Source: Candidatus Parcubacteria bacterium (lineage in GTDB: Bacteria; Patescibacteriota; Minisyncoccia; Minisyncoccales; JAGMDC01). Taken from it: DNA of 64,000 nt. The DNA is taken from NCBI GenBank assembly GCA_023130975.1, contig JAGMAD010000005.1, positions 22,933-86,932 on the forward strand. The letters are read 5' to 3'. The notes beneath the pieces are model-generated. The model was not told the DNA's origin. It made no database searches and worked only from the letters and a program-made list of their open reading frames with translations. Positions 1 through 64,000 of this stretch are shown here, one piece after another (position 1 is the stretch's first letter; every line of letters starts with the position of its first letter). Both the position numbers and the translations under genes were made by a program.

Positions 1-386
1 TTTATCATATCTCGATCGAGGGCAGTCAAGCCGACATTAGCGTCAATAATTAAGAAAACTGCTTTTGGCCTCGCATCGGAAAACTCCACATACCAAAAAA
101 TCCTTTTAATCATTTTGTTGCGCTCCAACATCGAATGCTTCGCATATCCATATCCGGGAAAATCCACAAAATAAAAAGAATTATTAATGCGGAAAAAATT
201 CGCTTGACGTGTTTTCCCAGGTATCTTGCTTGTTTTTACAAGGTCTTTTTTGCCCACTAAAGAGTTAATCATGCTTGATTTTCCAGCATTGGAGCGGCCC
301 AAAAAAGCGATGTGCGGTAAATTGTCTTTCAAACCGTAATCGTCCCCGATAACACCTTTAGCAAATTCTGCTTTTGATATTTTCAT
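1..386 (-). CDS. engB: Ribosome-biogenesis GTPase EngB/YsxC, N-terminal ~128 aa (gene continues beyond window start)
   Basis: Not in the ORF track because it runs off the window edge. Hand translation from the ATG at 386-384 gives MKISKAEFAKGVIGDDYGLKDNLPHIAFLGRSNAGKSSMINSLVGKKDLVKTSKIPGKTRQANFF...VDFPGYGYAK. It carries the P-loop GRSNAGKS and the G3 motif DFPGYG that are typical of EngB. Confidence 0.85.
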   Translation of the reverse strand, partial: MKISKAEFAKGVIGDDYGLKDNLPHIAFLGRSNAGKSSMINSLVGKKDLVKTSKIPGKTRQANFFRINNSFYFVDFPGYGYAKHSMLERNKMIKRIFWYVEFSDARPKAVFLIIDANVGLTALDRDMI

Positions 387-397
387 AATCCTATTTA

Positions 398-406
398 ATT
401 CTACCA
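398..406 (-). promoter_or_regulatory. Extended -10 promoter element TGGTAGAAT upstream of engB
   Basis: The minus strand reads GCGGTTTTTTTGGTAGAATtaaataggattATG. The same TTTTTGGTAGAAT block recurs at 860-868. Confidence 0.45.
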
Positions 407-564
407 AAAAAACCGCTTTTCCGCCAACTGGCAGAGGCGATTTTTATCTGCCCTACCTCGTTGTTCGCTATCTCTGAAAAATAGAGATGACTCTGTTTTC
501 TTGACCTCTATTTTAGTATAATTTTGTCAAATTCAAATAGTTTAAAACCTGACCTTAAACATTT

Positions 565-852
565 TTAAGATTGGTCAATGTTGTTTTGTATTCTTCTTGC
601 TTCTTGTTCCACAACCTGTCCGGCATATTCTCCGCTATGCGCGCTTTCTCTGTCATAACTTGGTTTTTTTTGGTCAAGATGCAGGTTGAGAATATATTTT
701 TCATCTGTTTCGCTTGTATAAATATGGAACCGTGGATAACCGCTTGGAGCCAAAGCTCTTATATAACTGTCATGAAAAGGCATATATCCGCAATCTTTCA
801 TAAAGCTATATAAATTTTCATTAAATTTATTTTTTTCTATGTAAATTTTCAT
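565..852 (-). CDS. Hypothetical protein (95 aa)
   Basis: ORF-track ORF with an ATG start and its own promoter-like element. I recognise no family. The antisense ORF 571..813 is rejected. Confidence 0.6.
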   Translation of the reverse strand: MKIYIEKNKFNENLYSFMKDCGYMPFHDSYIRALAPSGYPRFHIYTSETDEKYILNLHLDQKKPSYDRESAHSGEYAGQVVEQEARRIQNNIDQS

Positions 853-859
853 TATTTCA

Positions 860-868
860 ATTCTACCA
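860..868 (-). promoter_or_regulatory. Extended -10 promoter element TGGTAGAAT, 7 nt from the ATG (leaderless candidate)
   Basis: The minus strand reads GGCGGTTTTTTGGTAGAATtgaaataATG. Confidence 0.45.
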
Positions 869-941
869 AAAAACCGCCTTCTTGGCGATAGATAAAAATG
901 GCCAAGCGCTGGACGGCTTAGTCACCTGACTTAGCATATGG

Positions 942-1015
942 TGGCTGCCGGGCTTGGATTCGAACCAAGATTCAATGCTCCAGGGGCATTTGGCCTACCA
1001 TTAGCCGACCCGGCA
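942..1015 (-). tRNA. tRNA-Gln (anticodon CUG), CCA encoded
   Basis: Hand-folded cloverleaf: acceptor UGCCGGG/CCCGGCA (U1:A72), discriminator G73, D stem GGCU/GGCC, anticodon stem AAUGC/GCAUU, loop CCCUGGA, T arm CUUGG-UUCGAAU-CCAAG. U1:A72 plus G73 are Gln identity features. Position 33 is C, which is unusual. Confidence 0.8.
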
Positions 1016-1034
1016 ATATTTAGCTTTTCAAAAA

Positions 1035-1949
1035 TTACACCTTTAAGTATTTTCTGATGGCGATTGAGCTGGAAATAACTCCTAAGCCAATGCCTACTAA
1101 GAGCTGAATTAAAAGAATCATAAAGAAATTGCTGGCAAAATATTCAAAGAGAATAAATCCTGGAACAATCTCTCCGATTTTAGGACTCAAAAAGAAAATA
1201 CCAAGACCAAAAATTAAAACACTGATGAAAACAGCGAATATTCCAGCGATTATTCCCTGAACTATAAAAGGTCCTCTGATAAACCAATTGGAGGCGCCAA
1301 CCAGACGTTGAATCTCAATTTCTTCTTTGGAATTCAGAATCGCCAAACGGACATGGTTAAAAACAATCAAAAGAGCAATAATAGAAAATATCAAACCTAA
1401 AATAAGACCAGTTATATTGATTTGAGAGCTTATGGAAAATATTTTTTCAATTACTGGTTTCTTCTGAAAATAATCAATCTTAGCTATTTGTCCTTCAAAT
1501 CCATTATTTTCTAAAAAATTGACCACTGAGGCGTATTGAGATGCCTGCCAGGATTTAATATTTAAAGAGGCTAAAAAAGGATTTGTTCCCAACTCATCTA
1601 ATGAGCTCATTAAAACTTCATCATCTTGATGCCTTTGTTGAAAACTTTCCAGCGCTTCTTCTCTGGAAACATATTCTACTCTTTTCACTTCAGAGATAGC
1701 TTCAACTTTTTCTTTAATGACTAAAATGTTTTCTTCTGGACAATCTTCTTTAAAGTAAACGGAAACATCAACTTTCTCTTGAAGGTCAGAAATCACGAAT
1801 TGAGTAGCATCTTTTATGATAAAAAGCGAGCTGGCTAAAGAGATAATAAGCACTAAAACAAAAACCGTGGCTACAGAGAGTCCAATGTTTTGGGAAAAAC
1901 TTTTCCAACCAGTATTAAATATCCGTTTTAAAGAAATTATTATAGGCAT
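1035..1949 (-). CDS. ftsX: Cell-division ABC transporter permease FtsX
   Basis: The 304-aa product has an N-terminal TM segment, a large extracytoplasmic loop and three C-terminal TM segments. It lies immediately downstream of ftsE. Confidence 0.85.
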   Translation of the reverse strand: MPIIISLKRIFNTGWKSFSQNIGLSVATVFVLVLIISLASSLFIIKDATQFVISDLQEKVDVSVYFKEDCPEENILVIKEKVEAISEVKRVEYVSREEALESFQQRHQDDEVLMSSLDELGTNPFLASLNIKSWQASQYASVVNFLENNGFEGQIAKIDYFQKKPVIEKIFSISSQINITGLILGLIFSIIALLIVFNHVRLAILNSKEEIEIQRLVGASNWFIRGPFIVQGIIAGIFAVFISVLIFGLGIFFLSPKIGEIVPGFILFEYFASNFFMILLIQLLVGIGLGVISSSIAIRKYLKV

Positions 1950-1958
1950 TTTCTTTGA

Positions 1959-2639
1959 TTAAAGTATAAAACGGCCCTTTTCTTCGTCTCTGATTATCCG
2001 GCCTTGTTCTAAAGTAACCACTCTTTTTTTTAAACCATTAACTATCTCTTTGTAATGAGTGGCTAAAATAACCGTTGTTCCTAATTCATTGATTTTTTCC
2101 AAAAGTTTTATAATATCCTGGGTGTGATAAGGGTCAAGATTACCAGTCGGTTCATCAGCAATTATCAATTGAGGCCTATGAATCAAAGCCCGGGCAATCG
2201 CTACTCTCTGCTTTTCTCCGCCAGAAAGCTGGACCGGGAAGTTTTCTCTTTTCTCGGTCAAACCCACAATTTCCAGAACCTGGGGCACATCTCTTTTAAT
2301 TTCTTCATTGCTGGCTCCCATAACCTCCATTACATAGGCAACATTTTCGTAAACATTTCGGGAAGAAAGCAGCTTATAATCCTGAAATATTACTCCAACT
2401 CTTCGCCGAAGTTCTGGAAGATGACGGGACTTAATTTTCTGAACATCATTATCCTGGAAAAAAACTTGTCCGGAATTCGGCTTCTCTTCCGCTAAAAGCA
2501 ATTTCAATAAAGTCGTCTTTCCTGCTCCGCATCTGCCAACAATAGAAACAAACTCCTTTTCCTTTATCTCTAAAGAAATATTATCAAGGGCGCAAATATC
2601 AGAATTATAGATTTTGCTTACATTTTGAAATTTAATCAT
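1959..2639 (-). CDS. ftsE: Cell-division ATP-binding protein FtsE
   Basis: Walker A GRCGAGKTT, ABC signature LSGGEKQR and Walker B LIIADEP. Adjacent to ftsX. Confidence 0.9.
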   Translation of the reverse strand: MIKFQNVSKIYNSDICALDNISLEIKEKEFVSIVGRCGAGKTTLLKLLLAEEKPNSGQVFFQDNDVQKIKSRHLPELRRRVGVIFQDYKLLSSRNVYENVAYVMEVMGASNEEIKRDVPQVLEIVGLTEKRENFPVQLSGGEKQRVAIARALIHRPQLIIADEPTGNLDPYHTQDIIKLLEKINELGTTVILATHYKEIVNGLKKRVVTLEQGRIIRDEEKGRFIL

Positions 2640-2642
2640 ATT

Positions 2643-3741
2643 TTAGCTTTTAATTTCTGCTTCAATAAACTTATCCAAATTTCCGTCTAAAACAGCTTCC
2701 ACATTAGAGGTTTCAATGCTGGTCCGCAAGTCCTTGACCATTTTATATGGATGCAGAACATAAGACCTAATTTGATTCCCCCACTCAGCAGAAACTGATT
2801 TTCCTTTCACTTCCTTGATTTCTTTTTGTCTTTCTTTTTCTTTCATTTGATAAAGCTTAGCATACAATAATTTCATTGCTTTTTCTTTATTCAAGCCCTG
2901 GAGGCGCTCACCCTGGCAGCTTACCACAATATTAGTTGGAAGATGAGTAATACGAATGGCTGATTCTCTTCTGTTGACATACTGGCCACCAGGACCAGAA
3001 GCCCGAAAAGCATCAATTCTTAAATCATCTGGACTGATTTTTATTTCTTTTTCGTCTATCCTTGAAATCTCTGGCAAAACTTCAATTAAAGCAAAAGAGG
3101 TATGGCGGAGTTTTTGTGGAGAAAAAGGAGAAATGCGAACCAAACGGTGAACCCCGGTCTCTTTCTTCAAAAATCCAAAAGCGTATTTTCCTTTAATTTC
3201 CAGAGTTGCTGATTTAGTTCCAATCCTTCCTTCTGGTCCTCCTCCTTCTCCAAAGGACTGATGTAAAATTTTTGTCTTAAATTCTTTTCCTGCGCAATAT
3301 CTTTCATACATCCGTAAAAGCATTGTTGCCCAGTCCTGGGCGTCCTGGCCGCCAGCACCAGAATATATGGATAAAACAGTATTTCCTTTATCGTATTTTC
3401 CGGAAAGAAAAGTTTTTTCTTCCTCTTTTTTTATTTCTTTTTCAAATTGAAAAATTCTTTCTTCTATTTCTTTTTCTAATGTTTCATCACTTAATTTAAT
3501 TATTTCTTTTAACTCCTCTAAATTTTCTTTAAGTTTTTCAAATTTCTCTTTTTCTTCTTTTAAATCCGCTAATTCTTGGGAAATCTCAGCTGCCTTTTCC
3601 TGGTTCTGCCAAAAATCCGGTTTCTGAATTTCTTTTTCTAATTCTTGAATTTTTTCTTGCTTTTTAATTAAGTCAAAGACAGTCCGCCAACTGGCGGAGT
3701 TTACCTTCTAAATCTTTGATTGTTTCTTCAAAACTTTTCAT
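2643..3741 (-). CDS. prfB: Peptide chain release factor 2, expressed through a programmed +1 frameshift (22 codons in frame 0, then 343 codons)
   Basis: Frame 0 from the ATG at 3741 reads MKSFEETIKDLEGKLRQLADCL then TGA. Shifting +1 at CTT-TGA-C continues DLIKKQEKIQELEKEIQKPDFWQNQ...SGAGGQDAQDWATMLLRMYERY, which joins ORF-track ORF 2643..3323. The SPF and GGQ motifs are present. Confidence 0.9.
3672..3690 (-). promoter_or_regulatory. RF2 autoregulatory +1 frameshift site (CTT TGA C) with an upstream GGCGGA purine-rich element
   Basis: The minus strand reads TTGGCGGACTGTCTTTGAC. CTT is 3678-3676, TGA is 3675-3673 and GAC is 3674-3672. The heptamer is identical to the E. coli prfB shift site. 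Confidence 0.85.
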
Positions 3742-3749
3742 ATAACCTT

Positions 3750-3758
3750 ATTATAGCA
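3750..3758 (-). promoter_or_regulatory. Extended -10 element TGCTATAAT, 8 nt upstream of the prfB ATG
   Basis: The minus strand reads GGAAATTTTTGCTATAATaaggttatATG. A near-identical block (TTTTTGCTATACT) precedes the gene at 4365. Confidence 0.45.
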
Positions 3759-3871
3759 AAAATTTCCAAAAATAAAAGAGGGTGAATAAAGTCCCCTCAA
3801 ATTTTCTAAACTTTGAAAAATTTGTCAAGAGTTATGAAAATCTGACTGCTGTTTTTTGAAAAAAATTTCTT

Positions 3872-3922
3872 AAAAAAACCGTCACAAAGTAGGACGATCG
3901 GTCTATTTTGTGACGGTTTTTT
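3872..3922. terminator. Bidirectional rho-independent terminator-like hairpin
   Basis: A-run, then CCGTCACAAA (3879-3888), an 18-nt loop, TTTGTGACGG (3907-3916), then a T-run. It lies downstream of the minus-strand gene 4072..4365. Confidence 0.6.
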
Positions 3923-4071
3923 ATTTTTAGAATACTTAAAACAATCCGCAGAGTTTGACGATAAATAAAATATAAATCAGAATATACATTGCTCCTTCCC
4001 AACAATGAATTCTACGAGATATTCCAGAAATCACAAAAAGTAAAGTAGCTACGATTAAAAAAGGAAGGCCT

Positions 4072-4365
4072 TTAGATATGAATGTCGCTTAATTTTTCTA
4101 AGTATCTGATTTTTCTGTCTATATTTGTTTTCTCGGTGCCGGTCTTTGCTATAAATTTTTTATGCCTTAACTCCCGAAGTTTCCGCTTAAACTCTACTTT
4201 ATCAATCATTTGACCATACTTTCTCCCAAACACTTCCTTTTCTAATTTCGCTCGCTCCTGACGACTAAACATTCTGCTGGAACCAGGAATATTCGGTGAG
4301 GATTTTCTTAATCTTTCTCTAAATTGGCTTCTGGTAAGATGTTCTTTTTTATCAAAAAGAGACAT
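4072..4365 (-). CDS. Hypothetical basic protein (97 aa)
   Basis: ORF-track ORF with an ATG start, Lys/Arg-rich, preceded by a TGCTATACT extended -10. No recognisable family. Confidence 0.5.
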   Translation of the reverse strand: MSLFDKKEHLTRSQFRERLRKSSPNIPGSSRMFSRQERAKLEKEVFGRKYGQMIDKVEFKRKLRELRHKKFIAKTGTEKTNIDRKIRYLEKLSDIHI

Positions 4366-4640
4366 AATTCTTAAAATTTTAAAATTAAAAATTTTCGACC
4401 TCTTAAATTAGTATAGCAAAAATTGCCAAAAAGAAAAGACCAAAGGTGCTTTCAGAGAACAGAGCTTTTCTTGCGAAAAGCAGAGGAGAGAGATTTCCCG
4501 TCCTGCAAAAGTGACTCTGGCCTTGTTGGGTTTTTTAAAGATACTATTTTTCCTTTTTCCAATGGGCAAATAAATTGTCCGCTGGAAAAAAGAAAAAAGG
4601 GAAGAAAAAAATAAATTTTTTTTATTTTTTAGAGTGGTTT

Positions 4641-4979
4641 CTATAAAAGAAAACTACTCTTTTGGAGATATATTTCATCGCCTTCCCATAGGGAGAAGCG
4701 AGAGAGAATATCTCCGAGGAGAAAGAGATCACTCTTTTCCTGTTCAACCCACGGTTCTCTTGTCCCATCTTCTCCAACAGGGAGTATGGAACGAACAAAC
4801 ACTCTGGTAAAGTGTTCACCGTAGGCCGGGACGATCCAAAATTCATTATCTGGATCGTTCATTCCAACCCCGTATGGGATTGGAGAATCCTTTACTGCCA
4901 CAAAGCGGTATATTTTGCCATTCACTTTCATCTTTTTTACCTCCTCTTCAATCGACCAATGGTCTGGTAAACTCACCAT
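4641..4979 (-). CDS. Hypothetical protein (112 aa)
   Basis: ORF-track ORF. The overlapping ORF 4622..4846 in another frame is rejected. A TTGACA-N17-TATACA promoter lies about 150 nt upstream. Confidence 0.55.
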   Translation of the reverse strand: MVSLPDHWSIEEEVKKMKVNGKIYRFVAVKDSPIPYGVGMNDPDNEFWIVPAYGEHFTRVFVRSILPVGEDGTREPWVEQEKSDLFLLGDILSRFSLWEGDEIYLQKSSFLL

Positions 4980-5135
4980 AAAATTTGATTAACTGAAGCG
5001 GAGGTAAAAAATTCCTCTCTCAATCACTAAACCACTTAACCACTCAATCACTTATTTTATTTTCTCCTTCCCTTTTTATTTGAGTGCTTTCAATGTGCTG
5101 TTCAAAGATGAAATTTGTCTTTCATCTTTACTTAT

Positions 5136-5164
5136 TGTATAACATACTCTGAAAAATTTGTCAA
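5136..5164 (-). promoter_or_regulatory. Sigma-70-type promoter TTGACA-N17-TATACA
   Basis: The minus strand reads CTCTTGACAaatttttcagagtatgtTATACA. The 18-mer CTCTTGACAAATTTTTCA is repeated exactly at 3814-3831. Confidence 0.5.
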
Positions 5165-5165
5165 G

Positions 5166-5236
5166 AGCCGATGGGCAGAATCGAACTGCCGTCGATGATT
5201 TACGAAACCATTGCTTTACCATTAAGCTACATCGGC
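5166..5236 (-). tRNA. tRNA-Thr (anticodon CGU)
   Basis: Hand fold: GCCGAUG-UA-GCUU-AAUGGUA-AAGC-A-AUGGU-UUCGUAA-AUCAU-CGAC-GGCAG-UUCGAUU-CUGCC-CAUCGGC-U. CCA is not encoded. Confidence 0.9.
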
Positions 5237-5293
5237 AAGTAAAGCGGGCCGCCCCTTCGGAGCGAGCCTCGCTCAATTTGCTTAAGCAAATTG

Positions 5294-5364
5294 AGCGGGA
5301 TACGGGAATTGAACCCGTGTCTTAACCTTGGGAAGGTCATGTTGGGCCACTCAACTAATCCCGC
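5294..5364 (-). tRNA. tRNA-Gly (anticodon CCC)
   Basis: Hand fold: GCGGGAU-UA-GUUG-AGUGGCC-CAAC-A-UGACC-UUCCCAA-GGUUA-AGAC-ACGGG-UUCAAUU-CCCGU-AUCCCGC-U. Confidence 0.9.
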
Positions 5365-5750
5365 TTGAATTTTTCTAAAAATTTATCTAAAAAACTTTTT
5401 TCTTTTTCTTCTTGATTTTCTTTTTCTTCTATTTCTTTTTTAATCACCACTGCCTCCTCGCCTGGTTTTTTATAACCCTGCTCCCTAATTTTTTCCTCCC
5501 AATACTCATCTTGGAAGGACTGGTAAACACCGGCCTCTAATTGTTCTTTCCTTGCTTCTAAAACCTCAATCTCTTCTGTCAATTCTTCTATTTTTAAACG
5601 AAGGTCAGCTCTTTTCTGGCTTATTCTCCAATTAGAAACAACCAAAAAACTAATTACTCCAAAAATAAACACTCCTAAAAGCACAAAATAAAATATTGAA
5701 CGCAAATCTTTCTTTCTGCTCTTTTTATATTTTCCAAATTTTGTTATCAT
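5355..5750 (-). CDS. Septum-formation-initiator-like (FtsB/DivIC-type) bitopic coiled-coil protein
   Basis: The 131-aa product has a basic N-terminus, one TM segment (FYFVLLGVFIFGVISFLVV), then the coiled coil RADLRLKIEELTEEIEVLEARKEQLE. Its last 10 nt overlap the 5' end of tRNA-Gly. Confidence 0.5.
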   Translation of the reverse strand: MITKFGKYKKSRKKDLRSIFYFVLLGVFIFGVISFLVVSNWRISQKRADLRLKIEELTEEIEVLEARKEQLEAGVYQSFQDEYWEEKIREQGYKKPGEEAVVIKKEIEEKENQEEKEKSFLDKFLEKFKRD

Positions 5751-5756
5751 AAAAGA

Positions 5757-5861
5757 ATGGCAAAACTTAAAGGAAAAACAATTCTAAAAGCGATCTGGAT
5801 TATTCTAATATCCTTAGTTGTTTTAGGTATGATTGGTTTTCTATTCGCTCCTCTCTTCTAA
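5757..5861 (+). CDS. Possible 34-aa membrane micro-protein
   Basis: Hand translation: MAKLKGKTILKAIWIILISLVVLGMIGFLFAPLF, with an ATG start and TAA stop. It is below the ORF-track length cutoff. It is one of the few plus-strand ORFs in this stretch, so support is weak. Confidence 0.3.
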   Translation: MAKLKGKTILKAIWIILISLVVLGMIGFLFAPLF

Positions 5862-5876
5862 TTTAATCTTAAAGAA

Positions 5877-7712
5877 TTAACTCAAAACTTTCAAGTAGAC
5901 ATCAGAAGGGATTTTAATTTTGCCTCTTTCCTTGAGTTTTTTCTTTCCCTTTTTCTGTTTTTCTAAGAGTTTTCTTTTTCTGGTATAGTCACCGCCGTAA
6001 AGAGGAGCAATAACGTCCTTGCCTCTTGCTCTAACTGTTTCCCGGGCAATAATTTTTCCATCAACAACAGCTTGAAGAGCAACGCTAAATTGTTGAGGAG
6101 GCAGAACTTCTTTTATTTTCTTTAAAAACTTCCTGGCTTCTGAATATGCCTTATTTCTGGGAACAATTTTAGAAAATACTTCTTCTTTTTTTTCAGCTAT
6201 CAATGTCTCTATTTTCTTTAAATCAGATTTTTGATATCCTAAAATTTCGTAATTCATAGAGGCATAACCCTGAGAAGCTGACATAAGCTTATCGTAAAAG
6301 CCAGTAATAATTTCTCTTAAAGGACAATAATGTATTAAAAGTAATTTATTTGGTCCCAGATATTCAGTCCCAATATATTTTGTTTCAAATTCATCCAACA
6401 CTTTCATTACTTTGCCTAAATAATCCGAGAGGGTAATAATTTCTAATTTAACATAGGGTTCTTGAATCTTTTTGCCTTCACCCTGCTTGCTTTTTGAGCC
6501 AGCGTAAAGGGAACCCGGCCAGTCAGCTGATGAATAAATTAAAGTTTCTTTATTATTTTCATCAATAATTTTATAAACTACTGAAGGCGAAAAAACTATT
6601 AATTCTAAATCAAACTCTCTGCGAAGACGCTCTACAGCAATTTCTAAATGTAAAGAGCCAAGAAACCCGCAGCGAAATCCTTGTCCAAAAATTTCTTTAT
6701 GCTCTGGCTCAAAATATAAAGAAGCATCATTTAGTTTTAATTTACTTAAAGATTCTTTCAATAAACCGTACTTTTTAGAATTTTCCGGATAAATACTTAC
6801 AAAAACAACCGGCTTCGGCTCCTTATAACCCGGCAAGGCCTCAATATCAACAACTTTTAACTTTTCACTTTTAACTTTTAACTTGGTTATGGTGTCTCCA
6901 ACTCGAACTTTGCCTGGTTCTTTAATGCCAGTAGCGATATAACCGATTTCACCAGCAGACAAAACATCTTTTGGTAAAAATTCTGGTTTAAAATAACCCA
7001 GCTCTTTTATTTTTGCTTCGGTTTCAGAAGCCATCAAGTATATTTCTTTATTAGTTTCTATCTGACCATCTACAACCCGAACATAAGCAATAACCCCTTT
7101 ATAGGCATCGTATTTGGAATCAAAAATCAAAGCCCGAAATGGCTTTTCTTTTTTTTCTATAGGCAAAGGCACCTTCTCTATTACTTTCTCTAAAACCTTC
7201 TCAACATTGGTGCCCTTTTTAGCTGAAATAGATAAAATATCCTGTTCTGAAATATCCAGAATTTTCGCTAATTCTTTTTTTGTTTCTTCAATTTTGGCCG
7301 TGGCTGGAAGCAAATCAATTTTGTTAATTACTGGAATAATGACCAAATCTTGTTTTTTAGCCAATTCTAAATTAGCTAAGGTCTGGGCTTGAATTCCCTT
7401 AATAACATCTACCAACAAAATTGCTCCCTCTACAGCTGCTAAAGAACGAGAAACTTCGTAAGAAAAATCCACATGGCCAGGAGTATCAATTAGATTCAGA
7501 ATGAATCCTTTATACTCCATTCGGCAAGGTTGAAGTTTGATGGTAATTCCTTTTTCTCTTTCTAAGTCCATCATATCTAAAAACTGCTCCTTCATTTTTT
7601 CTTCAGGAACAGCATTAGTTAGTTCTAAAAACCTATCAGCTAAAGTAGATTTACCGTGATCTACGTGCGAAATAATTACAAAATTGCGAATCTGTTTTTT
7701 TATTGTTTCCAT
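5877..7712 (-). CDS. lepA: Elongation factor 4 (LepA)
   Basis: METIKKQIRNFVIISHVDHGKSTLADRFLE...DTPGHVDF...NKIDL show the GTPase motifs. The product is 611 aa from the ATG at 7712. The ORF-track start at 7835 would overlap murJ by 136 nt and is rejected. Confidence 0.93.
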   Translation of the reverse strand: METIKKQIRNFVIISHVDHGKSTLADRFLELTNAVPEEKMKEQFLDMMDLEREKGITIKLQPCRMEYKGFILNLIDTPGHVDFSYEVSRSLAAVEGAILLVDVIKGIQAQTLANLELAKKQDLVIIPVINKIDLLPATAKIEETKKELAKILDISEQDILSISAKKGTNVEKVLEKVIEKVPLPIEKKEKPFRALIFDSKYDAYKGVIAYVRVVDGQIETNKEIYLMASETEAKIKELGYFKPEFLPKDVLSAGEIGYIATGIKEPGKVRVGDTITKLKVKSEKLKVVDIEALPGYKEPKPVVFVSIYPENSKKYGLLKESLSKLKLNDASLYFEPEHKEIFGQGFRCGFLGSLHLEIAVERLRREFDLELIVFSPSVVYKIIDENNKETLIYSSADWPGSLYAGSKSKQGEGKKIQEPYVKLEIITLSDYLGKVMKVLDEFETKYIGTEYLGPNKLLLIHYCPLREIITGFYDKLMSASQGYASMNYEILGYQKSDLKKIETLIAEKKEEVFSKIVPRNKAYSEARKFLKKIKEVLPPQQFSVALQAVVDGKIIARETVRARGKDVIAPLYGGDYTRKRKLLEKQKKGKKKLKERGKIKIPSDVYLKVLS

Positions 7713-9091
7713 TTTAACCGAGTTGAAAATATTAAAAGTAAAGCAAGTTGAAATATAGCTGAAAAAGACAGGGCTAAAGGCAAGCCAATGACTTGAATAT
7801 TTTCTAAATTTTGGATATTGAGAAAGCTGGTCCAAAATTGTTGAAAAGAATTATTAAAAGAAAGTAAATGAACGAAATAAAAACAAAGGAAAACATTTAT
7901 CAGGGTTGCTATTACGCTGGCAAAAGCCGGAATTTTAGTGTTTTGAACAGCATAAAATGCTTTAGCAATCAAAAGAACCAGGGACTGGGCGAAAATTCCA
8001 AAGCAAATCATAGCTAAACAAGCAGAAGTCAATTGGGCGTCTAACAAACTAAACTTCCCTACTCTCAGAATAATATTGACTACTTCTTCTTTAAAAATAA
8101 AAAGGAGAATACTTAAAAATAAACTTAAAAAAAGAATTTTATAAAAAACAGAAAAAAAGATATCATTGAATTTTTCTTTCTGCTTTTTGGCAAATGACAA
8201 ACTCAAGCTGGGAAAAGCAGCCGTGGAAAAAGAAATTGCCACTAAGGTTAAAAGAGGACGAGAAAGATTTTCTGCTAAATTAAAAACAGCTATGCTTCCA
8301 GCGCTCAAAGTAGAAGCAATAATGGTTACTACCACTAAATTAATTTGAGTGGCAGCTAATCCTATAGAGCGAGGAATAGTTAGTTTTATTGTTTTTTTAA
8401 AACCGGGTTCAGAAAAATTAAAAATTTTTTCATACTTAAATCCAGTTTTAAATAAAACCGGAATTTGAATCAAAAAGTGCAAAAGAGCTCCAAAAGCTAC
8501 TCCCCAAGCCAAACCTTTAATACCCATATAAGGAACAAAAAATAAAATGCCGAAAATAATACCAAGATTATACATTATCGGAGCCAAGGAAGTAATGAGA
8601 AATCTTCTAAAGACCCGTAGAATTCCAGAGATTATATTACTCATCCCTAAGATAATCGGGCTTAAAAGCATAATCCTGGTTAAAAGTGTTGTCAGGACTT
8701 TTTTTTCAGCCGAAAAGCCAGGGGCAATCAAAGAAATTAATTGGGGAGCAAATATAAACAAGACGAGAGAAGCGATTATTAAAATAAACAAAAATAAATT
8801 TAAAAGATTGGAGAGATATTGCCAGGCCTTGTCTTTGGAACTAATTAAATACTGGCTGAAAAGAGGAATAATGGCTGCGGAAATAGCACCGGTCATTAAG
8901 ACCATTGTTAAGAAATCCGGGATTTCAAAAGCAGCATAATATATGTCTAATTCGTCTCCAGCGCCGAATTTGCCAGCTAAAAGCCGGTCTCTAATAAAAC
9001 CCAAAAGAGCGCTAATTAAAAAAGCCCCGGCCAATATAAAAGCAGCTGAATTAATGTTTTTGGTTTGGAGGTTAAAAATTCTACGAAACAT
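7700..9091 (-). CDS. murJ: Lipid II flippase MurJ (MviN family)
   Basis: The 463-aa polytopic membrane protein has the N-terminus SAAFILAGAFLISALLGFIRDRLLAGKFGAGDELDIYYAAFEIPD, which is typical of MurJ. Confidence 0.85.
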   Translation of the reverse strand: MFRRIFNLQTKNINSAAFILAGAFLISALLGFIRDRLLAGKFGAGDELDIYYAAFEIPDFLTMVLMTGAISAAIIPLFSQYLISSKDKAWQYLSNLLNLFLFILIIASLVLFIFAPQLISLIAPGFSAEKKVLTTLLTRIMLLSPIILGMSNIISGILRVFRRFLITSLAPIMYNLGIIFGILFFVPYMGIKGLAWGVAFGALLHFLIQIPVLFKTGFKYEKIFNFSEPGFKKTIKLTIPRSIGLAATQINLVVVTIIASTLSAGSIAVFNLAENLSRPLLTLVAISFSTAAFPSLSLSFAKKQKEKFNDIFFSVFYKILFLSLFLSILLFIFKEEVVNIILRVGKFSLLDAQLTSACLAMICFGIFAQSLVLLIAKAFYAVQNTKIPAFASVIATLINVFLCFYFVHLLSFNNSFQQFWTSFLNIQNLENIQVIGLPLALSFSAIFQLALLLIFSTRLKWKQ

Positions 9092-9791
9092 AATTATCTG
9101 ATTTTCTCAAAATAATTATTGGTGTCTGTTCATTTGACTGGCCAGCAGGATTATCTTTTAGTATCTGAAGCAATAACTTATTTTTACTCTCTAAGTCATC
9201 GGTTTTTCCTAAAATATTTCCTCCTAAATCATTTATATCTGCTGCGACAAAAGAAAATCCATACTTTTCTTTTAATTTATTACAGAAATTGTCAAGATTC
9301 TTAAATCCTAATATGCCCATTTCAGCATATTGAGGAAATGCCTGGGCGTAAAATCCGTCTATTTGATTTATTTGATGACCAGCTATTCTGTAAAAAACTC
9401 CCTTAATGCCAAAAATCTTAGCAAAACCGCCTAAAAAACTGGCTAATAAAATTCTGGGCAGGCCAGCTAAGTTAATGGCTAATTGCATTTTTAAAGGATT
9501 GCCGACTGAAAAACCATAAGGGGTTTTTTGAACAAACTTAGACAAAAATTTAGCCCAATGGCTTACTTTAATATCTTTTTTATAAACTATCTTGCCTTGT
9601 GTGATGGCAACTATTTTCTGACATAAAACAATAATATCATTTTTTTGAGTAAAAGGAAGAATATATCTTTCAATAATATTTTCTAATCTATCTTTTGTTT
9701 CAATAAAATGTGTCTTTATGGGATAACGAGCCCATTTTTCTTTGTTAATATTTACAATAAGTTTTTTTTGAGGATTAGATAAAGGTTCCAT
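9081..9791 (-). CDS. CofE-like (F420-0:gamma-glutamyl ligase family) protein, tentative
   Basis: 236 aa. The motif DIIVLCQKIVAITQGKIV and the C-terminal NPAGQSNEQTPIIILR resemble the CofE fold family from memory. No search was run. Confidence 0.4.
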   Translation of the reverse strand: MEPLSNPQKKLIVNINKEKWARYPIKTHFIETKDRLENIIERYILPFTQKNDIIVLCQKIVAITQGKIVYKKDIKVSHWAKFLSKFVQKTPYGFSVGNPLKMQLAINLAGLPRILLASFLGGFAKIFGIKGVFYRIAGHQINQIDGFYAQAFPQYAEMGILGFKNLDNFCNKLKEKYGFSFVAADINDLGGNILGKTDDLESKNKLLLQILKDNPAGQSNEQTPIIILRKSDNYVS

Positions 9792-9830
9792 AGTTTAATT
9801 TTAACTTTTTTAAAGCAAATAAAAAAGCCC

Positions 9831-10220
9831 AAGCAGGCAATAAGCCGAATTCTGTCTTGGGCAATCATTTATCTATCGCCGAGCACTCAAAATTTTGAGT
9901 GCTCGGTCAAGCGAACTACTTTTTCACTTCGGCAAATCCGGAGATTGCCGAAATGCTTGTTCTTGCACCCGATAAGGATTTAGCCGTTTCACTTCTTCGA
10001 TTAACTCGAAGAACTCGCCAAGCACTCAGCAAACTGAGTGCTTGGCGCCTTAGCTCTTTCGAGCTTCGGCGTCTCTGTTCGCACCTCTAACCTTGCGGTC
10101 GACGGCTGTTAGCCGCTATCTTTTTAGACCAAGCACATAAATTATGTGCTTAAAATGGGTGTTCGGACTTTCCTCTAAGCACTCAGCGAACTGAATGCTC
10201 AGCGATTGCCTTGCCTACTT
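9831..10220 (-). ncRNA. rnpB: RNase P RNA (bacterial type A)
   Basis: The minus strand contains GAGGAAAGUCCGAACACC (CR-I) and ACAGAAUUCGGCUUA (CR-V). P1 is AAGUAGGCAA/UUGCCUGCUU and P2 is GGCAAUC/GAUUGCC. About 390 nt, followed by CUUGGGCUUUUUU. Confidence 0.9.
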
Positions 10221-10268
10221 AGACTGTTTCTATAGTAACAAAATAAAATCAACCTGTCAATGCTTTTA

Positions 10269-10712
10269 TCAAAATAATTTTCTGACTTTATTTTGGCTGT
10301 CTAATGCCTCGTTGACTAATCTGTCTGCTTCTTTGTTTTGTTCTCTGGGGATTGATTTAAATGTTAGTTTTTTAAAATCAATTTTTAAATTCCAGACCTT
10401 TAAAAACAAGGGCTGGATATTGGGCTCCAAAATCTTATATTCACCGTTCATTTGCTTGACTAATAATTGAGAATCAGAATTAATTTCAATCTCTGAATTA
10501 TAAGCTGTCTTTTTACCGAATAATAATTTAATTTTTTTCAAAGCAAAAATCACGGCCTGATATTCCGCCTCGTTATTGGTTAAATCATCGCCTAAATATT
10601 GGGAATATTCTTTTAATCTATTACCCTTTTCATCAGAAATTACTACTCCTATAGCTGATGGTCCTGGATTTCCCCGGGAACCGCCATCTGTGTAAATGAT
10701 AATTTTCTTCAT
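10269..10712 (-). CDS. rnhA: Ribonuclease HI
   Basis: MKKIIIYTDGGSRGNPGPSAIG...NNEAEYQAVIFALKK...SDSQLLVKQMNGEYK...REQNKEADRLVNEAL shows the DEDD catalytic residue context. Confidence 0.9.
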   Translation of the reverse strand: MKKIIIYTDGGSRGNPGPSAIGVVISDEKGNRLKEYSQYLGDDLTNNEAEYQAVIFALKKIKLLFGKKTAYNSEIEINSDSQLLVKQMNGEYKILEPNIQPLFLKVWNLKIDFKKLTFKSIPREQNKEADRLVNEALDSQNKVRKLF

Positions 10713-10739
10713 AAATTTTAATGTTTAGAGGCCGAACCT

Positions 10740-11978
10740 CTAAACATTTTTAAAGTATTTAATTAAACATTTTTTAAATTTTTCTAAATTCTCGTTTTTC
10801 ACAGTAAAGCCGGCAGCCGGCGCGTGGCCGCCAAAAGTCATTAAAAGCTTTTGACAGCTTTTCATTGCTTTTACAGCATCCATATTAGAAGGCACTCGCA
10901 CTGCGCCCATACTGTTTTCCTTTCTCTTTTTAAAAATAAAAGTGGGCTTTTTATGCTTATTGCAGACCCTCGAAGCTACCGAACCAATTAAGACATTAGG
11001 CCAGCCAATATCCCCTTCAAAAATTACAGAATCAGAGTTATCTAAAATTCTCTCTTCTACCTGTTCTACAATGTCTTTTATCTGAGAACGTCTTGCTTCA
11101 TTTCTGTCCAATAACTTTTCTACTAAATTTTTTGCTTTTCCCTTGTTCTGGCAAGTAAGAAGCAAGTATGCCTCGGTCAAATGGTCTTTAATTTCGCTTA
11201 CATTCAAAGCAGAAACAATTTTTTGAACTTTTTCTTTTTCTTTTAATCCGCCAGCTGGCGAATTTAGAGAGTTAATTTCAAAAAAAACTTTTAATCCTAT
11301 CCGTTGAGTGTCTTTTAGGGACTGAAGCCCTTTTTCAATATATGTTTTGTTATCTTCTTCTCGAACCATCATATCAGCGATAGTAGCTAAAGCCGCTAAT
11401 TCTAAAAAACTATTATCTAATGAATTGCTCATTTTGTCTTTAAGCATAACCTTCGTCAATTCATAAACAAGACCAGCAGCGGCAAATTCTTTAAAGGGAT
11501 AGTTATCGTCTTTTTGTTTTGGGTCAACGATAATTGAGGCATCTGGCAAAGAATCAATTACCTGATGATGGTCAATAATAATTGTTTCCAAACCAAGTTT
11601 TTTGGCTATTTTAACTTCTTCAAAGTTAGTGATACCCAAATCTAAGGCAATAAGCAGAGCTGGCGAGAGATGCTTTAAAAAAGCCAAGGCATTTTTATTG
11701 ATTCCATAACCTTCATTTTCTCGGTCCACAAAATAAACCTCCACACCATAACGAGGACTGACTTCGTCAGTTTTAGTGCCAAAGGCACTATGTCCTCGTT
11801 TGGTGTGGGGGTAAACAGCAGCAATATTCCCTTCCAAATTCTCAATAGCTTCCTCTAAAATAACTACTGAAGCAGTGCCGTCTAAATCAGCATCACCATA
11901 GATAATGATTTTCTCTTTATTTTTGATTGCCTTTAGAATTCTATTAGCTGCTTTTTTTAAATTTTTGATTTCAGGCAT
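10740..11978 (-). CDS. DHH-family phosphoesterase, RecJ-like
   Basis: IIIYGDADLDGTASVVILEE, the DHH motif (IIIDHHQV) and the DHHA1-like C-terminus GGHAPAAG. It contains a 26-codon insertion, listed as a mobile_element at 11738-11811. Confidence 0.8.
   Translation of the reverse strand: MPEIKNLKKAANRILKAIKNKEKIIIYGDADLDGTASVVILEEAIENLEGNIAAVYPHTKRGHSAFGTKTDEVSPRYGVEVYFVDRENEGYGINKNALAFLKHLSPALLIALDLGITNFEEVKIAKKLGLETIIIDHHQVIDSLPDASIIVDPKQKDDNYPFKEFAAAGLVYELTKVMLKDKMSNSLDNSFLELAALATIADMMVREEDNKTYIEKGLQSLKDTQRIGLKVFFEINSLNSPAGGLKEKEKVQKIVSALNVSEIKDHLTEAYLLLTCQNKGKAKNLVEKLLDRNEARRSQIKDIVEQVEERILDNSDSVIFEGDIGWPNVLIGSVASRVCNKHKKPTFIFKKRKENSMGAVRVPSNMDAVKAMKSCQKLLMTFGGHAPAAGFTVKNENLEKFKKCLIKYFKNV
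11738..11811. mobile_element. 74-nt palindromic MITE-like element inserted in frame in the recJ-like gene
   Basis: The terminal inverted repeats are CCTCCACACCATAACGAGGAC and GTCCTCGTTTGGTGTGGGGG. TAAA direct repeats flank it at 11734-11737 and 11812-11815. Element plus duplication is 78 nt. Confidence 0.7.
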
Positions 11979-11990
11979 ATTACCCCTTGA

Positions 11991-12073
11991 CCCCCCACCA
12001 CTTTGTCAAAAGTCAAAATAAATGAGGAAATATTTAGGAAATTTTAGATGGCGTTTTACAAAGTGGTGGGGGG
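11991..12073. mobile_element. 83-nt palindromic MITE-like element, intergenic copy
   Basis: Perfect 16-bp terminal inverted repeats CCCCCCACCACTTTGT (11991-12006) and ACAAAGTGGTGGGGGG (12058-12073). TTGA direct repeats flank it at 11987-11990 and 12074-12077. Confidence 0.7.
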
Positions 12074-12101
12074 TTGATAAGATTTTATGGTTGTGTATAA
12101 T
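12074..12101 (+). promoter_or_regulatory. Candidate plus-strand promoter TTGATA-N16-TATAAT with no downstream ORF
   Basis: TTGATA at 12074-12079 and TATAAT at 12096-12101. The -35 box overlaps the right flanking TTGA of the element. Confidence 0.4.
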
Positions 12102-12330
12102 GAAAATTGCCATGATAGGCACAATAGGAAAGTTTTGAAAACGCGTGAACCGGGACCATAAAAGTTGCCCATTTGGTAACTTTTGGAAAGGTAGCAATAG
12201 GAATGAGATAGGAGCAACTATCAAATGTATTTTTTAGGAGCCGTTTGGCTCAATGCAGATAGCATCCTATCCTTCTCCTATTGTCATATAGCACACTTAC
12301 AATTTCATAGATTTCATTTCTCACGATCAT

Positions 12331-12367
12331 AAGGTATTGCCATATTAGGAATACCTTCCTTTTTTTA
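12331..12367 (+). terminator. Candidate plus-strand intrinsic terminator
   Basis: AAGGTATT (12331-12338), a loop, AATACCTT (12350-12357), then CCTTTTTTT. It is oriented for the plus strand although both neighbouring genes are on the minus strand. Confidence 0.4.
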
Positions 12368-12390
12368 TTATAATGAGCGTCTCCTAAAAA

Positions 12391-13512
12391 TTACTTTCCC
12401 GAGCATATTGCTTCTATTCCTACCAACTTTTCATCAACTAAATAATCAAGCATTGCGCCGCCGCCAGTGGAAACAAAACTAAATTTTTTAATTAAACCAA
12501 CCCTGGTTAAAAACTCAATCGTCTCCCCTCCTCCAACTACTGAAAAAGCTTTACCTTTAACAACAGCTTTGGCAATCTCTCTTGTAGCTTTAGAAAATCT
12601 CTTTTCTTCAGTTTTTCCCAATGGACCATTCCAAAAAATGGTTTTTGCTTTTTTAATTTTTTCAATAAATATTTTTATTGTTTTTTCTCCAATATCACCG
12701 CTATCCACCCAGTCCACAGGAAGAATAATTTTTTCTGGATATTTAAATTTTACATTCTGCCATTCTATTTCTTTAGGTATCAGGCCGCCAATTAAAACAT
12801 AATCAGTTGTTTCAGAAAGTTTGTTAATCAATTTTACTTTTGTTTTTACTTTGGCGCCGCCAATTATTGCTATTAAAGGTTTTTTTGGCTTAAACATTAA
12901 TTGTTTCAATGTCTCTATTTCTTTTTCTACTGAAAAACCAATACCTGAAGGCAAAAACTTTGGCAGACCAGTAATTGAGGCATGGGAACGATGGCAAACA
13001 GCAAAAGCATCATTAATATAAACCCCGCACCTTTTGTCGGCTAACTTTCTTAATTTAGGTGCTGAAGGTACCTTGCTGACAAAAGGTGCGGGGTAAATAT
13101 CGCCTGTTAATTTTGCCAAGTCCTTCGCAAATTTTTCATTATTTTCTTTCTCCCCTTTGTAAAATCTTAAATTCTCCAAAACAACAATATCTCCTGATTC
13201 CATTTTTTCTATTTCCTTTTCAACCTTATCGCCAATACAATCCGAAAAAAACCTAACTTTTTTATTTAATAATTCTCCTAATCTATTGGCAATTGGTCTT
13301 AAGCTAAACTTTTCTTCTCTTTTTTCCGGCCTGCCGAGATGACTAATTATAATAATCTTAGCTTGATTTTTTGCCAAATATTCAATGCTGGGAATAGCTG
13401 CTTTAATCCGAAAATCATCTAAAATATCCCCTTGTTTTGACAAAGGGACATTAAAATCAGTTCTTAATAAAACTCTTTTTCCTTGAAAATCAAAATCTTT
13501 TAATGTCTTCAT
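12391..13512 (-). CDS. pgk: Phosphoglycerate kinase, carrying a 25-codon element-derived insertion
   Basis: KRVLLRTDFNVP, IIISHLGRP, INDAFAVCHRSHAS, GGAKVKTK and STGGGAMLDYL. The ATG overlaps the stop of the upstream ATPase gene (ATGA). Confidence 0.93.
   Translation of the reverse strand: MKTLKDFDFQGKRVLLRTDFNVPLSKQGDILDDFRIKAAIPSIEYLAKNQAKIIIISHLGRPEKREEKFSLRPIANRLGELLNKKVRFFSDCIGDKVEKEIEKMESGDIVVLENLRFYKGEKENNEKFAKDLAKLTGDIYPAPFVSKVPSAPKLRKLADKRCGVYINDAFAVCHRSHASITGLPKFLPSGIGFSVEKEIETLKQLMFKPKKPLIAIIGGAKVKTKVKLINKLSETTDYVLIGGLIPKEIEWQNVKFKYPEKIILPVDWVDSGDIGEKTIKIFIEKIKKAKTIFWNGPLGKTEEKRFSKATREIAKAVVKGKAFSVVGGGETIEFLTRVGLIKKFSFVSTGGGAMLDYLVDEKLVGIEAICSGK
13023..13093. mobile_element. 71-nt palindromic MITE-like element inserted in frame in pgk
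   Basis: Perfect 16-bp terminal inverted repeats CCCCGCACCTTTTGTC (13023-13038) and GACAAAAGGTGCGGGG (13078-13093). TAAA flanks lie at 13019-13022 and 13094-13097. The total of 75 nt equals 25 codons. Confidence 0.75.
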
Positions 13513-15101
13513 TTTTCGTCTTCTTCTTTTTTCAGGGACTCTTCTAAAACTTCTTTTAATTCTTTAGTATTGATTTCTTTTCTTTCGGGCTTTTCTCTTT
13601 TTTCTTGAACTTTTCTATGAGGAGAGAAAAAAATAGGTTCTTTTTCCACTGCTTCATTCAAGGACATACTCGGTTCTTTTTTATCTTCTGTTTTAGTTAT
13701 TTTTTCAAGGCAGGACTTGCAATAAACAGGCCTTACTCCATCCGGCTTAAAAGGAACTTTTATCAACCTACCGCATTCCTGGCATTGAGCATCATAAAGA
13801 ACTGGCAAGGGCCTGACTGGTTCAGCTTCTTTTATTGGTTCTGACCACTGGCTAATTTTTTCTTCAACGATTTTTCTTTCTGTACCGTATTTGGCCCGCG
13901 ATTTTTCAATAATCTCTTCTCTGTTTGAATCTTCTGGCTTTGATGCAGGCAACAGGGTTTCAGCAGAAAATGGCCTGCTGGCTACACCGTCAATCATTAG
14001 CTTTAGATAGATGTTATATTTGGCTAAATTAACTAAATCAGAGGCAAAAAATTCTGGCATAAATTCTCTTTCTAAAAATTGGGCGTCCTCTGCTCCTATT
14101 CGAAAAGAAGCAATAGTGCCTACGTTGCCAAAAACAGCATCTCTGACTGTTTCTTCCATTTGAGCAATATATTGATGAGCCAGAATTAAGGACAAGCGGT
14201 ATTTTCTGGCTTCAGATAAGATATTGACAAAGGACTCGGTGGCAAAGTTTTGAAATTCGTCTACATAAAGGAAAAAATCATTTCTTTTCTCTTCCGGCAT
14301 ATCCACTCTGGACATTGCTGCTAACTGTATTCTGGTAATTAAAAGGGCGCCCAACAAGCGAGAAGCATCCTCCCCTATTCTCCCTTTAGACAAGTTCAAT
14401 ATTAAAATCTTTCCTTTATCCATCACCTCTCTCATATCAATAGATGATTCAACCTGGCCAATAATGTTTCTAATTAAGGGCGCGGAAATAAACTGGCCAA
14501 TTTTGTTTTGAATAGCTGCTGTGGCCTCTATCTCATATCTTTGGGTATACCTGGCAAATTCTTGAACCCAAAATGCTTTTACTACCGGGTCAGTTACTTT
14601 CTCTATCACCTCTTTGCGGTAATCAGTATCAGCCAGCATTCGATTGATGCCCAAAAGAGTGGAACCAGGATATTCTAAAAGAGCTAAAATACAGTTATTT
14701 AAAATATATTCCATTCTGGCTGACCAAACATCAGGCCAAATCTTTTTAAAGACACCCATTAAGCCGCCAGCCACTAAATGCCGTTTTTCAAGAGCTACTT
14801 CTTCCATAATATTAAAAGCAATGGGATAATCTAAGTCAGCGGGATTGAAATAAACAACATCTTTAATTCTATCCTTGGGCACAAAATCAAGAAGATTTTC
14901 TGCTGCCTCGCCATGAGGGTCAACAAAACCTATTCCCTTACCGTCTCTGACGTCTTGGATAGCCATATTCTCCAGCATAGCTGTTTTGCCCATACCAGTT
15001 TTTCCAACTACATAAAGATGCCGACGTCTATCATCGGTCTTGATGCCAAATTTTTTTCTGATATTACGAAAGTTTGTTTCTCCGAAAAAATTAATGTCCA
15101 T
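13509..15101 (-). CDS. VirD4/TraD-like (type IV coupling protein family) P-loop ATPase with a C-terminal CxxC...CxxC zinc ribbon
   Basis: Walker A VVGKTGMGKTAML, Walker B FFLYVDEFQNF, AHQYIAQM, and the C-terminus CQECGRLIKVPFKPDGVRPVYCKSC. I chose the ATG at 15101 because the ORF-track start at 15110 is TTG. Confidence 0.7.
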   Translation of the reverse strand: MDINFFGETNFRNIRKKFGIKTDDRRRHLYVVGKTGMGKTAMLENMAIQDVRDGKGIGFVDPHGEAAENLLDFVPKDRIKDVVYFNPADLDYPIAFNIMEEVALEKRHLVAGGLMGVFKKIWPDVWSARMEYILNNCILALLEYPGSTLLGINRMLADTDYRKEVIEKVTDPVVKAFWVQEFARYTQRYEIEATAAIQNKIGQFISAPLIRNIIGQVESSIDMREVMDKGKILILNLSKGRIGEDASRLLGALLITRIQLAAMSRVDMPEEKRNDFFLYVDEFQNFATESFVNILSEARKYRLSLILAHQYIAQMEETVRDAVFGNVGTIASFRIGAEDAQFLEREFMPEFFASDLVNLAKYNIYLKLMIDGVASRPFSAETLLPASKPEDSNREEIIEKSRAKYGTERKIVEEKISQWSEPIKEAEPVRPLPVLYDAQCQECGRLIKVPFKPDGVRPVYCKSCLEKITKTEDKKEPSMSLNEAVEKEPIFFSPHRKVQEKREKPERKEINTKELKEVLEESLKKEEDEK

Positions 15102-15380
15102 AATTATCAACGAATAACGAATCAGTTACGAATTTACGAATTAATTGAGCGAGGCAAATAATTTTTGGGATATTAAAGCGAGGGGAATAATTTTTGGGAC
15201 AATCCGCAGCGAATTGGCTTGGTCCCCCTCCTTTTCGCGCTTGCGCAAAAGGAGGGGGCAATTCGCGAGTAGCAGTAAATTTCCGCTGGAGAAATTTGCG
15301 TGTACCAAAAGTTACTCCCTGAGCGAAATTCCTAAAAATCACTCTCTAAGCGGTATTCTCAAAAGTTATACTTCCGAGCG
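15102..15380. repeat. 279-nt repeat- and hairpin-rich spacer inside an otherwise tightly packed operon
   Basis: Four ATTCGT hexamers lie next to the ATG. CCCAAAAATTATT occurs twice. A 35-nt GC hairpin CCCCCTCCTTTTCGCGC-TT-GCGCAAAAGGAGGGGG spans 15224-15258. There are three degenerate units of about 27 nt, CGCT(C/T)NG(A/G)(A/G)AGT..TTTT.G. Confidence 0.6.
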
Positions 15381-16670
15381 CTATTCCGTGGGCAATTCGG
15401 GTGGAGCCTCACCTCTCTTGGCCTCAACCCGAGAAATAGAAGGCGCAGCTGTAACTCCTCTACCTGGAAAATGATATAAAGAAGCTAATTCTTCAATGTT
15501 AAGAATAAAATTACCACCTGGCCATGGAAAAAAAGGACTTAATCTTTCAATATAGTTCCTGAACATTTTCCTTTTTCGAACATAAACCCTTCTATTATCT
15601 AAAAACCAAAGCCAAACAGTATGAACCTTAGTGATAGTTCTTTTCATTGGTTTTAATCCATTAAGATCTGCTGTGCCAAAAAGGTCAAAAAAACCCATTG
15701 GGATAGCTTTGTTAGGAGAGAAAAAGACATCTCTTTTCCCTAACTGAAGAAACCTTATACAACATTTAAAAGCGTACTTGCTCGTTTTATCTTCAATGGC
15801 AGACACTACTTTTTTCTCCCCGGGCGTCAGCTCCATTTCCGGAAGAATAGCTCTTTCTTTTTCCTCTGCTTCTTTTGGCACTTCTCCAGTAACTAAGACA
15901 TCTATTGCTTCTTCAATTATTGGTTTTGAAATTGGCGGCTTAGGTCTGTTCACTAATTTATCTACTTCTTTCTTTCCTTTTTCTATAAAATATTTGCTTT
16001 CGTCAAGATGAGAAACCGGCACAGCCGTAATTTGAACCCATAACTGCTCGCCCGGTTTAAATTTTGCCATTCCTTCTAAAAGATTGGACATAGGATCAAT
16101 TCTTTTTTCTTCTTTTGCTACTTCTGGTCTTTCTTCAAAAAATTTAGAATATGTCTTAATGGGATAAACCTCATCTTTTAGCTGATCATAATCACAGCCC
16201 CATATTTCCCAGTCCTTATTAGGAACGTCTTGGGGAACATATTTGGTATAATCATCAACTTCTATAATTTCCAAGTCCGGATACTGGGAATAAAGTACTG
16301 ATTCCACTAAATTACGAGCATTTTCTGGAATTCGAATAAAAAAATGGGGCTCACCCCCAAAACAAGCGATTTCTAAAGAAAAACCTAATTGCGCTTTTCC
16401 TTCAAACCATTTTTCTCTATAATTGGGCGGATCGTAAAAATGCCATAAGCCATTAAAGACAGTTTCCATTGCTTTAATAGGCCTTAAAACCTCTTTGGGC
16501 GGTTTTATTTCCAATACAATGCATCTTATTTTACCAAACCAAACTTGATTTCTCCACCAAAGATAAAGAAATAAAAAGGGCTTAATAAAAATAAAGGGTA
16601 TAATCACCCACCACCAAGTCCTTAAAAAATCCCAAATAGTATTAGAAATTAGAAAAATTTGCTCTTCCAT
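15381..16670 (-). CDS. Membrane-anchored hypothetical protein (429 aa) partnered with the VirD4-like ATPase
   Basis: Trp-rich N-terminal TM region (WDFLRTWWWVIIPFIFIKPFLFLYLWW) followed by a large soluble domain. The C-terminal tail (KRGEAPPELPTE) runs into the GC-rich repeat spacer. Confidence 0.6.
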   Translation of the reverse strand: MEEQIFLISNTIWDFLRTWWWVIIPFIFIKPFLFLYLWWRNQVWFGKIRCIVLEIKPPKEVLRPIKAMETVFNGLWHFYDPPNYREKWFEGKAQLGFSLEIACFGGEPHFFIRIPENARNLVESVLYSQYPDLEIIEVDDYTKYVPQDVPNKDWEIWGCDYDQLKDEVYPIKTYSKFFEERPEVAKEEKRIDPMSNLLEGMAKFKPGEQLWVQITAVPVSHLDESKYFIEKGKKEVDKLVNRPKPPISKPIIEEAIDVLVTGEVPKEAEEKERAILPEMELTPGEKKVVSAIEDKTSKYAFKCCIRFLQLGKRDVFFSPNKAIPMGFFDLFGTADLNGLKPMKRTITKVHTVWLWFLDNRRVYVRKRKMFRNYIERLSPFFPWPGGNFILNIEELASLYHFPGRGVTAAPSISRVEAKRGEAPPELPTE

Positions 16671-16673
16671 TAA

Positions 16674-17759
16674 TTATGCTTCTTTTATGGTGTATTTTCC
16701 TTGAGAATCTCTTAGGAAATATTTTTTGTTCTGCAGATTCAATAGAATGGTATTTTTCTGAACAAAACGTTGGGAGAGAACTTGGTCAGCAATTTCTTTT
16801 GAAGACAGGGGCTTTTCTGATTTTTTTAATACATCAATAATAACATCTTTCACTACTCCTGGCTGATACCCCCAATCGCTCAAGGCATAAAGACCCCGGC
16901 CTACTAAAACAAATCTTGGATCTTTAATTAATTCATTATGAACCGTCTTGACCAGGCAGGGTTTCTCCTCTTGCTCTTGTGCTTCAATAAACTCTGCTAC
17001 TTTAGTAAAGTGTAATGGCTTGTTTTCTCTTTTTATCACTAAAAATGCTTTATCTTTAATTCCTCTCGGATTAATCTCCGGCCAAATAGAAAAGCCGTAT
17101 AATCCTTCTGGCCCTGCTAATATCTGTTTTGAGATTTCAATATAAGAACCTGCCTCTCTCTGCTTGGCAGAACCTTGCTGCCTTTGGTAGTAAGAACCTG
17201 CCTCGCTCTGCTCGACAGAACCTTGATTTTCACGGCTACGCCGTGAAAAATAAGAAGATGAAACACTGATATTTTTTAAAGACAGGGGCTGATTTTTTTT
17301 CTTCAGCTCTTTAATAAAGGAGTCTATAACTTGTTGGGCTGAATTCAAAGCATTTTTATCTATGGTCCAAAAAGGATAAAAATCTTCGGTTTCAGAAAAT
17401 CTTTCAAATTGTTCTCCCAAAGTCAATAAAAATAAAACTTGGGGTTTAAACTTTTTTCCTCCAAGTTTTTCTAAAAGTAAATCTTCTCTCTTTAGTCCAC
17501 CGCAATCCTTTAATTCTTTGGCAAAACCCTGAAAGGCCTCTTGAGATATCTGTTCTGCTTTTCCCTTGACTTTTTTAAGCCCATCTTCTTCTATCTGGCG
17601 CACTCTTTCCCGGGTAATATTATAACTTTTGCCAATTGATTCTAATGTCTCTTTTTTCTCTATTCCAAAACCAAAACGTCGGCTTATAATATCTTTAGTT
17701 CTTTCCTGCGGTAAATCTTTTAGAATATCATTACAAATTTTTTGATAATTAACAAACAT
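16674..17759 (-). CDS. DNA-binding protein: N-terminal sigma-70 region-4-like HTH plus C-terminal HARE-HTH-like domains
   Basis: RRFGFGIEKKETLESIGKSYNITRERVRQIEEDGLKKV matches the region 4.2 pattern. The C-terminal PRFVLVGRGLYALSDWGY pattern is HARE-HTH-like, from memory. Confidence 0.6.
   Translation of the reverse strand: MFVNYQKICNDILKDLPQERTKDIISRRFGFGIEKKETLESIGKSYNITRERVRQIEEDGLKKVKGKAEQISQEAFQGFAKELKDCGGLKREDLLLEKLGGKKFKPQVLFLLTLGEQFERFSETEDFYPFWTIDKNALNSAQQVIDSFIKELKKKNQPLSLKNISVSSSYFSRRSRENQGSVEQSEAGSYYQRQQGSAKQREAGSYIEISKQILAGPEGLYGFSIWPEINPRGIKDKAFLVIKRENKPLHFTKVAEFIEAQEQEEKPCLVKTVHNELIKDPRFVLVGRGLYALSDWGYQPGVVKDVIIDVLKKSEKPLSSKEIADQVLSQRFVQKNTILLNLQNKKYFLRDSQGKYTIKEA
17127..17222. 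repeat. Diverged 48-nt tandem duplication in the linker of the HTH protein
   Basis: It encodes GSVEQSEAGSYYQRQQ / GSAKQREAGSYIEISK. The 36-nt cores CAAGGTTCTG.C.AGCAGAG.GAGGCAGGTTCTTA match at about 30 of 36 positions. Confidence 0.65.
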
Positions 17760-17767
17760 ATTAAGTT

Positions 17768-17814
17768 TTTATATCATATTCCAAAAGAAGTGTCAAATTT
17801 TTTTCTGTGGATAA
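17768..17814 (-). promoter_or_regulatory. Promoter TTGACA-N17-TATAAA with upstream TTATCCACA, 8 nt from the ATG
   Basis: The minus strand reads TTATCCACAgaaaaaaatTTGACActtcttttggaatatgaTATAAAaacttaatATG. Confidence 0.5.
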
Positions 17815-18007
17815 ATATTGTCTAAAATTTACTGTCTAACTTTTATCTAACCATGTTGAATTTTTTTAAAAACCACAGCGAAAAATGGAGATAAAATGAA
17901 TAGCGGAAAAGCAAGAGATAGAGAAATTTTCCAGTGTTTGCACTTGCTTAATTCATCAAAAATTTGGTATAGTGAAATATAGTTAAAAGATAAAATTTTT
18001 TATTATT

Positions 18008-19036
18008 ATGCCATTCAGAGAATCAAAATTTAAAAAATCGCCTGAGATAGAGCTACAAAAAAAAGAGGAAAAAGTAGAACCAGAAATAGAAAAAGTTGAG
18101 AAAGAAGGAATAAAAAAAGAAAAAGAATTTAAAAAAACAGCAAAAGAAGATTTAGAAAAGGCGAGAGGAGAAGCAAATCAAGCGTATGAAAAAGAAGAAA
18201 ATATTTTTGAAAAAGAGCCATTAATATCTGAAAATTTTGAGATTTATTATAATAATGAGATAAAAAATATTTTAGAAGACGGCGATGAGAAAAGATTTGA
18301 TGAAGTAAAAGAATTTGTTGATAAGACATTGGGTTCAAAAAGAGATATGGGGGGCGAGAAATCAAAAATCTATTTATTTTCAGATAAAGAAAAATATTCT
18401 AAATTCTTAGAGGAAAATTTTCCAAATATAAGGCCAGAGCCGGCAACTTTTGATAAAGAAACTAAAAGCGTTTTTAAATATGTATCTGTTACAAGAAAAG
18501 AGGAAATAGAAAAATATAAGGATTTATTACAAGAAAAAGGAATTTCTGAGGAAGAAATCAAAAATACTACCCGCAGCGGTATATTTTCCGGAGTGGGTCA
18601 TGAACTTGGACATTTACATCCGTTTTTTGGCGGAGTTGGCAATGAGAAATCAGAGAGCAAATGGGAGCAAGAAATGGTCTGTATTTTCATTGGAGAAAAA
18701 ATTAGAACAGATTTTGGCAATAAGCGTTTTAGAAAACATCAATTTGAACAATCTCAAAAAGAATTTAGAGAATTAGAAAAGAAGAGTGAAAGTTTTTCAT
18801 GGGAAGAAACAGGGAAAGATTGGCAAGGTGAAATTAAAAATTGGGAGGGATTTGTTTATCCTTGGCTTGAGAAAAAATACGGATTAGAGAAATTACAAGA
18901 ATTTTGGCAAAAAATGTTTAAGGAAGGAAAAACCATAACTAAAGCAGTAGAAGATGTTTATGGCAAAGATATTGATAAATTAGAAGAAGAATTTCAAACG
19001 GATATATTGAAAGCGAAAGACTACTCTTTGAAATAA
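18008..19036 (+). CDS. Hypothetical HExxH protein (putative zinc metallopeptidase) with a Lys/Glu-rich N-terminus
   Basis: 342 aa with the GVGHELGHLH motif. No signal peptide is evident. One of the few plus-strand genes. Confidence 0.5.
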   Translation: MPFRESKFKKSPEIELQKKEEKVEPEIEKVEKEGIKKEKEFKKTAKEDLEKARGEANQAYEKEENIFEKEPLISENFEIYYNNEIKNILEDGDEKRFDEVKEFVDKTLGSKRDMGGEKSKIYLFSDKEKYSKFLEENFPNIRPEPATFDKETKSVFKYVSVTRKEEIEKYKDLLQEKGISEEEIKNTTRSGIFSGVGHELGHLHPFFGGVGNEKSESKWEQEMVCIFIGEKIRTDFGNKRFRKHQFEQSQKEFRELEKKSESFSWEETGKDWQGEIKNWEGFVYPWLEKKYGLEKLQEFWQKMFKEGKTITKAVEDVYGKDIDKLEEEFQTDILKAKDYSLK

Positions 19037-19089
19037 AAATTTGGTTTTTAGAGATAAAAAAAATAAGGGCGAGTGTTAATTAAATTTAA

Positions 19090-19287
19090 CTATCTCGTCC
19101 TAATATTGAGTTCCTCAAGTTCTTTTTCGAGTTTTTTATTGAATTTTTTGAGCCATTCTTCCTGTTCAGTCAGCACTTCTATCATATGATCTAACTGTTT
19201 GTTCGCTTTTCTTACTTCATAAACCGCGCTAATCAAAAAGACAGCGCAAACAATCAAAACAATAATACAATAACCACTTTCGAACAT
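19090..19287 (-). CDS. Small TM plus coiled-coil protein (65 aa)
   Basis: An N-terminal TM segment (CIIVLIVCAVFLISAVY), then a charged helix. It is preceded by AGAGGTGA, one of the rare Shine-Dalgarno-like sequences in the window. Confidence 0.4.
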   Translation of the reverse strand: MFESGYCIIVLIVCAVFLISAVYEVRKANKQLDHMIEVLTEQEEWLKKFNKKLEKELEELNIRTR

Positions 19288-19465
19288 TTTTTCTTTTTTT
19301 CACCTCTATATTTTTTATTGGCCGGTTTTTCTACCTTTGCTATCTTACTGAATTGTAATCTTTGTGGCCGAGAGCTGCTTATCAACTATTACATTGACAA
19401 ACAATTCTTAGCCACAAAGATTTTCTTTTCTTTCTCTATTTTGAGTATTTTAAAAAGCCATTTAT

Positions 19466-19493
19466 AGTATAGCATACTATCCAATTTTGTCAA
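19466..19493 (-). promoter_or_regulatory. Promoter TTGACA-N16-TATACT overlapping the secF stop codon
   Basis: The minus strand reads TTGACAaaattggatagtatgcTATACT. It is followed by a leader of about 170 nt containing a 12-bp inverted repeat, AATCTTTGTGGC (19360-19371) and GCCACAAAGATT (19411-19422). Confidence 0.5.
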
Positions 19494-20380
19494 ATCTTCT
19501 CTCGGCGTTTTAGCCAGTAGACCAGAACAGGGCTGGCTAAGAATAAAGAAGAATAAGTCCCGGCAATAATTCCCATTATCAGGGCTAAAGCAAAGTATTT
19601 TAAGGTTTCTCCGCCAAAAAAGAAAATAGCCGAAAGAACAAATAAAGTAGTTAAAGAAGTATTGATTGAGCGAGTAAGGGTTTGATGCAGGGAAATATTA
19701 ACTATTCCCTTAAAATCCTCTCCTCTCTGAGGATTTAAAATATTTTCTCTTATTCTGTCAAAAACAACTACCGTATTATTAATAGAATAACCAAGAATCG
19801 TAAGTAAAGCGACGATAATAGGAATAGAAATTTCTAAGCCGTAAAACTCTCCCAAAACAGCTAACACTCCCAATGGTATTAAAACATCATGGCCCAAGGC
19901 AATGAGCGCGGCTAATCCGTACTGCCAACTTTTTATTGGTCTTTGGATTTTTCTAAAAGCGAAAGCAATATACAAAACAATAGCTAAAAGAGAAACAGCA
20001 ATAATAGTTCTTGTTTTATCTTTTAACTCCTGGCCAATAACCGGCCCGATGTTTTCATATCTTTGCTGTTCTAATTCTTTACTTTCCTTTAACTTCTTAA
20101 TGACTTGCTGATGGGTTTCTTCAGTTATATCTTTCATTCTAATAATGACTCCTTTGTCTCCGGTTGGCTGAATAACTATTCCACCTAAATCAAAGCCAGA
20201 AAGCTGTTCTTGAATTTCTTGATTTGAAGGTCTTTCTTCGATATATTCTATTTCTAAAATACTTCCACCACTGAATTCAATACTGGGCTTCAAACCGAAA
20301 AGACCAAGACAAAGCAAACTGCCCAGAATCAGAATTCCAGAAAAAATGAAATAGATTTTTGTGTATTTAAGAAAATTCAT
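19490..20380 (-). CDS. secF: Protein translocase subunit SecF
   Basis: MNFLKYTKIYFIFSGILI...six-TM SecF topology. I chose the ATG at 20380. The ORF-track start at 20428 would overlap secD by 44 nt. Confidence 0.9.
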   Translation of the reverse strand: MNFLKYTKIYFIFSGILILGSLLCLGLFGLKPSIEFSGGSILEIEYIEERPSNQEIQEQLSGFDLGGIVIQPTGDKGVIIRMKDITEETHQQVIKKLKESKELEQQRYENIGPVIGQELKDKTRTIIAVSLLAIVLYIAFAFRKIQRPIKSWQYGLAALIALGHDVLIPLGVLAVLGEFYGLEISIPIIVALLTILGYSINNTVVVFDRIRENILNPQRGEDFKGIVNISLHQTLTRSINTSLTTLFVLSAIFFFGGETLKYFALALIMGIIAGTYSSLFLASPVLVYWLKRREKI

Positions 20381-20384
20381 AATA

Positions 20385-21809
20385 TTATCTCCACAAGCGC
20401 TTGAATTTTTCCAATCTTGTTCCTTCAAAGTATTGTAAAAAACTCTTGGTAATAAAAATAGCGGAAAACATACTTAAAAGAATTCCCAAACTCAAAGTCA
20501 AAGCAAAACCCTTGACAAAACTTGTTCCAAAAGAAAATAAAATGACTGCTACAATTAAAGTAGTTAAATTGCCGTCTCTAATAGAGGGCCAAGCTCTATT
20601 AAAGCCCTGCTCCACGCTTTGAGAAAAAGTTTTTCCTTCTTTTAATTCCTCTCTAAAACGGGAAAAAATCAAAATATTAGCATCCACAGCCATTCCAATA
20701 GATAAAATAAATCCGCCGATTCCAGCCAAAGTTAAAGTAACTGGTACTAGCTTAAACAAACTTAAAACCAAGATAACATAAATCAATAAAGCTAAAGAAG
20801 CCAAGATCCCTGGCAAGCGGTAGAAAAGTATTAAAAACAATAAAATAGCCAAAAACCCGAAAATTCCTGCTGTCAGGGATTTTTCTAAAGAAATCTTCCC
20901 TAAAGTGGGTCCTACTGTTTGCTGGGAAATCAAATTTATTGGAACCGGCAAGGCACCTGCTGAAAGATTGCGAGTCAATTCTTTTGCCTCATCTAAAGTA
21001 AACTTGCCAGTGATTTGAGCCCTTCCGCCAGAAATCTTTTCCTGAACAGTAGGGCTGGAAATCATAATTCCATCAATATAAATAGCTAAGGGCTTGCCAA
21101 TATTTTTTTCTGTCAAGTCCTCAAACATCTTTGAACCCTCTTCGTCAAACTGAAGCAAAATTAATGGCTCATAAGCGGTCTGGCCAAAACTCATTTCTGC
21201 TTTTTCAAGATATTTTCCAGTTAAATCAGTGGCTTTAAAAATGTCTTCAAAAGCTAATTCCCAATTTTCAATGGTTTGTATTTCTTCAAAAGTTTTTCCT
21301 GCTTGCATTTCTCTGTTTATCTCTTCTCTTTTAGCCATAATCTCTTCAATATTATCTTTTTGCTCTCTGAACTCTAAAAAAGGTGTTTTGCCAATCATCT
21401 CAATTGCTTTGGCTGGATCTTCTATACCAGCTAATTCTACGATTAAACGATGATGGCCAGGGGTTTTTTGAACTTGAACAACTGGCTCGGTAACTCCAAA
21501 AAGATTAACCCTTCTCTCAATAACATCTCTTAACCCCTGCAAAGAAGAACTATAGTCCTCTTCTTCTAATTGAGACATATCTGCCTCATAAACAAGATGA
21601 GTTCCTCCTTGTAAATCCAGGCCCAAGACAAAATCTTTTTGAGGCATTTGGGGAATATTTGTTAAACGCTCAACATATCTAATCTCATTTTTCTTGGCAT
21701 TAATAACATCAGCTGTGTTATTCCAATACTTCGGTTCAACAAAATTTCCAGCCAAAAAAGCCAGAATAAATATAAGAATAATAATGATGCGATTTCTTTC
21801 TTTGGACAT
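20385..21809 (-). CDS. secD: Protein translocase subunit SecD
   Basis: 474 aa with LGLDLQGGTHLVYEAD, VNLFGVTEPVVQ and the C-terminal six-TM block. Adjacent to secF. Confidence 0.9.
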   Translation of the reverse strand: MSKERNRIIIILIFILAFLAGNFVEPKYWNNTADVINAKKNEIRYVERLTNIPQMPQKDFVLGLDLQGGTHLVYEADMSQLEEEDYSSSLQGLRDVIERRVNLFGVTEPVVQVQKTPGHHRLIVELAGIEDPAKAIEMIGKTPFLEFREQKDNIEEIMAKREEINREMQAGKTFEEIQTIENWELAFEDIFKATDLTGKYLEKAEMSFGQTAYEPLILLQFDEEGSKMFEDLTEKNIGKPLAIYIDGIMISSPTVQEKISGGRAQITGKFTLDEAKELTRNLSAGALPVPINLISQQTVGPTLGKISLEKSLTAGIFGFLAILLFLILFYRLPGILASLALLIYVILVLSLFKLVPVTLTLAGIGGFILSIGMAVDANILIFSRFREELKEGKTFSQSVEQGFNRAWPSIRDGNLTTLIVAVILFSFGTSFVKGFALTLSLGILLSMFSAIFITKSFLQYFEGTRLEKFKRLWR

Positions 21810-21902
21810 ATTTAAATATTATCTTATTGTATCCTTTAAGTCCAAATTGTCAAATAAAAGAAGTCGGACTTTCTATGGAAGTCGGACTTCAAAAATATTG
21901 AT

Positions 21903-22550
21903 TTAAAAAGTTAATAACGACGAGACAATACCCACTAAGAAAATACCGTCAAAGACGCCAGCGCCGCCAATAGAAATAAAGCCCGGACTTAGTTTTTGGG
22001 CTTTTCTGATATTCAAAATATCAGCGCCGATTAAAGCTCCTAAAACGCCAGAGACAAAAGCGCAGGGAGCAGCAAATCCCGGGGCCAAGATTAAAGCAAA
22101 AATAGCTGAAAAAATCGGCGGAACAAAAAAGGGCAGAGTTATTCCTCTGCCCGGAACAATCCGAGCCAGATAATAGCAAATAATTATCATAAAAATAGTG
22201 GCTGCTAAAACCGGCTCAAAAGGAATTTTAGATAAAAAGAAAACACAAAGCAAGAGAGGAATAACCCCTCCGCCTAAATTAATAGCCAGGCCTTGAACCA
22301 TTAAATTTGGTTTGGCAAAAAAACCAAAAAAGCGATACTCTTTAACTTGAACTAATTTCTTTCTGGTCAAAGGGATATTTACTAAAGAGCCAAATAAAAT
22401 TAAAAGAAGCAGCAAAAATGTTGCTTCTGGCGAAATGCCTAATTTCCCAAAACCAATAGTAATAATATGAAAAAACCCCAAAATAAAAAGAAGGGGCAGA
22501 AAGAAAATAGCTAGAATTAAAATTAGGCATCCTGTTGGAAATAAAAACAT
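21903..22550 (-). CDS. DUF1614-like polytopic membrane protein
   Basis: 215 aa, highly hydrophobic, with the C-terminal motif GGAGVFDGIFLVGI. The family assignment is from memory. Confidence 0.5.
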   Translation of the reverse strand: MFLFPTGCLILILAIFFLPLLFILGFFHIITIGFGKLGISPEATFLLLLLILFGSLVNIPLTRKKLVQVKEYRFFGFFAKPNLMVQGLAINLGGGVIPLLLCVFFLSKIPFEPVLAATIFMIIICYYLARIVPGRGITLPFFVPPIFSAIFALILAPGFAAPCAFVSGVLGALIGADILNIRKAQKLSPGFISIGGAGVFDGIFLVGIVSSLLTF

Positions 22551-22674
22551 ATTATTTTATTCTTTTTGTAAATTCGCGGATTATATTTTCATAACCTTGT
22601 TTCCAAATTTGGTCATAGATTCATGAATATTTAAAAATTATTTTTGGATATTTTTCCATATTATTTTATTTTAC

Positions 22675-22710
22675 CAAAAAATCGCGGCTGGTGAAAGACA
22701 ACGCCGCGAT
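22675..22710 (-). terminator. Rho-independent terminator after the ImmA-like gene
   Basis: The minus strand reads ATCGCGGC-gttgtctttcacca-GCCGCGAT followed by TTTTTT, then a TGGTAAAAT extended -10 for the next gene. Confidence 0.7.
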
Positions 22711-22737
22711 GAATAATGTTTTATAAATCGATATCAA

Positions 22738-23358
22738 TTATGTTTTATTATTAATATCACTCAAAGCAATTTCTATAACCTCTTCAGAGACGCCGAATAT
22801 TTTTGATATTGGTATTGCAAGATAAGAATTTAATGTTTTAATGTCTATGTTCTTTAAATTGTATAATTTATTTTCTTTTATAGCCTTATTTCTTTCTTTA
22901 GTTAATTTATTTCTTGGAACAAGTAGATAATTTGCAAATTTATTTGCTTGAGCTTCAAGATAACCATATTGTTGTTGAGGAATTTTTTCAATTAATTTAT
23001 AGAAATCTTCAAGATTTTTTATACAAAAACTATTATAGACATTTTTATGTAAAATAAAATGCCCCAATTCGTGGGCGAATGAAAATCTTAAACGATTTTT
23101 GTAACGCTCATCTAAATACTTATCATAATCAACATATACCGCACTCCAATTTGAAGTAATTAATGCATCTGTGTCGCATAACTTTTGCAATTCCTTTTTA
23201 GGTATAATATCTAATTTCAATTTTAAATCTATAATTTCTTCGGTATCAACTGGGATAGAATTGTCCCAAAACTTTATCCTAAATAAATTGGCATTATCTT
23301 TAATTTTTGAGTTATTTAAAAAAGGAACAACAATACTCTTATAATTTATATTAGGCAT
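22738..23358 (-). CDS. ImmA/IrrE-family (M78) metallopeptidase
   Basis: HExxH in the context FSFAHELGHFILH. It is overlapped by 8 nt by the upstream XRE gene, which is the typical pairing. Confidence 0.75.
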   Translation of the reverse strand: MPNINYKSIVVPFLNNSKIKDNANLFRIKFWDNSIPVDTEEIIDLKLKLDIIPKKELQKLCDTDALITSNWSAVYVDYDKYLDERYKNRLRFSFAHELGHFILHKNVYNSFCIKNLEDFYKLIEKIPQQQYGYLEAQANKFANYLLVPRNKLTKERNKAIKENKLYNLKNIDIKTLNSYLAIPISKIFGVSEEVIEIALSDINNKT

Positions 23359-23725
23359 CTCGTATTAATTCTATCAATCTATCAATTTCTTTTTTGGTCG
23401 GCTTTTTATTGCGGAGGGTCCTAAAGAAGGCAGGTAAATACCCAACTGTATTACTCTGAGACAAAATATCTTGTGGAATGATACCTTGAGCTATAATTGC
23501 CTTGTCAATAAAATCCTGGATATCTTTTTTGTTTTTAATCCCTAAAATCTTTGCCCATTTAAGTAATATTTTCTCATCAGAGGGTGGAGACATTTTTCCT
23601 CTTTCTATTTTACTCCAATTACTCGGATCATAACCAGTTATTCGACATATTTTTCTTAAACTTAATTCTCTTTTAATTCTTAAATTTTTTAAAAATTTAC
23701 CAAATTTTTTAAAATTTTTAGACAT
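23351..23725 (-). CDS. XRE-family helix-turn-helix transcriptional regulator
   Basis: FGKFLKNLRIKRELSLRKICRITGYDPSNWSKIERGK shows the HTH_3 pattern. Confidence 0.75.
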   Translation of the reverse strand: MSKNFKKFGKFLKNLRIKRELSLRKICRITGYDPSNWSKIERGKMSPPSDEKILLKWAKILGIKNKKDIQDFIDKAIIAQGIIPQDILSQSNTVGYLPAFFRTLRNKKPTKKEIDRLIELIRDA

Positions 23726-23760
23726 AAAATTTAAATATTATAACTTATTAACTTTTATTA

Positions 23761-23817
23761 ACTGTGGTTTTAGTTTACCACACCCGCAAATGCTGTCAAT
23801 ACCTCAACTGTGGATAA
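23761..23817 (-). promoter_or_regulatory. Promoter/operator region of the XRE-ImmA pair
   Basis: The minus strand reads TTATCCACAGTTgaggtaTTGACAgcatttgcggGTGTGGTaaactaaaACCACAGTT. It contains the palindrome TGTGGT-N8-ACCACA and CCACAGTT twice. Confidence 0.4.
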
Positions 23818-23846
23818 TTTTTCATATTTCTATTCTAATTAAAAAT

Positions 23847-24557
23847 TTAAAATTGAATTATGTAAAATCCTTTTTTAAGGTCGCTAATTATTTTTAAGAA
23901 TCTATTTTTATCTTTTAAGTTTTCTAAAACAAAATCAGCGCCTGATTTCTCTAAATCTTCTTTTGAATAAATACCAGTTGCTACTCCAATTGTTTTCACT
24001 CTTGCTTCTTTCCCTGCTTTTATATCTCGAGGAGTATCTCCGACAAGAAAAACATTATCACTAAATCTAAAATCAAAATCATCTTCTGCTTTTTTGATTG
24101 CTATTTTTACTAAGTTAGTTCTATTCACATCATCACTACCAAATCCACCGACTTTAAAATAATAATCCACGCTGACTTTTTTAAGTTTGCTTTTGGCTAT
24201 AGGTTCTAAACTGCCGGTAACTAATCCCAATAAAACATTATTCTCTCTTAATTCTTCTAATAATTCTTTGACACCGTCTAATAAAACAATCCTATTCTTG
24301 TCAACGATTTTGTTAAAAGAATCTATCATTGCTTTCGTACAATCTTTTAATTTTAATTTTATCGTATTATCATCAAGTCCGTTCTTCTTTAGAACTTCAA
24401 TTATTATAAGTTGATCTGTTAATCCATCGTAATTAATAACATCAATACTACTATTTATGCCATATACTTTTTTAAGAGCTTCAGAAAATGCCAATATGTG
24501 AGCATTAGAGTGTTTAATTAATGTTTTATCTATGTCAAATAAAACTAATTTTTTCAT
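23847..24557 (-). CDS. HAD-superfamily hydrolase (subfamily IA phosphatase-like)
   Basis: Motif I is LFDIDKTL. Also present are LVTGS and GDTPRDIKAGKEA. Confidence 0.8.
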   Translation of the reverse strand: MKKLVLFDIDKTLIKHSNAHILAFSEALKKVYGINSSIDVINYDGLTDQLIIIEVLKKNGLDDNTIKLKLKDCTKAMIDSFNKIVDKNRIVLLDGVKELLEELRENNVLLGLVTGSLEPIAKSKLKKVSVDYYFKVGGFGSDDVNRTNLVKIAIKKAEDDFDFRFSDNVFLVGDTPRDIKAGKEARVKTIGVATGIYSKEDLEKSGADFVLENLKDKNRFLKIISDLKKGFYIIQF

Positions 24558-24609
24558 AAAATTTTTAGTTTAAGTTTCAAGATTTATCCGTATTTGGGCC
24601 AGCAAGCAG

Positions 24610-24639
24610 CCCGCACCGAAACTTTTGGTTTGGTGCGGG
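24610..24639 (-). terminator. Hairpin downstream of secA (terminator candidate, no clear T-run)
   Basis: The minus strand reads CCCGCACCAAACC-aaaa-GTTTCGGTGCGGG. It starts with the same CCCGCACC core as the palindromic-element termini. Confidence 0.45.
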
Positions 24640-24658
24640 ACTTCGCTTCGCTCGTTTT

Positions 24659-27190
24659 TTATCCATATTTAGGATAACAACATTTTTTATATTTTTTGCC
24701 GCTACCGCAGGGGCAAGGATCGTTCCGGCCTGGTTTGTTTTTACGAGCCCCGTCTTCATAACGAGGCCCGACCTCGTTATGAGATGGCACAGAAGTAGAT
24801 GGCTGGCTGAATGCCGGTGCTGAAACTGTTGCTTTTTCTTCTGGTTTAACCAAACTAACCCGGAAAAGAGTATCAACAATATTGGTCTCAATCATATTAA
24901 GAAGCTGGCGAAACATTTTATGGCCTTCATTTTTGTATTCTACTAATGGATCCTGCTGTCCATAAGCGCGTAAGCGAACAGAATCTCTTAAATACTCCAT
25001 ATTTTCCAAATGGTCCATCCAAAGGAAATCCAAACTCCGCAAACTAATAATTTTTTCCACTTTTCTCATATTCTCTTCGCCTATTTCTTTTTCTTTTTTC
25101 TCATAATCTTGCTCTGTCTTCCCCTGTTTCTTAACCATTTCTATAATTTTGGCTTTTCGCTCCTCGCTTTTCGCTTCTAAGATTTCTCTTCGCTTTTTAT
25201 AGATTACTTCCCTGTGTTTGTTTAAAACATCATCATAGTCCAATAAATGTTTTCTCAAATCAAAATTCATTCCTTCAATTTTCTCCTGCGCTGATTCAAT
25301 CACTCCTGAAACCATTTTAGCTTCAATTGCCTGGTCCTCTGGAATTTTCAGCATTTCCATCATTTTCTGGATTCTTTCACCGCCGAAAATTCTTAATAAA
25401 TCGTCTGCCAAAGAAACAAAGAATTGAGAAGAACCAGGATCGCCCTGCCTGCCAGACCGGCCCCGCAATTGATTGTCAATTCTTCTGGCTTCATGCCTTT
25501 CTGTACCGATAACGGAAAGCCCTTTGCTTTTAACAACTTTTTCTGCTTCTTCTTTATTAGGAGGATTGCCGCCTAAAATTATATCCACTCCCCTGCCAGC
25601 CATATTAGTAGCAATAGTCACTGCCTTATATCTGCCTGCCTGAGCAATAATTTCTCCTTCTTTCTGGTGATGCTTGGCATTTAAAATCTGATGAGGAACT
25701 CCTTCTCGATCTAACAGCTTTCCTAAATATTCATTTTTCTCAATAGAAGTAGTGCCAACCAAAACCGGCTGTCCTTTTTGATGCCTTTCTTTAATCTCTG
25801 CCACCACTGCCTTAAATTTTCCGCTTTCTGTTTTGTAAATTCTATCTGGCAATACCTCGCGAATCATTGGCTTGTTTGTCGGTATTATCACCACCTCTAA
25901 ACCATAAACCTTGTCAAATTCTTCTGCTGAAGTGGCAGCTGTTCCAGTCATCCCAGCTAATTTATCGTAAAGCCGAAAGTAATTCTGAAAAGTAATTGAA
26001 GCTAATGTTTTTGATTCTGGCTGAACTGCTACCCCTTCTTTTGCCTCAATGGCTTGATGAAGACCCCCGGAATAGCGCCTGCCAGGCAAAAGCCGTCCAG
26101 TGAAATCATCAACAATAATAACTTGACCATCCTTTACCACATAGTCCCTATCTTTCTTGAAAAGAGCTTGGGCGCGGAGAGATTGCTCTAAGTGATGTAA
26201 ATATTTTATGCCTTTTTCCTGATAAATATTATCCATACCTAAGATTTTCTCTATTTTTTCAATGCCCGGCTCAGTTAAGGTAACAGCTTTCATCTTTTCA
26301 TCAATTTCATAATCAGATTCCTTTTTTAATTGAGGAATAATTTTGGCAAACTCTCCATACGCTTTCGTTGCTTCCATATCCGGAGCAGAAATAATCAAAG
26401 GGGTTCTGGCCTCGTCAATTAAAATTGAGTCAACTTCATCAACAATCGCAAAATTAAATTCACGCTGAGCTTTATCTTTTAAGTCATAAACCATATTATC
26501 CCTTAAATAATCAAAACCGAATTCATTGTTAGTGCCATAAGTAATATTCGCTTGGTATGCCTCTTTTCTTGAACAAGGCCTTAAATAACTTTCAATAACT
26601 TTAAATCCGCCCAAAGTGTCTCTTTCTTCATCTCTTTCACTATTAGATTCTTGATTCTTGATTCTTGATTCTTGATTTTTTTCTTGAAATTCTGGATCAT
26701 AAATACAGGCTGTATCATGCACTAGACAACCAACTGACAAGCCGAGCAAGTGATAAATCTGTCCCATCCAAACTGTGTCTCTTTTAGCTAAATAATCATT
26801 AACTGTTACTACATGAACACCCTTATCTGTTAAAGCATTTAAATAAATTGGCATAGTAGATGCCAATGTTTTTCCTTCACCGGTTTTCATTTCTCCAATT
26901 CTTCCTTGGTGCAATATAATACCGCCGATTAATTGAACATCAAAATGCCTTTGGTTTAAAGTCCTTTTTGCTGCTTCTCTTGTTAAAGCAAATGCTTTTG
27001 GTAATATATCATCAAGCGTCTTACCCTTTTTTAATTCTTCTTTGAGTTTTTCTGATTCTAAACGAAGCTTTTCATCAGAAAAACCCTCGAACTCTTGTTC
27101 GAGGTTATTTATCTGCTCAACGATTGGCTGAATTTTCTTTAAATACTTCTCGTTAGCATCGCCAAAAAGTTTAGACAAAACCTTCATCAT
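24659..27190 (-). CDS. secA: Preprotein translocase ATPase SecA
   Basis: 843 aa with [44 protein letters not shown] and the C-terminal zinc motif [13 protein letters not shown]. Confidence 0.95.
26646..26680. repeat. Heptanucleotide microsatellite (GATTCTT)4 plus a partial unit, inside secA
   Basis: Four perfect tandem units span 26646-26673. Translated on the minus strand they give [12 protein letters not shown]. Confidence 0.85.
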
Positions 27191-27228
27191 ATCTAATTTG
27201 ATTTTAACAAATTTTTATAAAAAAACAA

Positions 27229-27296
27229 CCCCGCACCTTTTCTAGACAGCTTTGAATTTTTGAAGCCTTTGGCTTCTGTCCAGAAAAGGTGCGGGG
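27229..27296. mobile_element. 68-nt palindromic element copy forming a 23-bp stem with a T-run upstream of secA
   Basis: AACCCCGCACCTTTTCTAGACAG ... CTGTCCAGAAAAGGTGCGGGGTT. The terminal 13 nt CCCCGCACCTTTT are identical to the pgk copy. On the minus strand it is followed by GTTTTTTTTAT. Confidence 0.7.
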
Positions 27297-27312
27297 TTGG
27301 AGAAGAAATTTA

Positions 27313-27339
27313 CTTCTTTTTCTTCTTTTTCTTCTTTTT
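27313..27339. repeat. (CTTCTTTTT)3 perfect 9-nt tandem repeat
   Basis: Three exact copies. On the minus strand the repeat sits inside the ATG-GCA-(AAG/AAA)10-TAA micro-ORF at 27310-27348. Confidence 0.85.
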
Positions 27340-27519
27340 CTTTGCCATTTTATTTAATTATTTCAGAAAGCACATATTTTATGCTTTCAGAAATAACTAT
27401 CTTACATTAAGGCAAATATTCGACTTCTTATTTGCCCGTCCGCCAAAATTTTTTAAAAATTAGGCGGGCAAAAATTTTAAAGAAAATTCATTACTTTATT
27501 TTTTCATTTTAAAAAAGTT

Positions 27520-27534
27520 TGTCAATGTGGATAA
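27520..27534 (-). promoter_or_regulatory. TTATCCACA directly abutting a TTGACA -35 hexamer
   Basis: The minus strand reads agTTATCCACATTGACAaactttttt. The -10 box is unclear (AAAAAT). Confidence 0.35.
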
Positions 27535-27544
27535 CTGTAATTAA

Positions 27545-27620
27545 AAATTTTCAATTATCAATTTTCAATTTTCATTAAATTTTCAATTCTTTAATTTTCA
27601 ATAATTAGAAATTAGAAATT
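27545..27620. repeat. Degenerate TTTTCAA-rich tract downstream of murB
   Basis: ATTTTCAATTATCAATTTTCAATTTTCATTAAATTTTCAATTCTTTAATTTTCAAT. This is the reverse complement of the TTGAAAA heptamer repeated inside murB. Confidence 0.5.
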
Positions 27621-27621
27621 T

Positions 27622-28581
27622 CTATTGTAGATATTTTATCTCTTCTTTCAGTTTAATTCCGAATTTTTCTTTTACTTTTCCTTTTGCTAAATTTATTAAT
27701 TTCAAAACATCTTTTGCCTTGGCATCACCTAAATTGACAATGAAATTAGCATGCTTTTCAGAAATCTGGGCTTTGCCAGCCTTCTTTCCTTTTAGTCCGC
27801 ATTTCTCAATCAGCCAACCAGCAGGATGTTTCTTGGGGTTTTGGAATATTGAGCCAGCTGAAGGAAAATTTAAGGGTTGATTGTCTTTTCGCCATTTTAG
27901 ATTCTCTCTTACTCTTTTTTTGATTTCTTCTTTATCTCCTTTTTTTAATTCAATTTCTGCTGAAAGAATTATCAAGTTCTTGTTGTGTTTAAAAATACTA
28001 TCCCTGTATTTAAACTTACAATCTTTTTTCTTCAAAATTCTGGTTTGGAATTTGGAGTTTGGAATTTGGGATTTGTTTGGGATTTGGGATTTGGGATTTG
28101 GGATTTCCAAAACCGTTACGGTTTTGGTTATATCTTTCATTGACTGTTCAAAAGCGCTAGCATTCCCTCTAATAGCACCACCAACTGTTATTCCCGGAAT
28201 TCCTACTGCCCATTCCATACCAATTAATCCATTTTTTGTCGCTTCTAAAACTAACAAAGATAGAGGTGCCCCTGCTCCAACATTAATTTTTGTAATTTGA
28301 GATTTGGGATTTGATTGAAAATTGAAAATTGAAAATTGAAAATTTATAACTAGTCCCTGGTATCCCTCATCTGCCACAAGAACATTGCTTCCACCACCTA
28401 AAACAAAAAAAGACAGCTTTAATTCATTTGCTGTCTTAATAGCTTTGATTAAATCATCTTTATTTTTTGCTGTATAAAAATATTTTGCCGGGCCGCCAAT
28501 CTTAAAGGTTGTATAATTTTTCAATAAAATGTTTTTCTTAAACTTTTTAAAAATTTTAGATTTTGATTTGTCATTTTGCAT
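27622..28581 (-). CDS. murB: UDP-N-acetylenolpyruvoylglucosamine reductase MurB
   Basis: NYTTFKIGGPAKYF, FVLGGGSNVLV, GIPGTVGGAIRGNA and GSIFQNP. Two heptamer-repeat tracts interrupt it in frame. Confidence 0.88.
   Translation of the reverse strand: MQNDKSKSKIFKKFKKNILLKNYTTFKIGGPAKYFYTAKNKDDLIKAIKTANELKLSFFVLGGGSNVLVADEGYQGLVINFQFSIFNFQSNPKSQITKINVGAGAPLSLLVLEATKNGLIGMEWAVGIPGITVGGAIRGNASAFEQSMKDITKTVTVLEIPNPKSQIPNKSQIPNSKFQTRILKKKDCKFKYRDSIFKHNKNLIILSAEIELKKGDKEEIKKRVRENLKWRKDNQPLNFPSAGSIFQNPKKHPAGWLIEKCGLKGKKAGKAQISEKHANFIVNLGDAKAKDVLKLINLAKGKVKEKFGIKLKEEIKYLQ
28042..28108. repeat. Heptanucleotide array (GATTTGG-type, about 9 units, imperfect) inside murB
   Basis: GGTTTGG AATTTGG AGTTTGG AATTTGG GATTTGT TTGG GATTTGG GATTTGG GATTTGG GATTTCC. 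It encodes EIPNPKSQIPNKSQIPNSKFQT. Confidence 0.85.
28295..28343. repeat. Heptanucleotide array (ATTTGNG x3, then TGAAAAT x4) inside murB
   Basis: ATTTGAG ATTTGGG ATTTGAT TGAAAAT TGAAAAT TGAAAAT TGAAAAT. It encodes NFQFSIFNFQSNPKSQI. Confidence 0.85.
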
Positions 28582-28759
28582 TTTGATTTTTAATTTTTGA
28601 TTTTTTTAAAATGGCCGGGAGAGTTGACTCCAATTCTAAGTCTTTAGTGAGTGCTGCCTCCCGACCTTTTTTATTGTAGCAAATTTTTAAAAAATATGCT
28701 ACCATAAGAACATGGCAAGGCCATAACCTTGATTTCTTGCTTCGCTCGAAATTTAAAAA

Positions 28760-30529
28760 ATGACCATGAACTCAAAGATAAAAATTATTTTTTTCATAGC
28801 TATACTATTCTTTCTTTACCTGCCTTTTTCTGCTTCAGCTGTTTTTTTAGGCGAGAAACAGTCCTTTTTTGTTGATTCTTCTTATGACTCATCTGAAAGA
28901 GAAGAAATATCTGCCCTCCTTCAAAGAATAGGAAAAGAAATCTATTTTTTTATTGACAACGACTACTGGGATTCTTTAAATCTTGAGGAAAAAAATAAAA
29001 CAAGACAATCTCTTCAAGATTTAGATAATGAATTTCACGGCAAAATATATCCAACCTTAACTTCTTTTTACGGCTCTGAATGGAAACCGGGAATTGATAA
29101 AGACAGCCGTCTGACAGTTCTAATTCATCCAATGATTGAAGAAGCCGGAGGATATTTTAGGAGCGCTGACGAATATGAAAAAATACAAGTTCCTAACTCA
29201 AATGAAAAAGAAATGGTTTATCTCAACTCTCTTTATATTAACCAACCAGGGTCTAAAAACTTGCTGGCTCATGAATTCACTCATTTAATCACTTTTTATC
29301 AAAAGAATGTAAAACAAGAAATAGAAGAAGAAATATGGCTCAACGAAGCCAGGGCAGAATATGCTCCTACTTTACTCGGTTATGATGATATCTATGAAAA
29401 CAGTAATCTTGAAAATAGGGTCAAAATCTTCTTAGCCAACCCGACTGACTCCGTTACCGAATGGCAGAACGCTCTTTCTGATTACGGAGTTCTTAATCTT
29501 TTTACCCAATATTTAGTTGAACAATATGGAATAGAAATTTTGACAGATTCAATGAGAACAGAAAAAAAAGGGATTAACAGCTTAAATTATGCTTTAAAGA
29601 AAAACGGGTATGAAGAAAACTTTACTGATGTCTTTACTAATTGGACGATTACTGTTTTAGTTAACGATTGTGATTTAGGAAAAGAATACTGTTATCAAAA
29701 TGAGAATTTAAAAAATTTGAAAATAACTCCTTCTTTTAATTTTCTGCCCCTAATAGGCAAAAGTAGTTTAGGAGTCAGCCAGACAACTAAAAACTGGGCC
29801 GGCAATTGGTATAAATTTATCGGCGGAGAAGGAAATCTGAAAATAAGTTTTTTGGGCGATCCTGAAAGTTTATTTAAAATACCTTGCATTACCAAAAATT
29901 CCTCTGGAAAATACGAGATTGACTTTTTTCAATTAGATGAAAATCAAAGGGGAGAAATTTTTGTTTCAGATTTTGGAAAAGAAATTACTTCTGTTGTTAT
30001 TATTCCCTCTATTCAAAGCAAAATGTCTGGATTTTTAAATCCAGAACCAAGTTTCCCATTTTTCTGGGAGGCCTCTGCTACTGCTGTTGAAGAAAAGGAA
30101 AAAGAAGAAAAGCCAAACTTTTTGGAAAAGCCGATTTCGGAAATGACCAAACAAGAAATTATTTTCAAAATTGAAGAGATTCAGAATATCTTAAATCAGC
30201 TTCAAGCCCAGCTTACTGAATTAAACAAAGAAAATGTTGAAGAGAACCAAGAAAATCTTAGCTGCCAAAGATTTGAAGAAAATCTCTCTTATGGATTATT
30301 AAATGATGAGAGGGTTCGCTGCCTTCAAGAATTTTTGAAATCAGAAGGAAAAGCAATTTATCCAGAAGGACTAGTCACCGGGAATTTTTTTAAATTAACT
30401 AAAGCGGCTGTAATTCACTTCCAAGAAAAATACCAAGAGGAAATTTTAGCACCCTGGGGATTAGAAAAAGGAACTGGTTTTGTCGGTTCTCTAACCAGAA
30501 AAAAAATCAACCAGCTCTTAAACAGCTAA
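28760..30529 (+). CDS. Secreted zinc metallopeptidase-like protein with a C-terminal coiled coil and a peptidoglycan-binding-like domain
   Basis: Signal peptide IIFFIAILFFLYLPFSASA. HExxH motif LLAHEFTHL with a downstream NEARAEY. The C-terminus is homologous to the N-terminal anchor of the 1248-aa protein. Confidence 0.6.
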   Translation: MTMNSKIKIIFFIAILFFLYLPFSASAVFLGEKQSFFVDSSYDSSEREEISALLQRIGKEIYFFIDNDYWDSLNLEEKNKTRQSLQDLDNEFHGKIYPTLTSFYGSEWKPGIDKDSRLTVLIHPMIEEAGGYFRSADEYEKIQVPNSNEKEMVYLNSLYINQPGSKNLLAHEFTHLITFYQKNVKQEIEEEIWLNEARAEYAPTLLGYDDIYENSNLENRVKIFLANPTDSVTEWQNALSDYGVLNLFTQYLVEQYGIEILTDSMRTEKKGINSLNYALKKNGYEENFTDVFTNWTITVLVNDCDLGKEYCYQNENLKNLKITPSFNFLPLIGKSSLGVSQTTKNWAGNWYKFIGGEGNLKISFLGDPESLFKIPCITKNSSGKYEIDFFQLDENQRGEIFVSDFGKEITSVVIIPSIQSKMSGFLNPEPSFPFFWEASATAVEEKEKEEKPNFLEKPISEMTKQEIIFKIEEIQNILNQLQAQLTELNKENVEENQENLSCQRFEENLSYGLLNDERVRCLQEFLKSEGKAIYPEGLVTGNFFKLTKAAVIHFQEKYQEEILAPWGLEKGTGFVGSLTRKKINQLLNS

Positions 30530-30530
30530 T

Positions 30531-31691
30531 ATGTATTTTGTTCATCCCCAAATAAATTTAAACAAAAAAAATTTTCAGAAAATATTCTCTTCTTTTTTCC
30601 GAACTCCTGATTCAAAGGGCTTAAACAAAAAGCTCTCTTCTTTCTTTCCGGAAAAGCAGATTGTTTTTACTGACATGGGCAGGTCGGCTTTTCAAATCAT
30701 AATTGAAAAAATGAATTTAAGAAACAGCCAGATGCTTTTTCCTGCTTACATCTGCGATATCTTCCTGCCCATTTTTAAGAAATATAATATTAAACCGATT
30801 TTCTTAGATGCTGATATTAAGACCTTTAATTTAAAAATTGAAGAAATGGAAAAGAAAACCAGTCCCCAAACCAAATCTATTTTTGTTTCCCATATTTACG
30901 GCCTGCCTAATAACATAAATAAGATATTGTTTATCGCTAAAAAACATAATTTAAAAGTCATTGAGGACTGCGCCCATAGTTTTGGGATAAAAAAGGGAAA
31001 AAGATATTTAGGAAATTTTGGTGAGGCCTCTTTGTTCAGTTTATACAAATTTCTTCCGGTTGCTAGAGGAGGAATGCTGGTCTGTCCCAAGAACTGGAAA
31101 ATAGATTTAGAAGAAACATCTTTCAGTCCCCGTGATTTTATTTCTTTCTTAAACCATTTTCCTTTTTGGGCTTTTCTGTTTAAAAAATTTGGCGGCTTCG
31201 TTTCTCCAAAAATAATAAGAAAAGAAAAGCTGTCTAAGACCGGAGGAATTAACAAGGTCTCTTTGAATCTATTTTCTTCTCTCTTTGAAGAACACCAGAA
31301 AAATTTAAAAAAAAGAATAAATCTTGGCTTGTTTTTTCAAAAAGAACTTAAAAATTTAGGCTTTGAGACCCGGGAAGGAAAAGAGAATGGTTTTTGCTAT
31401 CTTTCTGTTTTAATGCCAAAAAAATTGAGAGAAAAAAGAGATGATTTTATAAAAGGACTGAGAAAAGAAGGTGTCCATTGTACAAGAATGTGGTATAGTC
31501 CTATAGTTCTTAATCCGGAAGCGCAAAAAAAATACAAATTAGACCTAAATGAATTTCCAAATACCATAGAGATAAGCCAAAGAGTTATTAATTTTCCTTT
31601 GCAGGATTTCTTTCAGAAAAAAGACATAAAAGAAATGATTGGAAAAATAAAGAAAGTGCTTAATTCACTTGACCCCGTAGTGAAAATTTGA
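30531..31691 (+). CDS. DegT/DnrJ/EryC1/StrS-family protein (aminotransferase-like)
   Basis: PAYICDIFLPIFKKYNIKPIFLDAD, VSHIYGLP, VIEDCAHSFG and SLYKFLPVARGG. The last codons and the stop lie inside a palindromic element. Confidence 0.6.
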   Translation: MYFVHPQINLNKKNFQKIFSSFFRTPDSKGLNKKLSSFFPEKQIVFTDMGRSAFQIIIEKMNLRNSQMLFPAYICDIFLPIFKKYNIKPIFLDADIKTFNLKIEEMEKKTSPQTKSIFVSHIYGLPNNINKILFIAKKHNLKVIEDCAHSFGIKKGKRYLGNFGEASLFSLYKFLPVARGGMLVCPKNWKIDLEETSFSPRDFISFLNHFPFWAFLFKKFGGFVSPKIIRKEKLSKTGGINKVSLNLFSSLFEEHQKNLKKRINLGLFFQKELKNLGFETREGKENGFCYLSVLMPKKLREKRDDFIKGLRKEGVHCTRMWYSPIVLNPEAQKKYKLDLNEFPNTIEISQRVINFPLQDFFQKKDIKEMIGKIKKVLNSLDPVVKI

Positions 31692-31748
31692 CAAAGTTTT
31701 CTTTTGGAAAACTCATATCGCAAAGCGAGTCAAATTTCTACTACGGGG
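31673..31748. mobile_element. 76-nt palindromic MITE-like element overlapping the 3' end of the DegT-like gene
   Basis: The arms are CCCCGTAGTGAAAATTTGAC and GTCAAATTTCTACTACGGGG. TTGA flanks lie at 31669-31672 and 31749-31752. The stop codon at 31689-31691 lies inside the element. Confidence 0.65.
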
Positions 31749-31834
31749 TTGACACAAGTTCTTGAATTTGCTAACATTAGATTAGTGAGTGTGAGATCCT
31801 ATGAGAAATCAAAGGAACTCCATTCTTTGTCGGC

Positions 31835-31875
31835 AAAAGACCCCGGTTTCCGGGGTCTTTTGCTTTCTCTTTTTT
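31835..31875. terminator. Bidirectional rho-independent terminator between convergent genes
   Basis: AAAAGACCCCG-gtttc-CGGGGTCTTTT followed by GCTTTCTCTTTTTT. Confidence 0.75.
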
Positions 31876-31902
31876 GAAAAAAATCTTTGAACCAAAATTT
31901 GA

Positions 31903-33783
31903 TCAATTAAGCAAAGAATATGTTGGGACAAGTTCTTTTAGAATGCTTTTTATTTCTTTCTGGTCAAATTTTTTGATTGCTTTTTCTAGCCTTCTTAAAC
32001 TTTCGTTTATTTTCTCTTTATCTGCTTCTGAAAGTTTTGCCATAAAAATTTTTTCATTTTGAGTAGCAATAGTTCCTTCTTCAGCGGTTAAAATTTCTTC
32101 AAAAAGTTTTTCTCCTGGTCTAATACCTGTAAAAACAATGGGAATATCTTTATCCGGTTCATGACCGGAAAGACGAATTAATTCTTTTGCTAAGTCCACA
32201 ATCTTTATTGGCTTCCCCATATCTAAAACAAATACCTCTCCACCTCTTCCCATAGCTCCGGCTTGCATTACTAAAAGACAGGCCTCAGAAGTAACCATAA
32301 AATATCTTTTCATCTCGGAGTGGGTAATTTCTATCGGACCTCCTCTTTTTATTTGTTCTCTAAAAATAGGTATTACGCTTCCCCGGCTGTTTAAAACATT
32401 ACCAAATCTCACAGAAATAAATTTTGTAGAATTTTCTTGATTTAGAGACTGACAAAGCATCTCTCCCACTCTTTTTGTTGCACCCATTATTGAACTTGGG
32501 TTCACTGATTTGTCAGTAGAAATAAAAATAAATTTTTCTACATTATGCTTTAGGGCAACATCAGCAATAGTTTTTGTCCCAAAAATATTATTTTTCACTG
32601 CCTCATCCGGTTGACTCTCCATTAAGGGAACGTGCTTATAAGCAGCAGCGTGAAATATTATCTCTGGCTTAAATTTTTCAAAGATCTGTATTATTTTTTG
32701 TTCATCTCTGATGTCAGCGACAATAAAGGAAAAATTTAGTGTTGGAAATTTGTTTTTAATTTCTTCTGAAATATTAAAAATCCCTGTTTCATCTTGATCT
32801 AAGAGCAAAAGAAGATATGGTTCAAATTTAGCTATTTGACGACAAAGTTCAGAACCAATAGAACCAGCAGCACCAGTAATTAAAACACGTCTTCCTTGAA
32901 TAAAACTTGTAATAGCTGCTTTATTCAAAGATACTTGTTTTCTTCCTAATAAATCCTCCATTTGAACATTTCTTAAATCTCTAATAGAAACTTTTCCATT
33001 AATTATTTCTGTAATTGAAGGAATAATCTTAATATTTTTAAGACCTGACATTCTTCCAACTTCTACTGCTTTCTTTATAATACTTGAATCTGCTGAAGGT
33101 AAAGCGATAATTATTCCTTTAATATCTTGCTTTTTCACTATATCCGGAATATCTTTAACCTTTCCTAAAACACGGACACCGTGAATTAAATTTCCCTGTT
33201 TTAATTCATTATCATCAATAAAACCAACGGGCTCATAAGGAGCGTCAAAAGAACTCTGAATGCTTCTTAAAATTTGTTCACCGGCATCACCTGCCCCGAC
33301 AATTAAAGTTTTCTCTTTGCCTCTTGTTTCTTTTTTTTGAAAAAGATAAAAATAGATTCTTTTAGAAAAACGAGCAGCTCCGCAGAATATAAAAATTAAA
33401 AAATAACTAATAAAAAGAACAGAACGGGGAAAACCGCTAAAAACCGTGTAATCCTTTAAAACAAAATAAAAAGCTGTTAAGAGTAAAAAACTCAAGATTG
33501 TAGCCTTGAATAAAGAAATTAACTCTTCCAAACTCACATAAGACCAACTGAAATAATAAAGCTTAAAAAAGTAAAAAATAGGAATAGTAATTATTAAAGC
33601 TAAAATGATAATTCCTCCAATGTTTAAAAAATAACAGTCAGGTATTTGTCCCTCAAACCTAATCAAAAAAGCCAACCAAACTGAAAAAGAAATCAGTATA
33701 ATATCACTAACTAAAAAGAAAATCATTCGCTTTTTCGGCGTCCGCTCCATTAATTTTTTTAGCAAGAATTTAAAATCAGGCAT
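31903..33783 (-). CDS. Membrane-bound NDP-sugar 4,6-dehydratase (CapD/PglF/WbpM family polysaccharide biosynthesis protein)
   Basis: 626 aa with four N-terminal TM segments, two Rossmann motifs (IVGAGDAGEQ and ITGAAGSIGSEL) and a Polysacc_synt_2-like core. Confidence 0.88.
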   Translation of the reverse strand: MPDFKFLLKKLMERTPKKRMIFFLVSDIILISFSVWLAFLIRFEGQIPDCYFLNIGGIIILALIITIPIFYFFKLYYFSWSYVSLEELISLFKATILSFLLLTAFYFVLKDYTVFSGFPRSVLFISYFLIFIFCGAARFSKRIYFYLFQKKETRGKEKTLIVGAGDAGEQILRSIQSSFDAPYEPVGFIDDNELKQGNLIHGVRVLGKVKDIPDIVKKQDIKGIIIALPSADSSIIKKAVEVGRMSGLKNIKIIPSITEIINGKVSIRDLRNVQMEDLLGRKQVSLNKAAITSFIQGRRVLITGAAGSIGSELCRQIAKFEPYLLLLLDQDETGIFNISEEIKNKFPTLNFSFIVADIRDEQKIIQIFEKFKPEIIFHAAAYKHVPLMESQPDEAVKNNIFGTKTIADVALKHNVEKFIFISTDKSVNPSSIMGATKRVGEMLCQSLNQENSTKFISVRFGNVLNSRGSVIPIFREQIKRGGPIEITHSEMKRYFMVTSEACLLVMQAGAMGRGGEVFVLDMGKPIKIVDLAKELIRLSGHEPDKDIPIVFTGIRPGEKLFEEILTAEEGTIATQNEKIFMAKLSEADKEKINESLRRLEKAIKKFDQKEIKSILKELVPTYSLLN

Positions 33784-34903
33784 TTAATATTCGTTTTAAG
33801 GTCTTTACAATATAATTTATTTCTTTTTCTGTTAAATTATTATAGAAAGGCAAAGCAATGGTTCTCTGGCTAATACTTTCAGTAATTGCAAAATCACCGG
33901 GTTTATAGCCAAACTTTTTTCTATAAAATGGCTGTAAATGAATTGACTGAAAATAATCGCTGCATTGAATTCCCTTTCTTGCCATTTTTTCAATAATTTT
34001 ATCTCTGTCTTTTTTTGAGTATTTTTTTTGAAGCTGAACCACATAAACAAACCAACTTATTTTAACATTTGAAGTAATATATGGAATTTTAATTTCAGAA
34101 AAATTTTTTAATTTCTTATTATACATTTTAGCCACCTTATCCCGTTTTTCAAGAATTTTGTTTAGTCGTTCCATTTGAGTAACCCCTATTGTTGCACAAA
34201 TTTCCGGCATTCTATAATTGTAACCTAATCGAATATGCTCTAACCATTTTCCGTCTTTATTTCTACGTCCCTGATTAGCCATACTGCGACATAAATCTGC
34301 AATTTTTTTATTATTCGTCAAAACTACACCTCCTTCACCAGCAGTAGTGATTTGTTTATTTGGATAAAAAGCAAAAACCCCTGCATCCCCAAAAGAACCA
34401 CACTTTTTACCTTTGTACTCCGAACCCAATGCTTCGGCTGAATCCTCAATTAAAAAAAGTTTATGTTTCTTAGCAATTTTTTCTAATTGAGCCCAATTTG
34501 CTGGATGACCAAAAGCATCTATTGCTAAAATTGCTTTAGCTCTTTTAGTAATTTTTTTTTCAATTTTTTCTGGATCTATATTTAAGGTCAGGGGGTCAAT
34601 ATCTACAAAAACCGGCTTTGCTCTTTCAAATAAAATACAATTTGCAGAAGCAATAAAAGAAAAAGGAGTAGTGATTACTTCGTCTCCTTTTTTGATTCCC
34701 AGTGCCCGAATTATTAAATGCAAAGCACTGGTTCCGCTATTTACTCCAACAGCATATTTCACTCCTGTATATTTAGCAATTTTCTTCTCAAATTCCTCTA
34801 ATTTCGGTCCTAAAGATAAAACAGGTGTTTTTAGAACCTCTAAAACCGCCTTTCTTTCTAAATTTGTAATATCCGGCTGTGCCAAAGGAATTTTCCAGTT
34901 CAT
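33776..34903 (-). CDS. DegT-family PLP-dependent sugar aminotransferase
   Basis: VNSGTSALHLII, IEDSAEALG, and FYPNKQITTAGEGG with the PLP lysine present. Confidence 0.88.
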   Translation of the reverse strand: MNWKIPLAQPDITNLERKAVLEVLKTPVLSLGPKLEEFEKKIAKYTGVKYAVGVNSGTSALHLIIRALGIKKGDEVITTPFSFIASANCILFERAKPVFVDIDPLTLNIDPEKIEKKITKRAKAILAIDAFGHPANWAQLEKIAKKHKLFLIEDSAEALGSEYKGKKCGSFGDAGVFAFYPNKQITTAGEGGVVLTNNKKIADLCRSMANQGRRNKDGKWLEHIRLGYNYRMPEICATIGVTQMERLNKILEKRDKVAKMYNKKLKNFSEIKIPYITSNVKISWFVYVVQLQKKYSKKDRDKIIEKMARKGIQCSDYFQSIHLQPFYRKKFGYKPGDFAITESISQRTIALPFYNNLTEKEINYIVKTLKRILNA

Positions 34904-34958
34904 TTATTTATTATAGCAAATTCAAATATCTTATCAAAAAAACAGAGAGCAAAATTTC

Positions 34959-35975
34959 TTACTCTCTTTTTAATTCTTTTAGCCAACCCATTACTCTCTC
35001 GAAACTTTTCTTAGATTCTTCAAGTTTTATGAAATCCTTATCGTCTATTTCCAAAACAATACCTAAGTCCTGTTTCTCTGAAAATTCCAGAAGATAAGCC
35101 AGAATTTTCTTATATACACTCTCTCCAATTCTTCCATCACCAGGAATTACGCCTTCCTCGGCTAAACTAATAAATGGCTGCCATATATTGCCCAAATCAC
35201 TAAGATGAATATGACCAAGCCCTCTGCCTAACTTTTTAATTCGGCTAAGTAGTTGAGAAGAATCGTAGACTTGCGCTAAATGGCAGACATCAATCGTGGC
35301 AAAGATATTATTCTCTGGCTCTACAATTTGTAGAAAGTCCTCCGGGTCAACAAAACAAAGTTCATAAATGATTTCTTGAGGGTCAAGCACTGTGTCTGCG
35401 GTAAGGCAATAAGGCATATTCTCTACGCATATTTTTATTTCTGGGGATGTAGTTTGCCTTAATTTTTGAAGATCTCTTTTTACTCTTTGTATCGATGCTT
35501 TATTAAAACTCTCAAGCTTGTCACTCTGTTCCATCTTTCTCAATTCATCGTAGGAAACAAATAAATGGGCGTGAATATTTATCAAATCTGCTTCTATCTC
35601 CTCGGCGAATTCAACTGTTTTAGCTAGGTTTTTAAAACCCTGCTTAGAGCTGAAAAAATTTCTCTTAGAACTCTCTTTTAGCTCAAATGGTCCATGGAGA
35701 GAAAGAAATATCGGTTCTTGTAGTTTTTCAAGATTTGCCTTAGTTTTTTCGAGAACGAGAGGATTATAAATATCATCCATCTCAATTCTAATTTCCAGCC
35801 CAATAGGATATTCGTCTCCCACCAACTCTCTAAAAACTCCAATCTTTGCCTTAAGTTGTCTTTCATCGCTCACTCGACAAGGACTCATCAACCTTAACGT
35901 TTTATTGCTTTCTTCTTTGCTCTTCTCATTTTTTAAGGTGCCTTTTCTTCTTTTCATACTTCCTGTATATGCCAT
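34959..35975 (-). CDS. Sugar phosphate isomerase/epimerase (xylose-isomerase-like TIM barrel) family protein
   Basis: The pattern LSLHGPF...INIHAHL...ENMPY...HIHLSD matches the AP_endonuc_2 fold family from memory. The true start may be an internal Met. Confidence 0.55.
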   Translation of the reverse strand: MAYTGSMKRRKGTLKNEKSKEESNKTLRLMSPCRVSDERQLKAKIGVFRELVGDEYPIGLEIRIEMDDIYNPLVLEKTKANLEKLQEPIFLSLHGPFELKESSKRNFFSSKQGFKNLAKTVEFAEEIEADLINIHAHLFVSYDELRKMEQSDKLESFNKASIQRVKRDLQKLRQTTSPEIKICVENMPYCLTADTVLDPQEIIYELCFVDPEDFLQIVEPENNIFATIDVCHLAQVYDSSQLLSRIKKLGRGLGHIHLSDLGNIWQPFISLAEEGVIPGDGRIGESVYKKILAYLLEFSEKQDLGIVLEIDDKDFIKLEESKKSFERVMGWLKELKRE

Positions 35976-35988
35976 AACTAAACATCTG

Positions 35989-36924
35989 TCAATAATAGAT
36001 CAATATTCCAATTGCTACTGATATAATTTGAAGAGAAAAACAAATCAAAAGGGTTTTTTTGGTTGAAATTCCTCTTTGCAAAATTCGGTCATAAAAATGC
36101 CTTCTATCTCCTAAAAATATGGATTTTTTACTAAACAAACGCCTTATATTAGTGAATACTCCATCAAAAATAGGTATTCCGACAATGAAAATAGGGCCTA
36201 AAATACTTAAAAAATTATAGGATTTGGAGAAAATCATTGCCAAAACCGCTAAAATAAATCCTAAAAAATAAGCACCGGAATCACCCATAAAAATTTTAGC
36301 TGGGGGAAAATTAAAAATTAAAAAACCAAAAACCGCTCCCAATAAAATAAAAGAAAGAATTAAAGCAAAATCATTGCCTGAAATTAGAGCTAAAACAAAA
36401 AAACCTATTAAAGAAATTGCCACCAAACCGCCAGCCAATCCATCCATTCCATCTTGATAATTGATTCCATTCATAAAGACAAAAATATAAGAAAAAGTCA
36501 AAAAACCGGCTAAGTAAATTCCTGGAAAAAAATTTATTTTTATTCCTGAAGCCAAAAGAATAATGGTAGCGATTAGAGGAAATATAATTAAAAGAGAGAA
36601 CTTCTGATAGGGTTTTATTTGAGAAATATGTTTCCATTTTAAATCATCCCAAAATCCAAGTAAAAAAACAATCAAAGAACCAAGAATAATACCAGCAATT
36701 CTCCAATCAAAAACCTGTCTCTGAAAAACAAAAAACAAAAGTCCAATTATTACAGCAATGAGCATTGCCAGACCACCAAAAACAGATATTGGTTTTTTGT
36801 GAATTTTCAAAACATCACCTTTGGCAATATCATAAAGGTGATATTTTTCAGCAGTTTTTTTAAAAAGAGGAGTTAAGATCAAGGAGGTTAAAAATGGTAT
36901 AAAGAATATAAAAAGGTAAAACAT
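35989..36924 (-). CDS. Polyprenyl-phosphate sugar-1-phosphate transferase (WecA/MraY family)
   Basis: 311-aa polytopic protein with FWDDLK, INYQDGMDGLAGG and the MGDSGAYFLGF motifs. Confidence 0.8.
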   Translation of the reverse strand: MFYLFIFFIPFLTSLILTPLFKKTAEKYHLYDIAKGDVLKIHKKPISVFGGLAMLIAVIIGLLFFVFQRQVFDWRIAGIILGSLIVFLLGFWDDLKWKHISQIKPYQKFSLLIIFPLIATIILLASGIKINFFPGIYLAGFLTFSYIFVFMNGINYQDGMDGLAGGLVAISLIGFFVLALISGNDFALILSFILLGAVFGFLIFNFPPAKIFMGDSGAYFLGFILAVLAMIFSKSYNFLSILGPIFIVGIPIFDGVFTNIRRLFSKKSIFLGDRRHFYDRILQRGISTKKTLLICFSLQIISVAIGILIYY

Positions 36925-36925
36925 A

Positions 36926-37513
36926 TTAGTTTATTGGATAAACATAAACTCGGGAAGCTTGCTTGTTATGGATACTAATTTTTTTAAGGAATTGAAAACC
37001 ATTTTTTTCGTAAAATTTAATAGCAGGTTTAAGTTCTTCTCCAACTATAACCTTAAAAATCCCTACTTTTCTGTTTTTTATCTCTGAAACAAATTTTTCA
37101 AACATTTGCTTAGCTATTCCTTGACCTTGAAATTCTTTTTTAACAGCAATAGTTAAAAGTTCTGCTTTTGGTAAGTTATTTTCTTTTTTGGGGTAAAACA
37201 AACTTTCAAAAATCTTTTTTAATTTTTTGAAATTAAAAATTTGAGGCAAAAGCATTAAAACCGACTGAAAAAAATACTTTTTCAAGAAATAACCATAAAA
37301 TTTATTAATGTCCAATACGCCAGCAATAAAACCCACAACCCGACCATCTTTTTCAGATACGACACAAAAACTAAATTCCGACTCAATAATGGCTGAATAA
37401 AGATTTGTTAAAAAAGGCCCTCTCAAAGAACTTAAAAATCCCTTTTTTATTTCTGTTTTATGAATCTCAGCGATTTGTTCGGCTTCTTTTTTTTCGGCTA
37501 AGCGAATTTTCAT
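36926..37513 (-). CDS. GNAT-family N-acetyltransferase
   Basis: The acetyl-CoA binding pattern KEFQGQGIAKQMFE. The start overlaps the upstream GT stop (ATGA-type coupling). Confidence 0.75.
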   Translation of the reverse strand: MKIRLAEKKEAEQIAEIHKTEIKKGFLSSLRGPFLTNLYSAIIESEFSFCVVSEKDGRVVGFIAGVLDINKFYGYFLKKYFFQSVLMLLPQIFNFKKLKKIFESLFYPKKENNLPKAELLTIAVKKEFQGQGIAKQMFEKFVSEIKNRKVGIFKVIVGEELKPAIKFYEKNGFQFLKKISIHNKQASRVYVYPIN

Positions 37514-38676
37514 AATTTCTCTTTAATTAGCCGTTGGTATTCTGTTTTTATTCTACCAAAGACCAATCTTTCGTCAAATTCTTTTTCTGCTCTTTTTCTC
37601 CCTTCTTCGCCCATCTTTTTTGCTTTTTCTGGATTTCTAAGTAAATAAATTATGGCTTGAGATAAGCTTTCTGGATTTTTCAGAGGAACTAAAATCCCGC
37701 TTTTATCATCATCTACTGCCTCTCGACACCCTCGAATATCAGTAGCTATTACTGGCTTTTTCATCGCTGATGCCTCTAAAATTGAAACACCAAGTCCCTC
37801 CCGCCAAGATGGCAAAACAAATATATCTATTAATGGATATATTTTCTCAACATCTTCTTTTTCTCCTAAAAATAGAACATTTTTTTCTACATCGTAATTT
37901 TTAATAATATCGGGATTTACCGCATCTTTTTTTTCTGGCTCCAATGGCCCTATTATTAAAAGTATTGTTTCTGGAAAAATCCTGAGAACTTTTTTAAGTG
38001 CTTCAAAAAGATCCAAATATCCCTTTTCTTTAACTAATCTGGCTACAATTCCAATAACTTTTTTTTCTGAACCAATACCTAATTCTTTTCTTTTAATTAA
38101 AATAAACTCTTCAGAAAACCTGTTTAAATTAAATCGAGAAAGGTCAATACCGCCACTGAGATATTTAATTAAATCAGAATTACAAATCTTCTCTCGAGCC
38201 ACGGTATCCATGTCTTCTTTATTAACAAAGAAAATAAGATTAGAACATTTTGCTGATATTTTTTCAATAAAAATAAAAAACTTTCTTTTAAAGAAAGAAG
38301 AGTTTTCATCAAAATAAAACCCGTGAATAGTATTTATAATGATTGGAACTCCGGCAAACTTTGCCGCTAATTGTCCTAAAAGCCCTGGTTTTGGAGTATG
38401 AGTATGGATAATATCAAACTTTTCTTTCTTAAAATAAAAAAATAATTTTAAGAGACAAATTAAATCAGCAATCGGACTAATTTTCCTCTTAAAATTAATT
38501 ATTTTTATTTTTATTCCTTGTTTCTCAATATCTTTAATAAATTTGCCATTAGAACAAACAGCAAAAATCTCATATCCTTCATTCTTTAAAAATTTTAATT
38601 GGTTAAGTAATATAAACTTTATTGATTTATCTATATTAGTAACATAACAAATTTTAATTTTTTTTACTTTTTGCAT
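37510..38676 (-). CDS. Glycosyltransferase, GT-B fold (Glycos_transf_1 / GT4 type)
   Basis: The C-terminal motif FVLPSWREGLGVSILEASAMKKPVIATDIRGCREAV. Confidence 0.85.
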   Translation of the reverse strand: MQKVKKIKICYVTNIDKSIKFILLNQLKFLKNEGYEIFAVCSNGKFIKDIEKQGIKIKIINFKRKISPIADLICLLKLFFYFKKEKFDIIHTHTPKPGLLGQLAAKFAGVPIIINTIHGFYFDENSSFFKRKFFIFIEKISAKCSNLIFFVNKEDMDTVAREKICNSDLIKYLSGGIDLSRFNLNRFSEEFILIKRKELGIGSEKKVIGIVARLVKEKGYLDLFEALKKVLRIFPETILLIIGPLEPEKKDAVNPDIIKNYDVEKNVLFLGEKEDVEKIYPLIDIFVLPSWREGLGVSILEASAMKKPVIATDIRGCREAVDDDKSGILVPLKNPESLSQAIIYLLRNPEKAKKMGEEGRKRAEKEFDERLVFGRIKTEYQRLIKEKL

Positions 38677-38772
38677 TATTATTTTAGGTAAAACAAAGTT
38701 TTTGTAATTTACATTCTAATTGGTTTATATTGAGAACCATTATATATATTATTACTATTTTGATAAGCTTTT

Positions 38773-41124
38773 TTATGTTCTTTCCAAAAATAGCTCAAAA
38801 ACATTATCTTTGAACTTTGGTAAATGCTGAAGAAATGCATCAATAGGAATATCATAATTTACTAAAGAATTGTTTAATAGATAAAAACGTTTACGAAAGA
38901 GAAAATCATACAAAGAAATAATTAAATCATCTTCTCTCGTTAATAAACTCAAGCGTTCCTTAAACACTGCTTTGATTGTAAAATCTGCATCACGCAGAGT
39001 ATGTAAAAGTTCATACCCTCCGTTTTCCAAGAGAGGGCAATGAAATTCTATAAACATCTTAAGAGGTTTTTTCTGCGCAAGAATATGCCTCATGCCTTTA
39101 ATGACCTCTTCTTCGTATCCCTCAACATCCATCCGTACAAATTGAGGATATGGCTTATCTTGCAAAAAGGTGTCAAGAGCCATAATTTTAACTTGCTCTG
39201 TTTTACCCGAAAAATCTAAGTTAGCATTAACAAATGAATGTCGATTTGAACCCCGAGACAATTTAATATTACCAAGGCAATTTTTAGAACCAACAGCTCC
39301 TCGATATGATACAATATTATCGTATTGATTCAGCGCTATATTTTTATTTAATAATTTAATGTTATCGTACGATGGCTCTATGGCGAATATTTTTCCATTT
39401 TTTCCCACCAATCGTGCTTCTAATAATGCATAATACCCTATATTTGCCCCTATATCTACACACATGTCTCCCGGATTAAGAAAAGCCCTCAAAAATTCAG
39501 TTGAACGATTTTCTCTGATACCTACATATAAAAGCTCCCAAGAAATGCCCTTATCGGCACTATCTAATATCATAATGCTTTCATTCACTCGTTTTTTAAA
39601 CCATCTTTTGCCTCTATTTCTATTTTGAAAAACAAAAACCCAAACACGAAATTTTATTCTAAGATATAAAACCAAAAAATATAATCCTATACCTGCAAAG
39701 AATTGCTGTATTACATCCTCGTATTTTGAAACTAAAGACCGTCTAGTTGCCTTCCACTTTATTCCTTGTTCTGCTTGAAAATGAAGAGCAATAAAAGGTA
39801 AAAGAGCAAGAAAAGCTGGCATGCGAATTCTGGTCACTATTCCAAAATTACTTAAAAAAAGAGTTAAAACAGCAAGAACTCCAAAACTAAAAATAACTAA
39901 AGGAATGGCAATTCTATATTTTTTAAAAGAGATTAAGATTCCTTTAATTATGAAAAAAAGCAGAAAATACCAAGGAATAGTTTCAAGCAGAGCAAAAAGC
40001 TGCCTTTGATGTTTTATCTGCCAAGGCAAGGGACCTAATAGAACATAGGTAAAAGATTCAAAATAATTTCTTGCAAAGGTCAGGGGATTATCAAATCCTG
40101 TTTCTACTACTATTGAAGAACCCTCTCCAATAGCAGGACCCTGAGCAGAAAGGGGTTGTTCAGCAATAGGATTGTTGTCGGAAATCTGAGCAGAATGAAG
40201 CCGCAAAGACGGAGGAGCGTAAGCAACTTCTCTATAGAAAGTAATGGTCTTTATACTGATATAATGCCTCATCGTAGATATTCCATAATACCCATAACCT
40301 GAAATTTGAGGCAAAAATCCTAAAAGAAGAATAATTATTATTGCGTAAATAAACTTTTTTTTGAAATCTAACTTAGCAAGTATCAACCAGCAGAAAATAA
40401 AAGTGAAAAGTAAAACATAGCCGATATAAAATCTGAAGTGAATCAAACCAGCTAAAATTATATAGAAAACCAAAAAGTTTTTCCATGAAAAATTTTTTAT
40501 TAATCTCAAACAAAATAAAAGCCCTGCCAAAGCCAAGGGAACAACTAAAACATCTTTAAGCAACAAACTCCCGAAAAAAAGATAACTCGGATAAATACTC
40601 GCAATTAATCCTATTAAAAAAGCCCAATTTTTACTTCCTCCAATCTCAAGAACTATTAAATAAACCAAAATAACTGAAAGGGCCGCTAGCCAAACGCCAA
40701 ATAATTGGCCAATCAACATTTCCGGCAAAGTTAAAGCATAAATACAGCCAATGATGACCGGGTAATAATGACCCATACTTAATCCTTGTAAAGAAAAATT
40801 TCCCTGAAGAATTCTTTGGGCTACTTCTTGGGCTTCTTGGTGATAACGCACATAATCTCCTTGACCACCACTAAATGGTTGAAAATGAGCATAGTGAATA
40901 AATAACACTACTCCGAAATGAATTAAAAGAGCAATTAAAAAAAGCAAAAATATTCTTTTACTTTCCATTCCAATTTTAGAAAGAATCAAAAAAGTAATTG
41001 AGCTTAAAAATACCAGTAAAATAATTCCAATTGCTAATGTTTTATCAAAAAAAGCAACGCTTCCAACAACAGATAAAAATAAAATTATTCCAATTAATTT
41101 TTTTTTAGAATCTAAAAAATTCAT
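38773..41124 (-). CDS. Fusion protein: polytopic membrane domain (about 12 or more TM, GT-C/polymerase-like) plus C-terminal FkbM-family methyltransferase
   Basis: The C-terminus has DIGANIGYYALLEARLVGKNGKIFAIEP...VRMDVEGYEEEV, the FkbM pattern. The N-terminal ~480 aa is highly hydrophobic. Confidence 0.65.
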   Translation of the reverse strand: MNFLDSKKKLIGIILFLSVVGSVAFFDKTLAIGIILLVFLSSITFLILSKIGMESKRIFLLFLIALLIHFGVVLFIHYAHFQPFSGGQGDYVRYHQEAQEVAQRILQGNFSLQGLSMGHYYPVIIGCIYALTLPEMLIGQLFGVWLAALSVILVYLIVLEIGGSKNWAFLIGLIASIYPSYLFFGSLLLKDVLVVPLALAGLLFCLRLIKNFSWKNFLVFYIILAGLIHFRFYIGYVLLFTFIFCWLILAKLDFKKKFIYAIIIILLLGFLPQISGYGYYGISTMRHYISIKTITFYREVAYAPPSLRLHSAQISDNNPIAEQPLSAQGPAIGEGSSIVVETGFDNPLTFARNYFESFTYVLLGPLPWQIKHQRQLFALLETIPWYFLLFFIIKGILISFKKYRIAIPLVIFSFGVLAVLTLFLSNFGIVTRIRMPAFLALLPFIALHFQAEQGIKWKATRRSLVSKYEDVIQQFFAGIGLYFLVLYLRIKFRVWVFVFQNRNRGKRWFKKRVNESIMILDSADKGISWELLYVGIRENRSTEFLRAFLNPGDMCVDIGANIGYYALLEARLVGKNGKIFAIEPSYDNIKLLNKNIALNQYDNIVSYRGAVGSKNCLGNIKLSRGSNRHSFVNANLDFSGKTEQVKIMALDTFLQDKPYPQFVRMDVEGYEEEVIKGMRHILAQKKPLKMFIEFHCPLLENGGYELLHTLRDADFTIKAVFKERLSLLTREDDLIISLYDFLFRKRFYLLNNSLVNYDIPIDAFLQHLPKFKDNVFELFLERT

Positions 41125-42110
41125 ACTATCTTTTTAATTAGATTTAGCCATTCTTTTTTAAATTTTTCAAAAGTAAAATTTTTAGCAAAGTCGTAACCAT
41201 TTTCCCCCATCTTTTCTCTTGTCCCGGGATGATCTAATAAATATTCTACTTTTTCTTTTAGACATTTGAAGTCTTGACAAACTATCTGTTTCCCTCCTTC
41301 TAATAATTCTCTCATTCCTCCAAGACCAGAGCCGACTACCGGAGTTTTTAATAACATTGCTTCATGAGCGGTTCTACACCATCCCTCTTTAAATTTAGAC
41401 ATAGCTAATACTAAGGAAGAACTTTTTAACAAACATAAATAATCCTTATATTCTAAATTCAAATTTATGGTTGGAATTTTGACTTGAGGTCTTCCTGAAG
41501 TAACTAAATATACATCCAAATCTTTTAGCGACTGATATGCCTCAACTACACCTTTTATTCTCTGGCAATTTCCAAGATAAACAATTGGTTTTCTTTTAAG
41601 ATGAAATCTTTCTTTTAATTCTACAACTTCTTGCCTTGAAATGTCAAAATTAGATAAATTAAAACCATTATAAATTTTGTAAACATTCCTGTAGCCCTTT
41701 TCTAAAAAATGATTCCTCCAATATTCTGAGACCGTTATAATTGCATCTGCTTTTTTTAAATTATGATAAAAGATTTTTTTGAAGAAGAAAAAAAAGGGAC
41801 GAGAAATTAAAGGAAATCCAGAAAAACTGATTTGATGAATCATAACCAAATTTTTACCTTTAGTTTTATCTAAGGGCAAAGTAATTGTAGAATAAAAATC
41901 TCTTATCCATAAGTCCTTCTTGCCTCTTAATTTTAATAAATAAAAAAATGACTCCGGGATTTTCAAATATCTTATTTTTCTAAAATATCTCGGTTCACAA
42001 ATTATTAAGTCCAAATCAAAATCTTTAGATAAGGTCCCTCTTGCTTGTTCATTATAAACAATACCTCCATATTTTTTTTTACTGATTTCAATCCAAGCAA
42101 TAGTTTTCAT
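41121..42110 (-). CDS. Glycosyltransferase, GT-B fold (GT1/GT4-like)
   Basis: The C-terminal pattern SKFKEGWCRTAHEAMLLKTPVVGSGLGGMREL. Confidence 0.7.
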   Translation of the reverse strand: MKTIAWIEISKKKYGGIVYNEQARGTLSKDFDLDLIICEPRYFRKIRYLKIPESFFYLLKLRGKKDLWIRDFYSTITLPLDKTKGKNLVMIHQISFSGFPLISRPFFFFFKKIFYHNLKKADAIITVSEYWRNHFLEKGYRNVYKIYNGFNLSNFDISRQEVVELKERFHLKRKPIVYLGNCQRIKGVVEAYQSLKDLDVYLVTSGRPQVKIPTINLNLEYKDYLCLLKSSSLVLAMSKFKEGWCRTAHEAMLLKTPVVGSGLGGMRELLEGGKQIVCQDFKCLKEKVEYLLDHPGTREKMGENGYDFAKNFTFEKFKKEWLNLIKKIV

Positions 42111-42964
42111 AACTCTACTCCTTGTTTCTTTAAAACTTCCTTTGTTTTTTTTATCTGTTGTTTAAGTTCTGGATGAAGAAAAAGTTTAAAAATAGTAATA
42201 AGCCGGTGTTTCAAAACTGAAAGCCCCACATAAAACCTAACTGGGAAAAATCTAAGTATGAATACACCGTGTTTTACTGCCCTGGGAGAGAAACGTTGCG
42301 TTACAGACTGATGAAGTTCCATGTGGGAAAGAGAGAGCCGAGAAAGATGCTTATTTTTTTGAACCCGAATAACAAAAAGAATTTTGGGAACAAAATCAAA
42401 ACGATACTTCTCCGCCACTCTTAAATAAAAATCGTGGTCATAGTTGCTTTTGATGGTCTCGTCATAATATCCAACATCTTCAAATACTTTTTTTTTGAAG
42501 AGAATATTTGTGAAAACCTGGTCTTTCAAAATAGCATTAAATAATTTTCCCTTTTTTTGATAATTGGTGAATTTGAGTGTTTGACCATCATTATATACCC
42601 ACCACGACCAAGCATATACACCAGCAAAATCCTTCTCTTTACTGGTTCCCGCCTTTTTCACAAGTTCTTCAAACGCCCACGGCACCATAAGGTCATCATC
42701 ATCTAAAGAAATAATATATTCTCCTTGAGCCGCTCTTATCCCGGTATTTTTCGCAGCCGCATCCCCCATATTCCTTTTATGTTTCAGATAGAAAATTCGC
42801 TTATCTCGAAATTTTCTTACTACATTTTCGGTATCATCCGACGAACAATCATCTACTACAATTAATTCAAAATCTTGAAAACTCTGGCACAATATACTTT
42901 TGATAGCATCCCTCAATATGTTCGCACGATTATATGTAGTAATAATAACAGTTATCTTTGGCAT
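42107..42964 (-). CDS. Glycosyltransferase family 2
   Basis: ITVIITTYNRA...LIVVDDCSSDDT...ISLDDDD (DxD). Confidence 0.85.
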   Translation of the reverse strand: MPKITVIITTYNRANILRDAIKSILCQSFQDFELIVVDDCSSDDTENVVRKFRDKRIFYLKHKRNMGDAAAKNTGIRAAQGEYIISLDDDDLMVPWAFEELVKKAGTSKEKDFAGVYAWSWWVYNDGQTLKFTNYQKKGKLFNAILKDQVFTNILFKKKVFEDVGYYDETIKSNYDHDFYLRVAEKYRFDFVPKILFVIRVQKNKHLSRLSLSHMELHQSVTQRFSPRAVKHGVFILRFFPVRFYVGLSVLKHRLITIFKLFLHPELKQQIKKTKEVLKKQGVEL

Positions 42965-42970
42965 ATTGAA

Positions 42971-43828
42971 TTAATTTCTAAGGGATGTATTTTTAGTGGC
43001 AATAATAAGTAATGTTTTCCGAGAGTTTTTTAAAAAAAACGATAAAAAGTCTATAATTCTATACATTAAACGCTTGGTCAAAAATTTCTCGCTAGGACCA
43101 TATCCGTATGTAAATGTATAGGCATTGTTAATCTTATAGCCAATGTCGTGCATTAACCTTTTTAATCGATTAATATCATAATTAACGATATGCCCATAAA
43201 ATCCTTTTCTATTTTTAGTAGTCTGCGGAGTATCACCCCAATAAGGACCGTCTCCGTTACCAAAAAGAATTCTTATCCTGTTTTTAACATCTACTAAGTT
43301 TGGTGTGGTAATAATCAAAATACCATCTTTTTTTATTTTATTTCTTATTTCAGCAAATAGATTAAGAAGGGTCGAGTGGTCCAAGTGCTCTGCAATCTCA
43401 GTAAATATTACAATATCGTATAAGTCTTCTCCTTCTCCATATGGTCTATCTGTTTTTGAAAAGTCTGAAAATTCTAGCTTTATTTTCAGATCTTTTATGT
43501 ATTTTCTAAACAAATCACGTGTGAGAAATCCGCTATTAGGACTATCAAACGCCACCCAATCTGGCTTGATATTTGTATTGTTTCGCAAAAAACTAACGAT
43601 TGAAAAATCTTGGTGGCCACAACCTAGTCCAGAGGCGTTAAGAATTTTTACGGTTTTCTTGTTATTTTGATATGCATAATTCAATATAGCCCTAATCGTA
43701 TGTGCATGCCTAACCGCATTAGCTCTAGCCCAAAGAGTAGCGTCAATTTCAGAATATCCGGTTATATGTCTATCTACATTGAAGCATGTTTCATATATGC
43801 TATTTGCAATAGATTTCAATGTTTTCAT
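42971..43828 (-). CDS. Class I SAM-dependent methyltransferase
   Basis: Motif I-like ILNASGLGCG and post-I/II YDIVIFTEIAEHLD. Confidence 0.6.
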   Translation of the reverse strand: MKTLKSIANSIYETCFNVDRHITGYSEIDATLWARANAVRHAHTIRAILNYAYQNNKKTVKILNASGLGCGHQDFSIVSFLRNNTNIKPDWVAFDSPNSGFLTRDLFRKYIKDLKIKLEFSDFSKTDRPYGEGEDLYDIVIFTEIAEHLDHSTLLNLFAEIRNKIKKDGILIITTPNLVDVKNRIRILFGNGDGPYWGDTPQTTKNRKGFYGHIVNYDINRLKRLMHDIGYKINNAYTFTYGYGPSEKFLTKRLMYRIIDFLSFFLKNSRKTLLIIATKNTSLRN

Positions 43829-43951
43829 ATTGACTCCTAAGTTGCCACAAACTTCGCTCCAGTGCTGCGACAGTTTAGAATGAATATTTGTTATAAATTA
43901 GTTGTGAGCTTTTAATTAAATGAAGGGGTCACAAACTTTTCCCTCTTTATG

Positions 43952-44809
43952 TTATGTTTTACCTACGAAAGATTTATAACCTGGGTGGCCAAAAATTATT
44001 CTTCTTAATTTCGAAAAAATCGGTTTCAATGCTATTCGAAAAGGTAAAAAAGTATAAATATATTGGGCCCAACCAAGAATATAAGCTTTCCAGAAATTGG
44101 GATAATCATTTCGGTATTTTTTTCTTAGCTTGATATTGAGCCTTGCGTTATGCTGTATATTATAATTAGATTTATTTTGTCGGTCCTGCAAATAACGAAC
44201 AAAATATTGCTGAAAATTATAAAATTTGCCTATTTTCCCAAATCTCAGCCATAAATCCCAATCTTCAGAAAAATCAAGACTTTCATCAAACCCACCTACC
44301 ATTTCCCAAATTTCTTTTTTAAATACCACAGTACTATGAACAAAGGAATTGTTTAGAAGCATCGAATTTTTAAGATCTTTATCATTTTCCGAAAGTAAAT
44401 GCCTTGAGGTTTCTTTTCCAGTCGCATCCACCCTAATTACTCCTCCGCCGACTGCCACATAACTGGGATTGTTCTCAAGAAATTTAACTTGTTTTTCTAA
44501 TTTTCCTTTGTCGCACCAAAAATCATCATCGTCTAATCGAGCAATATATTTACCTTGTGCATTTTTCACTCCCTTATTTAAACTCTTAACAAGCCCGATA
44601 TTCGGCTTATTGGTCATACACTTCACTCTTGCATCTTTTCTTTTAAATTCAGAGATAATCTTAGGAGTTTCATCTGTCGAACCGTCATCAATGATAATAA
44701 GTTCAAACCCCCTATAAGTTTGACTTAGAACACTTTCTATTGCTTTTCTTATATATGTTGCTCTATTATAGGTCGGTAAAATAATAGAAACGAGTAATGG
44801 GTAGCTCAT
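43952..44809 (-). CDS. Glycosyltransferase family 2
   Basis: VSIILPTYNRA...LIIIDDGSTDET...ARLDDDD. The ATG at 44809 gives an ATGA overlap with the upstream gene. The ORF-track start at 44830 is rejected. Confidence 0.85.
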   Translation of the reverse strand: MSYPLLVSIILPTYNRATYIRKAIESVLSQTYRGFELIIIDDGSTDETPKIISEFKRKDARVKCMTNKPNIGLVKSLNKGVKNAQGKYIARLDDDDFWCDKGKLEKQVKFLENNPSYVAVGGGVIRVDATGKETSRHLLSENDKDLKNSMLLNNSFVHSTVVFKKEIWEMVGGFDESLDFSEDWDLWLRFGKIGKFYNFQQYFVRYLQDRQNKSNYNIQHNARLNIKLRKKYRNDYPNFWKAYILGWAQYIYTFLPFRIALKPIFSKLRRIIFGHPGYKSFVGKT

Positions 44810-45621
44810 GATATTTTTGTTGCAACGCAACCATAATTTATTGTCCGATAATCGCCACGAAGATCTGGAAGTTGATATTCAATTTTAAAGCCTATATTCT
44901 CAAGAAAATTCTGAAAGCTTTTTTTATCTTTTGTGATATCCCTGTGTTTTTCATCATGGCCCCAGAGATGATAGAGATCTGTCCAAAGAAGTAGAATGCA
45001 CCCCGGTTTTGCATATCGCGCAATGTTTTGAAGGACCAAATAGGGATTTCCACAATGATCAAGCGTATTGCGACATATAATACAGCCGTCAATACTCTTG
45101 CCGAGTCCATCAATAAATATCTCAGCCGGCTTTTCATACAACACAAGATTAGATGAAAAGAGTTCGTTAGCACCGAACTCCGATGCTAATTTTTCATATT
45201 GTAAAATCAGGGGATCAATGATGATTCTTTTTTTAACCCAATGCCATAGCAGTAAGTATCCTGCGGGCCCGGAACCCACCTCAAGACAGGTCTTGTTATG
45301 AATGGTATCAGCAAAAGTTCGCCACTCACTTTCATTATTATGGAAAAAATCGCTAATTACATTATGCCCGTTAGCATCGTGAGGACCGGACCAAAAATCT
45401 CCTTTTTGTTTAGATAAAAGAAACTCTCCATAAAACCATTTAAGGTTATCATGTGCCCAATTGTATGCACTACGAAATTCGTAGATTTGGGCTTGTTTAT
45501 GATTAAAAACTCGTGGAATCCAAAATATTTTCCTGCATTTACGTAGGATATAAACTGTCCATTTTGGTAACCATGTTCTTGCCCATCTTTTTATTTTCAC
45601 TATAGTTCGATACTTAGTCAT
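44806..45621 (-). CDS. Probable SAM-dependent methyltransferase
   Basis: Motif I-like CLEVGSGPAGYLL. The call is otherwise weak. Confidence 0.45.
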   Translation of the reverse strand: MTKYRTIVKIKRWARTWLPKWTVYILRKCRKIFWIPRVFNHKQAQIYEFRSAYNWAHDNLKWFYGEFLLSKQKGDFWSGPHDANGHNVISDFFHNNESEWRTFADTIHNKTCLEVGSGPAGYLLLWHWVKKRIIIDPLILQYEKLASEFGANELFSSNLVLYEKPAEIFIDGLGKSIDGCIICRNTLDHCGNPYLVLQNIARYAKPGCILLLWTDLYHLWGHDEKHRDITKDKKSFQNFLENIGFKIEYQLPDLRGDYRTINYGCVATKIS

Positions 45622-45622
45622 A

Positions 45623-46372
45623 TTAAGATTTTAACCACAACCAAGGTTCTTTGGTTTGAAATAATCCTAATGAATTTAAATAATTTCCTGCATTAAACCC
45701 TATCTTAAAATGCATCGGGTGTTTGATTTCCTGAATGTTTAAATTTGTTATAATTAATTTCCCATTGTTGTTTAAATGGCAAGCTAAATCTTTCAATAAC
45801 TTCTGAGGATCGCTCACATGTTCAATTACATCAATACATAAAATAGTATCATAACTTTTAGATAAACTTTCCTTAGTTAAATTTATTGCCTCTATTCCGT
45901 ATCCCCTTTTTTTAAATAACCACTTTGCAAATTCAAATGTTTTTCCATAAATATCTGCATATGTTACATTTAACCCCTTTTTTGCAAGTTCAAGACATAG
46001 GTCGCCAATTCCTCCCCCATAATCTAAAATATCTCCTTCACATAGTTTAATTACATTGTTCCTGAGATCTCTTTGCGCTCTCAACATATGCCAATATGCC
46101 AAATCAAATATGTAATAAGGTGTGAGTTCATAAAATTTTTTAATTTCTTCCTCTGTCTTTGGATTTAGGAAGTACCAAAAATCATTATTTAATTTTTTTC
46201 CTGATTTAAGCATCCAAATAATTTTTTTTTGATCCAAAGCAAAATATTCTGCTAAATCTTTTACAATATTTTTATCCAACCTAACCTTTAAACTCCATCT
46301 ATGATACAGCCATGCAAGAACTTTTTGAATTGGTTTTGGGAATTTTTTTCCTATTTTAAGAATTATTCTCAT
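45623..46372 (-). CDS. Class I SAM-dependent methyltransferase
   Basis: ILDYGGGIGDLCLELAKKG...DTILCIDVIEHVSDP. Confidence 0.7.
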   Translation of the reverse strand: MRIILKIGKKFPKPIQKVLAWLYHRWSLKVRLDKNIVKDLAEYFALDQKKIIWMLKSGKKLNNDFWYFLNPKTEEEIKKFYELTPYYIFDLAYWHMLRAQRDLRNNVIKLCEGDILDYGGGIGDLCLELAKKGLNVTYADIYGKTFEFAKWLFKKRGYGIEAINLTKESLSKSYDTILCIDVIEHVSDPQKLLKDLACHLNNNGKLIITNLNIQEIKHPMHFKIGFNAGNYLNSLGLFQTKEPWLWLKS

Positions 46373-46376
46373 GTTT

Positions 46377-47444
46377 TTATCCTATAAAATTAAATATTTC
46401 ATTAAATCTTTTTTCGTAAGTATGATTTCGCAAAGTACGCTCATAACCAGCCTGAGCAATAAGCTCTCTTTCTTTATCGTGTTTTAAATAATATCCTATT
46501 CTCTCAATAAGATCGTTGACATTTTTATAAATAATAATTTCCTTATCATTTTCATAGTAATCACCCAAATTGTCAGCATTGCCAGTTACTAAAAAACCTT
46601 TACACCCTGGAATTTCAAAATTTCTAGTCTTGATTTGTTCTCGTTTCTTTCCTAAAAGCGATTTTGAATTATCAATCCAATAACGAGGATTGCCTATTTG
46701 AATTGATTTATGCTTTTTTCTTTTTAAAAATATCTTAGCAATTGATTTTAAGGTATTGCCGCTAGAACTTTTTGTTAAATTAAGATTAATTTTGCTCTGA
46801 GAGAATATCCTTATCATCTTTTCCTGAGGAACTTTTCCGTTCGGCCATCCTCTGCCCCAACATTCAATTTTTACTCCTGCTTTTTTCATTTTCTCTATAA
46901 TCTTTTTTCTATTACTATGGGGTTGACCAACAAAGCTAACATCGTAAATCTTTGGCAGCTTAAGAGGTTTATACAAAAAATGATTACAGGCCCATTGACT
47001 TTTAATAACATTCTTATAGCCAATTTTATGATATTTTTGAATTGCTTGAGAATCAGTAGTTACTATCCAATTAAAACAGGGAGCCCAATATTTAGAATAA
47101 TTATCAAATCGCCAATGGTCATCATTAAACCAGTTCAATGTTACGGTCCCACTTTTATTAGTAATTTCTCTTATCGTTTCTTTTTTTATCTCATCAGTGA
47201 ACAGAGAAAAGAAACAAATATCCGGCTTTTCTTTAGAAACGGTTTCAATAAGCATTTTGTTCATTTTATCCCTTCCTTTCTCAAGCATTATCTTATCAAA
47301 TGGAAAATGGAGCACCTGATACCGCCTATTATTTATTAAAGAATCATAGAAGTTGCAGTGTTCATAACTAAGACCTCTTTGAGGATCACCGTAATCATAT
47401 TTAAATGCGATATATAAAATTTTCATCTCTTTTTTGGTTAACAC
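46377..47444 (-). CDS. CgeB/YkvP-like glycosyltransferase family protein
   Basis: The C-terminus RNFEIPGCKGFLVT...ELIAQAGYERTLRNHTYEKRF resembles the Glyco_trans_1_2 family from memory. Confidence 0.55.
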   Translation of the reverse strand: MLTKKEMKILYIAFKYDYGDPQRGLSYEHCNFYDSLINNRRYQVLHFPFDKIMLEKGRDKMNKMLIETVSKEKPDICFFSLFTDEIKKETIREITNKSGTVTLNWFNDDHWRFDNYSKYWAPCFNWIVTTDSQAIQKYHKIGYKNVIKSQWACNHFLYKPLKLPKIYDVSFVGQPHSNRKKIIEKMKKAGVKIECWGRGWPNGKVPQEKMIRIFSQSKINLNLTKSSSGNTLKSIAKIFLKRKKHKSIQIGNPRYWIDNSKSLLGKKREQIKTRNFEIPGCKGFLVTGNADNLGDYYENDKEIIIYKNVNDLIERIGYYLKHDKERELIAQAGYERTLRNHTYEKRFNEIFNFIG

Positions 47445-47450
47445 GCCTTT

Positions 47451-48752
47451 TCATAAATTTTTTAAGAATCGTTTCTTGAGTGTGTGTTTTTCTAAAAAAT
47501 CTTGAAGAACCTTAGTGATAAACTTTTGAGCATCTAAATCAATAGCTGGATGGCAACCAATAAAAAATGCTTGGTCCCGTAACCAACGCGACACTGGAAG
47601 ATTTCCTACTACTCGTTTAGGAACCATTCGAAAACCAGGTTGGTCAGGCAAACAGCCGGCAAAAAAGGGTCTGGTCTCAATATTGTTTTTCTCTAAATAC
47701 TTAACTAATTGAAGACGGGAAAAAGGCGCCTCTTTTTTAATTACTATCAGAAACCCATAATATGAGTGAAAATAATCTGGTAATTTTTCTGGTAGTTGAA
47801 TAAAATCTTTATATTTTTTTAAATATTTCACAAAAAAACTTACAATTTTGCGTCTTTTTTGGTTTAGATAATCTAATTTTTTTAATTGCTCTATCCCTAA
47901 AGAAGCAGCAAGATCTGTCATTCTTACATTATATCCAGCTCTTTCAAAAATATATTTTTTATCATAGTTTTTTAAATATTTATCGTAATAAGAAAATCTA
48001 TTAGAGGGAGCAATATCCTCGCTAAATCTACCGAACTCACGAAGTGAACGAACTATTTTTGCATAACGAGGATTATTAGTTAAGACAATTCCCCCTTCAC
48101 CAGTGGTAATATTATGAGCTACATAAAAACTAAATGTTGCTAAACCACCAAAACTTCCGACTTTTCTATTTTTATAGCTCGCTCCATGCGCTTCGCAGCA
48201 ATCCTCAATTATTTTTAATTTGTAATGTTTGGCAATTCTTAAAAGCTCGGATAAGTTGGCCGGATGACCCAAAGAGTGAACTATTATTAAAAGTTTAGTT
48301 TTGGAAGATATGGCTTTTCGCACCTCGTTCGGGTCAAGATTATAAGTCAGAGGATCAACATCAACATAAACTGGTTTCAGCCCAAGTTGAATAATTGGTG
48401 AGGCAACTGAAGAGAAAGTAGCGGCTGGTAATATAACCTCATCACCTCTTTCTAACTCTCCTGCTTCTAATAAAGTGGCTATGGCTAAAATATTGGCTGA
48501 AGTGCCGGAATTTACTGCGATACCATATCGAGTACCAATATATTCAGAAAAAGCCTTTTCAAACTCTTTCGTTACTGGTCCCAATGAGAGTCTACCGCTA
48601 AGTAAAGTAGCAATTAAATGATTGGCTTCATGATAGTCATAAATAGGAGCACTTATCCCAATATAAGTTTTACCTGGTTCAAATTTAGAAGATGGAATTC
48701 GATAAAACTCTTTTACTAATCTATGAATTTTTTTAAGAATAGTTTGCTTCAT
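47451..48752 (-). CDS. DegT-family enzyme with His replacing the PLP lysine: RfbH/ColD-like NDP-4-keto-6-deoxyhexose 3-dehydratase candidate
   Basis: VNSGTSANILA, IEDCCEAHG, and SFYVAHNITTGEGG where aminotransferases have K at the H position. At 433 aa it is of RfbH-like length. Confidence 0.7.
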   Translation of the reverse strand: MKQTILKKIHRLVKEFYRIPSSKFEPGKTYIGISAPIYDYHEANHLIATLLSGRLSLGPVTKEFEKAFSEYIGTRYGIAVNSGTSANILAIATLLEAGELERGDEVILPAATFSSVASPIIQLGLKPVYVDVDPLTYNLDPNEVRKAISSKTKLLIIVHSLGHPANLSELLRIAKHYKLKIIEDCCEAHGASYKNRKVGSFGGLATFSFYVAHNITTGEGGIVLTNNPRYAKIVRSLREFGRFSEDIAPSNRFSYYDKYLKNYDKKYIFERAGYNVRMTDLAASLGIEQLKKLDYLNQKRRKIVSFFVKYLKKYKDFIQLPEKLPDYFHSYYGFLIVIKKEAPFSRLQLVKYLEKNNIETRPFFAGCLPDQPGFRMVPKRVVGNLPVSRWLRDQAFFIGCHPAIDLDAQKFITKVLQDFLEKHTLKKRFLKNL

Positions 48753-48756
48753 AATT

Positions 48757-49752
48757 TTATATTTTAGTTTTAGTGTTGGTTATCATCAGATTAGCTAAAT
48801 CTTTTTTATACCAATCAAAAGTTTTTTTAACACCTTTTTTAATGTCTGTTTTGCATTCATAGCCGGTTAATTTTTTTAAGAGCTTAACATCAGGATATCG
48901 CCTCTTAGTTGAACCTTTTGGAGAATCTTTATAAATAACTTTTTTAGGCCTAAAATCAGCGAGTTTAAAAATCTCTTTGTAAATATCACCTATCTTTGTT
49001 TCTTCACCTCTGCCAATGTTAATAATTTTACTGTCAGTTTTATTGGAAGTAGCAACTTTCCATAGTGCCTCCATTCCATCTTTAATGTAGCAGAAACTTC
49101 TTGTTTCGTTTCTTCCAAAAATTTCAAAGGGGTTTTGCTTTTCAAAAATTCTTTTTATTATTCCGGGAATAACATGCTCATACCCCATCCTTTCTCCGTA
49201 AATATTGTGGAACCTTACGATCGAATACCGAAACCCATATTTTTTAGCTCCATGAATGAAAAGTTGTTCGCCAACAATTTTGCTTCCAGCATAACTCCAT
49301 CTTGGATTAAATACATCTGCTATACTCGTTCGCACCACTTCCGGGGTTGGCAAGGGAAGGTTTTCATTACCACTATAAACTTCTGAGGTTGAAGTAAATA
49401 ATAATTTACCTTTAAAATTTTTAAAGAATTCTATCAAATTAATAGTGGTTTGAAGATTATTTAAAAGTGTATAGTATGGTTTCTCATAAAAAAGACGGGT
49501 TCCACAAACAGCAGCACAATGAAAAATATAATTAAAATTCTTTTCAGAAAGTTTCTTCAACACATCAGGTTTTTTAATATCTTTCTTGAAAAAGAAGACA
49601 TTATTTTTTTTAAGCAATTTAGAAAAATTATTATCTATTTTACCTCTAGATAAATCATCAATAATATAGATTTGTAAATTTTGGTTTTGAGAGAGCAGTT
49701 CTGCTAAATGATAACCTACAAAACCTGCTCCTCCTGTTATTAATGCTTTCAT
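48757..49752 (-). CDS. NAD-dependent NDP-sugar epimerase/dehydratase (extended SDR)
   Basis: MKALITGGAGFVGYHL and YAGSKIVGE (the YxxxK motif). Confidence 0.85.
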   Translation of the reverse strand: MKALITGGAGFVGYHLAELLSQNQNLQIYIIDDLSRGKIDNNFSKLLKKNNVFFFKKDIKKPDVLKKLSEKNFNYIFHCAAVCGTRLFYEKPYYTLLNNLQTTINLIEFFKNFKGKLLFTSTSEVYSGNENLPLPTPEVVRTSIADVFNPRWSYAGSKIVGEQLFIHGAKKYGFRYSIVRFHNIYGERMGYEHVIPGIIKRIFEKQNPFEIFGRNETRSFCYIKDGMEALWKVATSNKTDSKIINIGRGEETKIGDIYKEIFKLADFRPKKVIYKDSPKGSTKRRYPDVKLLKKLTGYECKTDIKKGVKKTFDWYKKDLANLMITNTKTKI

Positions 49753-49756
49753 AATT

Positions 49757-50527
49757 TTAATAAATTGAATCTAAATTAGGATATTTTTTTCTATGTATTT
49801 CATTTGTTTTATTAGTAATAGTAAGAAATAAAAAATGCGGATACTCTTTAAGATAGGCCTGAACATCTTTTGGAAGACAGTGTCCTGCAAAAGCATTTCC
49901 CCATTTTAGATATTTTTGTTTTTTGAAAAAGAAATCTATTACATTTTCCTTTTTAATTCCTTCTTTCTCTAAATTATCACCGAACTCATTAACAAAAGCA
50001 ATTCTCATCGCATTATAGATATTACTTAGATATTTAATATGGCTGGCTTCTTCAGGAGTACAGTAACACAATGGATTAAAATGTTTTTCAAATGGAAATT
50101 TGTCTTCAGTATATCTTCCGACTACAACCATCTCCGGATTTGAAAACTCCTCTACGGCTTTTTTCTCATGTAAAAATTCTACCCAATAGAAATCAAATTT
50201 TAAACCTGCCACTAATCTTGGTAACATTGTGGTTCTTAGAATTATTATCCCTTTGCCCTTTAATCTATTTAACACTTCCGCGATATGTCCAATCTCTTGT
50301 CTGCCATCATCTAAAACCTTATCAGCAATACAGACAATATTAATGCCTGAATCTGGTGATTTTTTGCCAACAACCAACGGAATTTTATCAAAATCCTTCT
50401 CTTGATAAATATTCTCTTTCTGTTGAATGTCATAAGCGATTACATTATAACCTAATCTTTTCAACCCAATACCCGTGGCTTGTCCAACATATCCATAACC
50501 AATGATATTAATCTTTTTAGTATCCAT
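49757..50527 (-). CDS. Short UDP-glucose/GDP-mannose dehydrogenase-family protein (N-terminal and central domains only)
   Basis: INIIGYGYVGQATG Rossmann motif and the catalytic-Cys context AGHCLPKD. At 256 aa it lacks the C-terminal domain. I chose the ATG at 50527. Confidence 0.55.
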   Translation of the reverse strand: MDTKKINIIGYGYVGQATGIGLKRLGYNVIAYDIQQKENIYQEKDFDKIPLVVGKKSPDSGINIVCIADKVLDDGRQEIGHIAEVLNRLKGKGIIILRTTMLPRLVAGLKFDFYWVEFLHEKKAVEEFSNPEMVVVGRYTEDKFPFEKHFNPLCYCTPEEASHIKYLSNIYNAMRIAFVNEFGDNLEKEGIKKENVIDFFFKKQKYLKWGNAFAGHCLPKDVQAYLKEYPHFLFLTITNKTNEIHRKKYPNLDSIY

Positions 50528-52010
50528 AAATTTTTCGCAATAAATTAATTCTAAATAAGAATTTATAAAAAAGGAATAGTGCGGCAAAGTAAACTAATAT
50601 TCCTATAATAATTGTGAGAATAACATTAAGATTATAAACCACAGATTGACTAATAACAACAAACATTATTATGCTGGAGAAAATGCCTATAAGTAGGATT
50701 TTAAATAATCTTGAATCAAAAAGAGAAATAAGCGCAAATCTCTTTGAAAATTCTATTCCTAAGAAGAGTATAACAAGATAAGTTATTACAGCAGCTACCG
50801 CAGCACCATAAAGGCTAAAAATAGGAATTAAAATAAGATTTAAGGCAACATTTGTTATAGCAGCAATTAAATTAATCCAAAGATATTTTTTTTGTTGATT
50901 AAAAACAATTAATATCATTAAATAAGGATTATAAAGAAAATTTATTCCTGCCATTATAATTAAAATTTGAAAGGCAAAAATCGAAGGGGCAAAACTCGAA
51001 CCATAAAGAAAATCAATAATTCTTGGGGCAAGAAACAAACCTCCCACCATTATAGGCATAGCCAAAATAATCATTATTTCCATATAATGATTCCATGCTC
51101 TCTGAAGTTTTTCATTTGATTCTTTAAAAAACTTACTTAAAACAGGAAAAAAACTCATAAAAATCAATGTAGCGGGGATTATAGTAACGCCAACAATTCT
51201 TCGAGCAGCATTATACCAACCGGTTTCAGTAATTTGCCCTAGACAACCCATCATTACCGAAGCCACATTTATGAAAATAGTGCCAAAGACGGCAGCTAAA
51301 CCTAAGGGCCAAGAAAGTTTAAAAAATTTTTGCCAGACAGCTTTGTTCCAGCTTAAATTTAAAGAGTGAATGCGGAAATGAAAAAACAATAGAATAAAAC
51401 TTAAGGCAATTAAATTAGTAAATAAATAGCCGTAACTTAAATTCTCAATCGAAGGAAATTTAAAAAGAATAAAAAGAACTATACTAACTATTATTAGGGA
51501 TTGAAAAATCTTAGCCCCACATTCATATTCCATTCGCTGACGAGCTCGCAAAAAAGCATAAATAATACTAAAAAAATTACTAATTAGAACATAAACTCCT
51601 AAAAGCAAGATGATTTTTTGGATGACAGGATCTGGAGTAATAAAAAATGAACTAATTAGGATTAAAAGCAACGCCCCAATACTTAAAAGAATTTTTAAAG
51701 AAAGGATTGCTGAATATTCTTTTTCGGTTTCTTTATCTCGAGAAAATTCCCGAATAGTAATTTCAGAAAGCCCAAACTCAGAGATAATGGCAAGCATTGA
51801 AACAAAAGATAAGGCAAAAGTAAATTTTCCAAATTCAGTTGCTCCTAAAATCCGAGCGATATAAATAATCAAAATTAACCCTAAAAGGCGAGACACTCCT
51901 TCAGCTGCAGCCAACCAAAAAGTGTTTTTTAAAATCGTTTGCCTAACAGTTTTATTATCAAAGAACAATGATTTCAATGACTTAATATCTGTAAAATTTT
52001 TAATGTCCAT
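50517..52010 (-). CDS. Wzx-type polysaccharide flippase (MOP superfamily)
   Basis: 497 aa with about 14 TM segments. The N-terminus TILKNTFWLAAAEGVSRLLGLILIIYIARILG is typical of Polysacc_synt. Confidence 0.8.
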   Translation of the reverse strand: MDIKNFTDIKSLKSLFFDNKTVRQTILKNTFWLAAAEGVSRLLGLILIIYIARILGATEFGKFTFALSFVSMLAIISEFGLSEITIREFSRDKETEKEYSAILSLKILLSIGALLLILISSFFITPDPVIQKIILLLGVYVLISNFFSIIYAFLRARQRMEYECGAKIFQSLIIVSIVLFILFKFPSIENLSYGYLFTNLIALSFILLFFHFRIHSLNLSWNKAVWQKFFKLSWPLGLAAVFGTIFINVASVMMGCLGQITETGWYNAARRIVGVTIIPATLIFMSFFPVLSKFFKESNEKLQRAWNHYMEIMIILAMPIMVGGLFLAPRIIDFLYGSSFAPSIFAFQILIIMAGINFLYNPYLMILIVFNQQKKYLWINLIAAITNVALNLILIPIFSLYGAAVAAVITYLVILFLGIEFSKRFALISLFDSRLFKILLIGIFSSIIMFVVISQSVVYNLNVILTIIIGILVYFAALFLFYKFLFRINLLRKIYGY

Positions 52011-52016
52011 ATTGTT

Positions 52017-52823
52017 TTAAACTCTCCATTTTCTCAAAGCTCCAGAATACCTCTCCCAGGTTCCGCAGTCTGTCCATCTACCTTGAAATTTCAAAGCGTT
52101 TAATTTTTTTTCTTGGACTAATTTAGGAAAGATATCTGTTTCAATCATAGTGAATTTAGGGACAGTATAACCCGCCTTGACGCGATAGCGAGGCAGGTAA
52201 TTAAAAATTTCCGGAGACAACAAATAAAGCCCTGAATTAATATAGTTCGTAGGCGGATTCCCTGCCCATCCAAATTTTTTCAAAATTTGGGAGGGTGAAG
52301 GTTTTTCCAAAAACTCTTTAACTTTTTCTTTCTCGCAAACTACTACTCCATAATCCTGAGGATGAGGAACCTTTACTAAAGCAATAGTTGCTGGCTCTTG
52401 ATTGCTTTGATGAAAACTTGCCATTTTATTCAAATCTATTTCTTTTAATTCATCACCATTAGTCAAAAAAAATGAACTACTTGAAAGCCAGTCCTTTAAA
52501 AGAAAAACTCCGCCGAAAGTGCCTAATGGTTTTTCTTCCTCAAAAATTTTAATTTTATTTTTAGGATAATATCTTCTTTTCCACCAATCAAAGTCCTCTC
52601 TAAATTCTTTATTGATTAAAACAGCAATTTCCTTGACTCCTTGTTCTCTAAATAAATCAACTAAATAATTGATAATTGGTTTTTTCCTAATAGGAAGTAA
52701 GGGTTTTGGGATTTCCTTTGTTACTGGATATAACCGGGTTCCTTTTCCTCCAGCTAATATTATTGCTTTATAATTTGATAAATTATTTTTTACCATAATA
52801 GACACTGATTTATATTCTACCAC
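52017..52823 (-). CDS. Sugar-phosphate nucleotidyltransferase
   Basis: AIILAGGKGTRLYPVTKEIPKPLLPI signature. The start is ambiguous (52823 or the internal Met at 52796). Confidence 0.8.
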   Translation of the reverse strand: MVEYKSVSIMVKNNLSNYKAIILAGGKGTRLYPVTKEIPKPLLPIRKKPIINYLVDLFREQGVKEIAVLINKEFREDFDWWKRRYYPKNKIKIFEEEKPLGTFGGVFLLKDWLSSSSFFLTNGDELKEIDLNKMASFHQSNQEPATIALVKVPHPQDYGVVVCEKEKVKEFLEKPSPSQILKKFGWAGNPPTNYINSGLYLLSPEIFNYLPRYRVKAGYTVPKFTMIETDIFPKLVQEKKLNALKFQGRWTDCGTWERYSGALRKWRV

Positions 52824-53062
52824 TTTTCAATGGTTCTTACAGCTTTTCTTTTTATTTTTTGATATGCTCTTATAGCTTTGTTCTCTGCTTGAGGCGAAAC
52901 CAATCTTAAAATCTCCTTACCCCAGATCCTATATCTGCCGCCAACTTTATTAGCTTTAAGAATGCCATTTTTTAAATGGCGTTTAATAGTGCTTTCGCTT
53001 ATCTTTAAAAAACTCCGAGCTTCTTCGGTTGTATATATTTCATTGGGATTTATTTCTTTCAT
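52817..53062 (-). CDS. Excisionase/MerR-type helix-turn-helix DNA-binding protein
   Basis: YTTEEARSFLKISESTIKRHLKNGILKANKVGGRYRI shows the HTH_17 pattern. Confidence 0.65.
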   Translation of the reverse strand: MKEINPNEIYTTEEARSFLKISESTIKRHLKNGILKANKVGGRYRIWGKEILRLVSPQAENKAIRAYQKIKRKAVRTIEKW

Positions 53063-53068
53063 TGTCTT

Positions 53069-53097
53069 ATTATATTAAAAGCAAAAGACCCTGTCAA
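53069..53097 (-). promoter_or_regulatory. Canonical promoter TTGACA-N17-TATAAT, 6 nt from the ATG (leaderless)
   Basis: The minus strand reads TTGACAgggtcttttgcttttaaTATAATaagacaATG. Confidence 0.6.
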
Positions 53098-53194
53098 TAG
53101 GGGTCAATAAGGTTCAAATGAATTTGCTCATCTTAGAAATAAGATTTTTCTTAAAATCTTTCAAATTTAAAAATTTTTGCAAGCACTCATTCTA

Positions 53195-53203
53195 TGCTAT
53201 AAT
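53195..53203 (+). promoter_or_regulatory. Extended -10 TGCTATAAT, 6 nt from the yraN ATG (leaderless)
   Basis: The plus strand reads tctaTGCTATAATttcaatATG. Confidence 0.5.
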
Positions 53204-53209
53204 TTCAAT

Positions 53210-53623
53210 ATGATAATCTCTAAGAAACAAACAGGAGAAATTGGAGAAAGAATTGCCGAGAATTTTTTAAAGAAAAAAGGATATAAAATTTTGGACAGGA
53301 ATTTTTTCACTCGTTTGGCTTTGGGCCCTAAAACCGGAGAAATTGATATTATTGCTGAGAAAGAAGAAACAATCTCATTCGTAGAAGTTAAAACAATAGA
53401 AATCTCCCCTCGCGGCTTCGCCGCAAGGGGAGATTTTATCCCACCAGAGCAAAAAGTTAATTTCCAAAAACAAAGAAAAATAATAAAAACTGCTCAAATC
53501 TGGCTTTCCAAAAACAAAATGCCCCTGAATAAAAAATGGCAGATTGATGTAATCTCAATAAAAATAGATTTAGATTTGAAAAAAGCTGAAATTAAACACT
53601 TTCAAAACGCTTTTGGAGAATAA
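53210..53623 (+). CDS. yraN: YraN-family (UPF0102) endonuclease-like protein
   Basis: GEIGERIAENFLKKKGYKILDRNF...GEIDIIAEKEETISFVEVKT. I chose the ATG at 53210 because the ORF-track start at 53177 is TTG. Confidence 0.75.
   Translation: MIISKKQTGEIGERIAENFLKKKGYKILDRNFFTRLALGPKTGEIDIIAEKEETISFVEVKTIEISPRGFAARGDFIPPEQKVNFQKQRKIIKTAQIWLSKNKMPLNKKWQIDVISIKIDLDLKKAEIKHFQNAFGE
53401..53435. repeat. 35-nt GC-rich palindrome in frame inside yraN
   Basis: AATCTCCCCTCGCGGC-ttc-GCCGCAAGGGGAGATT, with 15 of 16 bp paired. It encodes ISPRGFAARGDF. Confidence 0.65.
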
Positions 53624-53627
53624 CTTA

Positions 53628-53646
53628 TTAGCTTAGTTAGCTTGCT
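53628..53646. repeat. 19-bp direct repeat copy 1 (TTAGCTTAGTTAGCTTGCT) at the 3' end of the epimerase gene
   Basis: Identical to 54612-54630. It overlaps the epimerase stop codon region. Confidence 0.8.
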
Positions 53647-54587
53647 AACTTATTCCTGAACCACTCCACTGTCTCTTTCAATCCCCTATCTAAATTATAT
53701 TTCGGCTGACAGCCAAGCTCTTTTTTTGCTTTTTTAAAATCTAAACAGCTTCTTTTCTGCTCACCAGGTTTTTCAGGAATATGAATCTCTTTACAATTTA
53801 AATCAGCCAACTTTCTAATTTTTCTAAAAATAGTATTAATACTGGTTTCATTTGCTGTCCCAATATTAAAAACCCCGATTTTGTTTTTCTTCAAAGCCAA
53901 TATATTCGCTTCAACCACATCATTAATATAAACAAAATCCCGGGTTTGTTTTCCATCACCGTTTATTGTTGTTTCTTTACTATTTAGCATTTTATCGCAG
54001 AAAATGGCAATTACTCCTGCCTCTCCTTTTGAATTTTGTCTGGGTCCATAAACATTTGACAAACGCAAAGATACATAAGACAGACCAAAAACTTTATAAT
54101 AATAATTTAAGTATTTATCAAAAACCAATTTTTCAATCCCATATGGCGAAACAGGCATTTCAGGATATGTTTCTGGAGTAGGAATAATATCAGCGTCGCC
54201 ATAAATGGCACCGCCAGTAGAAGCAAAGATTATTTTAGAAGCGAATCTATGCGAACGATTAGGCGAAAGAACGCGAATAAAATTCTGAATTATATTTAAA
54301 GAACCGAGAATATTAATTTTGGCATCTTCAATTGGATCCTCAACTGATTTTCTTAAATCAATTTGAGCCGCTAAATGAAAAACTGTTTCTGGTTTTTCTT
54401 TTTTAAAAACATCGGAAATTTTAGGACTCCTGATGTCCAATTTATAAAATTTGGCTTTAGGATTCAAGTTTTTTTTAGTTCCGGTAGATAAATTATCAAT
54501 CACCACCACTTTATGATTTTCTTTGATTAATCTATCTACTAAATGACTTCCGATAAAACCAGCTCCCCCAGTGACTAATATCTTCAT
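53637..54587 (-). CDS. NAD-dependent NDP-sugar epimerase (GalE-like extended SDR)
   Basis: MKILVTGGAGFIGSHLVDRL, and SPYGIEK (the YxxxK motif). Confidence 0.88.
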   Translation of the reverse strand: MKILVTGGAGFIGSHLVDRLIKENHKVVVIDNLSTGTKKNLNPKAKFYKLDIRSPKISDVFKKEKPETVFHLAAQIDLRKSVEDPIEDAKINILGSLNIIQNFIRVLSPNRSHRFASKIIFASTGGAIYGDADIIPTPETYPEMPVSPYGIEKLVFDKYLNYYYKVFGLSYVSLRLSNVYGPRQNSKGEAGVIAIFCDKMLNSKETTINGDGKQTRDFVYINDVVEANILALKKNKIGVFNIGTANETSINTIFRKIRKLADLNCKEIHIPEKPGEQKRSCLDFKKAKKELGCQPKYNLDRGLKETVEWFRNKLAS

Positions 54588-54589
54588 AC

Positions 54590-54629
54590 TTAGTTAGCTT
54601 AGTTAGCTTAGTTAGCTTAGTTAGCTTGC
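54590..54629. repeat. (TTAGTTAGC)4 perfect 9-nt tandem repeat plus TTGC, in a divergent promoter region
   Basis: The units are 54590-98, 54599-607, 54608-16 and 54617-25. It starts 3 nt from the epimerase ATG and is followed by TTATAAT and the plus-strand Wzy_C gene. Confidence 0.9.
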
Positions 54630-54662
54630 TTATAATCTTTATTTTTTATATCATAAAACAAT

Positions 54663-57035
54663 ATGGAAAACAATATCGTTGAAAATAAAATAAAATGGGT
54701 TTATCTTCTGGGCTTTTTTTTAATTTTGGCCTTACCGCTTTTGAATCTACCGCCCTGGTTCTCGCCGCCTGACTGGGGGAAAACCATTGTTTTTAGGATT
54801 ATTCTATCTCTAATGATTTTTGTTTTTCTATGGCAAGTCCTTTTCCAGAAATTAAATGATAATTTATCATTGATCATTAAAAATATATTAAATAAGCAAA
54901 GTAAGGTTTTTTTAAGTTTCTGGCTCTTGATTGCTTTCTTAGGAGTTTACTTCTTGGCTACCCTATTTTCTCAAGACCCATATTTCAGCTTTTGGGGATC
55001 TCCTTACCGTGCCGGTGGATTTCTTAATTTCGCTTTCTGTATAATTTTTGCTATTTTAGCTTTTTTAATTCTCCGAAAATCTGACTGGCAAAAAATCTGG
55101 GATTTTAGTATAATTATTGGAATTTTTGTCTCATTTATTGCTATCTTTCAGCAACTCGGTCTTTTTAGTAAGGTAGTTATTCCTTTTTCCGGTAGAGCGC
55201 CTTCTACTATCGGCGGACCAATATTTTTGGCAATTTATCTTTTGCTTTTATTTTTTCCTATCTTATTTTTTGGTATTAGAGAAAAAAATCTTGTTAAGAA
55301 GTTTTTTTATTTTTTTGCTCTTTTATTATTTTTTTATGTTATCTTAAATACTGGAAGCCGAGCCGCTTATTTTGGATTATTAATTGGAATCTTTTATTTT
55401 GTTCTTTTCTACCCTGTTAAATTCCACTTTGCGGCACCCAGCCTTTTACAGAAAGGCGGGGTATTTAACAGGGTGGACCCCCACACCAAAAAGCTTTTTT
55501 TAGTCAAAATCTTTTTTGGAATCCTTTTGGTTTTAGGAATTTTGGGAGTTTATTATTTGAATGCTGATTACCAAGTCCCTCAATCTTTTCAAGAAAACAA
55601 GATTTTTAAAACAGTCAATTCAAGATTATCTATCAGTTTAGCCATAAAAGATCCTCGTTTCTCCAGTTGGGAAATTGCTTTCAGGGCAATGAAAAAAAAA
55701 CCGATTTTGGGTTATGGGCCGGAAAATTTTTCAATTGGTTTTGATAAGCATTATGACCCTTCTTTGCCATACATTGATCCGGATTGGGGCAGTTGGTATG
55801 ACCGTGCCCATAATTTTATTTTTGATATTGGGGTTACTGTAGGAATTTTAGGTCTGATTATTTACCTTTCCCTTTTTGCAGTTTTATTCTCTGGATTACA
55901 AAAACTAAAAAAAATTAAACCAGAAAAAATAATAATATATCATGGAATTCAAGCTGCTTTCTTAGCTTATTTGGCAGCTAATTTCTTTAGTTTTGATACT
56001 TTTTCAACCTACTTAATATCGTTTTTAATAATTGCTTATAGTTTAACTTTAATAAATCAATCAGAAAAAAAGCAAAATGAAATCATTAAACCAAAAATTA
56101 GAAGTGTCCAAAAACTCACGATCGTGAAAATTTGGACACTTTTAAAAAAATATAAAAAAGCAATTATTGTTATTTTATTTTTATTCTTAATCTGGTTTAT
56201 CTGGGCTTGTAATATCAAACCTTTTTGGATTAACAAAGAAATCCGTTCTACTAAAACTCAATCTCAAATTGGGAATTATCAACAAGGCCTGAAACAATTA
56301 GAAAGCGTCTTGGATTCTCACACTTATTTAGACAGTTATTTAAGATTAAATTATGTTGAGCTTATTAGCCAAAACCTAGAAAAAACTCCGCCGGCTTTTC
56401 AGGGAATTTTAGTGGAAAAAGCAATCAATGCTTTAAAGGAAAATACTGAAATCAGACCTTATTATACCAGAAACTGGTTATTGCTGGGAAATTATACCAA
56501 TGTTTTGATTGAGAAAGGAAAAAAAAACCTAAGAGGAGAAGCATATTACTATTTTGAAAAAGCTCTTCAATTAAGCCCTAAGCACTTAGAAATTTTCATT
56601 GGTCTGGCAAAAACCGATTTATTAACCAATGATTATTTAGGAGCAAAAAATAATGCCCAAAAATGCATCAATTTAAATTCAAAAGTTGGAGAATGCTGGT
56701 GGTTAATGGCTATAACTAATATCTATTTGAATAACATTGAAGAAGCCCAGGGAAACATAGAAGCAGCAAGAAAAGCAATATATCCTGTTGGCTCAAAATC
56801 CTCTACTGCTCAACTTATAAATGCCTATAATTACATCAAAAACTATGAAGAAATAGTTAAAATTTATCAAACATTAATTTTGCAAGAACCAAACAATGCT
56901 CAATATCATTTCTCCTTAGCAGTTTATTATAAAGAACTGGGTAATAATGAAAAAGCAAAAAAAGAAGCTCTAAGGGCTTTAGAGCTAATGCCAGAAGCAA
57001 AGAAACAAATAGAAGAGTTTTTAAAAACTCTTTAA
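54663..57035 (+). CDS. O-antigen-ligase-like (Wzy_C domain) polytopic membrane protein fused to C-terminal TPR repeats
   Basis: NTGSRAAYFGLLIG and YDRAHNFIFDIGVTVGILGL show the Wzy_C pattern. The C-terminal ~250 aa has TPR-like repeats (YYFEKALQLSP, AVYYKELGNNEKAKKEALRALEL). Confidence 0.75.
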   Translation: MENNIVENKIKWVYLLGFFLILALPLLNLPPWFSPPDWGKTIVFRIILSLMIFVFLWQVLFQKLNDNLSLIIKNILNKQSKVFLSFWLLIAFLGVYFLATLFSQDPYFSFWGSPYRAGGFLNFAFCIIFAILAFLILRKSDWQKIWDFSIIIGIFVSFIAIFQQLGLFSKVVIPFSGRAPSTIGGPIFLAIYLLLLFFPILFFGIREKNLVKKFFYFFALLLFFYVILNTGSRAAYFGLLIGIFYFVLFYPVKFHFAAPSLLQKGGVFNRVDPHTKKLFLVKIFFGILLVLGILGVYYLNADYQVPQSFQENKIFKTVNSRLSISLAIKDPRFSSWEIAFRAMKKKPILGYGPENFSIGFDKHYDPSLPYIDPDWGSWYDRAHNFIFDIGVTVGILGLIIYLSLFAVLFSGLQKLKKIKPEKIIIYHGIQAAFLAYLAANFFSFDTFSTYLISFLIIAYSLTLINQSEKKQNEIIKPKIRSVQKLTIVKIWTLLKKYKKAIIVILFLFLIWFIWACNIKPFWINKEIRSTKTQSQIGNYQQGLKQLESVLDSHTYLDSYLRLNYVELISQNLEKTPPAFQGILVEKAINALKENTEIRPYYTRNWLLLGNYTNVLIEKGKKNLRGEAYYYFEKALQLSPKHLEIFIGLAKTDLLTNDYLGAKNNAQKCINLNSKVGECWWLMAITNIYLNNIEEAQGNIEAARKAIYPVGSKSSTAQLINAYNYIKNYEEIVKIYQTLILQEPNNAQYHFSLAVYYKELGNNEKAKKEALRALELMPEAKKQIEEFLKTL
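55411..55474. repeat. 64-nt nested palindrome in frame inside the Wzy_C gene
   Basis: The outer 12-bp inverted repeat is ACCCTGTTAAAT and ATTTAACAGGGT. The inner one is GCCTTTT/GAAAGGC. It is followed by CCCCCACACCAAA, which is identical to the recJ element terminus. Confidence 0.6.
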
Positions 57036-58180
57036 AGCTGGCTAATCTGCGACTGGATTAAAATAATTAGCTGATTTAGAAGTTCAATAATCATTTGTTG
57101 AACTTCTTTTATTTTTGCTTTAAGTTCCTGTTCGTTCATTTCGGAAATCGGTTTTTCTTCCTCTTCTTCCTCTTCTTCCTCTTCTTCGTCAATAGGTGGG
57201 TATTCACAAGAACCATCATCTCTTGTTGCTTCAGGATTGTAGTTTAAGGCATTAGAATCTATGCAACCTTCTATCACTAATTCTGGGAAATTAACTTCTA
57301 CGGTAATAGAATCTCCATCTGTTTCAGTATTATTGAGCCAATCAGCTGATTTTGTTTTAAGAATATAATCACCTTCTGTAATATCCTGCCATTGATATTC
57401 CCAGGTTCCATAATTGGAACTAGTTGAATCAACTTCATACCAAACATTATTGATGCCTATCTTTACCCAAGAAGGAGTTGAACCGCCTTGGTCACGAGCT
57501 ACGCCTTTGATAGTATAATTCTCAGTATCAATGATTGAATTATTTTCTGGTTCAGTAATAACTGTTTTTGGAGCAAGATTATCAATAACAAAATCGCGGA
57601 TTGTTTGAGAATAGGAATTAACAATGGCTTCGTCACTGGGACCATTGTTTTTTGATTCCATAAAGATGCCTAAGTCCCCTATATCAAAATCGCCATTGCT
57701 GTTTTCATCGTATAATATTGGTATTCTTAATTGGATAGAGCGATTAGCAGTGGCATGTTTCCATATCTCAACGCTTACAAAAATTCTTAAGCCCTCTAAG
57801 GACACTAGCTCTTCTAAATTATCTAAATACCAGTTATTATTTAAACCATTAAAAGTAAAAGTGCCTAATTCTTTATCTTTTTCTAAACCTTGAAAACCAG
57901 GAGTGTCATCATCTTTCCAAAGTTTAAATCTTTCAATATCATAAAAATCTTTAGCTGTCCCTATATTTTCCAAAGCAATGGCTAAAAGTTTATCTTCTCC
58001 ATTTCTTCCTGAAGGAATTGTCAAATCCATTACCAATTTATCAAACTCTTGAGGATAACAATAACTACTTGGCGCTTGATGATTGGTAAAATCACTGTTT
58101 ATTAATGCCTTAGCAGAACTGGTTCCGAAAAAAGAAAAAATAATAAAACTAACAATTAAAATTTTATAAGAATTTTTCAT
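57032..58180 (-). CDS. Secreted protein with beta-sandwich-like regions, a poly-Glu linker and a C-terminal PISEM coiled coil
   Basis: Signal peptide ILIVSFIIFSFFGTSSAKA. Cys-bracketed motif CIDSNALNYNPEATRDDGSCEY, then EEEEEEEEEEEKPISEMNEQELKAKIKEVQQ. Confidence 0.5.
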   Translation of the reverse strand: MKNSYKILIVSFIIFSFFGTSSAKALINSDFTNHQAPSSYCYPQEFDKLVMDLTIPSGRNGEDKLLAIALENIGTAKDFYDIERFKLWKDDDTPGFQGLEKDKELGTFTFNGLNNNWYLDNLEELVSLEGLRIFVSVEIWKHATANRSIQLRIPILYDENSNGDFDIGDLGIFMESKNNGPSDEAIVNSYSQTIRDFVIDNLAPKTVITEPENNSIIDTENYTIKGVARDQGGSTPSWVKIGINNVWYEVDSTSSNYGTWEYQWQDITEGDYILKTKSADWLNNTETDGDSITVEVNFPELVIEGCIDSNALNYNPEATRDDGSCEYPPIDEEEEEEEEEEEKPISEMNEQELKAKIKEVQQMIIELLNQLIILIQSQISQL

Positions 58181-58191
58181 AGAGATGAAAA

Positions 58192-58866
58192 TTATTTAAG
58201 TTTTTTTAATTCTTCAAGGTCTATTTTAGCACCTTCATTGTTCGGATCCAACTCTAAAACTTTTTCATAATACGGGATAGCCTTTTCTTTTTGGCTAGTA
58301 TCTTTGTAATAAACAGCTAACATTGAATAAAAATCTACCGGCGCTTCTCCAAATACTTTTTTATTGTCTTCTATAGCTTTTAATAAAAATCCTTCAATCT
58401 GGGGATACTTTTCTTTTAGATGAAAACGATATAAAGTTTTCAACTCTCGGTAAGCATTTCTCCAGTTAGGATTAACTTCGATTATCTTTAAATACATCTT
58501 TTCAGCATTTTCATATTCTTTCTGTTGATTATAAATATCTCCTAAATTATTAAGTATTAAAGTATTAGTAGGCTGTATTTCCAAAGCCATTAGATAAACC
58601 TTTTCTGCTCCGTCTAAATCCTGCACTTGATATTTTACCTGGGCAATAGCTATTAAAGCTAAATGGTCATTAGGGTTTGCTTTTAAACTATTTTTTGCAT
58701 CATCAAATTTAATTTGCTGGTTTTCAGTTAAAATTACTCCTTCAGGCAGAGAAAAAATTTCATTTTCTTCTGAAGCTGGCTGGTGCCTTTGATAAAGAAA
58801 AAATCCTGCTACTGCTATAAGCAGAATTAAAACAATAAGAAAAAAGATTTGATATTTTTTTGACAT
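58192..58866 (-). CDS. Membrane-anchored TPR-repeat protein
   Basis: An N-terminal TM segment (IFFLIVLILLIAVAGFFLY), then several 34-aa TPR-like repeats (AEKVYLMALEIQP, AEKMYLKIIEVNP, AIPYYEKVLELDP). Confidence 0.7.
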   Translation of the reverse strand: MSKKYQIFFLIVLILLIAVAGFFLYQRHQPASEENEIFSLPEGVILTENQQIKFDDAKNSLKANPNDHLALIAIAQVKYQVQDLDGAEKVYLMALEIQPTNTLILNNLGDIYNQQKEYENAEKMYLKIIEVNPNWRNAYRELKTLYRFHLKEKYPQIEGFLLKAIEDNKKVFGEAPVDFYSMLAVYYKDTSQKEKAIPYYEKVLELDPNNEGAKIDLEELKKLK

Positions 58867-58939
58867 ATTTTTGTTCTTTATATTTCAATCTTCTATTTTA
58901 TATCAGCATATTTATATTACCATAAGTAAAAAATAAAAC

Positions 58940-58969
58940 AAATCCCGCCCCGAATTCGGGGCGGGATTT
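58940..58969 (-). terminator. Strong rho-independent terminator after the 1248-aa protein gene
   Basis: Perfect 30-nt palindrome AAATCCCGCCCCGAATTCGGGGCGGGATTT. On the minus strand it is followed by GTTTTATTTTTT. Confidence 0.8.
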
Positions 58970-59025
58970 TAACCCATTCAGCTCACAAGGAAGCCAAATG
59001 AGAAATCAAACAGAATTAACAGAAT

Positions 59026-62000
59026 TTAGTAGATCAACGAACCACCGGTAACTGGCAATTTCTTAGTAAGAGTGCTATCAATTTCAACAGCTGCGCTATT
59101 ATTCTCCCATTCTATACCCGAAGTAGTAGCATTATAACTACTACTAGAGTGCGGCCCTAAAGTCAACTGGATACTAAGTGTAGTCAGGGCACCGGTAGTA
59201 TCACCAAAGATTCTGATAGTCTTGGTAGTCCCTTCAGCAATCTGTAGGGTAGTTGAGAAGGCAACTATATCGTTGTGGGCTAAAGCACCACTATTATCAC
59301 CAACTGAGAAGCAATAGGCATTAGCGTCAGTTGGAGTTGGATCAAGTATAGTGTAGGTATTACTAGTGCTTAAAACTGCATCCCAATAGGCATCAAAGCC
59401 GGATTGGGTTATCGTAGCATAGGTTGTACCAAGATCAGAACTCTTAATGGTTAAACTACCTGTACCAGAAACAGTCGCTGTACCAGCTACACAGAACTCC
59501 ATTTCGTTAATAGTAATGTCATCACCAACAGCCTCAAGGTCTAATTCCATTACCTCTTTATTAGCGCCAGCTGTCTGGGCACCAGAAGGTGAACCAGAAG
59601 CAAGACTGGCTACTAAAACACCGTCATAGAGGTATTGAGTGTAGGAGGCAGCAATTGTTCCGGCTGTAGTAGCAGTGCTGTTTATCCAACCAGAAGTTCC
59701 ATCATTAACAATTGTCGTACCAGAAGAAACTCCATTAGCAGTCATATAGTAACGAATAGTGCCAGCAGATGAGGCAGCACCATTTGCTCCCCACTCACTG
59801 TAATCACCATCTGAATCACCCAAACCAACCTCTACTGTATCGGCATCAGTTAGAGAAATCTTATCAACCAAATCAACTTTCATAGTTAAGGTCTTGTAAG
59901 TTGATTTTGGTACGGTCAATGTCCCGGATGTTAGTGAGATAAGTTTTTTCCCGTTGTTTGTTGCGTCTAATGTGTAACCAGCAGAATTACCCAGTATGTC
60001 TCCATCCAAGTATAACTTTACCTTGGCGACATTGGCACCACTCCTGGTTCCTTCAGTAGCAATATAGAAGTTAGTTATTGTGATGTCTTCATTGACGGCG
60101 TACAACCTGTATTCCATCATTGAATTACCAGTTGCGCCAGCAACGAATTGAGCTGCAGCTGGCCTGTCAGCAGAAACAGTTATTTTCAATGTTCCTACAG
60201 AACCAATTGTCTGTTCCTGACCTGTGCCAGTGTAGGTCTCGCCAATTGCAGAGCCGGTTGACCAACCAGTTGAAACAACGTGATCAGTGGTATTAGCAAT
60301 CTTGAAGGTGTGAGTAGTACTAGCTGTATTATTAACCACATCTGCCTTCAAGGCTAACCTCTCAGTTGTTCCTGCAGTAATTCTCAAAGGAGTCCTTAAG
60401 GTGAAAGTAACTATATTGGCATTAGTGGCTGTTGAGTTAGTGGTTTCCAGTTTAGTATCCCCATCAAATAATTCTAGGTTGTTAATTCCTGTATATGTGG
60501 TCGTACCTCCTGTTACTGTATCTGTGGTTTTTATAGTAGTCACTTTTACATCCTCACCTGAAGCACTAGCGTCTAAGTCAAAGTAGGCAAAGACTGCGTC
60601 TTGGGCACTAATTACTATTGTTCCGGCAATCGGAACAGAAGCAGTAACGACTGCTAAAGCAGGTCCTAGAATTGTCATCGTGTTAGCAGTAACTGCGCTA
60701 GTACCCGGAGGCACATCAGTTCCGGAGGAAGTTGTATAAGTTGTCTTTCCAGAAGTAGCTCCTTTGGCAGTAATACTACTAGCTGGCAGATTAACAACAA
60801 CTGTTGTGCTAGTAAGAGTATCAGTACTATAAGAACTGGCAACATTAGCCTTAATATGGACAGTAGTAGTTCCAACCGGAAGCGAGTAGGAATCAGTGAA
60901 AGTTAAGTTTTGATTACCATTTTGGGTAGTTGTAGTACAATCTTGCGGACCAAATAAAGCATTTCCGCTGTCGTCGTAACCAGTTACATTGGTGTAGTAA
61001 ATTGGCCTACCACTACTGGCAGCGGTCAACGTAACCTGAGTTGAGGTCACATTAACTCCTTCACCACCAGCAACAAAGTCAAAAGCGGCTAATTCTTCTT
61101 GACTACCGCCTAAAGCAATGTTTCCAGTAGCTGGAGTTTTGCTTGATTTAGAAACTGTCAAATAACCCTGATTAATGGTTTGGGGCGTACAATAATAAGT
61201 TGTAAGACAGAAATTGTTGCAAGTAGGAGTAATTCCAAAACCATAAGTTATCCCAACCATATCAATTGTATACGCGGATCCATCCCATAAATCAAAGGTT
61301 AAAGTTCTTCCAGATCCTGCAACCAAGGAAGCTAAAATGCTTAATTCAACATAACCACCTTTTGCAACTTCAATATTTAAGTTGCTGAAGACAGCTTTTC
61401 CATCAGCAGGAAGAGTGGCTAAAGTGCCTATAGTTGTACCAGTAGTGTCATTGACTAATTTTAAGTCTTTAACATCAGTGGTAGCGGCAGTACCATTCTT
61501 AATTGCTGTTACTTGGGTAATCTTTAGACCCTCGGCAGAACCAGCCATTATTTTAACCTGAGTAAATCTGATGTCTGCTTCAGACGGATCCACGGTTAAA
61601 TCGCTATCGTTTCTAGTTCCGCTTGATCCATCGTATAAAACGGCTGTGCCAATGGTTATAGTGGAGATGTAAGCCATGCTATTCCCAATAATTGGGAAAG
61701 TTCCGGTAACTGCAGCAGTAGTAGTAATATCAGAAGCTGAGTCAATAGATAACTGGATTATATTTCCATTGTAGGTTGCTGAAGCAGCAATCATAGTTGC
61801 GGCTAAGGTAATGGTTTTAGTAGTACCAGCCGGAACATTAATAGAAATATTACTAAAGGTTGCCTTATGGTTTGAACCTAAGCTCTGGCTTGTTCCAATC
61901 TGAATTGAGCCATCATATAGCTTGACATTAGAAACAGCTGCGTCTAGGCTTAATCCTTTCCTAACAACTTTTAAGCCGGTAATCGTAACGTCACCATCAG

Positions 62001-62772
62001 TTCCGGCAGTAAAGTTTACTTTCGTAAATGGTACATTAGCAGAACCACCAGGAACACTAGTCATAGCTGGAGTGTCATCAGCTAAGCTTACATTTAAACC
62101 AGCACCAACAACACAACTGGCGTCAGCCACACACTGGGTGGTGGCCACTCCGTCACAAGCATCGGTTGCAGCGCCTTCCTCTGGAGTACAGGTTCGGGTT
62201 TGCTGCATTTGGGTGGCAGTACAATCACCGCCTCCGCAAGCAACATTTGCCCAATCAGTACAATCACAACCAGTAGGAGTTACGTCGCCCTCTAAAAGCT
62301 CATTAAGTTTAGTTCTGGTAGTTGAACCAACATAACCGGTTCCAGAAGTTAAACCCCAAGAAGCTAATACTTCATCAGCGTATTTTTCCTGGAATTTAAT
62401 AACTCCTGCTTTGGTCAAAGGACCAAAATAAGAAGTTTCATTTCCTGGAGAACCAGCGCCAGTATCACCTAACTTTGTGTCAGAAGCAGTGTTCAAAACA
62501 ATCTGTAAACATTTAACATCGTCGCCAGTCATTCCTTGACTTAAATTGCGGTCAAAGCTTGTGATTTCACAACCTTCAACGGTTGGAGTTATGTCGCCGC
62601 CAAGATCAGCTAACTGCTCCTGTAATTCAGTCAATTGAGCCAATAAAGCATCAATTTGAACCTGCAATTCTTCAGCAGTTATTGCTTGAGCCGGCATTAC
62701 AACCATACCCATCATCATTGATGCGCAAGCCAAAGTAGTAAAACTAGCAACGATTTTTTTCATTTTAGACAT
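59026..62772 (-). CDS. Giant secreted cell-surface repeat protein (S-layer/surface-array candidate) with an N-terminal coiled coil and a PG-binding-like anchor
   Basis: Signal peptide ending PAQA. Coiled coil AEELQVQIDALLAQLTELQEQL and a PG_binding-like segment. A Cys-rich knot is followed by at least 6 repeats of about 110-130 aa rich in T/A/G/S/V. Composition and GC content differ from all neighbouring genes. Confidence 0.7.
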   Translation of the reverse strand: MSKMKKIVASFTTLACASMMMGMVVMPAQAITAEELQVQIDALLAQLTELQEQLADLGGDITPTVEGCEITSFDRNLSQGMTGDDVKCLQIVLNTASDTKLGDTGAGSPGNETSYFGPLTKAGVIKFQEKYADEVLASWGLTSGTGYVGSTTRTKLNELLEGDVTPTGCDCTDWANVACGGGDCTATQMQQTRTCTPEEGAATDACDGVATTQCVADASCVVGAGLNVSLADDTPAMTSVPGGSANVPFTKVNFTAGTDGDVTITGLKVVRKGLSLDAAVSNVKLYDGSIQIGTSQSLGSNHKATFSNISINVPAGTTKTITLAATMIAASATYNGNIIQLSIDSASDITTTAAVTGTFPIIGNSMAYISTITIGTAVLYDGSSGTRNDSDLTVDPSEADIRFTQVKIMAGSAEGLKITQVTAIKNGTAATTDVKDLKLVNDTTGTTIGTLATLPADGKAVFSNLNIEVAKGGYVELSILASLVAGSGRTLTFDLWDGSAYTIDMVGITYGFGITPTCNNFCLTTYYCTPQTINQGYLTVSKSSKTPATGNIALGGSQEELAAFDFVAGGEGVNVTSTQVTLTAASSGRPIYYTNVTGYDDSGNALFGPQDCTTTTQNGNQNLTFTDSYSLPVGTTTVHIKANVASSYSTDTLTSTTVVVNLPASSITAKGATSGKTTYTTSSGTDVPPGTSAVTANTMTILGPALAVVTASVPIAGTIVISAQDAVFAYFDLDASASGEDVKVTTIKTTDTVTGGTTTYTGINNLELFDGDTKLETTNSTATNANIVTFTLRTPLRITAGTTERLALKADVVNNTASTTHTFKIANTTDHVVSTGWSTGSAIGETYTGTGQEQTIGSVGTLKITVSADRPAAAQFVAGATGNSMMEYRLYAVNEDITITNFYIATEGTRSGANVAKVKLYLDGDILGNSAGYTLDATNNGKKLISLTSGTLTVPKSTYKTLTMKVDLVDKISLTDADTVEVGLGDSDGDYSEWGANGAASSAGTIRYYMTANGVSSGTTIVNDGTSGWINSTATTAGTIAASYTQYLYDGVLVASLASGSPSGAQTAGANKEVMELDLEAVGDDITINEMEFCVAGTATVSGTGSLTIKSSDLGTTYATITQSGFDAYWDAVLSTSNTYTILDPTPTDANAYCFSVGDNSGALAHNDIVAFSTTLQIAEGTTKTIRIFGDTTGALTTLSIQLTLGPHSSSSYNATTSGIEWENNSAAVEIDSTLTKKLPVTGGSLIY

Positions 62773-62796
62773 TTATCTAATTTATCACTAATATTT

Positions 62797-62824
62797 TTAC
62801 TTGTTTCTTTATAGAAACAAGTAA
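62797..62824. promoter_or_regulatory. Perfect 11-bp-arm palindrome about 25 nt upstream of the giant gene ATG
   Basis: TTACTTGTTTC-tttata-GAAACAAGTAA. It could be an operator or a 5'-UTR stem-loop. Confidence 0.4.
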
Positions 62825-63008
62825 TTCTATTAGCGATTTTCAACTTTTTTTCACTGTTATCGACCTTAAACATCTTTTGAATATAAAGAATTCTTTTTTG
62901 CTTTTAGCAAATATTCAGAAAATGTCTTTAATAACAGTTTCTTTTGTTTTTTTTGTCGACCTTTTTCACAACCTTATTAAAATTGGTTGTTTTTAAAATA
63001 ATAAAAAA

Positions 63009-63212
63009 CTATTTTTTAATAGCTAATGCTTCTTCTAATATCTTAACTCGCATTTCTAACTTTTCAAACTCATTTTTATGAACAAGATTTTCTAATCTTG
63101 TTTCAATTCTTTCTAATCTATTATCCACTAAATCAAACCTTTCATCTACTTTATCAAAACCCCTTTTTATCATTCCAGCCAAATCTTCAATTGTAATATT
63201 TTCGTTTGCCAT
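63009..63212 (-). CDS. Small coiled-coil hypothetical protein (67 aa)
   Basis: ORF-track ORF with an ATG start and a heptad-rich sequence. No recognisable family. Confidence 0.4.
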   Translation of the reverse strand: MANENITIEDLAGMIKRGFDKVDERFDLVDNRLERIETRLENLVHKNEFEKLEMRVKILEEALAIKK

Positions 63213-63244
63213 AACAAAAGATTAGAAGTATTCTTCCTATGTTC

Positions 63245-64000
63245 TTAATAACTCAAAAATAGTATTTTGGCAAGCGCCTCCTGGTAATTCTCATCATCAA
63301 AAAGCTCTTTTGCTTCCTTAAGCAATTCTTCCTGTTCAGAATTCAGCGCTCTATCTTCCAATTCTTTAATTTCTCGCTCAACTAAGGTTTTATAATAAGA
63401 ATTTATTGATTCATCGTATTCTTCACTATCAATTTTTGTAGCTAATATCTCTTCTACTGTTTCTTTTTGTTTTTCTATTGCTTCAACTTTTTCTTTAATT
63501 TCTTTGGCTATTTCACCATCATTTTCTACTATTGCCACTTTTTTCAAGCTTTCAGCTGTTTCTCTCATAACTTTTTCTACTTCTTGAACAGCTGAGGCCA
63601 GATTTTTGCCTCTATTTTCTTCAGCTATCTTTGTTAATTCATCTAATTTCTTTTGAGTTAATTCCAATTGGACTTTAGGTTTTTCTGTTTCTGAAGCTAA
63701 ACTGACTTTTGCTTGCTCGCTAATTTTCTTTACTGAATAAAGTAAGTCGCCAGGCAAAGCATTTTGAGCAAAACTGAAAACACCTATTAAAAAACAAAAA
63801 CAAACCGCTGTGGCTAAAGCCGGCTTTAAAAAAGGCCTAAACCTAAAAATTGAAAATGCTTCTAAGAACCGTTCTCCAATTGTAACAGAGGCCTGTTTTT
63901 CGCTTATTAATGGTTCTGACAAAATCTTTGCTTTTGTCAAAATAACCCAGTCCTTTCTGGGTTTAATTTGCTGGAGTTCTTTAATTTTTCTAATAACTTC
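63245..64000 (-). CDS. DUF5667-like membrane-anchored protein, 5'-partial (the frame stays open to the window end)
   Basis: The ORF-track start at 63940 is TTG. The same frame reads EVIRKIKELQQIKPRKDWVI from 64000 without a stop. A TM segment is followed by the PGDLLYSVKKISEQAKVSLA motif, typical of DUF5667 from memory. Confidence 0.5.
   Translation of the reverse strand, partial: EVIRKIKELQQIKPRKDWVILTKAKILSEPLISEKQASVTIGERFLEAFSIFRFRPFLKPALATAVCFCFLIGVFSFAQNALPGDLLYSVKKISEQAKVSLASETEKPKVQLELTQKKLDELTKIAEENRGKNLASAVQEVEKVMRETAESLKKVAIVENDGEIAKEIKEKVEAIEKQKETVEEILATKIDSEEYDESINSYYKTLVEREIKELEDRALNSEQEELLKEAKELFDDENYQEALAKILFLSY

Follow-up and report, generated by a model that had tools for sequence, protein, structure and literature searches.

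The question raised by this locus is how tandem repeats with a 7-nt unit can be retained inside the coding sequence of a core cell wall enzyme. Where the unit length is not divisible by three, repeats are as a rule eliminated from essential genes or, in accessory genes, serve as switches. The arrays in question lie in and around a putative murB gene on a contig of a Candidatus Parcubacteria bacterium. Here, "the window" refers to the whole stretch of DNA analyzed, 64,000 nucleotides in length; murB loci of related genomes are identified by L numbers where they must be told apart.

Heptamer arrays in and around murB

The product of the ORF at positions 27622–28581 is predicted to be MurB on the basis of its domains and fold, and its catalytic function is likewise a prediction. 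It contained the Pfam domains FAD_binding_4 (1.3e−16) and MurB_C (1.3e−37), matched solved MurB structures with E=8e−46 (PDB 4pyt, 7.8e−46), and gave an AF2 model with a mean pLDDT of 88.8. Tandem Repeats Finder (TRF) detected period-7 tracts at 28044–28106 (9.4 copies, 84% matches), 28295–28314 (2.9 copies), and 28314–28344 (4.4 copies, 100% matches), in agreement with an earlier note on this DNA that had placed heptamer tracts in murB at about 28042–28343. The arrays occupy codons 80–96 (site 2) and 160–180 (site 3), and the tracts are translated as EIPNPKSQIPNKSQIPNSKFQ and NFQFSIFNFQSNPKSQI, which is what (CCAAATC)n and (TTTTCAA)n yield when each of the three frames is passed through in turn, exactly as the note had claimed. 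The features of the locus are as follows.

27622–28581, minus strand: murB (UDP-N-acetylenolpyruvoylglucosamine reductase, predicted), 319 aa; carries the arrays
28553–28605, minus strand: 5′ array with units of the types AAAATCA and AAAATGC, running from the 5′ UTR through the ATG into the first codons (MQNDKSKSK); TRF, 7.9 copies, 70% matches
28314–28344, minus strand: site-2 array, first block, sense (AATTTTC)×4.4, perfect; encodes NFQFSIFNFQ in the β-hairpin of the FAD-binding domain
28295–28313, minus strand: site-2 array, second block, sense CAAATCC CAAATCT CAAAT; encodes SNPKSQI
28107–28127, unstranded: perfect palindrome CCAAAACCG-TTA-CGGTTTTGG, abutting the site-3 array and encoding TKTVTVLE; read from the sequence
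28077–28106, minus strand: site-3 array, block A, sense (ATCCCAA)×4, which is (TTGGGAT)×4 on the plus strand; encodes IPNPKSQIPN; TRF, perfect 31-nt run
28079–28102, plus strand: G3N4 ×4 G-quadruplex motif in site-3 block A; read from the sequence
28075–28076, minus strand: two-base phase break, sense "AC", between site-3 blocks A and B; also in relatives
28044–28074, minus strand: site-3 array, block B, sense AAATCCC AAATTCC AAACTCC AAATTCC; encodes KSQIPNSKFQ
27603–27620, minus strand: 3′-flank array, sense (AATTTCT)×2.6, directly after the stop codon; TRF, 100% matches
27546–27602, minus strand: imperfect 3′-flank array, sense (TTGAAAA)n, matching the site-2 array in reverse complement; TRF, inverted-repeat pairs I1–I5

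The note had asked whether both intragenic tracts are insertions in surface loops, and the answer differed between the two sites. At site 3, blocks A and B form an insertion of approximately 16 aa relative to the solved MurB structures, and residues 164–175 of the tract had a pLDDT below 50 in the AF2 model, suggesting a disordered loop. In contrast, site 2 falls in a native β-hairpin, modeled as strands E74–81 and E86–91 with a pLDDT of approximately 85; its second block, which is colinear with site-3 block B in the alignment, adds 6 aa to the canonical segment length. The longest perfect runs were 31–32 nt (4.4–4.6 units), whereas the 9.4-unit array contains mismatches and the 2-nt break. 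When up to two mismatches were allowed, GATTTGGGATTTGG occurred eight times, against 1.06 expected, and all occurrences were within murB.

The heptamer periodicity that the note had seen at the 5′ end of the gene corresponds to the TRF tract that crosses the start codon. An ATG inside an AAAATGC unit was also present in L087 and L089, and heptad peptides were found N-terminally in murB orthologues. Beyond the stop codon, L086 has (AATTTCT)×4 at the place equivalent to the array at 27603–27620, and the (TTGAAAA)n array, which the note had described as an inverted tract, contains TGA in all three frames. Part of the palindrome at 28107–28127, GTWACGGTTTTGGAA, is conserved in L087, L088, and L089, and the palindrome may promote slippage. 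Two further heptamer tracts occur in other genes of the window.

26646–26677, minus strand: (AAGAATC)×4.6, perfect, in secA; encodes 12 aa in a variable NBD1 loop; TRF
6852–6884, minus strand: period-7 tract of the sense AAAAGTT type in a 652-aa ORF (5877–7835); encodes KLKVKSEKLKV

SecA orthologues have different heptad-coded inserts in the same NBD1 loop. The 652-aa ORF is, judging from its translation alone, presumably lepA (EF4); the consensus unit of its tract contains TAA, but the frame stays open thanks to a variant unit, GTGAAAA.

The inverted arms formed by site 2 and the 3′ flank measure 59 nt with 81% complementarity, with a core of 27–31 nt at 87–89%, and lie 697–748 nt apart. L085, the MurB of which is 64% identical, has an inverted pair between the same two places (28 nt, 89%). 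Such arms would be expected if the arrays were a functional cis-element that tunes murB through long-range pairing, a template-strand G-quadruplex, or regulator binding sites. The (GGGATTT)×4 block is also a canonical G-quadruplex motif, four-unit G-rich heptamers having been reported as G-quadruplexes in Xanthomonas and Nostoc (PMC4692102); in several relatives, arrays are placed right at the start codon and the stop codon; and the hot spot at site 2, described below, is very strong. However, a complementary 3′-flank array accompanied only 2 of the 35 intragenic arrays (those of the window and L085), and the units showed no covariation with the flank in the other 33. Conservation does not extend to the G-quadruplex-capable block, since the units of L088 and L089 are mixed and contain at most one G3, and because the units differ between lineages, they provide no common binding motif. 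We consider a cis-element of this kind unlikely. Long-range pairing, which the note had thought possible, is therefore compatible with the sequences of the window and L085 but does not apply to intragenic arrays in general. No credible Rfam match and no tRNA were found at 27190–28800, so that no known RNA family was recognized in murB or its surroundings. The monotonic GC skew and the uniform gene orientation across the window led us to reject the idea that the AT-rich arrays lie in the context of a replication origin or DnaA boxes.

Period-7 excess and the constraints on coding arrays

The window contained six period-7 tracts, compared with 0.0 in dinucleotide shuffles, and the other periods from 2 to 15 were unenriched, except for 14 (twice seven) and three 9-mers. 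The comparison set comprised 80 related murB loci, and in 81 sequences (1.3 Mb), 79 period-7 tracts were found, against at most 16 for each other period from 4 to 12. Perfect period-7 runs of at least 17 nt numbered 64, compared with a roughly estimated expectation of about 4. Twenty of these were located in the 97 kb outside ORFs of at least 100 aa and 44 in the 1,201 kb inside them, a density 5.6 times higher outside; nevertheless, all 17 runs of at least 31 nt were inside ORFs, as were 44 of the 64 overall. At least seven different heptamer units occurred in the window, and the units also differed among the loci, so that neither the window nor the related loci had one dominant unit per genome. 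By their 7-nt units and the over-representation of period 7, the arrays belong to the class of prokaryotic heptameric simple sequence repeats (SSRs), an excess of which in prokaryotes is already on record (PMC4692102).

The arrays inside genes bear the marks of their translation. To survive there, the sense unit would have to be free of stop codons in each of its seven cyclic triplets, and the sense consensus unit was stop-free in 32 of the 40 coding arrays, compared with 10 of 40 on the antisense strand, 33% per strand for intergenic arrays, and a composition-weighted expectation of 55% (p=0.001). At least one example (L005, GATTTAA...GATTTAT) was found in which a stop-containing consensus unit is substituted at the point where it would be in frame. 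In an AT-rich unit, freedom from stops requires that a C separate the T-run from the A-run, hence the TCAA/CCAA core, the glutamine codon, and the fixed orientation. The second constraint is the frame. Slippage by one or two units would shift the frame of murB, as the note had pointed out, and the net change must therefore be a multiple of three, reached by steps of three units (21 nt, 7 aa) or by compensating breaks such as the "AC". The lengths of the perfect runs in coding sequences were bimodal, with 17 of 44 at 31–35 nt and none at 27–30 nt, whereas the intergenic maximum was 26 nt; this 21-nt quantization reflects the frame constraint on one- and two-unit slippage. Third, the 7-aa-periodic peptide would have to suit the protein, as in a disordered loop, a β-hairpin, an N-terminus, or the variable loop of SecA. 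The settings observed are permissive in this sense: the predicted disordered loop at site 3, a β-hairpin at site 2 with a hydrophobic pattern that natively recurs every seven residues, and the variable loop in SecA. These three filters, a stop-free sense unit, 21-nt steps, and a permissive structure, explain the anatomy of the arrays.

Shared positions and changing units in the orthologues

The closest MurB in the search was 73% identical, and a flank-pattern scan of metagenome contigs returned one locus, L090. Among the 80 orthologues, tracts were present at residues 83–93 in 18 and at residues 163–181 in 6. The tract density was 0.43 per kb in murB and 0.076 per kb elsewhere, and simple arithmetic on tract densities puts the site-2 hot spot at approximately 100 times the background. 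Even an Anaerolineae contig with 65% GC has an array with an AT-rich unit at site 2. The units at this site vary from locus to locus in a constant register, with Q, H, R, or E at segment position 7, and the segments fall into two length classes, 25 aa and 30–32 aa. In L085, the AATTTTC unit of the window occupies the identical codons within a canonical 25-aa segment.

At site 3, the window, L086, L088, and L089 have the "AC" break in common, and L088 also has it at site 2; as a shared derived character, the break indicates common descent or copying. Block B comprises four units in the window and one in L089, a difference of exactly 21 nt. At the position of block A, the window has four identical units and L088 has four different ones with the same total length; that relatives have four heterogeneous units here indicates that the block in the window has been homogenized. 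The composite arrangement of four units, 2 nt, and AAATYCC units was found at both site 2 and site 3, and in different genomes, which points to a copy-and-paste process beyond local slippage.

This recurrence of one architecture between sites and across genomes also suits a mobile mini-element, that is, a preformed composite heptamer module of approximately 58 nt that was inserted or copied into permissive sites instead of growing in place. The stereotyped length of the perfect coding arrays (31–32 nt) is consistent with such an element, as are the small GC-rich palindromes: a 21-nt palindrome is nested within the (AAATACG)n array at site 2 of L086 and translated in frame, and a hairpin adjoins the (ATTTCGA)n array of L054. 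Unit pairs with at most one mismatch were also more frequent within genomes (0.35) than between them (0.16; permutation p<0.002), but this likeness is confounded by base composition, and genome-specific unit families were accordingly not relied upon. Against a mobile element, arrays of the two murB units are confined, within the 64 kb, to murB and its immediate surroundings; no terminal inverted repeats, target-site duplications, or transposase association were found; and the site-2 arrays are often length-neutral, with the same 25 aa as in repeat-free orthologues, which insertion would not predict. The dispersed near-identical copies typical of MITE- or REP-like elements were likewise absent, since the nested palindrome of L086 had no second copy among 90 loci and its dispersal was rejected. 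We regard a mobile origin as improbable, if somewhat less so than a role in cis.

An intragenic repeat with a unit length not divisible by three, in which slippage by a single unit causes a frameshift, has a precedent as a genetic switch. In neuO of the Escherichia coli K1 prophage CUS-3, the heptanucleotide VNTR 5′-AAGACTC-3′ is in frame only if the number of units is divisible by three; 3–53 units occur, and 65.6% of genomes are OFF (PMC13001214). Like the neuO repeat, the arrays described here are intragenic 7-nt repeats read through three frames into a peptide with a 7-aa period, and their units are likewise A-rich, with one C preceding AA; the AAGAATC unit in secA and the neuO unit agree at all but two positions. 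The earlier note had accordingly raised the possibility of a contingency locus, in which slippage of units toggles murB or produces a MurB variant, and one species cluster does contain an allele with a broken frame at the site-2 array (L081, 99.5–99.8% identical over 6 kb to contigs with the intact gene). However, this only broken allele has a 32-nt deletion between 12-nt direct repeats and not a unit step. The tract peptides were invariant in every intact, tract-covering member of the orthologue clusters with at least 90% identity, one of which is represented on approximately 40 contigs. No unit-number polymorphism was found at the heptad tracts in these protein clusters; differences in member length were due to alternative starts, truncated fragments, a different, 48-nt repeat, and, in P0156, a small indel (6+2 aa) in a site-3 loop that lacks repeats. 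Whereas neuO arrays are long, vary between and within strains, and occupy the 5′ end of a phage-borne gene that is accessory and modifies the capsule, the murB and secA arrays are short, lie in conserved housekeeping domains, and have deeply conserved positions. In murB, no perfect run is longer than 4.4 units, and interruptions break up the longest array. Moreover, MurB is a core peptidoglycan enzyme and not a surface or modification protein, and SecA likewise hosts an array.

Repeats are also classic sites of assembly error, and the L081 contig has its deletion within the array, so an assembly or sequencing artefact at the low-complexity tracts, the suspicion voiced in the note, deserved consideration. 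The tracts, however, are at most 67 nt and thus shorter than typical reads, the ORF is open through them, and its product folds as MurB in the AF2 model; furthermore, homologous arrays occur at matching codons in dozens of independent assemblies made in different projects with different assemblers. Given the invariant tract peptides and the single frame-breaking allele, phase variation is very improbable and an artefact can be given hardly any weight.

Origin, persistence, and relation to known repeats

Overall, the arrays are probably translated heptanucleotide microsatellites that are generated by slippage, filtered by selection, and evolving in concert, and that constitute a lineage-wide mutational feature of Parcubacteria (Patescibacteria) and no regulatory device. 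The note's remaining reading, a tolerated selfish microsatellite, is thus upheld and extended: the arrays are orthologous, evolve in concert, and pass the stop, frame, and structure filters. The period-7 excess, the perfect arrays, and the homogenization at constant length are seen directly; the enzymology that would both create and rehomogenize the arrays, slippage during DNA replication or a switch of template that strongly favors 7-nt units, we infer. Once established, an array would remain at its codon position even between deeply diverged lineages, and its unit would meanwhile drift and be rehomogenized (concerted evolution); sequence may be exchanged between sites 2 and 3 of murB. The arrays would thereby alter the length and sequence of loops but would not switch the gene on and off.

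Because single-unit steps pass through frameshifted, presumably lethal intermediates, the slippage model needs three-unit jumps, compensating indels, or conversion. Three observations sit uneasily with it: the recurrence at site 2 exceeds what a purely neutral process easily explains, the composite arrangement is present at both murB sites, and the inverted pair of site 2 and the 3′ flank, kept in the window and L085, could reflect function. We tentatively raise the possibility, which we consider doubtful, that it is the array state itself and not the sequence that has been kept at the hairpin and loop of MurB and at the NBD1 loop of SecA since before the Parcubacteria classes diverged, through continuous 21-nt expansion and contraction and conversion between sites.

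Several families of heptameric SSRs are known in prokaryotes, namely, the STRR of Calothrix and Nostoc, GGGAATC of Xanthomonas, GGGGAYT of Nostoc, and TAACTGA of Beggiatoaceae and cyanobacteria (PMC4692102, PMC4679880). The arrays described here resemble these families in the over-representation of period 7, in their 2–6 units with approximately four preferred, in their inverted pairs, in adjoining start and stop codons, and in varying in length and sequence between related species at conserved positions. The known families, however, are mainly intergenic, are reported to be under-represented in coding sequences, and have one dominant unit per genome, and in-ORF copies of TAACTGA occur at protein ends or in hypothetical proteins (PMC4679880). 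In contrast, approximately two-thirds of the present arrays are in ORFs, including elements of the MurB and SecA catalytic domains, and the units are many. A report on Borgs describes in-ORF nucleotide tandem repeats that evolve fast and add disordered or low-complexity peptide (PMC9879509). The present arrays are similar in being perfect in-ORF tandem repeats that add low-complexity or disordered segments, but Borg repeats are located on archaeal extrachromosomal elements and those described here in essential chromosomal genes. Borg repeat units are reportedly divisible by three in length, whereas the unit here is 7 nt and the peptide period arises from three units. Small dispersed palindromic repeats nested in heptamer repeats were reportedly also described in Nostoc punctiforme by Elhai et al. 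in 2008. The palindromes in the L086 array and beside the L054 array would be similar, although, unlike those of Nostoc, they had no dispersed copies in the loci compared and the nested elements are translated in frame within an enzyme. A search for literature on heptanucleotide or simple sequence repeats in Parcubacteria, Patescibacteria, or the candidate phyla radiation (CPR) yielded nothing relevant, and four heptamer-related terms were absent from the text of Lin & Kussell 2012. The translated murB-type arrays are thus a variant of known heptamer repeats (neuO, STRR) for which no description was found in the literature searched.

If the array state is maintained, it would represent an undescribed mode of protein-segment evolution and would imply either a lineage-specific property of replication or repair that favors 7-nt slippage or selection for repetitive segments. 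The tracts are real, and annotators should be aware that genes split at such tracts may be genuine alleles; the number and sequence of the units could serve as markers for strain-level typing of Patescibacteria in metagenomes. Here, 7-nt repeats persist in catalytic-domain elements of core enzymes across an uncultivated radiation, even encode a β-hairpin, and change by quanta of seven amino acids. They therefore offer a concrete, testable case of mutational bias writing protein sequence, and they account for some of the unusual variation in length, and some of the low-complexity inserts, seen in CPR proteins.

Heptanucleotide tracts in the window and across the lineage

The window has a GC content of 33.5% and carries nearly all of its genes on the minus strand, with no sign switch in GC skew. 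The 319-aa minus-strand ORF at 27622-28581 encodes MurB: it matches Pfam FAD_binding_4 and MurB_C, aligns with solved MurB structures (E=8e-46), and has its nearest relatives in Candidatus Nealsonbacteria and other Parcubacteria, with an identity of at most 73%. Tandem Repeats Finder and a lag-7 scan bore out the 7-nt tandem tracts that an earlier note had described within murB, and their translations in the window sequence match the peptides read there exactly. Two of the arrayed positions inside the gene are referred to here as sites 2 and 3.

Period-7 arrays in the window (murB lies on the minus strand)
28044-28106, murB site 3, 9.4 units, imperfect
28295-28313, murB site 2, second block, unit of ATTTGAG type
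28314-28344, murB site 2, first block, 4.4 units, perfect
28553-28605, across the murB start codon, imperfect
27603-27620, directly past the murB stop codon, unit AATTAGA
27546-27602, just past the murB stop codon, unit AATTTTC
26646-26677, in secA, GATTCTT x4.6, perfect
6852-6884, in ORF 5877-7835 (taken, from its translation, to be lepA), unit AACTTTT

Seven was the sole enriched period in the window, with 6 tracts versus 0.0 in dinucleotide-preserving shuffles. When 80 fetched murB loci, mostly from Patescibacteria metagenome-assembled genomes, were pooled with the window (1.3 Mb), we found 79 tracts of period 7, 16 of the runner-up period 9, and at most eight of each remaining period between 4 and 12. 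The pooled set contained 64 perfect period-7 runs of at least 17 nt, against approximately four by chance according to our own estimate. Tract density was 0.43 per kb in murB versus 0.076 per kb in the rest of the same loci. The heptamer tracts are a property of the lineage, not a peculiarity of this copy of murB, and they are real, translated microsatellites; an artefact, which the earlier note had also considered, has a low probability. Period 9 was the second most common in the window and the loci alike, with window examples at 27309-27342 (TTTTCTTCT x3.8), 54589-54627 (CTTAGTTAG x4.3, perfect), and 57155-57187 (TTCTTCCTC x3.7, perfect).

Orthologous positions and encoded structure

When the orthologue tracts were placed on the residue numbering of the window MurB, period-7 tracts recurred at residues 83-93 (site 2; 18 of 80 orthologues), at residues 163-181 (site 3; 6/80), near residue 250 (2/80), and, in several of the 80, at the gene ends. 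The units were locus specific (AAAATTC, AAATGTC, AAGCTAC, AATTCAC, AAACTAC, AAATTCG, and others), and heptad peptides such as KFQIPNS, KMQNAKC, KLQITNY, KCQMSNV, and FQFSIFN appeared in the protein alignment at the N-terminus and at sites 2 and 3. The register at site 2 was constant: counting the conserved G of GLVI as position 1, a C/G-A-A codon (Q, H, R, or E) occupied position 7 of the segment. The secA tract of the window maps to a variable loop in nucleotide-binding domain 1 of SecA, where several orthologues (P0180, P0224, P0233, and P0196) have other heptad-coded inserts, whereas the canonical segment of 55-59 aa is found in most. The best 120 SecA matches (P0173-P0292) were all 176-350 aa long, including some encoded on contigs of 100-800 kb; the ranking of the database, contig ends, or split secA genes may account for this.

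Other insertions were seen in MurB. In three homologues (P0042, P0058, and P0069; alignment columns 120-150 and 220-275), longer non-heptad insertions, reaching approximately 45 aa in P0069, are nested in heptad-coded tracts. Between SAGE and LIE (site 4) lies a different translated repeat with a 16-aa (48-nt) unit, GEEDKSSSLAFAAARL, present in one copy in P0037, three in P0161, and none in P0164, with a related single-copy insert in P0075; as read from the protein, a hairpin-forming palindrome could underlie its EEDKSSS part. A single metagenome-assembled genome (isolate KM4336-41) contains two murB loci (L006 and L031, with 52% and 45% identity to the window MurB), representing either a paralogue pair or bin contamination.

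The AlphaFold2 model of MurB (mean pLDDT 88.8) places the site-3 tract in a loop (residues 164-175, pLDDT <50) between strands 152-159 and 179-184, and alignments to solved MurB structures have a gap of approximately 16 residues there; together these indicate a true loop insertion. Site 2 (residues 80-96) is modeled as a β-hairpin of strands 74-81 and 86-91 with a pLDDT of approximately 85. Because its segment is 25 aa long in most orthologues, repeat-encoded or not, and three loci (L037, L027, and L043) hold perfect 32-33-nt arrays inside exactly 25 aa, the site-2 array encodes the native MurB hairpin, in which a 7-residue period is already present in the hydrophobic positions 6, 11, 13, and 18. 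A longer class (30-32 aa), above the first by about one 7-aa step, includes the window, L015, L020, L001, L002, and L030.

DNA fetched for the closest relatives, L085 to L089, was compared with that of the window. A common architecture was found at site 3 of the window, L088, L089, and L086: block A of 4-5 ATNNCAA-type units, a 2-nt “AC” break, and block B of 1-4 AAATTCC units; the common break indicates common descent. Block B has four units in the window versus one in L089, a gap of exactly 21 nt. In the window and L088, the total length of site 3 is 58 nt; block A consists of four identical ATCCCAA units in the former and of four different ones (ATTTCAA, ATTCCAA, ATCCCAA, and ATTACAA) in the latter, which is homogenization at constant length. 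This composite module also aligns colinearly with site 2, in both the window and L088; the two murB sites thus exchange sequence or received the same module. Arrays of its two units are confined, within the window, to murB and its immediate flanks. That the arrays are a mobile module has, in our judgment, a probability between low and modest.

Palindromes also occur beside or within the arrays. A perfect one at 28107-28127 (CCAAAACCG-TTA-CGGTTTTGG, 9-bp arms), which abuts the site-3 array, encodes TKTVTVLE and is common to a subclade with MurB reading ...KDITKTVTVLEI; it might stall replication and favor slippage. Nested in the (AAATACG)n array at site 2 of L086 (1190-1260) is a GC-rich palindrome of approximately 20 nt, CTGCCTGTCCGGCAGGCAGG, which contributes about seven in-frame residues (PACPAGR) and of which no second copy was found across 90 loci. 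On an Anaerolineae-labeled contig with 65% GC (L054:10200-10400), a translated insertion at site 2 combines an (ATTTCGA)x3.7 array, which is AT-rich, with a GC-rich hairpin (GTAGGGGCGCACGGCCATGCGCCCCTAC) and two 14-mers (CATCCTGCCTCYTG); GCAAGAG, a related unit, occurs twice more on that contig.

Stop codons, reading frame, and structural tolerance

Three filters explain the anatomy of the arrays: stop codons, reading frame, and the structural tolerance seen above at sites 2 and 3. A translated heptamer array reads all seven cyclic triplets, and TAA, TAG, and TGA are therefore barred from each. In an AT-rich unit without stops, only C can bridge a T-to-A junction, which imposes the recurrent TCAA/CCAA core and a fixed orientation. 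Consensus units of arrays in coding sequences were stop-free in 32 of 40 cases in the sense direction and in 10 of 40 in the antisense direction; among intergenic arrays, the value was 33% per strand. The expected value was 55% (p=0.001). At least one array with a stop in its consensus unit (L005, GATTTAA...GATTTAT) carries a substitution in the would-be in-frame unit.

The density of perfect runs per kb was 5.6 times greater outside ORFs than inside, and ORFs of at least 100 aa contained 44 of the 64 runs and all 17 of those of at least 31 nt. The reading-frame filter shows in the lengths of these runs, which were bimodal in coding sequences, with 17/44 at 31-35 nt and none at 27-30 nt; the longest intergenic run was 26 nt. 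Runs of 31-32 nt correspond to a 10-11-nt seed with 21 nt added.

Switching, pairing, and origin of the arrays

A translated heptanucleotide repeat has a known precedent in neuO, whose AAGACTC unit occurs 3-53 times and which requires a multiple of three units to be ON, with 65.6% of complete genomes OFF (PMC13001214). The earlier note had considered a phase-variable contingency locus for murB. In contrast to neuO, however, the murB and secA arrays have short perfect runs and sit in housekeeping genes. Moreover, within clusters of at least 90% identity, the tract peptides were identical in all intact members covering the tract; one such cluster lists 15 members that share one sequence, and another occurs on approximately 40 contigs. 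There was one exception. Over 6 kb, contig L081 has 99.5-99.8% identity with L083 and L084, but 32 nt of its site-2 array, between 12-nt direct repeats, are missing (L081:2960-3140 vs. intact L082-L084:3185-3400), which leaves murB as two ORFs, 89 and 211 aa long. Frame-breaking events thus occur at these tracts, but this one is rare and not a unit step, and it may be a live allele, mark a dying lineage, or stem from an error of assembly. We consider phase variation to be of low probability.

The potential for long-range pairing across murB, also raised earlier, was present in the window, whose 3'-flank array reads as the reverse complement of that at site 2 (59-nt arms, 81%), and in L085 (MurB 64% identical; 28 nt, 89%), but at none of the other intragenic arrays tested. 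Because only 2 of 35 have a complementary 3'-flank partner, we take the pairing to reflect shared ancestry rather than a general requirement. On the template strand, the (GGGATTT)x4 stretch (28079-28102) reads as a canonical G4 motif; units of relatives are mixed at this position, and the motif is therefore not conserved. A cis-regulatory role likewise ranks as low to modest in probability.

Several elements flank the genes. Just upstream of murB (28612-28668, minus-strand sense), a conserved 55-nt stem-loop, GGTCGGGAGGCAGCACTCACTAAAGACTTAGAATTGGAGTCAACTCTCCCGGCC, is followed by a U-run; it occurs in at least six loci (the window, L013, L060, L085, L086, and L089; reversed in L085), with a single copy in the window, 14 predicted pairs (one compensatory), and no Rfam match, and is a candidate small RNA, terminator, or palindromic element. 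The 5' untranslated region of secA contains a long near-perfect hairpin, CAACCCCGCACCTTTTCTGGACAG...CTGTCTAGAAAAGGTGCGGGGTTG (27226-27299), whose sole database matches are spurious microRNA models. After the 3' arrays, a motif conserved in the window (27506-27540) and the murB 3' flanks of L085, L086, L088, and L089, AGTTATCCACATTGACAAAC, includes a TTGACA -35 hexamer along with a DnaA-box-like TTATCCACA, and probably serves as promoter region for the gene that follows downstream.

An excess of heptameric simple sequence repeats (SSRs) is already known in prokaryotes (GGGAATC in Xanthomonas, GGGGAYT in Nostoc, STRR in Calothrix, and TAACTGA in Beggiatoaceae), and these repeats are mainly intergenic and reportedly under-represented in coding sequences (PMC4692102; PMC4679880). 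Our literature search found no account of translated heptamer arrays for Patescibacteria; those in murB and secA are best classed as a variant of the heptameric SSR and neuO kinds. In the best-supported explanation, the arrays would arise by slippage or template switching with a bias toward 7-nt units, on an enzymatic basis that we infer; selection would retain stop-free units, 21-nt or compensated length changes, presumably reached across out-of-frame intermediates, and structurally permissive positions. At orthologous sites, the arrays would thereafter remain in place and undergo concerted evolution, and the site-2 hot spot may have had one ancient origin or many.

Follow-up and report, generated by a model that had tools for sequence, protein, structure and literature searches.

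The window, by which is meant the whole stretch of 64,000 nucleotides of Candidatus Parcubacteria DNA that was analysed, is 33% G+C, with secA, murB and an RNase P RNA of class A among its genes, and the closest relatives are on record as Candidatus Nealsonbacteria or Parcubacteria. Within it, a gene for an aminotransferase of the DegT family runs at its 3′ end into a small palindromic element, on whose far side a promoter leads into an unannotated unit with the look of a small RNA gene. The features of that locus are as follows.

30531-31691, plus strand: DegT/DnrJ/EryC1-family aminotransferase gene, 386 amino acids, from the open reading frame list and PF01041; the element takes in its last 18 nt
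31669-31672, no strand: TTGA, the left copy of the target site duplication; a single TTGA stands at the orthologous loci
31673-31748, no strand: probable MITE, a non-autonomous hairpin transposon ('D-type copy') of 76 nt, as judged from its sequence and from 138 distinct copies elsewhere
31673-31692, no strand: left terminal inverted repeat CCCCGTAGTGAAAATTTGAC, the GA arm, with the PVVKI codons and TGA inside it
31695-31713, no strand: predicted interior hairpin 1, AGTTTTCT-TTT-GGAAAACT, whose counterpart covaries in 38 copies
31718-31728, no strand: predicted interior hairpin 2, TCGC-AAA-GCGA, whose counterpart likewise covaries in 38 copies
31729-31748, no strand: right terminal inverted repeat GTCAAATTTCTACTACGGGG, which is the AG arm if one reads inward from its outer end
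31749-31752, no strand: TTGA, the right copy of the target site duplication and the first four bases of the -35 hexamer
31749-31777, plus strand: sigma-70-type promoter TTGACA-17-TAACAT, 10/12 matches, TG-extended, kept at orthologous loci free of the element
31751-31765, plus strand: displaced original 3′ end GAC ACA AGT TCT TGA, encoding D T S S and a stop but no longer in frame
31784-31874, plus strand: small RNA-like unit, unannotated, its start estimated from the -10 box, without an Rfam family

The aminotransferase domain is complete before the junction, by residue 373, the PF01041 match (E 7.5e-36) taking in residues 84-373 of the 386 and profile positions 83-359 of 360. The product terminates NSLDPVVKI*, and, as the initial annotation had it, its final codons overlap the element, which holds for the open reading frame and the sequence alike. 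The run CCC GTA GTG AAA ATT TGA at 31674-31691 lies in the left arm, with the PVVKI codons at 31674-31688 and the stop TGA at 31689-31691. It had been claimed that the element encodes DPVVKI together with the TGA; that stands for PVVKI and the TGA but not for D, since of its codon GAC (31671-31673) the element supplies just the final C, the GA belonging to the target TTGA, and D was already present in the original protein before insertion. What did the gene look like then? In-silico removal of the element and one TTGA restores AAT TCA CTT GAC ACA AGT TCT TGA, i.e., NSLDTSS*, the net change to the protein being from LD-TSS* to LD-PVVKI*, with three terminal residues swapped for five. A remnant of the original 3′ coding sequence had been suggested as something to look for downstream in the same frame, and the remnant is indeed there, at 31751-31765, but, because the insert adds 80 nt, it is now out of frame. 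With the aminotransferase domain complete upstream of the junction, the effect on the DegT-family protein is probably slight and would be near-neutral.

The reconstructed end has its counterparts elsewhere. Four orthologous loci (L001, L002, L167 and L169) read CAC-TTGA-CA with one TTGA and without the element, and they confirm that 31673-31748 is a genuine insertion which duplicated 4 bp of its target. The orthologues P0001-P0005 and P0007 have their stop three residues after LD, and the nearest among them (P0001, P0002, P0003 and P0007) are 384 amino acids long as against 386 here, so that the comparison of C-terminal length proposed at the outset comes out as an insertion would have it. In L001 the end is GAC ATA AGT TCT TGA, giving NSLDISS* (P0001, ...LDISS). 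The empty orthologous sites bear out the proposal that the original 3′ end was replaced, and the DPVVKI terminus is in none of the orthologues compared, among them none that has it without the inverted repeat, which had been named in advance as the finding fatal to that reading.

The filled allele is identical in independent assemblies from four sequencing runs, and the element is therefore not an assembly artefact. How recently did it arrive? L001, the closest empty allele, is 100% identical to the window for ~2.76 kb, after which, some 25 nt short of the insertion site, identity falls to roughly 84-88%; this contig may be chimeric, or represent a recombinant haplotype. A recent strain-level polymorphism, considered at one stage, was withdrawn since L001 diverges from the window starting just before the insertion site, and for the same reason neither very recent movement nor a present-day polymorphism is claimed.

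The 76-nt element has exactly the arms, the coordinates and the TTGA on either side that were initially ascribed to it. Its arms are 20 nt each, complementary at 18 of 20 positions, and differ from one another at positions 10-11 (GA in the one, AG in the other); 100 shuffles of the window gave 0 chance arm matches. As a single strand it is predicted to fold into a three-way junction, comprising a 20-pair stem with a G.T/A.C tandem mismatch and two small hairpins, with an RNA folding energy of -34.4 kcal/mol (z -7.9 against shuffled versions) and, for DNA, a z of -8.2 on the same comparison. Could such a hairpin serve the gene upstream as its intrinsic terminator? That was rejected, the stem being followed by TTGACACAAG with no T run, and the terminator scan reporting only the 31832-31864 hairpin. 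Promoters within the element, whether directed inward or outward, were also rejected, because the TTGAC of the arms has, by eye, no usable -10 box at the right spacing. Rfam 15 gave no curated RNA family at gathering threshold anywhere in the window, and its E-value mode around two copies gave only sub-threshold matches to hairpins resembling microRNA precursors.

The window has three further elements of the same general build.

11991-12073, no strand: sister element of the arm family CCCCCCACCACTTTGT..., 83 nt, flanked TTGA/TTGA, with the promoter TTGATA-16-TATAAT adjoining
13023-13093, no strand: sister element CCCCGCACCTTTT..., 71 nt, in pgk, flanked TAAA/TAAA on the plus strand
27229-27296, no strand: sister element CCCCGCACCTTTT..., 68 nt, without a direct repeat, its flanks being ACAA and TTGG

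The four copies represent three arm families and not one arm sequence, though CCCC termini are common to all of them and CCCCG to all except 11991-12073. That last copy does have the TTGA duplication claimed for it, on both flanks, and it lies 12 nt upstream of the start codon of a DHH gene. The pgk and recJ copies had been said to use TAAA, and this is so for pgk (TAAA/TAAA) but no separate recJ copy with TAAA was found, the copy adjoining the DHH/recJ-like gene being the TTGA copy 11991-12073 itself. The 27229-27296 hairpin is conserved in position in a relative whose DNA is about 90% identical.

The pgk copy is the most instructive as to what an insertion of this type can do to a protein. 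Its 71 nt plus a 4-bp duplication make 75 nt, an in-frame addition of 25 codons that separates GDIY from INDAF and so splits the GDIY/INDAF motif. The insert is common to the window and P0122/L165, with PGKs that are 78% identical, and thus to two lineages; it is absent from twelve other PGKs aligned and from the consensus of an 80-sequence alignment, and an empty site is available in L166, which reads GATATTTATATTAAT with a single TTTA as against two in the window. With empty sites for both 31673-31748 and the pgk copy, the initial contention that real transposition and not chance hairpins is involved is supported. In an AlphaFold model of the PGK with its insert the fold is intact, with a mean pLDDT of 90.7, the insert loops out at low confidence, residues 142-151 and 153-157 being below a pLDDT of 50, and the duplicated VYIND is modelled as supplying the native strand.

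How widespread is the family? A degenerate arm, CCCCGTAGTRRAAATTTGAC, was scanned against one-genome-per-species, metagenome and viral collections, and matches at least 155 stretches of DNA, from genomes of Patescibacteria and from metagenomes. In the species-representative genomes there are 35 such stretches, the titles of which are all of Patescibacteria type or unclassified bacterium (Nealsonbacteria, Parcubacteria, Liptonbacteria, Buchananbacteria, Minisyncoccales, Patescibacteria group, bins labelled Saccharibacteria, and 'bacterium'), and metagenomes contribute at least 120 stretches; the same scan of viral contigs gave no arm match. After removal of duplicates, 138 distinct copies remain among the matches listed, mostly of 70-79 nt. 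The element is 76 nt, has no coding capacity and so is within the roughly 50-500 bp of non-coding DNA expected of a MITE; the terminal inverted repeats and, from the comparison of filled and empty sites, the target duplication are as expected of one, and so are the many copies dispersed over unrelated sites, with differing flanks, in the genome and metagenome stretches.

Of the 132 copies in the listed metagenome loci, 91 are flanked, under strict boundaries, by perfect direct repeats of 4 or 5 bp, the commonest among those copies being TTTA, CAAG, CTTG, TTGA and TAAA. Roughly a quarter to a third of copies have no perfect repeat by that measure, which is partly due to mutated termini. From flank composition the duplicated targets follow roughly Y-W-W-R, a palindromic target class. 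The difference between the arms is kept, with one arm TAGTGAAAA and the other TAGTAGAAA in 126/132 of the listed metagenome-locus copies and in all 34 of the copies from genome loci and the window, and inspection by eye of the listed arms shows it again in sister families with other inner-arm sequences. In 27/138 of the copies listed, ~one in five, the element contains the end of an open frame 100 or more codons long, which makes the DegT case typical of the family.

Between the arms the sequence is variable while the two hairpins are kept, as seen in 38 aligned copies. In that alignment double compensatory changes are found at 13 of 13 interior pairs, and pairing holds in 95% of cells as against 35-50% with slid partners, with none of 500 shuffles reaching the observed values. 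The interior is found in both orientations relative to the GA and AG arms, the window copy being of the minority arrangement. Covarying interior hairpins are not expected of a plain double-strand cut-and-paste element, and count against it. Taken with the invariant GA/AG difference, the covariation of the three-way junction suggests that a folded single strand, be it DNA or RNA, matters for propagation, and hints at either a role as RNA or an intermediate that is single-stranded.

The TTGA that is duplicated belongs both to the last codons of the DegT gene (cTT GAc) and to the start of the TTGACA -35 box of a promoter for a small RNA-like unit of ~90 nt, which ends in a strong intrinsic terminator (stem 31832-31864, then a T run). 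The promoter and that unit are conserved in 4/4 loci without the element; the insertion was therefore made at the overlap of DegT last codons and an existing -35 box, and as the duplication regenerates TTGACA on the right, the -35/-10 geometry of the unit's promoter is kept.

Is this placement peculiar to one copy? Among the copies listed, 43/138 abut TTGA at offset 0 or 1, and in 37 of those 43 (86%) TAnnnT follows after a spacer of 16-18 nt, the background for TTGA with a spaced TAnnnT in the same DNA being 14% in intergenic and 6% in coding sequence; about 27% of the copies listed thus abut TTGA as a sigma-70-type -35 box. The profile of TAnnnT has a sharp peak at +23 from the element end, with 42/269 flanks there versus roughly 7 elsewhere. 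The genes that follow promoters adjacent to an element include those for tRNA-Lys, a tRNA-Met operon, 23S rRNA and 16S rRNA. Orthology among some of the promoter-adjacent copies means that copy counts overstate the independent events, and we estimate the independent promoter-adjacent sites at ~30. The phasing reflects either targeting by an enzyme or, in gene-dense genomes, the survival of only those insertions that are harmless.

The reading we prefer, and give a probability of about 0.85, is that 31673-31748 is a MITE, moved in trans, that inserted into TTGA, duplicated it and replaced the C-terminus of the DegT protein. On it, a MITE without coding capacity entered the TTGA shared by the last DegT codons and the -35 box, and duplication of the TTGA brings the addition to 80 nt in total. 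Translation now runs 18 nt into the left arm, adding PVVKI before the TGA, with TSS and its stop pushed downstream, and to the right the duplication rebuilds TTGACA and leaves the promoter of the small RNA-like unit with its -35/-10 geometry. A transposase would act in trans with staggered cuts of 4 bp, occasionally 5 bp, presumably recognising the conserved 20-bp ends, and a preference of that enzyme for Y-W-W-R/TTGA at the upstream edges of -35 boxes, or selective survival of such insertions, would account for the phasing.

Where might such an enzyme be encoded? Pfam gave no transposase or integrase among 29 open reading frames of the window (those up to about 33.8 kb and 54663-57035), and in the metagenome-derived loci listed no arm pairs are 260-4000 nt apart. 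In 1.1 Mb of loci, a search for CCCC...GGGG inverted ends with matching flanks 300-4000 nt apart gave no full-length parent element, its sole outputs being L109, a non-coding relative of 329 nt, and small elements that stand as separate pairs. A solo arm in L020 followed by a ribosome-binding site and ATG was tried as a full-length element and rejected, there being no second arm; L020 encodes only a short membrane-like peptide, and then comes argS-like sequence.

With which known systems should the element be compared? It shares with bacterial MITEs, e.g., Correia/NEMIS of Neisseria, RUP, ERIC, bcr1 and MITEAba12, its small size, non-coding nature, long terminal inverted repeats, short A/T-rich target duplication, many dispersed copies and the overlap with gene ends that alters C-termini. 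It differs from them in having an end, CCCCGTAGT..., absent from the literature searched, and a Patescibacteria host; in a duplication that is 4 bp and of Y-W-W-R/TTGA pattern, not TA; in arms that differ at positions 10-11 and interior hairpins that covary; in that about a quarter of its copies directly abut a -35 box on its upstream side; and in that the loci searched gave no parent insertion sequence. MITE-ORF fusions are not unusual, with RPE, ERIC, BOX and QMITE1 as cases (PMC10969869). Since fusions of MITEs with genes are well known, replacement of the DegT end is an ordinary outcome.

By their description the palindromic elements of Rickettsia (RPE) are similar in being palindromic and mobile, in residing in a reduced genome and in joining protein-coding genes. 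RPEs are about 100-150 bp and are in Rickettsia. In-frame extension of a protein, a feature of RPEs, is seen in the pgk sister copy with its 25 codons, but not in the 31673-31748 copy, where 80 nt were added and the open reading frame was ended. The ends of IS1380/piggyBac elements begin CC(C), and their target duplication is of 4 or 5 bp and A/T-rich, being TTAA for piggyBac. The junctions here, TTGA|CCCC...GGGG|TTGA, are similar, though the likeness is one of ends and duplication length only, and is a lead and not a classification. A relationship between piggyBac and IS1380 has been stated (PMC5718144).

In the literature searched there is no description of the arm family, or of MITEs or palindromic elements in Patescibacteria, and none of the arm sequence, the -35 phasing or the conserved folded interior; the arm family, its host clade, the exact phasing to the -35 box and the folded interior thus appear to be undescribed.

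The foremost rival to a MITE of the DDE type is mobilisation as single-stranded DNA by an HUH/Y1 enzyme, similar to RAYT or to the TnpA of IS200/IS605. Like the REP/REPIN sequences that go with RAYTs, these are hairpins of ~70-100 nt made from two inverted arms, with GTAG near the outer arm end and base pairing preserved among copies. The whole element is one long hairpin whose interior hairpins are maintained by compensatory change, the tandem G.T/A.C mismatch of the stem is conserved, and the failure to find a transposase with matching ends (window open reading frames scanned, 1.1 Mb of loci) would also sit comfortably with an enzyme of that class. However, HUH elements insert beside a fixed tetra- or pentanucleotide and are not known to duplicate it. 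Here identical arms are accompanied by differing 4-bp repeats (TTGA, CTTG, TTTA, CAAG, TAAA, TATG and others), and at two empty sites the repeat is evidently the duplicated target, so that a fixed motif left unduplicated, as for REP/REPIN and RAYT, is not what the copies display. Further, the single arms are not REP-like stem-loops, and in sister families GTAG is replaced by GTTAG or GCAC. Given direct repeats that are copies of the target and differ from one element to the next, a mechanism of REPIN/RAYT type is unlikely, and we regard mobilisation by an HUH/Y1 enzyme as improbable.

Might the element instead be mainly a functional structured RNA or regulatory module that was spread by selection for its function, whether as a 3′ stabiliser or terminator acting on the gene upstream, or as a palindrome next to promoters to which a protein binds? 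The stable three-way junction with its covarying helices invites that thought, as does the placement exactly at the upstream edge of -35 boxes, rRNA and tRNA promoters included, and the conservation of the 27229-27296 copy between relatives. Yet the four orthologous loci that have no element keep promoter and small RNA unit all the same, and there is no fixed orientation, the arm facing the promoter being GA in 6 and AG in 6 of 12 promoter-adjacent copies judged by eye, and the interior going either way round. The stem has no T run after it, Rfam has no family for it, and template switching at palindromes, by copying changes from arm to arm, could yield compensatory changes without selection. 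Selection for such a function is accordingly very improbable as the main explanation. A chance palindrome or assembly artefact, for which only the small size and the metagenomic origin could be pleaded, is refuted by the shuffles (zero arm matches expected by chance), by the identical allele in the four runs' assemblies and by >150 related stretches in other genomes and metagenomes.

Returning to the MITE reading, a more adventurous extension of it may be put forward, though we consider it unlikely to hold as a whole. The hairpins of Patescibacteria would form a superfamily specific to the candidate phyla radiation (CPR), with a machinery that homes to the upstream edges of sigma-70 -35 boxes, those of rRNA, tRNA and small RNA promoters among them, by way of, or in dependence on, a folded single-stranded three-way junction in which the G.T/A.C mismatch is obligatory. 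As a variant, the elements might carry a palindrome bound by a protein to many promoters and thereby bring these under common control as a regulon.

CPR genomes, of about 1 Mb, are usually held to contain few mobile elements. They nevertheless host a diverse and apparently undescribed superfamily of hairpin transposons, which reshape the ends of genes and enter conserved enzymes in frame, as in pgk. For the DegT-family gene itself the change is small and comes after a complete enzyme domain. For annotation, odd C-termini, inserts of 25-45 residues and apparent variation in gene length may often stem from such elements, and the exact phasing to the -35 box offers a means of locating promoters, and small RNA genes that lack annotation, in unculturable organisms. 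If the phasing is due to targeting and not to survival, it would be a new case of promoter-directed transposition in bacteria, and if the reading as a CPR superfamily is true, the mode of targeting and propagation would be one that has not been described for bacterial MITEs.

Downstream of the DegT-family gene, and again between pgk and the DHH gene, the window holds unannotated regions with features of RNA genes:

31784-31874, + strand: small RNA-like unit; strong promoter at 31749-31777, intrinsic terminator at 31832-31864
12074-12368, + strand: candidate RNA gene region

The small RNA-like unit is without an Rfam match and lacks a conserved ORF. It is kept in L001, L002, L167 and L169, which are orthologous loci without the 76-nt main element found at the 3′ end of the window's DegT gene. 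L169 comes from a relative that is further removed, its DegT orthologue being 79% identical; there, at about 1330-1420, a hairpin of the CCCCCACCACTTTGTC... family lies inside the unit's orthologue, whose first stem-loop it replaces. When L001 at about 2765-2864 is compared with window 31645-31830, identity falls from 100% to roughly 84-88%, the drop beginning some 25 nt before the main element's insertion site, and what adjoins the element is either a recombination breakpoint or the end of a chimeric contig. The other region, whose neighbours pgk and the DHH gene are encoded on the opposite strand, opens with the near-consensus promoter TTGATA-16-TATAAT directly after the sister element at 11991-12073, and about 260 nt past that promoter, at about 12332-12368, comes a hairpin and then a T run. 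It is without an Rfam match and may be another unannotated RNA gene.

Further hairpins and short repeats are present in the window:

27229-27296: CCCCGCACCTTTT-family hairpin in the secA-murB spacer, without a direct repeat (ACAA/TTGG)
55412-55473: weaker 62-nt hairpin, CCCTGTTAAATTCC...GGTATTTAACAGGG, inside a Wzy_C/TPR gene, without a direct repeat
28037-28132 and 27538-27596/28294-28352: stretches of short repeats resembling TTTGGGA and ATTTTCA, at murB (27622..28581, − strand)

The first of these is conserved in L002, where it occupies the same position, and the whole 430-nt spacer around it is 88% identical between L002 and the window. The weaker hairpin may be due to chance or else be a decayed relative. 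The short repeats fall within murB and just downstream of it, and among them is an inverted pair of 59 nt with 81% complementarity. Nested elements occur at L030 497-646 and L081 235-431, where an element of one arm family has been inserted into an element of another.

On the metagenome contig Ga0210017_1004577 (L064) a copy of the main element borders the −35 box of the promoter that precedes the 23S rRNA gene, and within that gene, at L064 5131-5459, there is a group I intron. The window itself has the following:

2643-3323, − strand: release-factor ORF whose PCRF match covers the domain's second half only (profile positions 121-193)
13023-13093: sister hairpin element in pgk (12391..13512, − strand)

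Programmed frameshifting is usual for prfB, and the half-length PCRF match is consistent with it; the N-terminal part would then lie in another frame. In pgk the sister element lengthens the gene by exactly 25 codons (PAPFVSKVPSAPKLRKLADKRCGVY) without shifting the frame. It lies within the GDIY/INDAF motif, which is conserved in phosphoglycerate kinase; the lineage of L165 (PGK 78% identical) has the same insert and L166 supplies the empty site. In an AlphaFold model of the enzyme with its insert the fold is kept, the insert forming a low-confidence loop. Different inserts, of about 25-45 residues and elsewhere in the protein, occur in PGKs of other candidate-phyla-radiation bacteria (P0128, P0165, P0175, P0187, P0193 and P0240 in the PGK alignment, A2). 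In-frame insertions may be common in the housekeeping enzymes of these bacteria, and possibly originate from other mobile repeats.

Follow-up and report, generated by a model that had tools for sequence, protein, structure and literature searches.

The yraN gene of a Candidatus Parcubacteria bacterium carries, in frame, a 37-base GC-rich palindrome at positions 53400-53436 of the window, i.e. the 64-kb stretch of DNA that was analysed. We give a probability of about 0.55 to the explanation that this is an old, vertically inherited palindrome in DNA whose arms have been kept matched by replication or repair templated on the hairpin itself (template switching). The comparison of orthologous genes indicates that the hairpin is orthologous and ancestral to two clades, with a recent insertion excluded, and that the site is conserved while the sequence is not. 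That template switching is the process which maintains the arms we infer from the footprints it appears to have left in the alignments; a selected function is probably absent.

The palindrome and its host gene

In the list of open reading frames, yraN (UPF0102) occupies 53210-53623 on the plus strand, with an ATG at 53210, a stop at 53623 and a product of 137 aa. The protein matched Pfam PF02021 with E = 3.3e-21 and 75.9 bits (the curated cut-off is 23.6) and was 100% identical to P0001, which NCBI names 'YraN family protein [Candidatus Parcubacteria bacterium]'. The PD-(D/E)xK nuclease motifs GEID...VEVK are intact. Residues G43, E44, D46, E59, V60 and K61 were invariant in alignment A1, and the A1 profile matched the UPF0102 structure PDB 3FOV with E = 4e-11. 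YraN was described recently as an endonuclease partner of the ComM helicase, resolving the natural-transformation D-loop (bioRxiv 10.1101/2024.02.06.579203).

The palindrome, as delimited by a repeat finder, consists of a 5' arm of 17 nt (AAATCTCCCCTCGCGGC, 53400-53416, plus strand), a 3-nt spacer TTC (53417-53419) and a 3' arm of 17 nt (GCCGCAAGGGGAGATTT, 53420-53436). The spacer, which is the loop of the hairpin, is the codon of Phe70, and the middle base of this codon is the centre of symmetry. Sixteen of the 17 arm positions (94%) are complementary; the sole mismatch, C53411 against A53425, corresponds to a G.U wobble on the minus strand. A preliminary description of this DNA had reported AATCTCCCCTCGCGGC-TTC-GCCGCAAGGGGAGATT at 53401-53435. 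That sequence was confirmed exactly, and the repeat finder added one pair to it. The contrast in composition noted at the time, a GC-rich palindrome within an AT-rich gene, was borne out as well: the segment T62-P78 has 53% G+C, compared to 32% for the yraN gene and about 32% for the window. The palindrome starts with AAATC and has no GTAG or CGTC tag, and no target-site duplication, flanking duplication or conserved termini were seen at it.

The RNA minimum free energy of the hairpin was -29.5 kcal/mol, compared to -12.3 +/- 2.6 kcal/mol in 200 dinucleotide shuffles (z = -6.7), none of which (0 of 200) folded as well. Counting hairpins of 10 or more pairs, we found 11 in the 64-kb window compared to 0-1 in block shuffles, and among these 11 the yraN hairpin was the strongest one located inside an open reading frame. 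The hairpins at 9879-10047, considered as candidates for further inserts, were rejected as ordinary helices of RNase P RNA. In a search of Rfam no family matched the yraN palindrome, the best overlapping matches having E = 0.55-7.6, far under the gathering scores.

Translation of the palindrome yields I65-SPRGFAARGD-F76 (ISPRGFAARGDF), and the codons from ATC at 53402 to TTT at 53437 put this peptide between VEVK(T) and PPEQKV, just as first described. In 51 aligned homologues GEID, FVEVK, PE.KV and WQID around the segment are all conserved; the stretch from VEVK to PE is variable, in its length as well as its sequence. This length-hypervariable linker, T62-P78 (53393-53443, plus strand), lies between the VEVK strand and helix 85-101, as delimited with alignments A1 and A2, a table of loop lengths and an AF2 model. 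Counted from K61 to P79, it has 19 residues in the window and 11 in distant homologues (of the KTRxxxxFGxP type), with a range from 10 to 24 residues among the Parcubacteria relatives. In the solved structure 3FOV the corresponding stretch is likewise much shorter, so the short linker first described for YraN proteins was correct.

In the AF2 model (mean pLDDT 82.6), strand 54-65 precedes the segment and helix 85-101 follows it; pLDDT falls under 50 for residues 69-76 and 78-80. The palindrome-encoded segment is thus modelled as a disordered surface loop just past the catalytic E-V-K strand. The extra length amounts to only 8-9 codons net, and native flanking codons form the outer stem. These data support the earlier view of the palindrome as extra translated sequence in a permissive, normally short linker.

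Hairpins at the same loop of orthologous genes

DNA of about 170 homologous loci was collected (loci are given below by L numbers). We observed that many Parcubacteria yraN orthologues have a hairpin at the same loop, with stems of different sequence. In the closest clade the linker has 19 residues in every gene, and most of the genes carry a strong hairpin on the same centre codon. For example, hairpins centred on the same codon as in the window were found in L165 (-41.8 kcal/mol), in L082-84 (-44.8 kcal/mol) and in L166 and L167 (about -39 kcal/mol). The hairpin of L162, GAAACCGCCTTTCGCG...CGCGAGAGGCGGTTTC, folds at about -30 to -31 kcal/mol, and that of L169/L170, AGCCGCCCCGCCCGC...GCGGGCGGGGCGGCT, at -47.7 kcal/mol.

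More distant genes (L012, L060, L034, L004, L018 and L076) have a hairpin in the same loop about centres of their own. Genes with 16-residue loops make up a second series of hairpins in the same register, and paired positions covary there too. The orthologue peptides TPPAFGGRGG, ETAFRDSYARGG and ITSAPPGGAEVIS are each encoded by a palindrome of their own. Dozens of assemblies, made independently in different projects, contain the yraN-loop hairpin.

The preference for this site was strong. For hairpins of 9 bp or more, the density over 157 loci was 4.06 per kb in the loop, compared to 0.13 per kb in the rest of yraN and 0.27 per kb in the flanks, a 15-30-fold difference. In 30 of the 57 long-loop yraN genes no part of the gene folded more stably than the loop. 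In a test of the complementarity of VK and F-x-P codons as a seed for the hot spot, the loop of short-loop orthologues folded only a little better, at -8.5 kcal/mol compared to -5.8 kcal/mol elsewhere, the loop value being the minimum of three folding windows, which favours the loop.

The clade of the window and its sister clade agree in the codon at the centre, in the loop TTC and in CCCC/GGGG at the same columns; therefore, the hairpin is older than the split of the two clades, whose YraN proteins are ~67-70% identical. The preliminary description had proposed that the same peptide, occurring in diverse YraN proteins encoded by non-palindromic DNA, would speak against an inserted palindrome. 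What the orthologue alignment gave was palindromy that is kept and a peptide that is not.

Covariation, rate of change and strand symmetry

Covariation was assessed in alignment A3, which has 14 clade members and no gaps. Thirteen of the 17 stem pairs changed on both sides, and 76.9% of cells were paired, compared to 40-55% when the partners were slid. The observed covariation score was reached by none of 500 shuffles, and cells with double changes numbered 42 as compared to 16 +/- 3 in the shuffles. Several paired positions differ between the window and L162.

Identity of the hairpin among intact members was 62%; in the rest of the gene, third codon positions had 65% and the first two positions 88%. 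By this comparison the hairpin sequence appears to drift at about the neutral rate of third codon positions. This rate, the exchange of Phe for Glu described below and the low pLDDT values together argue that the peptide itself is not conserved.

Perfect Watson-Crick palindromes accounted for 14 of 18 non-redundant strong hairpins, a set picked by Watson-Crick DNA scoring, from which the near-absence of G.U pairs partly follows. Since the set was chosen by DNA complementarity, the perfection of the stems weighs less, and we prefer the comparison of folding between strands. The folding energies of the sense and the antisense strands were indistinguishable (29 vs. 21, Wilcoxon p = 0.77), and the hairpin of the window folds better as antisense (-33.5 vs. 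-29.5 kcal/mol). Without a strand bias, the complementarity is a property of the DNA. Selection specific to the sense RNA was rejected on the same ground, and the lack of strand bias, the loss of the hairpin in close relatives and the lack of an Rfam match all disfavour a structure of the sense-strand RNA.

Loop inversions and decay

Comparison of close relatives revealed inversions of the loop. At the position of the TTC of the window, L166 and L171/L172 have GAA (Glu). The stems of L165 (loop TTC) and L166 (loop GAA) are identical. Between L082 (TTC) and L171/L172 (GAA), whose genes are 98.5% identical, 6-8 of 420 nt differ, and three of these are the loop. The change from TTC to GAA was independent in two lineages, and both the Phe and the Glu forms were found on several protein backgrounds. 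A similar flip, CAT/ATG, distinguishes L163 from L001 in the hairpin of a different gene.

Template switching, or inversion mediated by a hairpin, is known by just such a trace: three adjacent substitutions that make an exact reverse complement between unchanged stems. Monttinen and Loytynoja (2022; PMC8794818) described inversions of the loop and compensatory changes of several bases as footprints of template-switch mutations in hairpins, and they rate their own evidence for stem maintenance as circumstantial.

The hairpin was also found in several states of decay. In L161 and L081 it is partly eroded, with GC-to-AT changes that break several pairs, and L168 with its cluster exhibits a stepwise erosion. 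L001 and L164 have the same loop length and no hairpin, while the L002 clade lacks exactly 27 nt, a deletion which removes the palindrome. In L001, L164 and L002 the gene is intact though the hairpin is gone. A neighbour-joining tree of a 130-residue protein, with a resolution too low for branch-wise reconstruction, mixes intact with decayed forms, e.g., L162 (-30 kcal/mol) has L001 (-3 kcal/mol) as its sister.

Proposed mechanism

Under template switching, the region would become single-stranded during replication or repair and fold back on itself, and the polymerase would change templates across the hairpin. If one arm mutated, the mutation would be either erased or copied to the other arm. 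A template switch would thereby produce 'compensatory' double changes in one step, with inversion of the loop as a possible outcome, and the arms would stay perfectly matched while the sequence drifts neutrally. Point mutation biased to AT would oppose the correction of the arms; once the stem is weakened, correction would stop, and the hairpin would decay or be excised by slippage. The protein would tolerate this evolution of the palindrome because the peptide is an unconstrained loop. Ripley-type quasipalindrome correction is a related process that is already known. As to the origin, the palindrome could have come from the insertion of a GC-rich terminator-like hairpin, or from a duplication by template switching for which the flanking codons were the seed.

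Several points count against this explanation. A neutral process does not obviously account for the preference for one loop (4.06 hairpins per kb vs. 0.13-0.27). The G+C richness in a genome of 32% G+C needs an extra assumption, either that only stable stems are corrected or that the original insert was GC-rich. The yraN palindrome is built like a bidirectional intrinsic terminator. Finally, there are signs of copying between loci in the multi-copy palindromes of relatives and in the yraN hairpin of L018. With the site preference and the G+C richness unaccounted for, two rival explanations each keep a minor share of the probability.

Alternative explanations

One of the two rivals, which we regard as unlikely though far from negligible, is a selected structure of nucleic acid: a bidirectional intragenic terminator or attenuator, a site of RNA stability or processing, or a hairpin or cruciform that some protein recognises. 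Such a structure could limit the expression of a potentially toxic nuclease or block antisense read-through. The enrichment of hairpins at one loop speaks for this rival, as does the strong covariation, present in the 16-residue-loop series as well. The terminator scan read the minus strand at 53400-53446 as a putative terminator of 17 pairs (including one G.U, 10 GC) with the tail CTATTGTTTT. This is the longest terminator-like stem within 52000-60000, and it lies 200 nt downstream of a convergent epimerase-like ORF (53637-54587, minus strand). After the GC core on the plus strand comes ATTTTATC, with only a trimmed stem preceding that tail. The order of A-tract, GC stem and T-tract in the hairpins of L060 and L034 points in the same direction. 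Two GC-rich intergenic hairpins of the window, at 31833-31863 and 58940-58969, are of the same style and have the look of ordinary terminators.

A selected structure is, however, hard to reconcile with the decay or deletion of the hairpin in the close relatives L001, L164 and L002 with the gene intact, with a sequence that evolves at the neutral rate and no slower, with stems that are nearly all Watson-Crick and have no sense-strand bias, and with the lack of an Rfam match. The conserved codons for hydrophobic F/I/V before P-E also account for the T-rich tail, and a sense-strand terminator would truncate the enzyme ahead of helix 85-101. The downstream gene was convergent in 4 of 19 cases with the hairpin, compared to 8 of 68 without it (Fisher p = 0.29), i.e., the presence of the hairpin is independent of downstream orientation. 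Termination of the convergent epimerase-like gene was rejected on this ground as a general explanation; such a role appears to fit the window and to fail across the orthologues.

The other rival, to which we assign a comparably low probability, is that mobile palindromic elements (of REP, SPRITE, RPE or GC-cluster type) have inserted repeatedly at a permissive or preferred target in the yraN loop, or have overwritten one another there by gene conversion. The copy in each genome would then come from an element family of its own and not from one ancestral hairpin. Palindromes of this kind were indeed found in relatives. A 40-nt GC palindrome, CCGGGAAGCCATCCCGG-N6-CCGGGATGGCTTCCCGG, occurs twice in one membrane-protein gene, in two reading frames, and recurs in L118, L168 and L170. 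Another YraN loop has a clean 36-nt hairpin insert (EPRRNPFGILRG) in the P0018/P0022 lineage only. The yraN hairpin of L018 and an intergenic copy at a distance of 3 kb on the same contig have 22 identical nt in common, and the core CAGAGAAC-N-GTTCTCTG recurs at other loci and in other genomes. The multi-copy palindromes and the intergenic copy of L018 imply that copying between loci also happens. The unrelated stems and differing loop lengths of the hairpins in distant clades also speak for this rival. A larger family of palindromes is present in the window too, one copy of it inside an open reading frame.

For the yraN palindrome of the window the searches gave a different picture. Its 29-nt core had no second copy in the 64-kb window at up to 3 mismatches, which led us to reject a repeated family in the window, and the palindrome was not found in the 170 loci outside yraN or in a scan of viral contigs. 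The multi-copy families of relatives were not found in the window either. No target-site duplication or conserved termini mark an insertion. In the 19-residue clade the common centre codon, length, CCCC/GGGG columns and TTC loop argue for homology by descent.

The preliminary description had paired the yraN palindrome with a second hairpin at 15224-15258. This hairpin is real, stable and intergenic, located between two minus-strand ORFs. It has 12 bp, a bulged C and 3 bp around CTTG, without a T-run, and with its outer flanks it folds at -36.4 kcal/mol (z = -4.0). The supposed kinship found no support: in a BLAST search with all yraN-loop hairpins and the 15224 hairpin against the window and the 170 loci, the window's two hairpins matched only themselves, so that style is the one trait they have in common. 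The proposed class of short palindromes that tolerate translation held in part. The 40-nt palindrome and the 36-nt insert support it for the lineage; for the yraN copy, membership in a repeated family found no support in the 64 kb.

Still less probable, in our estimate, is a functional element tied to YraN itself and not evolving neutrally. It might be an intragenic bidirectional terminator or attenuator that throttles a nuclease, a hairpin or cruciform on which the structure-specific nuclease YraN or its partners act, or a 3-nt invertible switch. In the last of these forms the TTC/GAA flip would switch the loop tip, next to the active site, between Phe and Glu, and the occurrence of the flip in two lineages and on several backgrounds agrees with it. 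If true, such an element would explain the concentration of hairpins in one loop.

A by-product of the amino acid sequence or an artefact of assembly, though some conserved peptide motifs do have short self-complementary DNA (GKTLGVLP; the VK vs. FLP codons of L113), is highly improbable and effectively refuted by the shuffles (z = -6.7, with 0-1 comparable hairpins expected per window), by the orthologues, where pairing is kept while the peptide is not and the hairpin recurs in dozens of independent assemblies, and by the covariation, while arms of 17 nt are far below assembly k-mers and should leave the loop orientation resolved by reads.

Comparison with known systems

In terms of mechanism, template-switch or quasipalindrome mutation is the closest match. 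The multi-base compensatory changes, the perfect stems and the inverted loops between unchanged stems are all alike (PMC8794818). That paper, however, deals with RNA genes (rRNA, microRNA), while the yraN hairpin is translated and sits at one orthologous site clade-wide, and its recurrent TTC/GAA flip swaps Phe and Glu.

In terms of phenomenology, the closest matches are the in-frame GC clusters of yeast var1, the RPEs and the coding palindromes of Nematomorpha. The yeast mitochondrial GC clusters (PMC8811140) are short GC-rich palindromes of an AT-rich genome, mostly intergenic and sometimes in frame (var1), where they cause polymorphism of protein length. The yraN palindrome is likewise GC-rich and in frame. 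Unlike it, the GC clusters belong to an organelle and not to a bacterial chromosome, and they form a multi-copy family with terminal repeats (AG/TAG) regarded as target-site duplications, none of which were found for yraN.

RPEs (PMC10969869) are also in-frame palindromes within conserved bacterial genes, at positions that the fold tolerates. They are, however, ~150 bp long and make up ten repeated families, each with a conserved peptide, whereas the yraN palindrome has 37 nt, is single-copy in the 64-kb window, has no conserved peptide among orthologues and has arms that evolve in concert. The mitochondrial coding palindromes of Nematomorpha (PMC6649704) are translated perfect inverted repeats too, in which structure potential and coding coexist. 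Their arms encode conserved protein regions in repeats of up to 284 bp; the arms in yraN, 34 nt in total, encode an unconstrained, disordered loop.

REPs and terminator-like mobile hairpins such as SPRITE (PMC3733652, PMC10969869) resemble the yraN palindrome as GC-rich stem-loops of 20-40 nt, with the terminator-like order of A-tract, GC stem and T-tract. They are extragenic, high-copy and tagged (GTAG/CGTC for REPs), while the yraN palindrome lies within a gene, is translated, bears no tag and has a single copy in the available sequence, and so departs from a REP or BIME in location, copy number and tag. With intrinsic terminators it shares the GC stem and, on the minus strand, the T-run, but not a position at the end of a transcription unit.

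Judged from the aligned sequences, what sets the yraN palindrome apart is its persistence at one orthologous site, the concerted evolution of its arms and the recurrent flip of one codon. Literature searches found no report of translated palindromes for CPR/Patescibacteria. The finding adds a bacterial, chromosomal, protein-coding case to the few translated palindromes described so far (RPEs, var1 GC clusters, Nematomorpha). The locus is a natural experiment in which one hairpin can be traced in intact, flipped, eroded and excised states. There is almost no protein constraint on it and a bias to one RNA strand can be excluded, which makes the template-switch model directly testable. In practice, strong covariation in a hairpin is not by itself evidence for a functional RNA. 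In the proteins of CPR bacteria, GC-rich inserts rich in P, R, G and A may be nothing other than translated palindromes.

Palindromes in the window

The preliminary description had proposed a second, shorter class of translated palindromic inserts, and the larger class that it had in mind is probably a family of palindromes, each about 75-85 nt long, that a repeat finder detected in the window and that have the motif ACCCCGCACCTTTT in common. The arms of these palindromes are 21-26 nt long with complementarity of 88-96%, and the loops span 26-36 nt. One copy (13016-13100) lies within the ORF 12391-13512 on the reverse strand, while the copies at 11990-12074, 27226-27299 and 31672-31749 are intergenic or situated at gene ends.

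The intergenic hairpin at 15224-15258, which had been likened to the palindrome of yraN, sits inside a longer inverted repeat, GCGAATTGGC...GCAATTCGCG (within 15100-15400), and the spacer around it carries repeated GCGAGG..AATAATTTTTGGGA motifs. We ruled out a canonical terminator at this site because no T-run follows the stem on either strand.

Long perfect stems were also observed in the class A RNase P RNA (9826-10221, reverse strand), whose score of 105.4 bits only just passes the gathering score of 100. The helices at 9879-9906 and 10016-10047 are both stems of this kind and have AGCACTCA/TGAGTGCT in common.

Hairpins and promoter-like sites of yraN

Among the roughly 170 homologous yraN loci collected from relatives (L-numbers), L168 (175-213) and L173 (same position) showed a separate 36-nt GC hairpin, CCCCG..ATCCC-TTC-GGGAT..CGGGG. 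It is an in-frame insert between GEIDIVA and KKD and is translated as EPRRNPFGILRG. This insert is limited to the lineage of the YraN proteins P0018 and P0022, with point-mutation variants seen in the cluster.

The DNA encoding GEIDI(I/V)A shows partial complementarity to that encoding (T)ISFVEVK (GAGATTGATATT against AATACAATCTC; 53336-53392 in the window). The resulting fold is weak (-4 to -14.5 kcal/mol) and conserved throughout the close relatives, and it is probably a by-product of the two conserved beta-strand motifs.

Between the HTH_17 gene and yraN we found divergent promoter-like sites at 53069-53097 (reverse strand) and 53176-53203 (forward strand), one being a perfect TTGACA-17-TATAAT and the other TTTGCA-16-TATAAT with a TG extension. 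The predicted -10 boxes end about 7 nt ahead of the respective ATG codons (53062 and 53210), a spacing that suggests leaderless mRNAs for both genes. The divergent arrangement is kept in L162, L164, L166, L169 and L171.

Recurrent palindromes in relatives

In relatives, a gene that lies downstream of yraN and encodes a multi-pass membrane protein contains a multi-copy perfect 40-nt GC palindrome, CCGGGAAGCCATCCCGG-N6-CCGGGATGGCTTCCCGG (L082, 2105-2146 and 3174-3215; L084, 3189-3230; L118, 454-493 and 1580-1619; L168, 942-981; L170, 835-851). Two reading frames are used for its translation, one giving PGSHPGGRRDGFPD and the other SGKPSRRSPGWLPG. A search of the window did not find this palindrome.

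The DNA coding for the conserved peptide motif GKTLGVLP is self-complementary, GGCAAAAC...GTTTTGCC, in several genomes (L003, 4123-4149; L008, 4792-4822; L014, 4091-4115; L018, 4097-4123; L096, 2612-2634). This may reflect chance complementarity between codons, or it may be a further coding hairpin that is being maintained.

Finally, a palindromic core, CAGAGAAC-N-GTTCTCTG, recurs with its close variants in the yraN loop and also at both intergenic and coding sites in several genomes (L018, 228-249; L047, 69-86 and 587-609; L167, 1789-1831; L165, 719; L163, 1990-2008; L001, 4917-4935). The L163 and L001 copies differ by a CAT/ATG inversion of the loop. Possible identities for this core are an operator, a terminator and a mobile hairpin.
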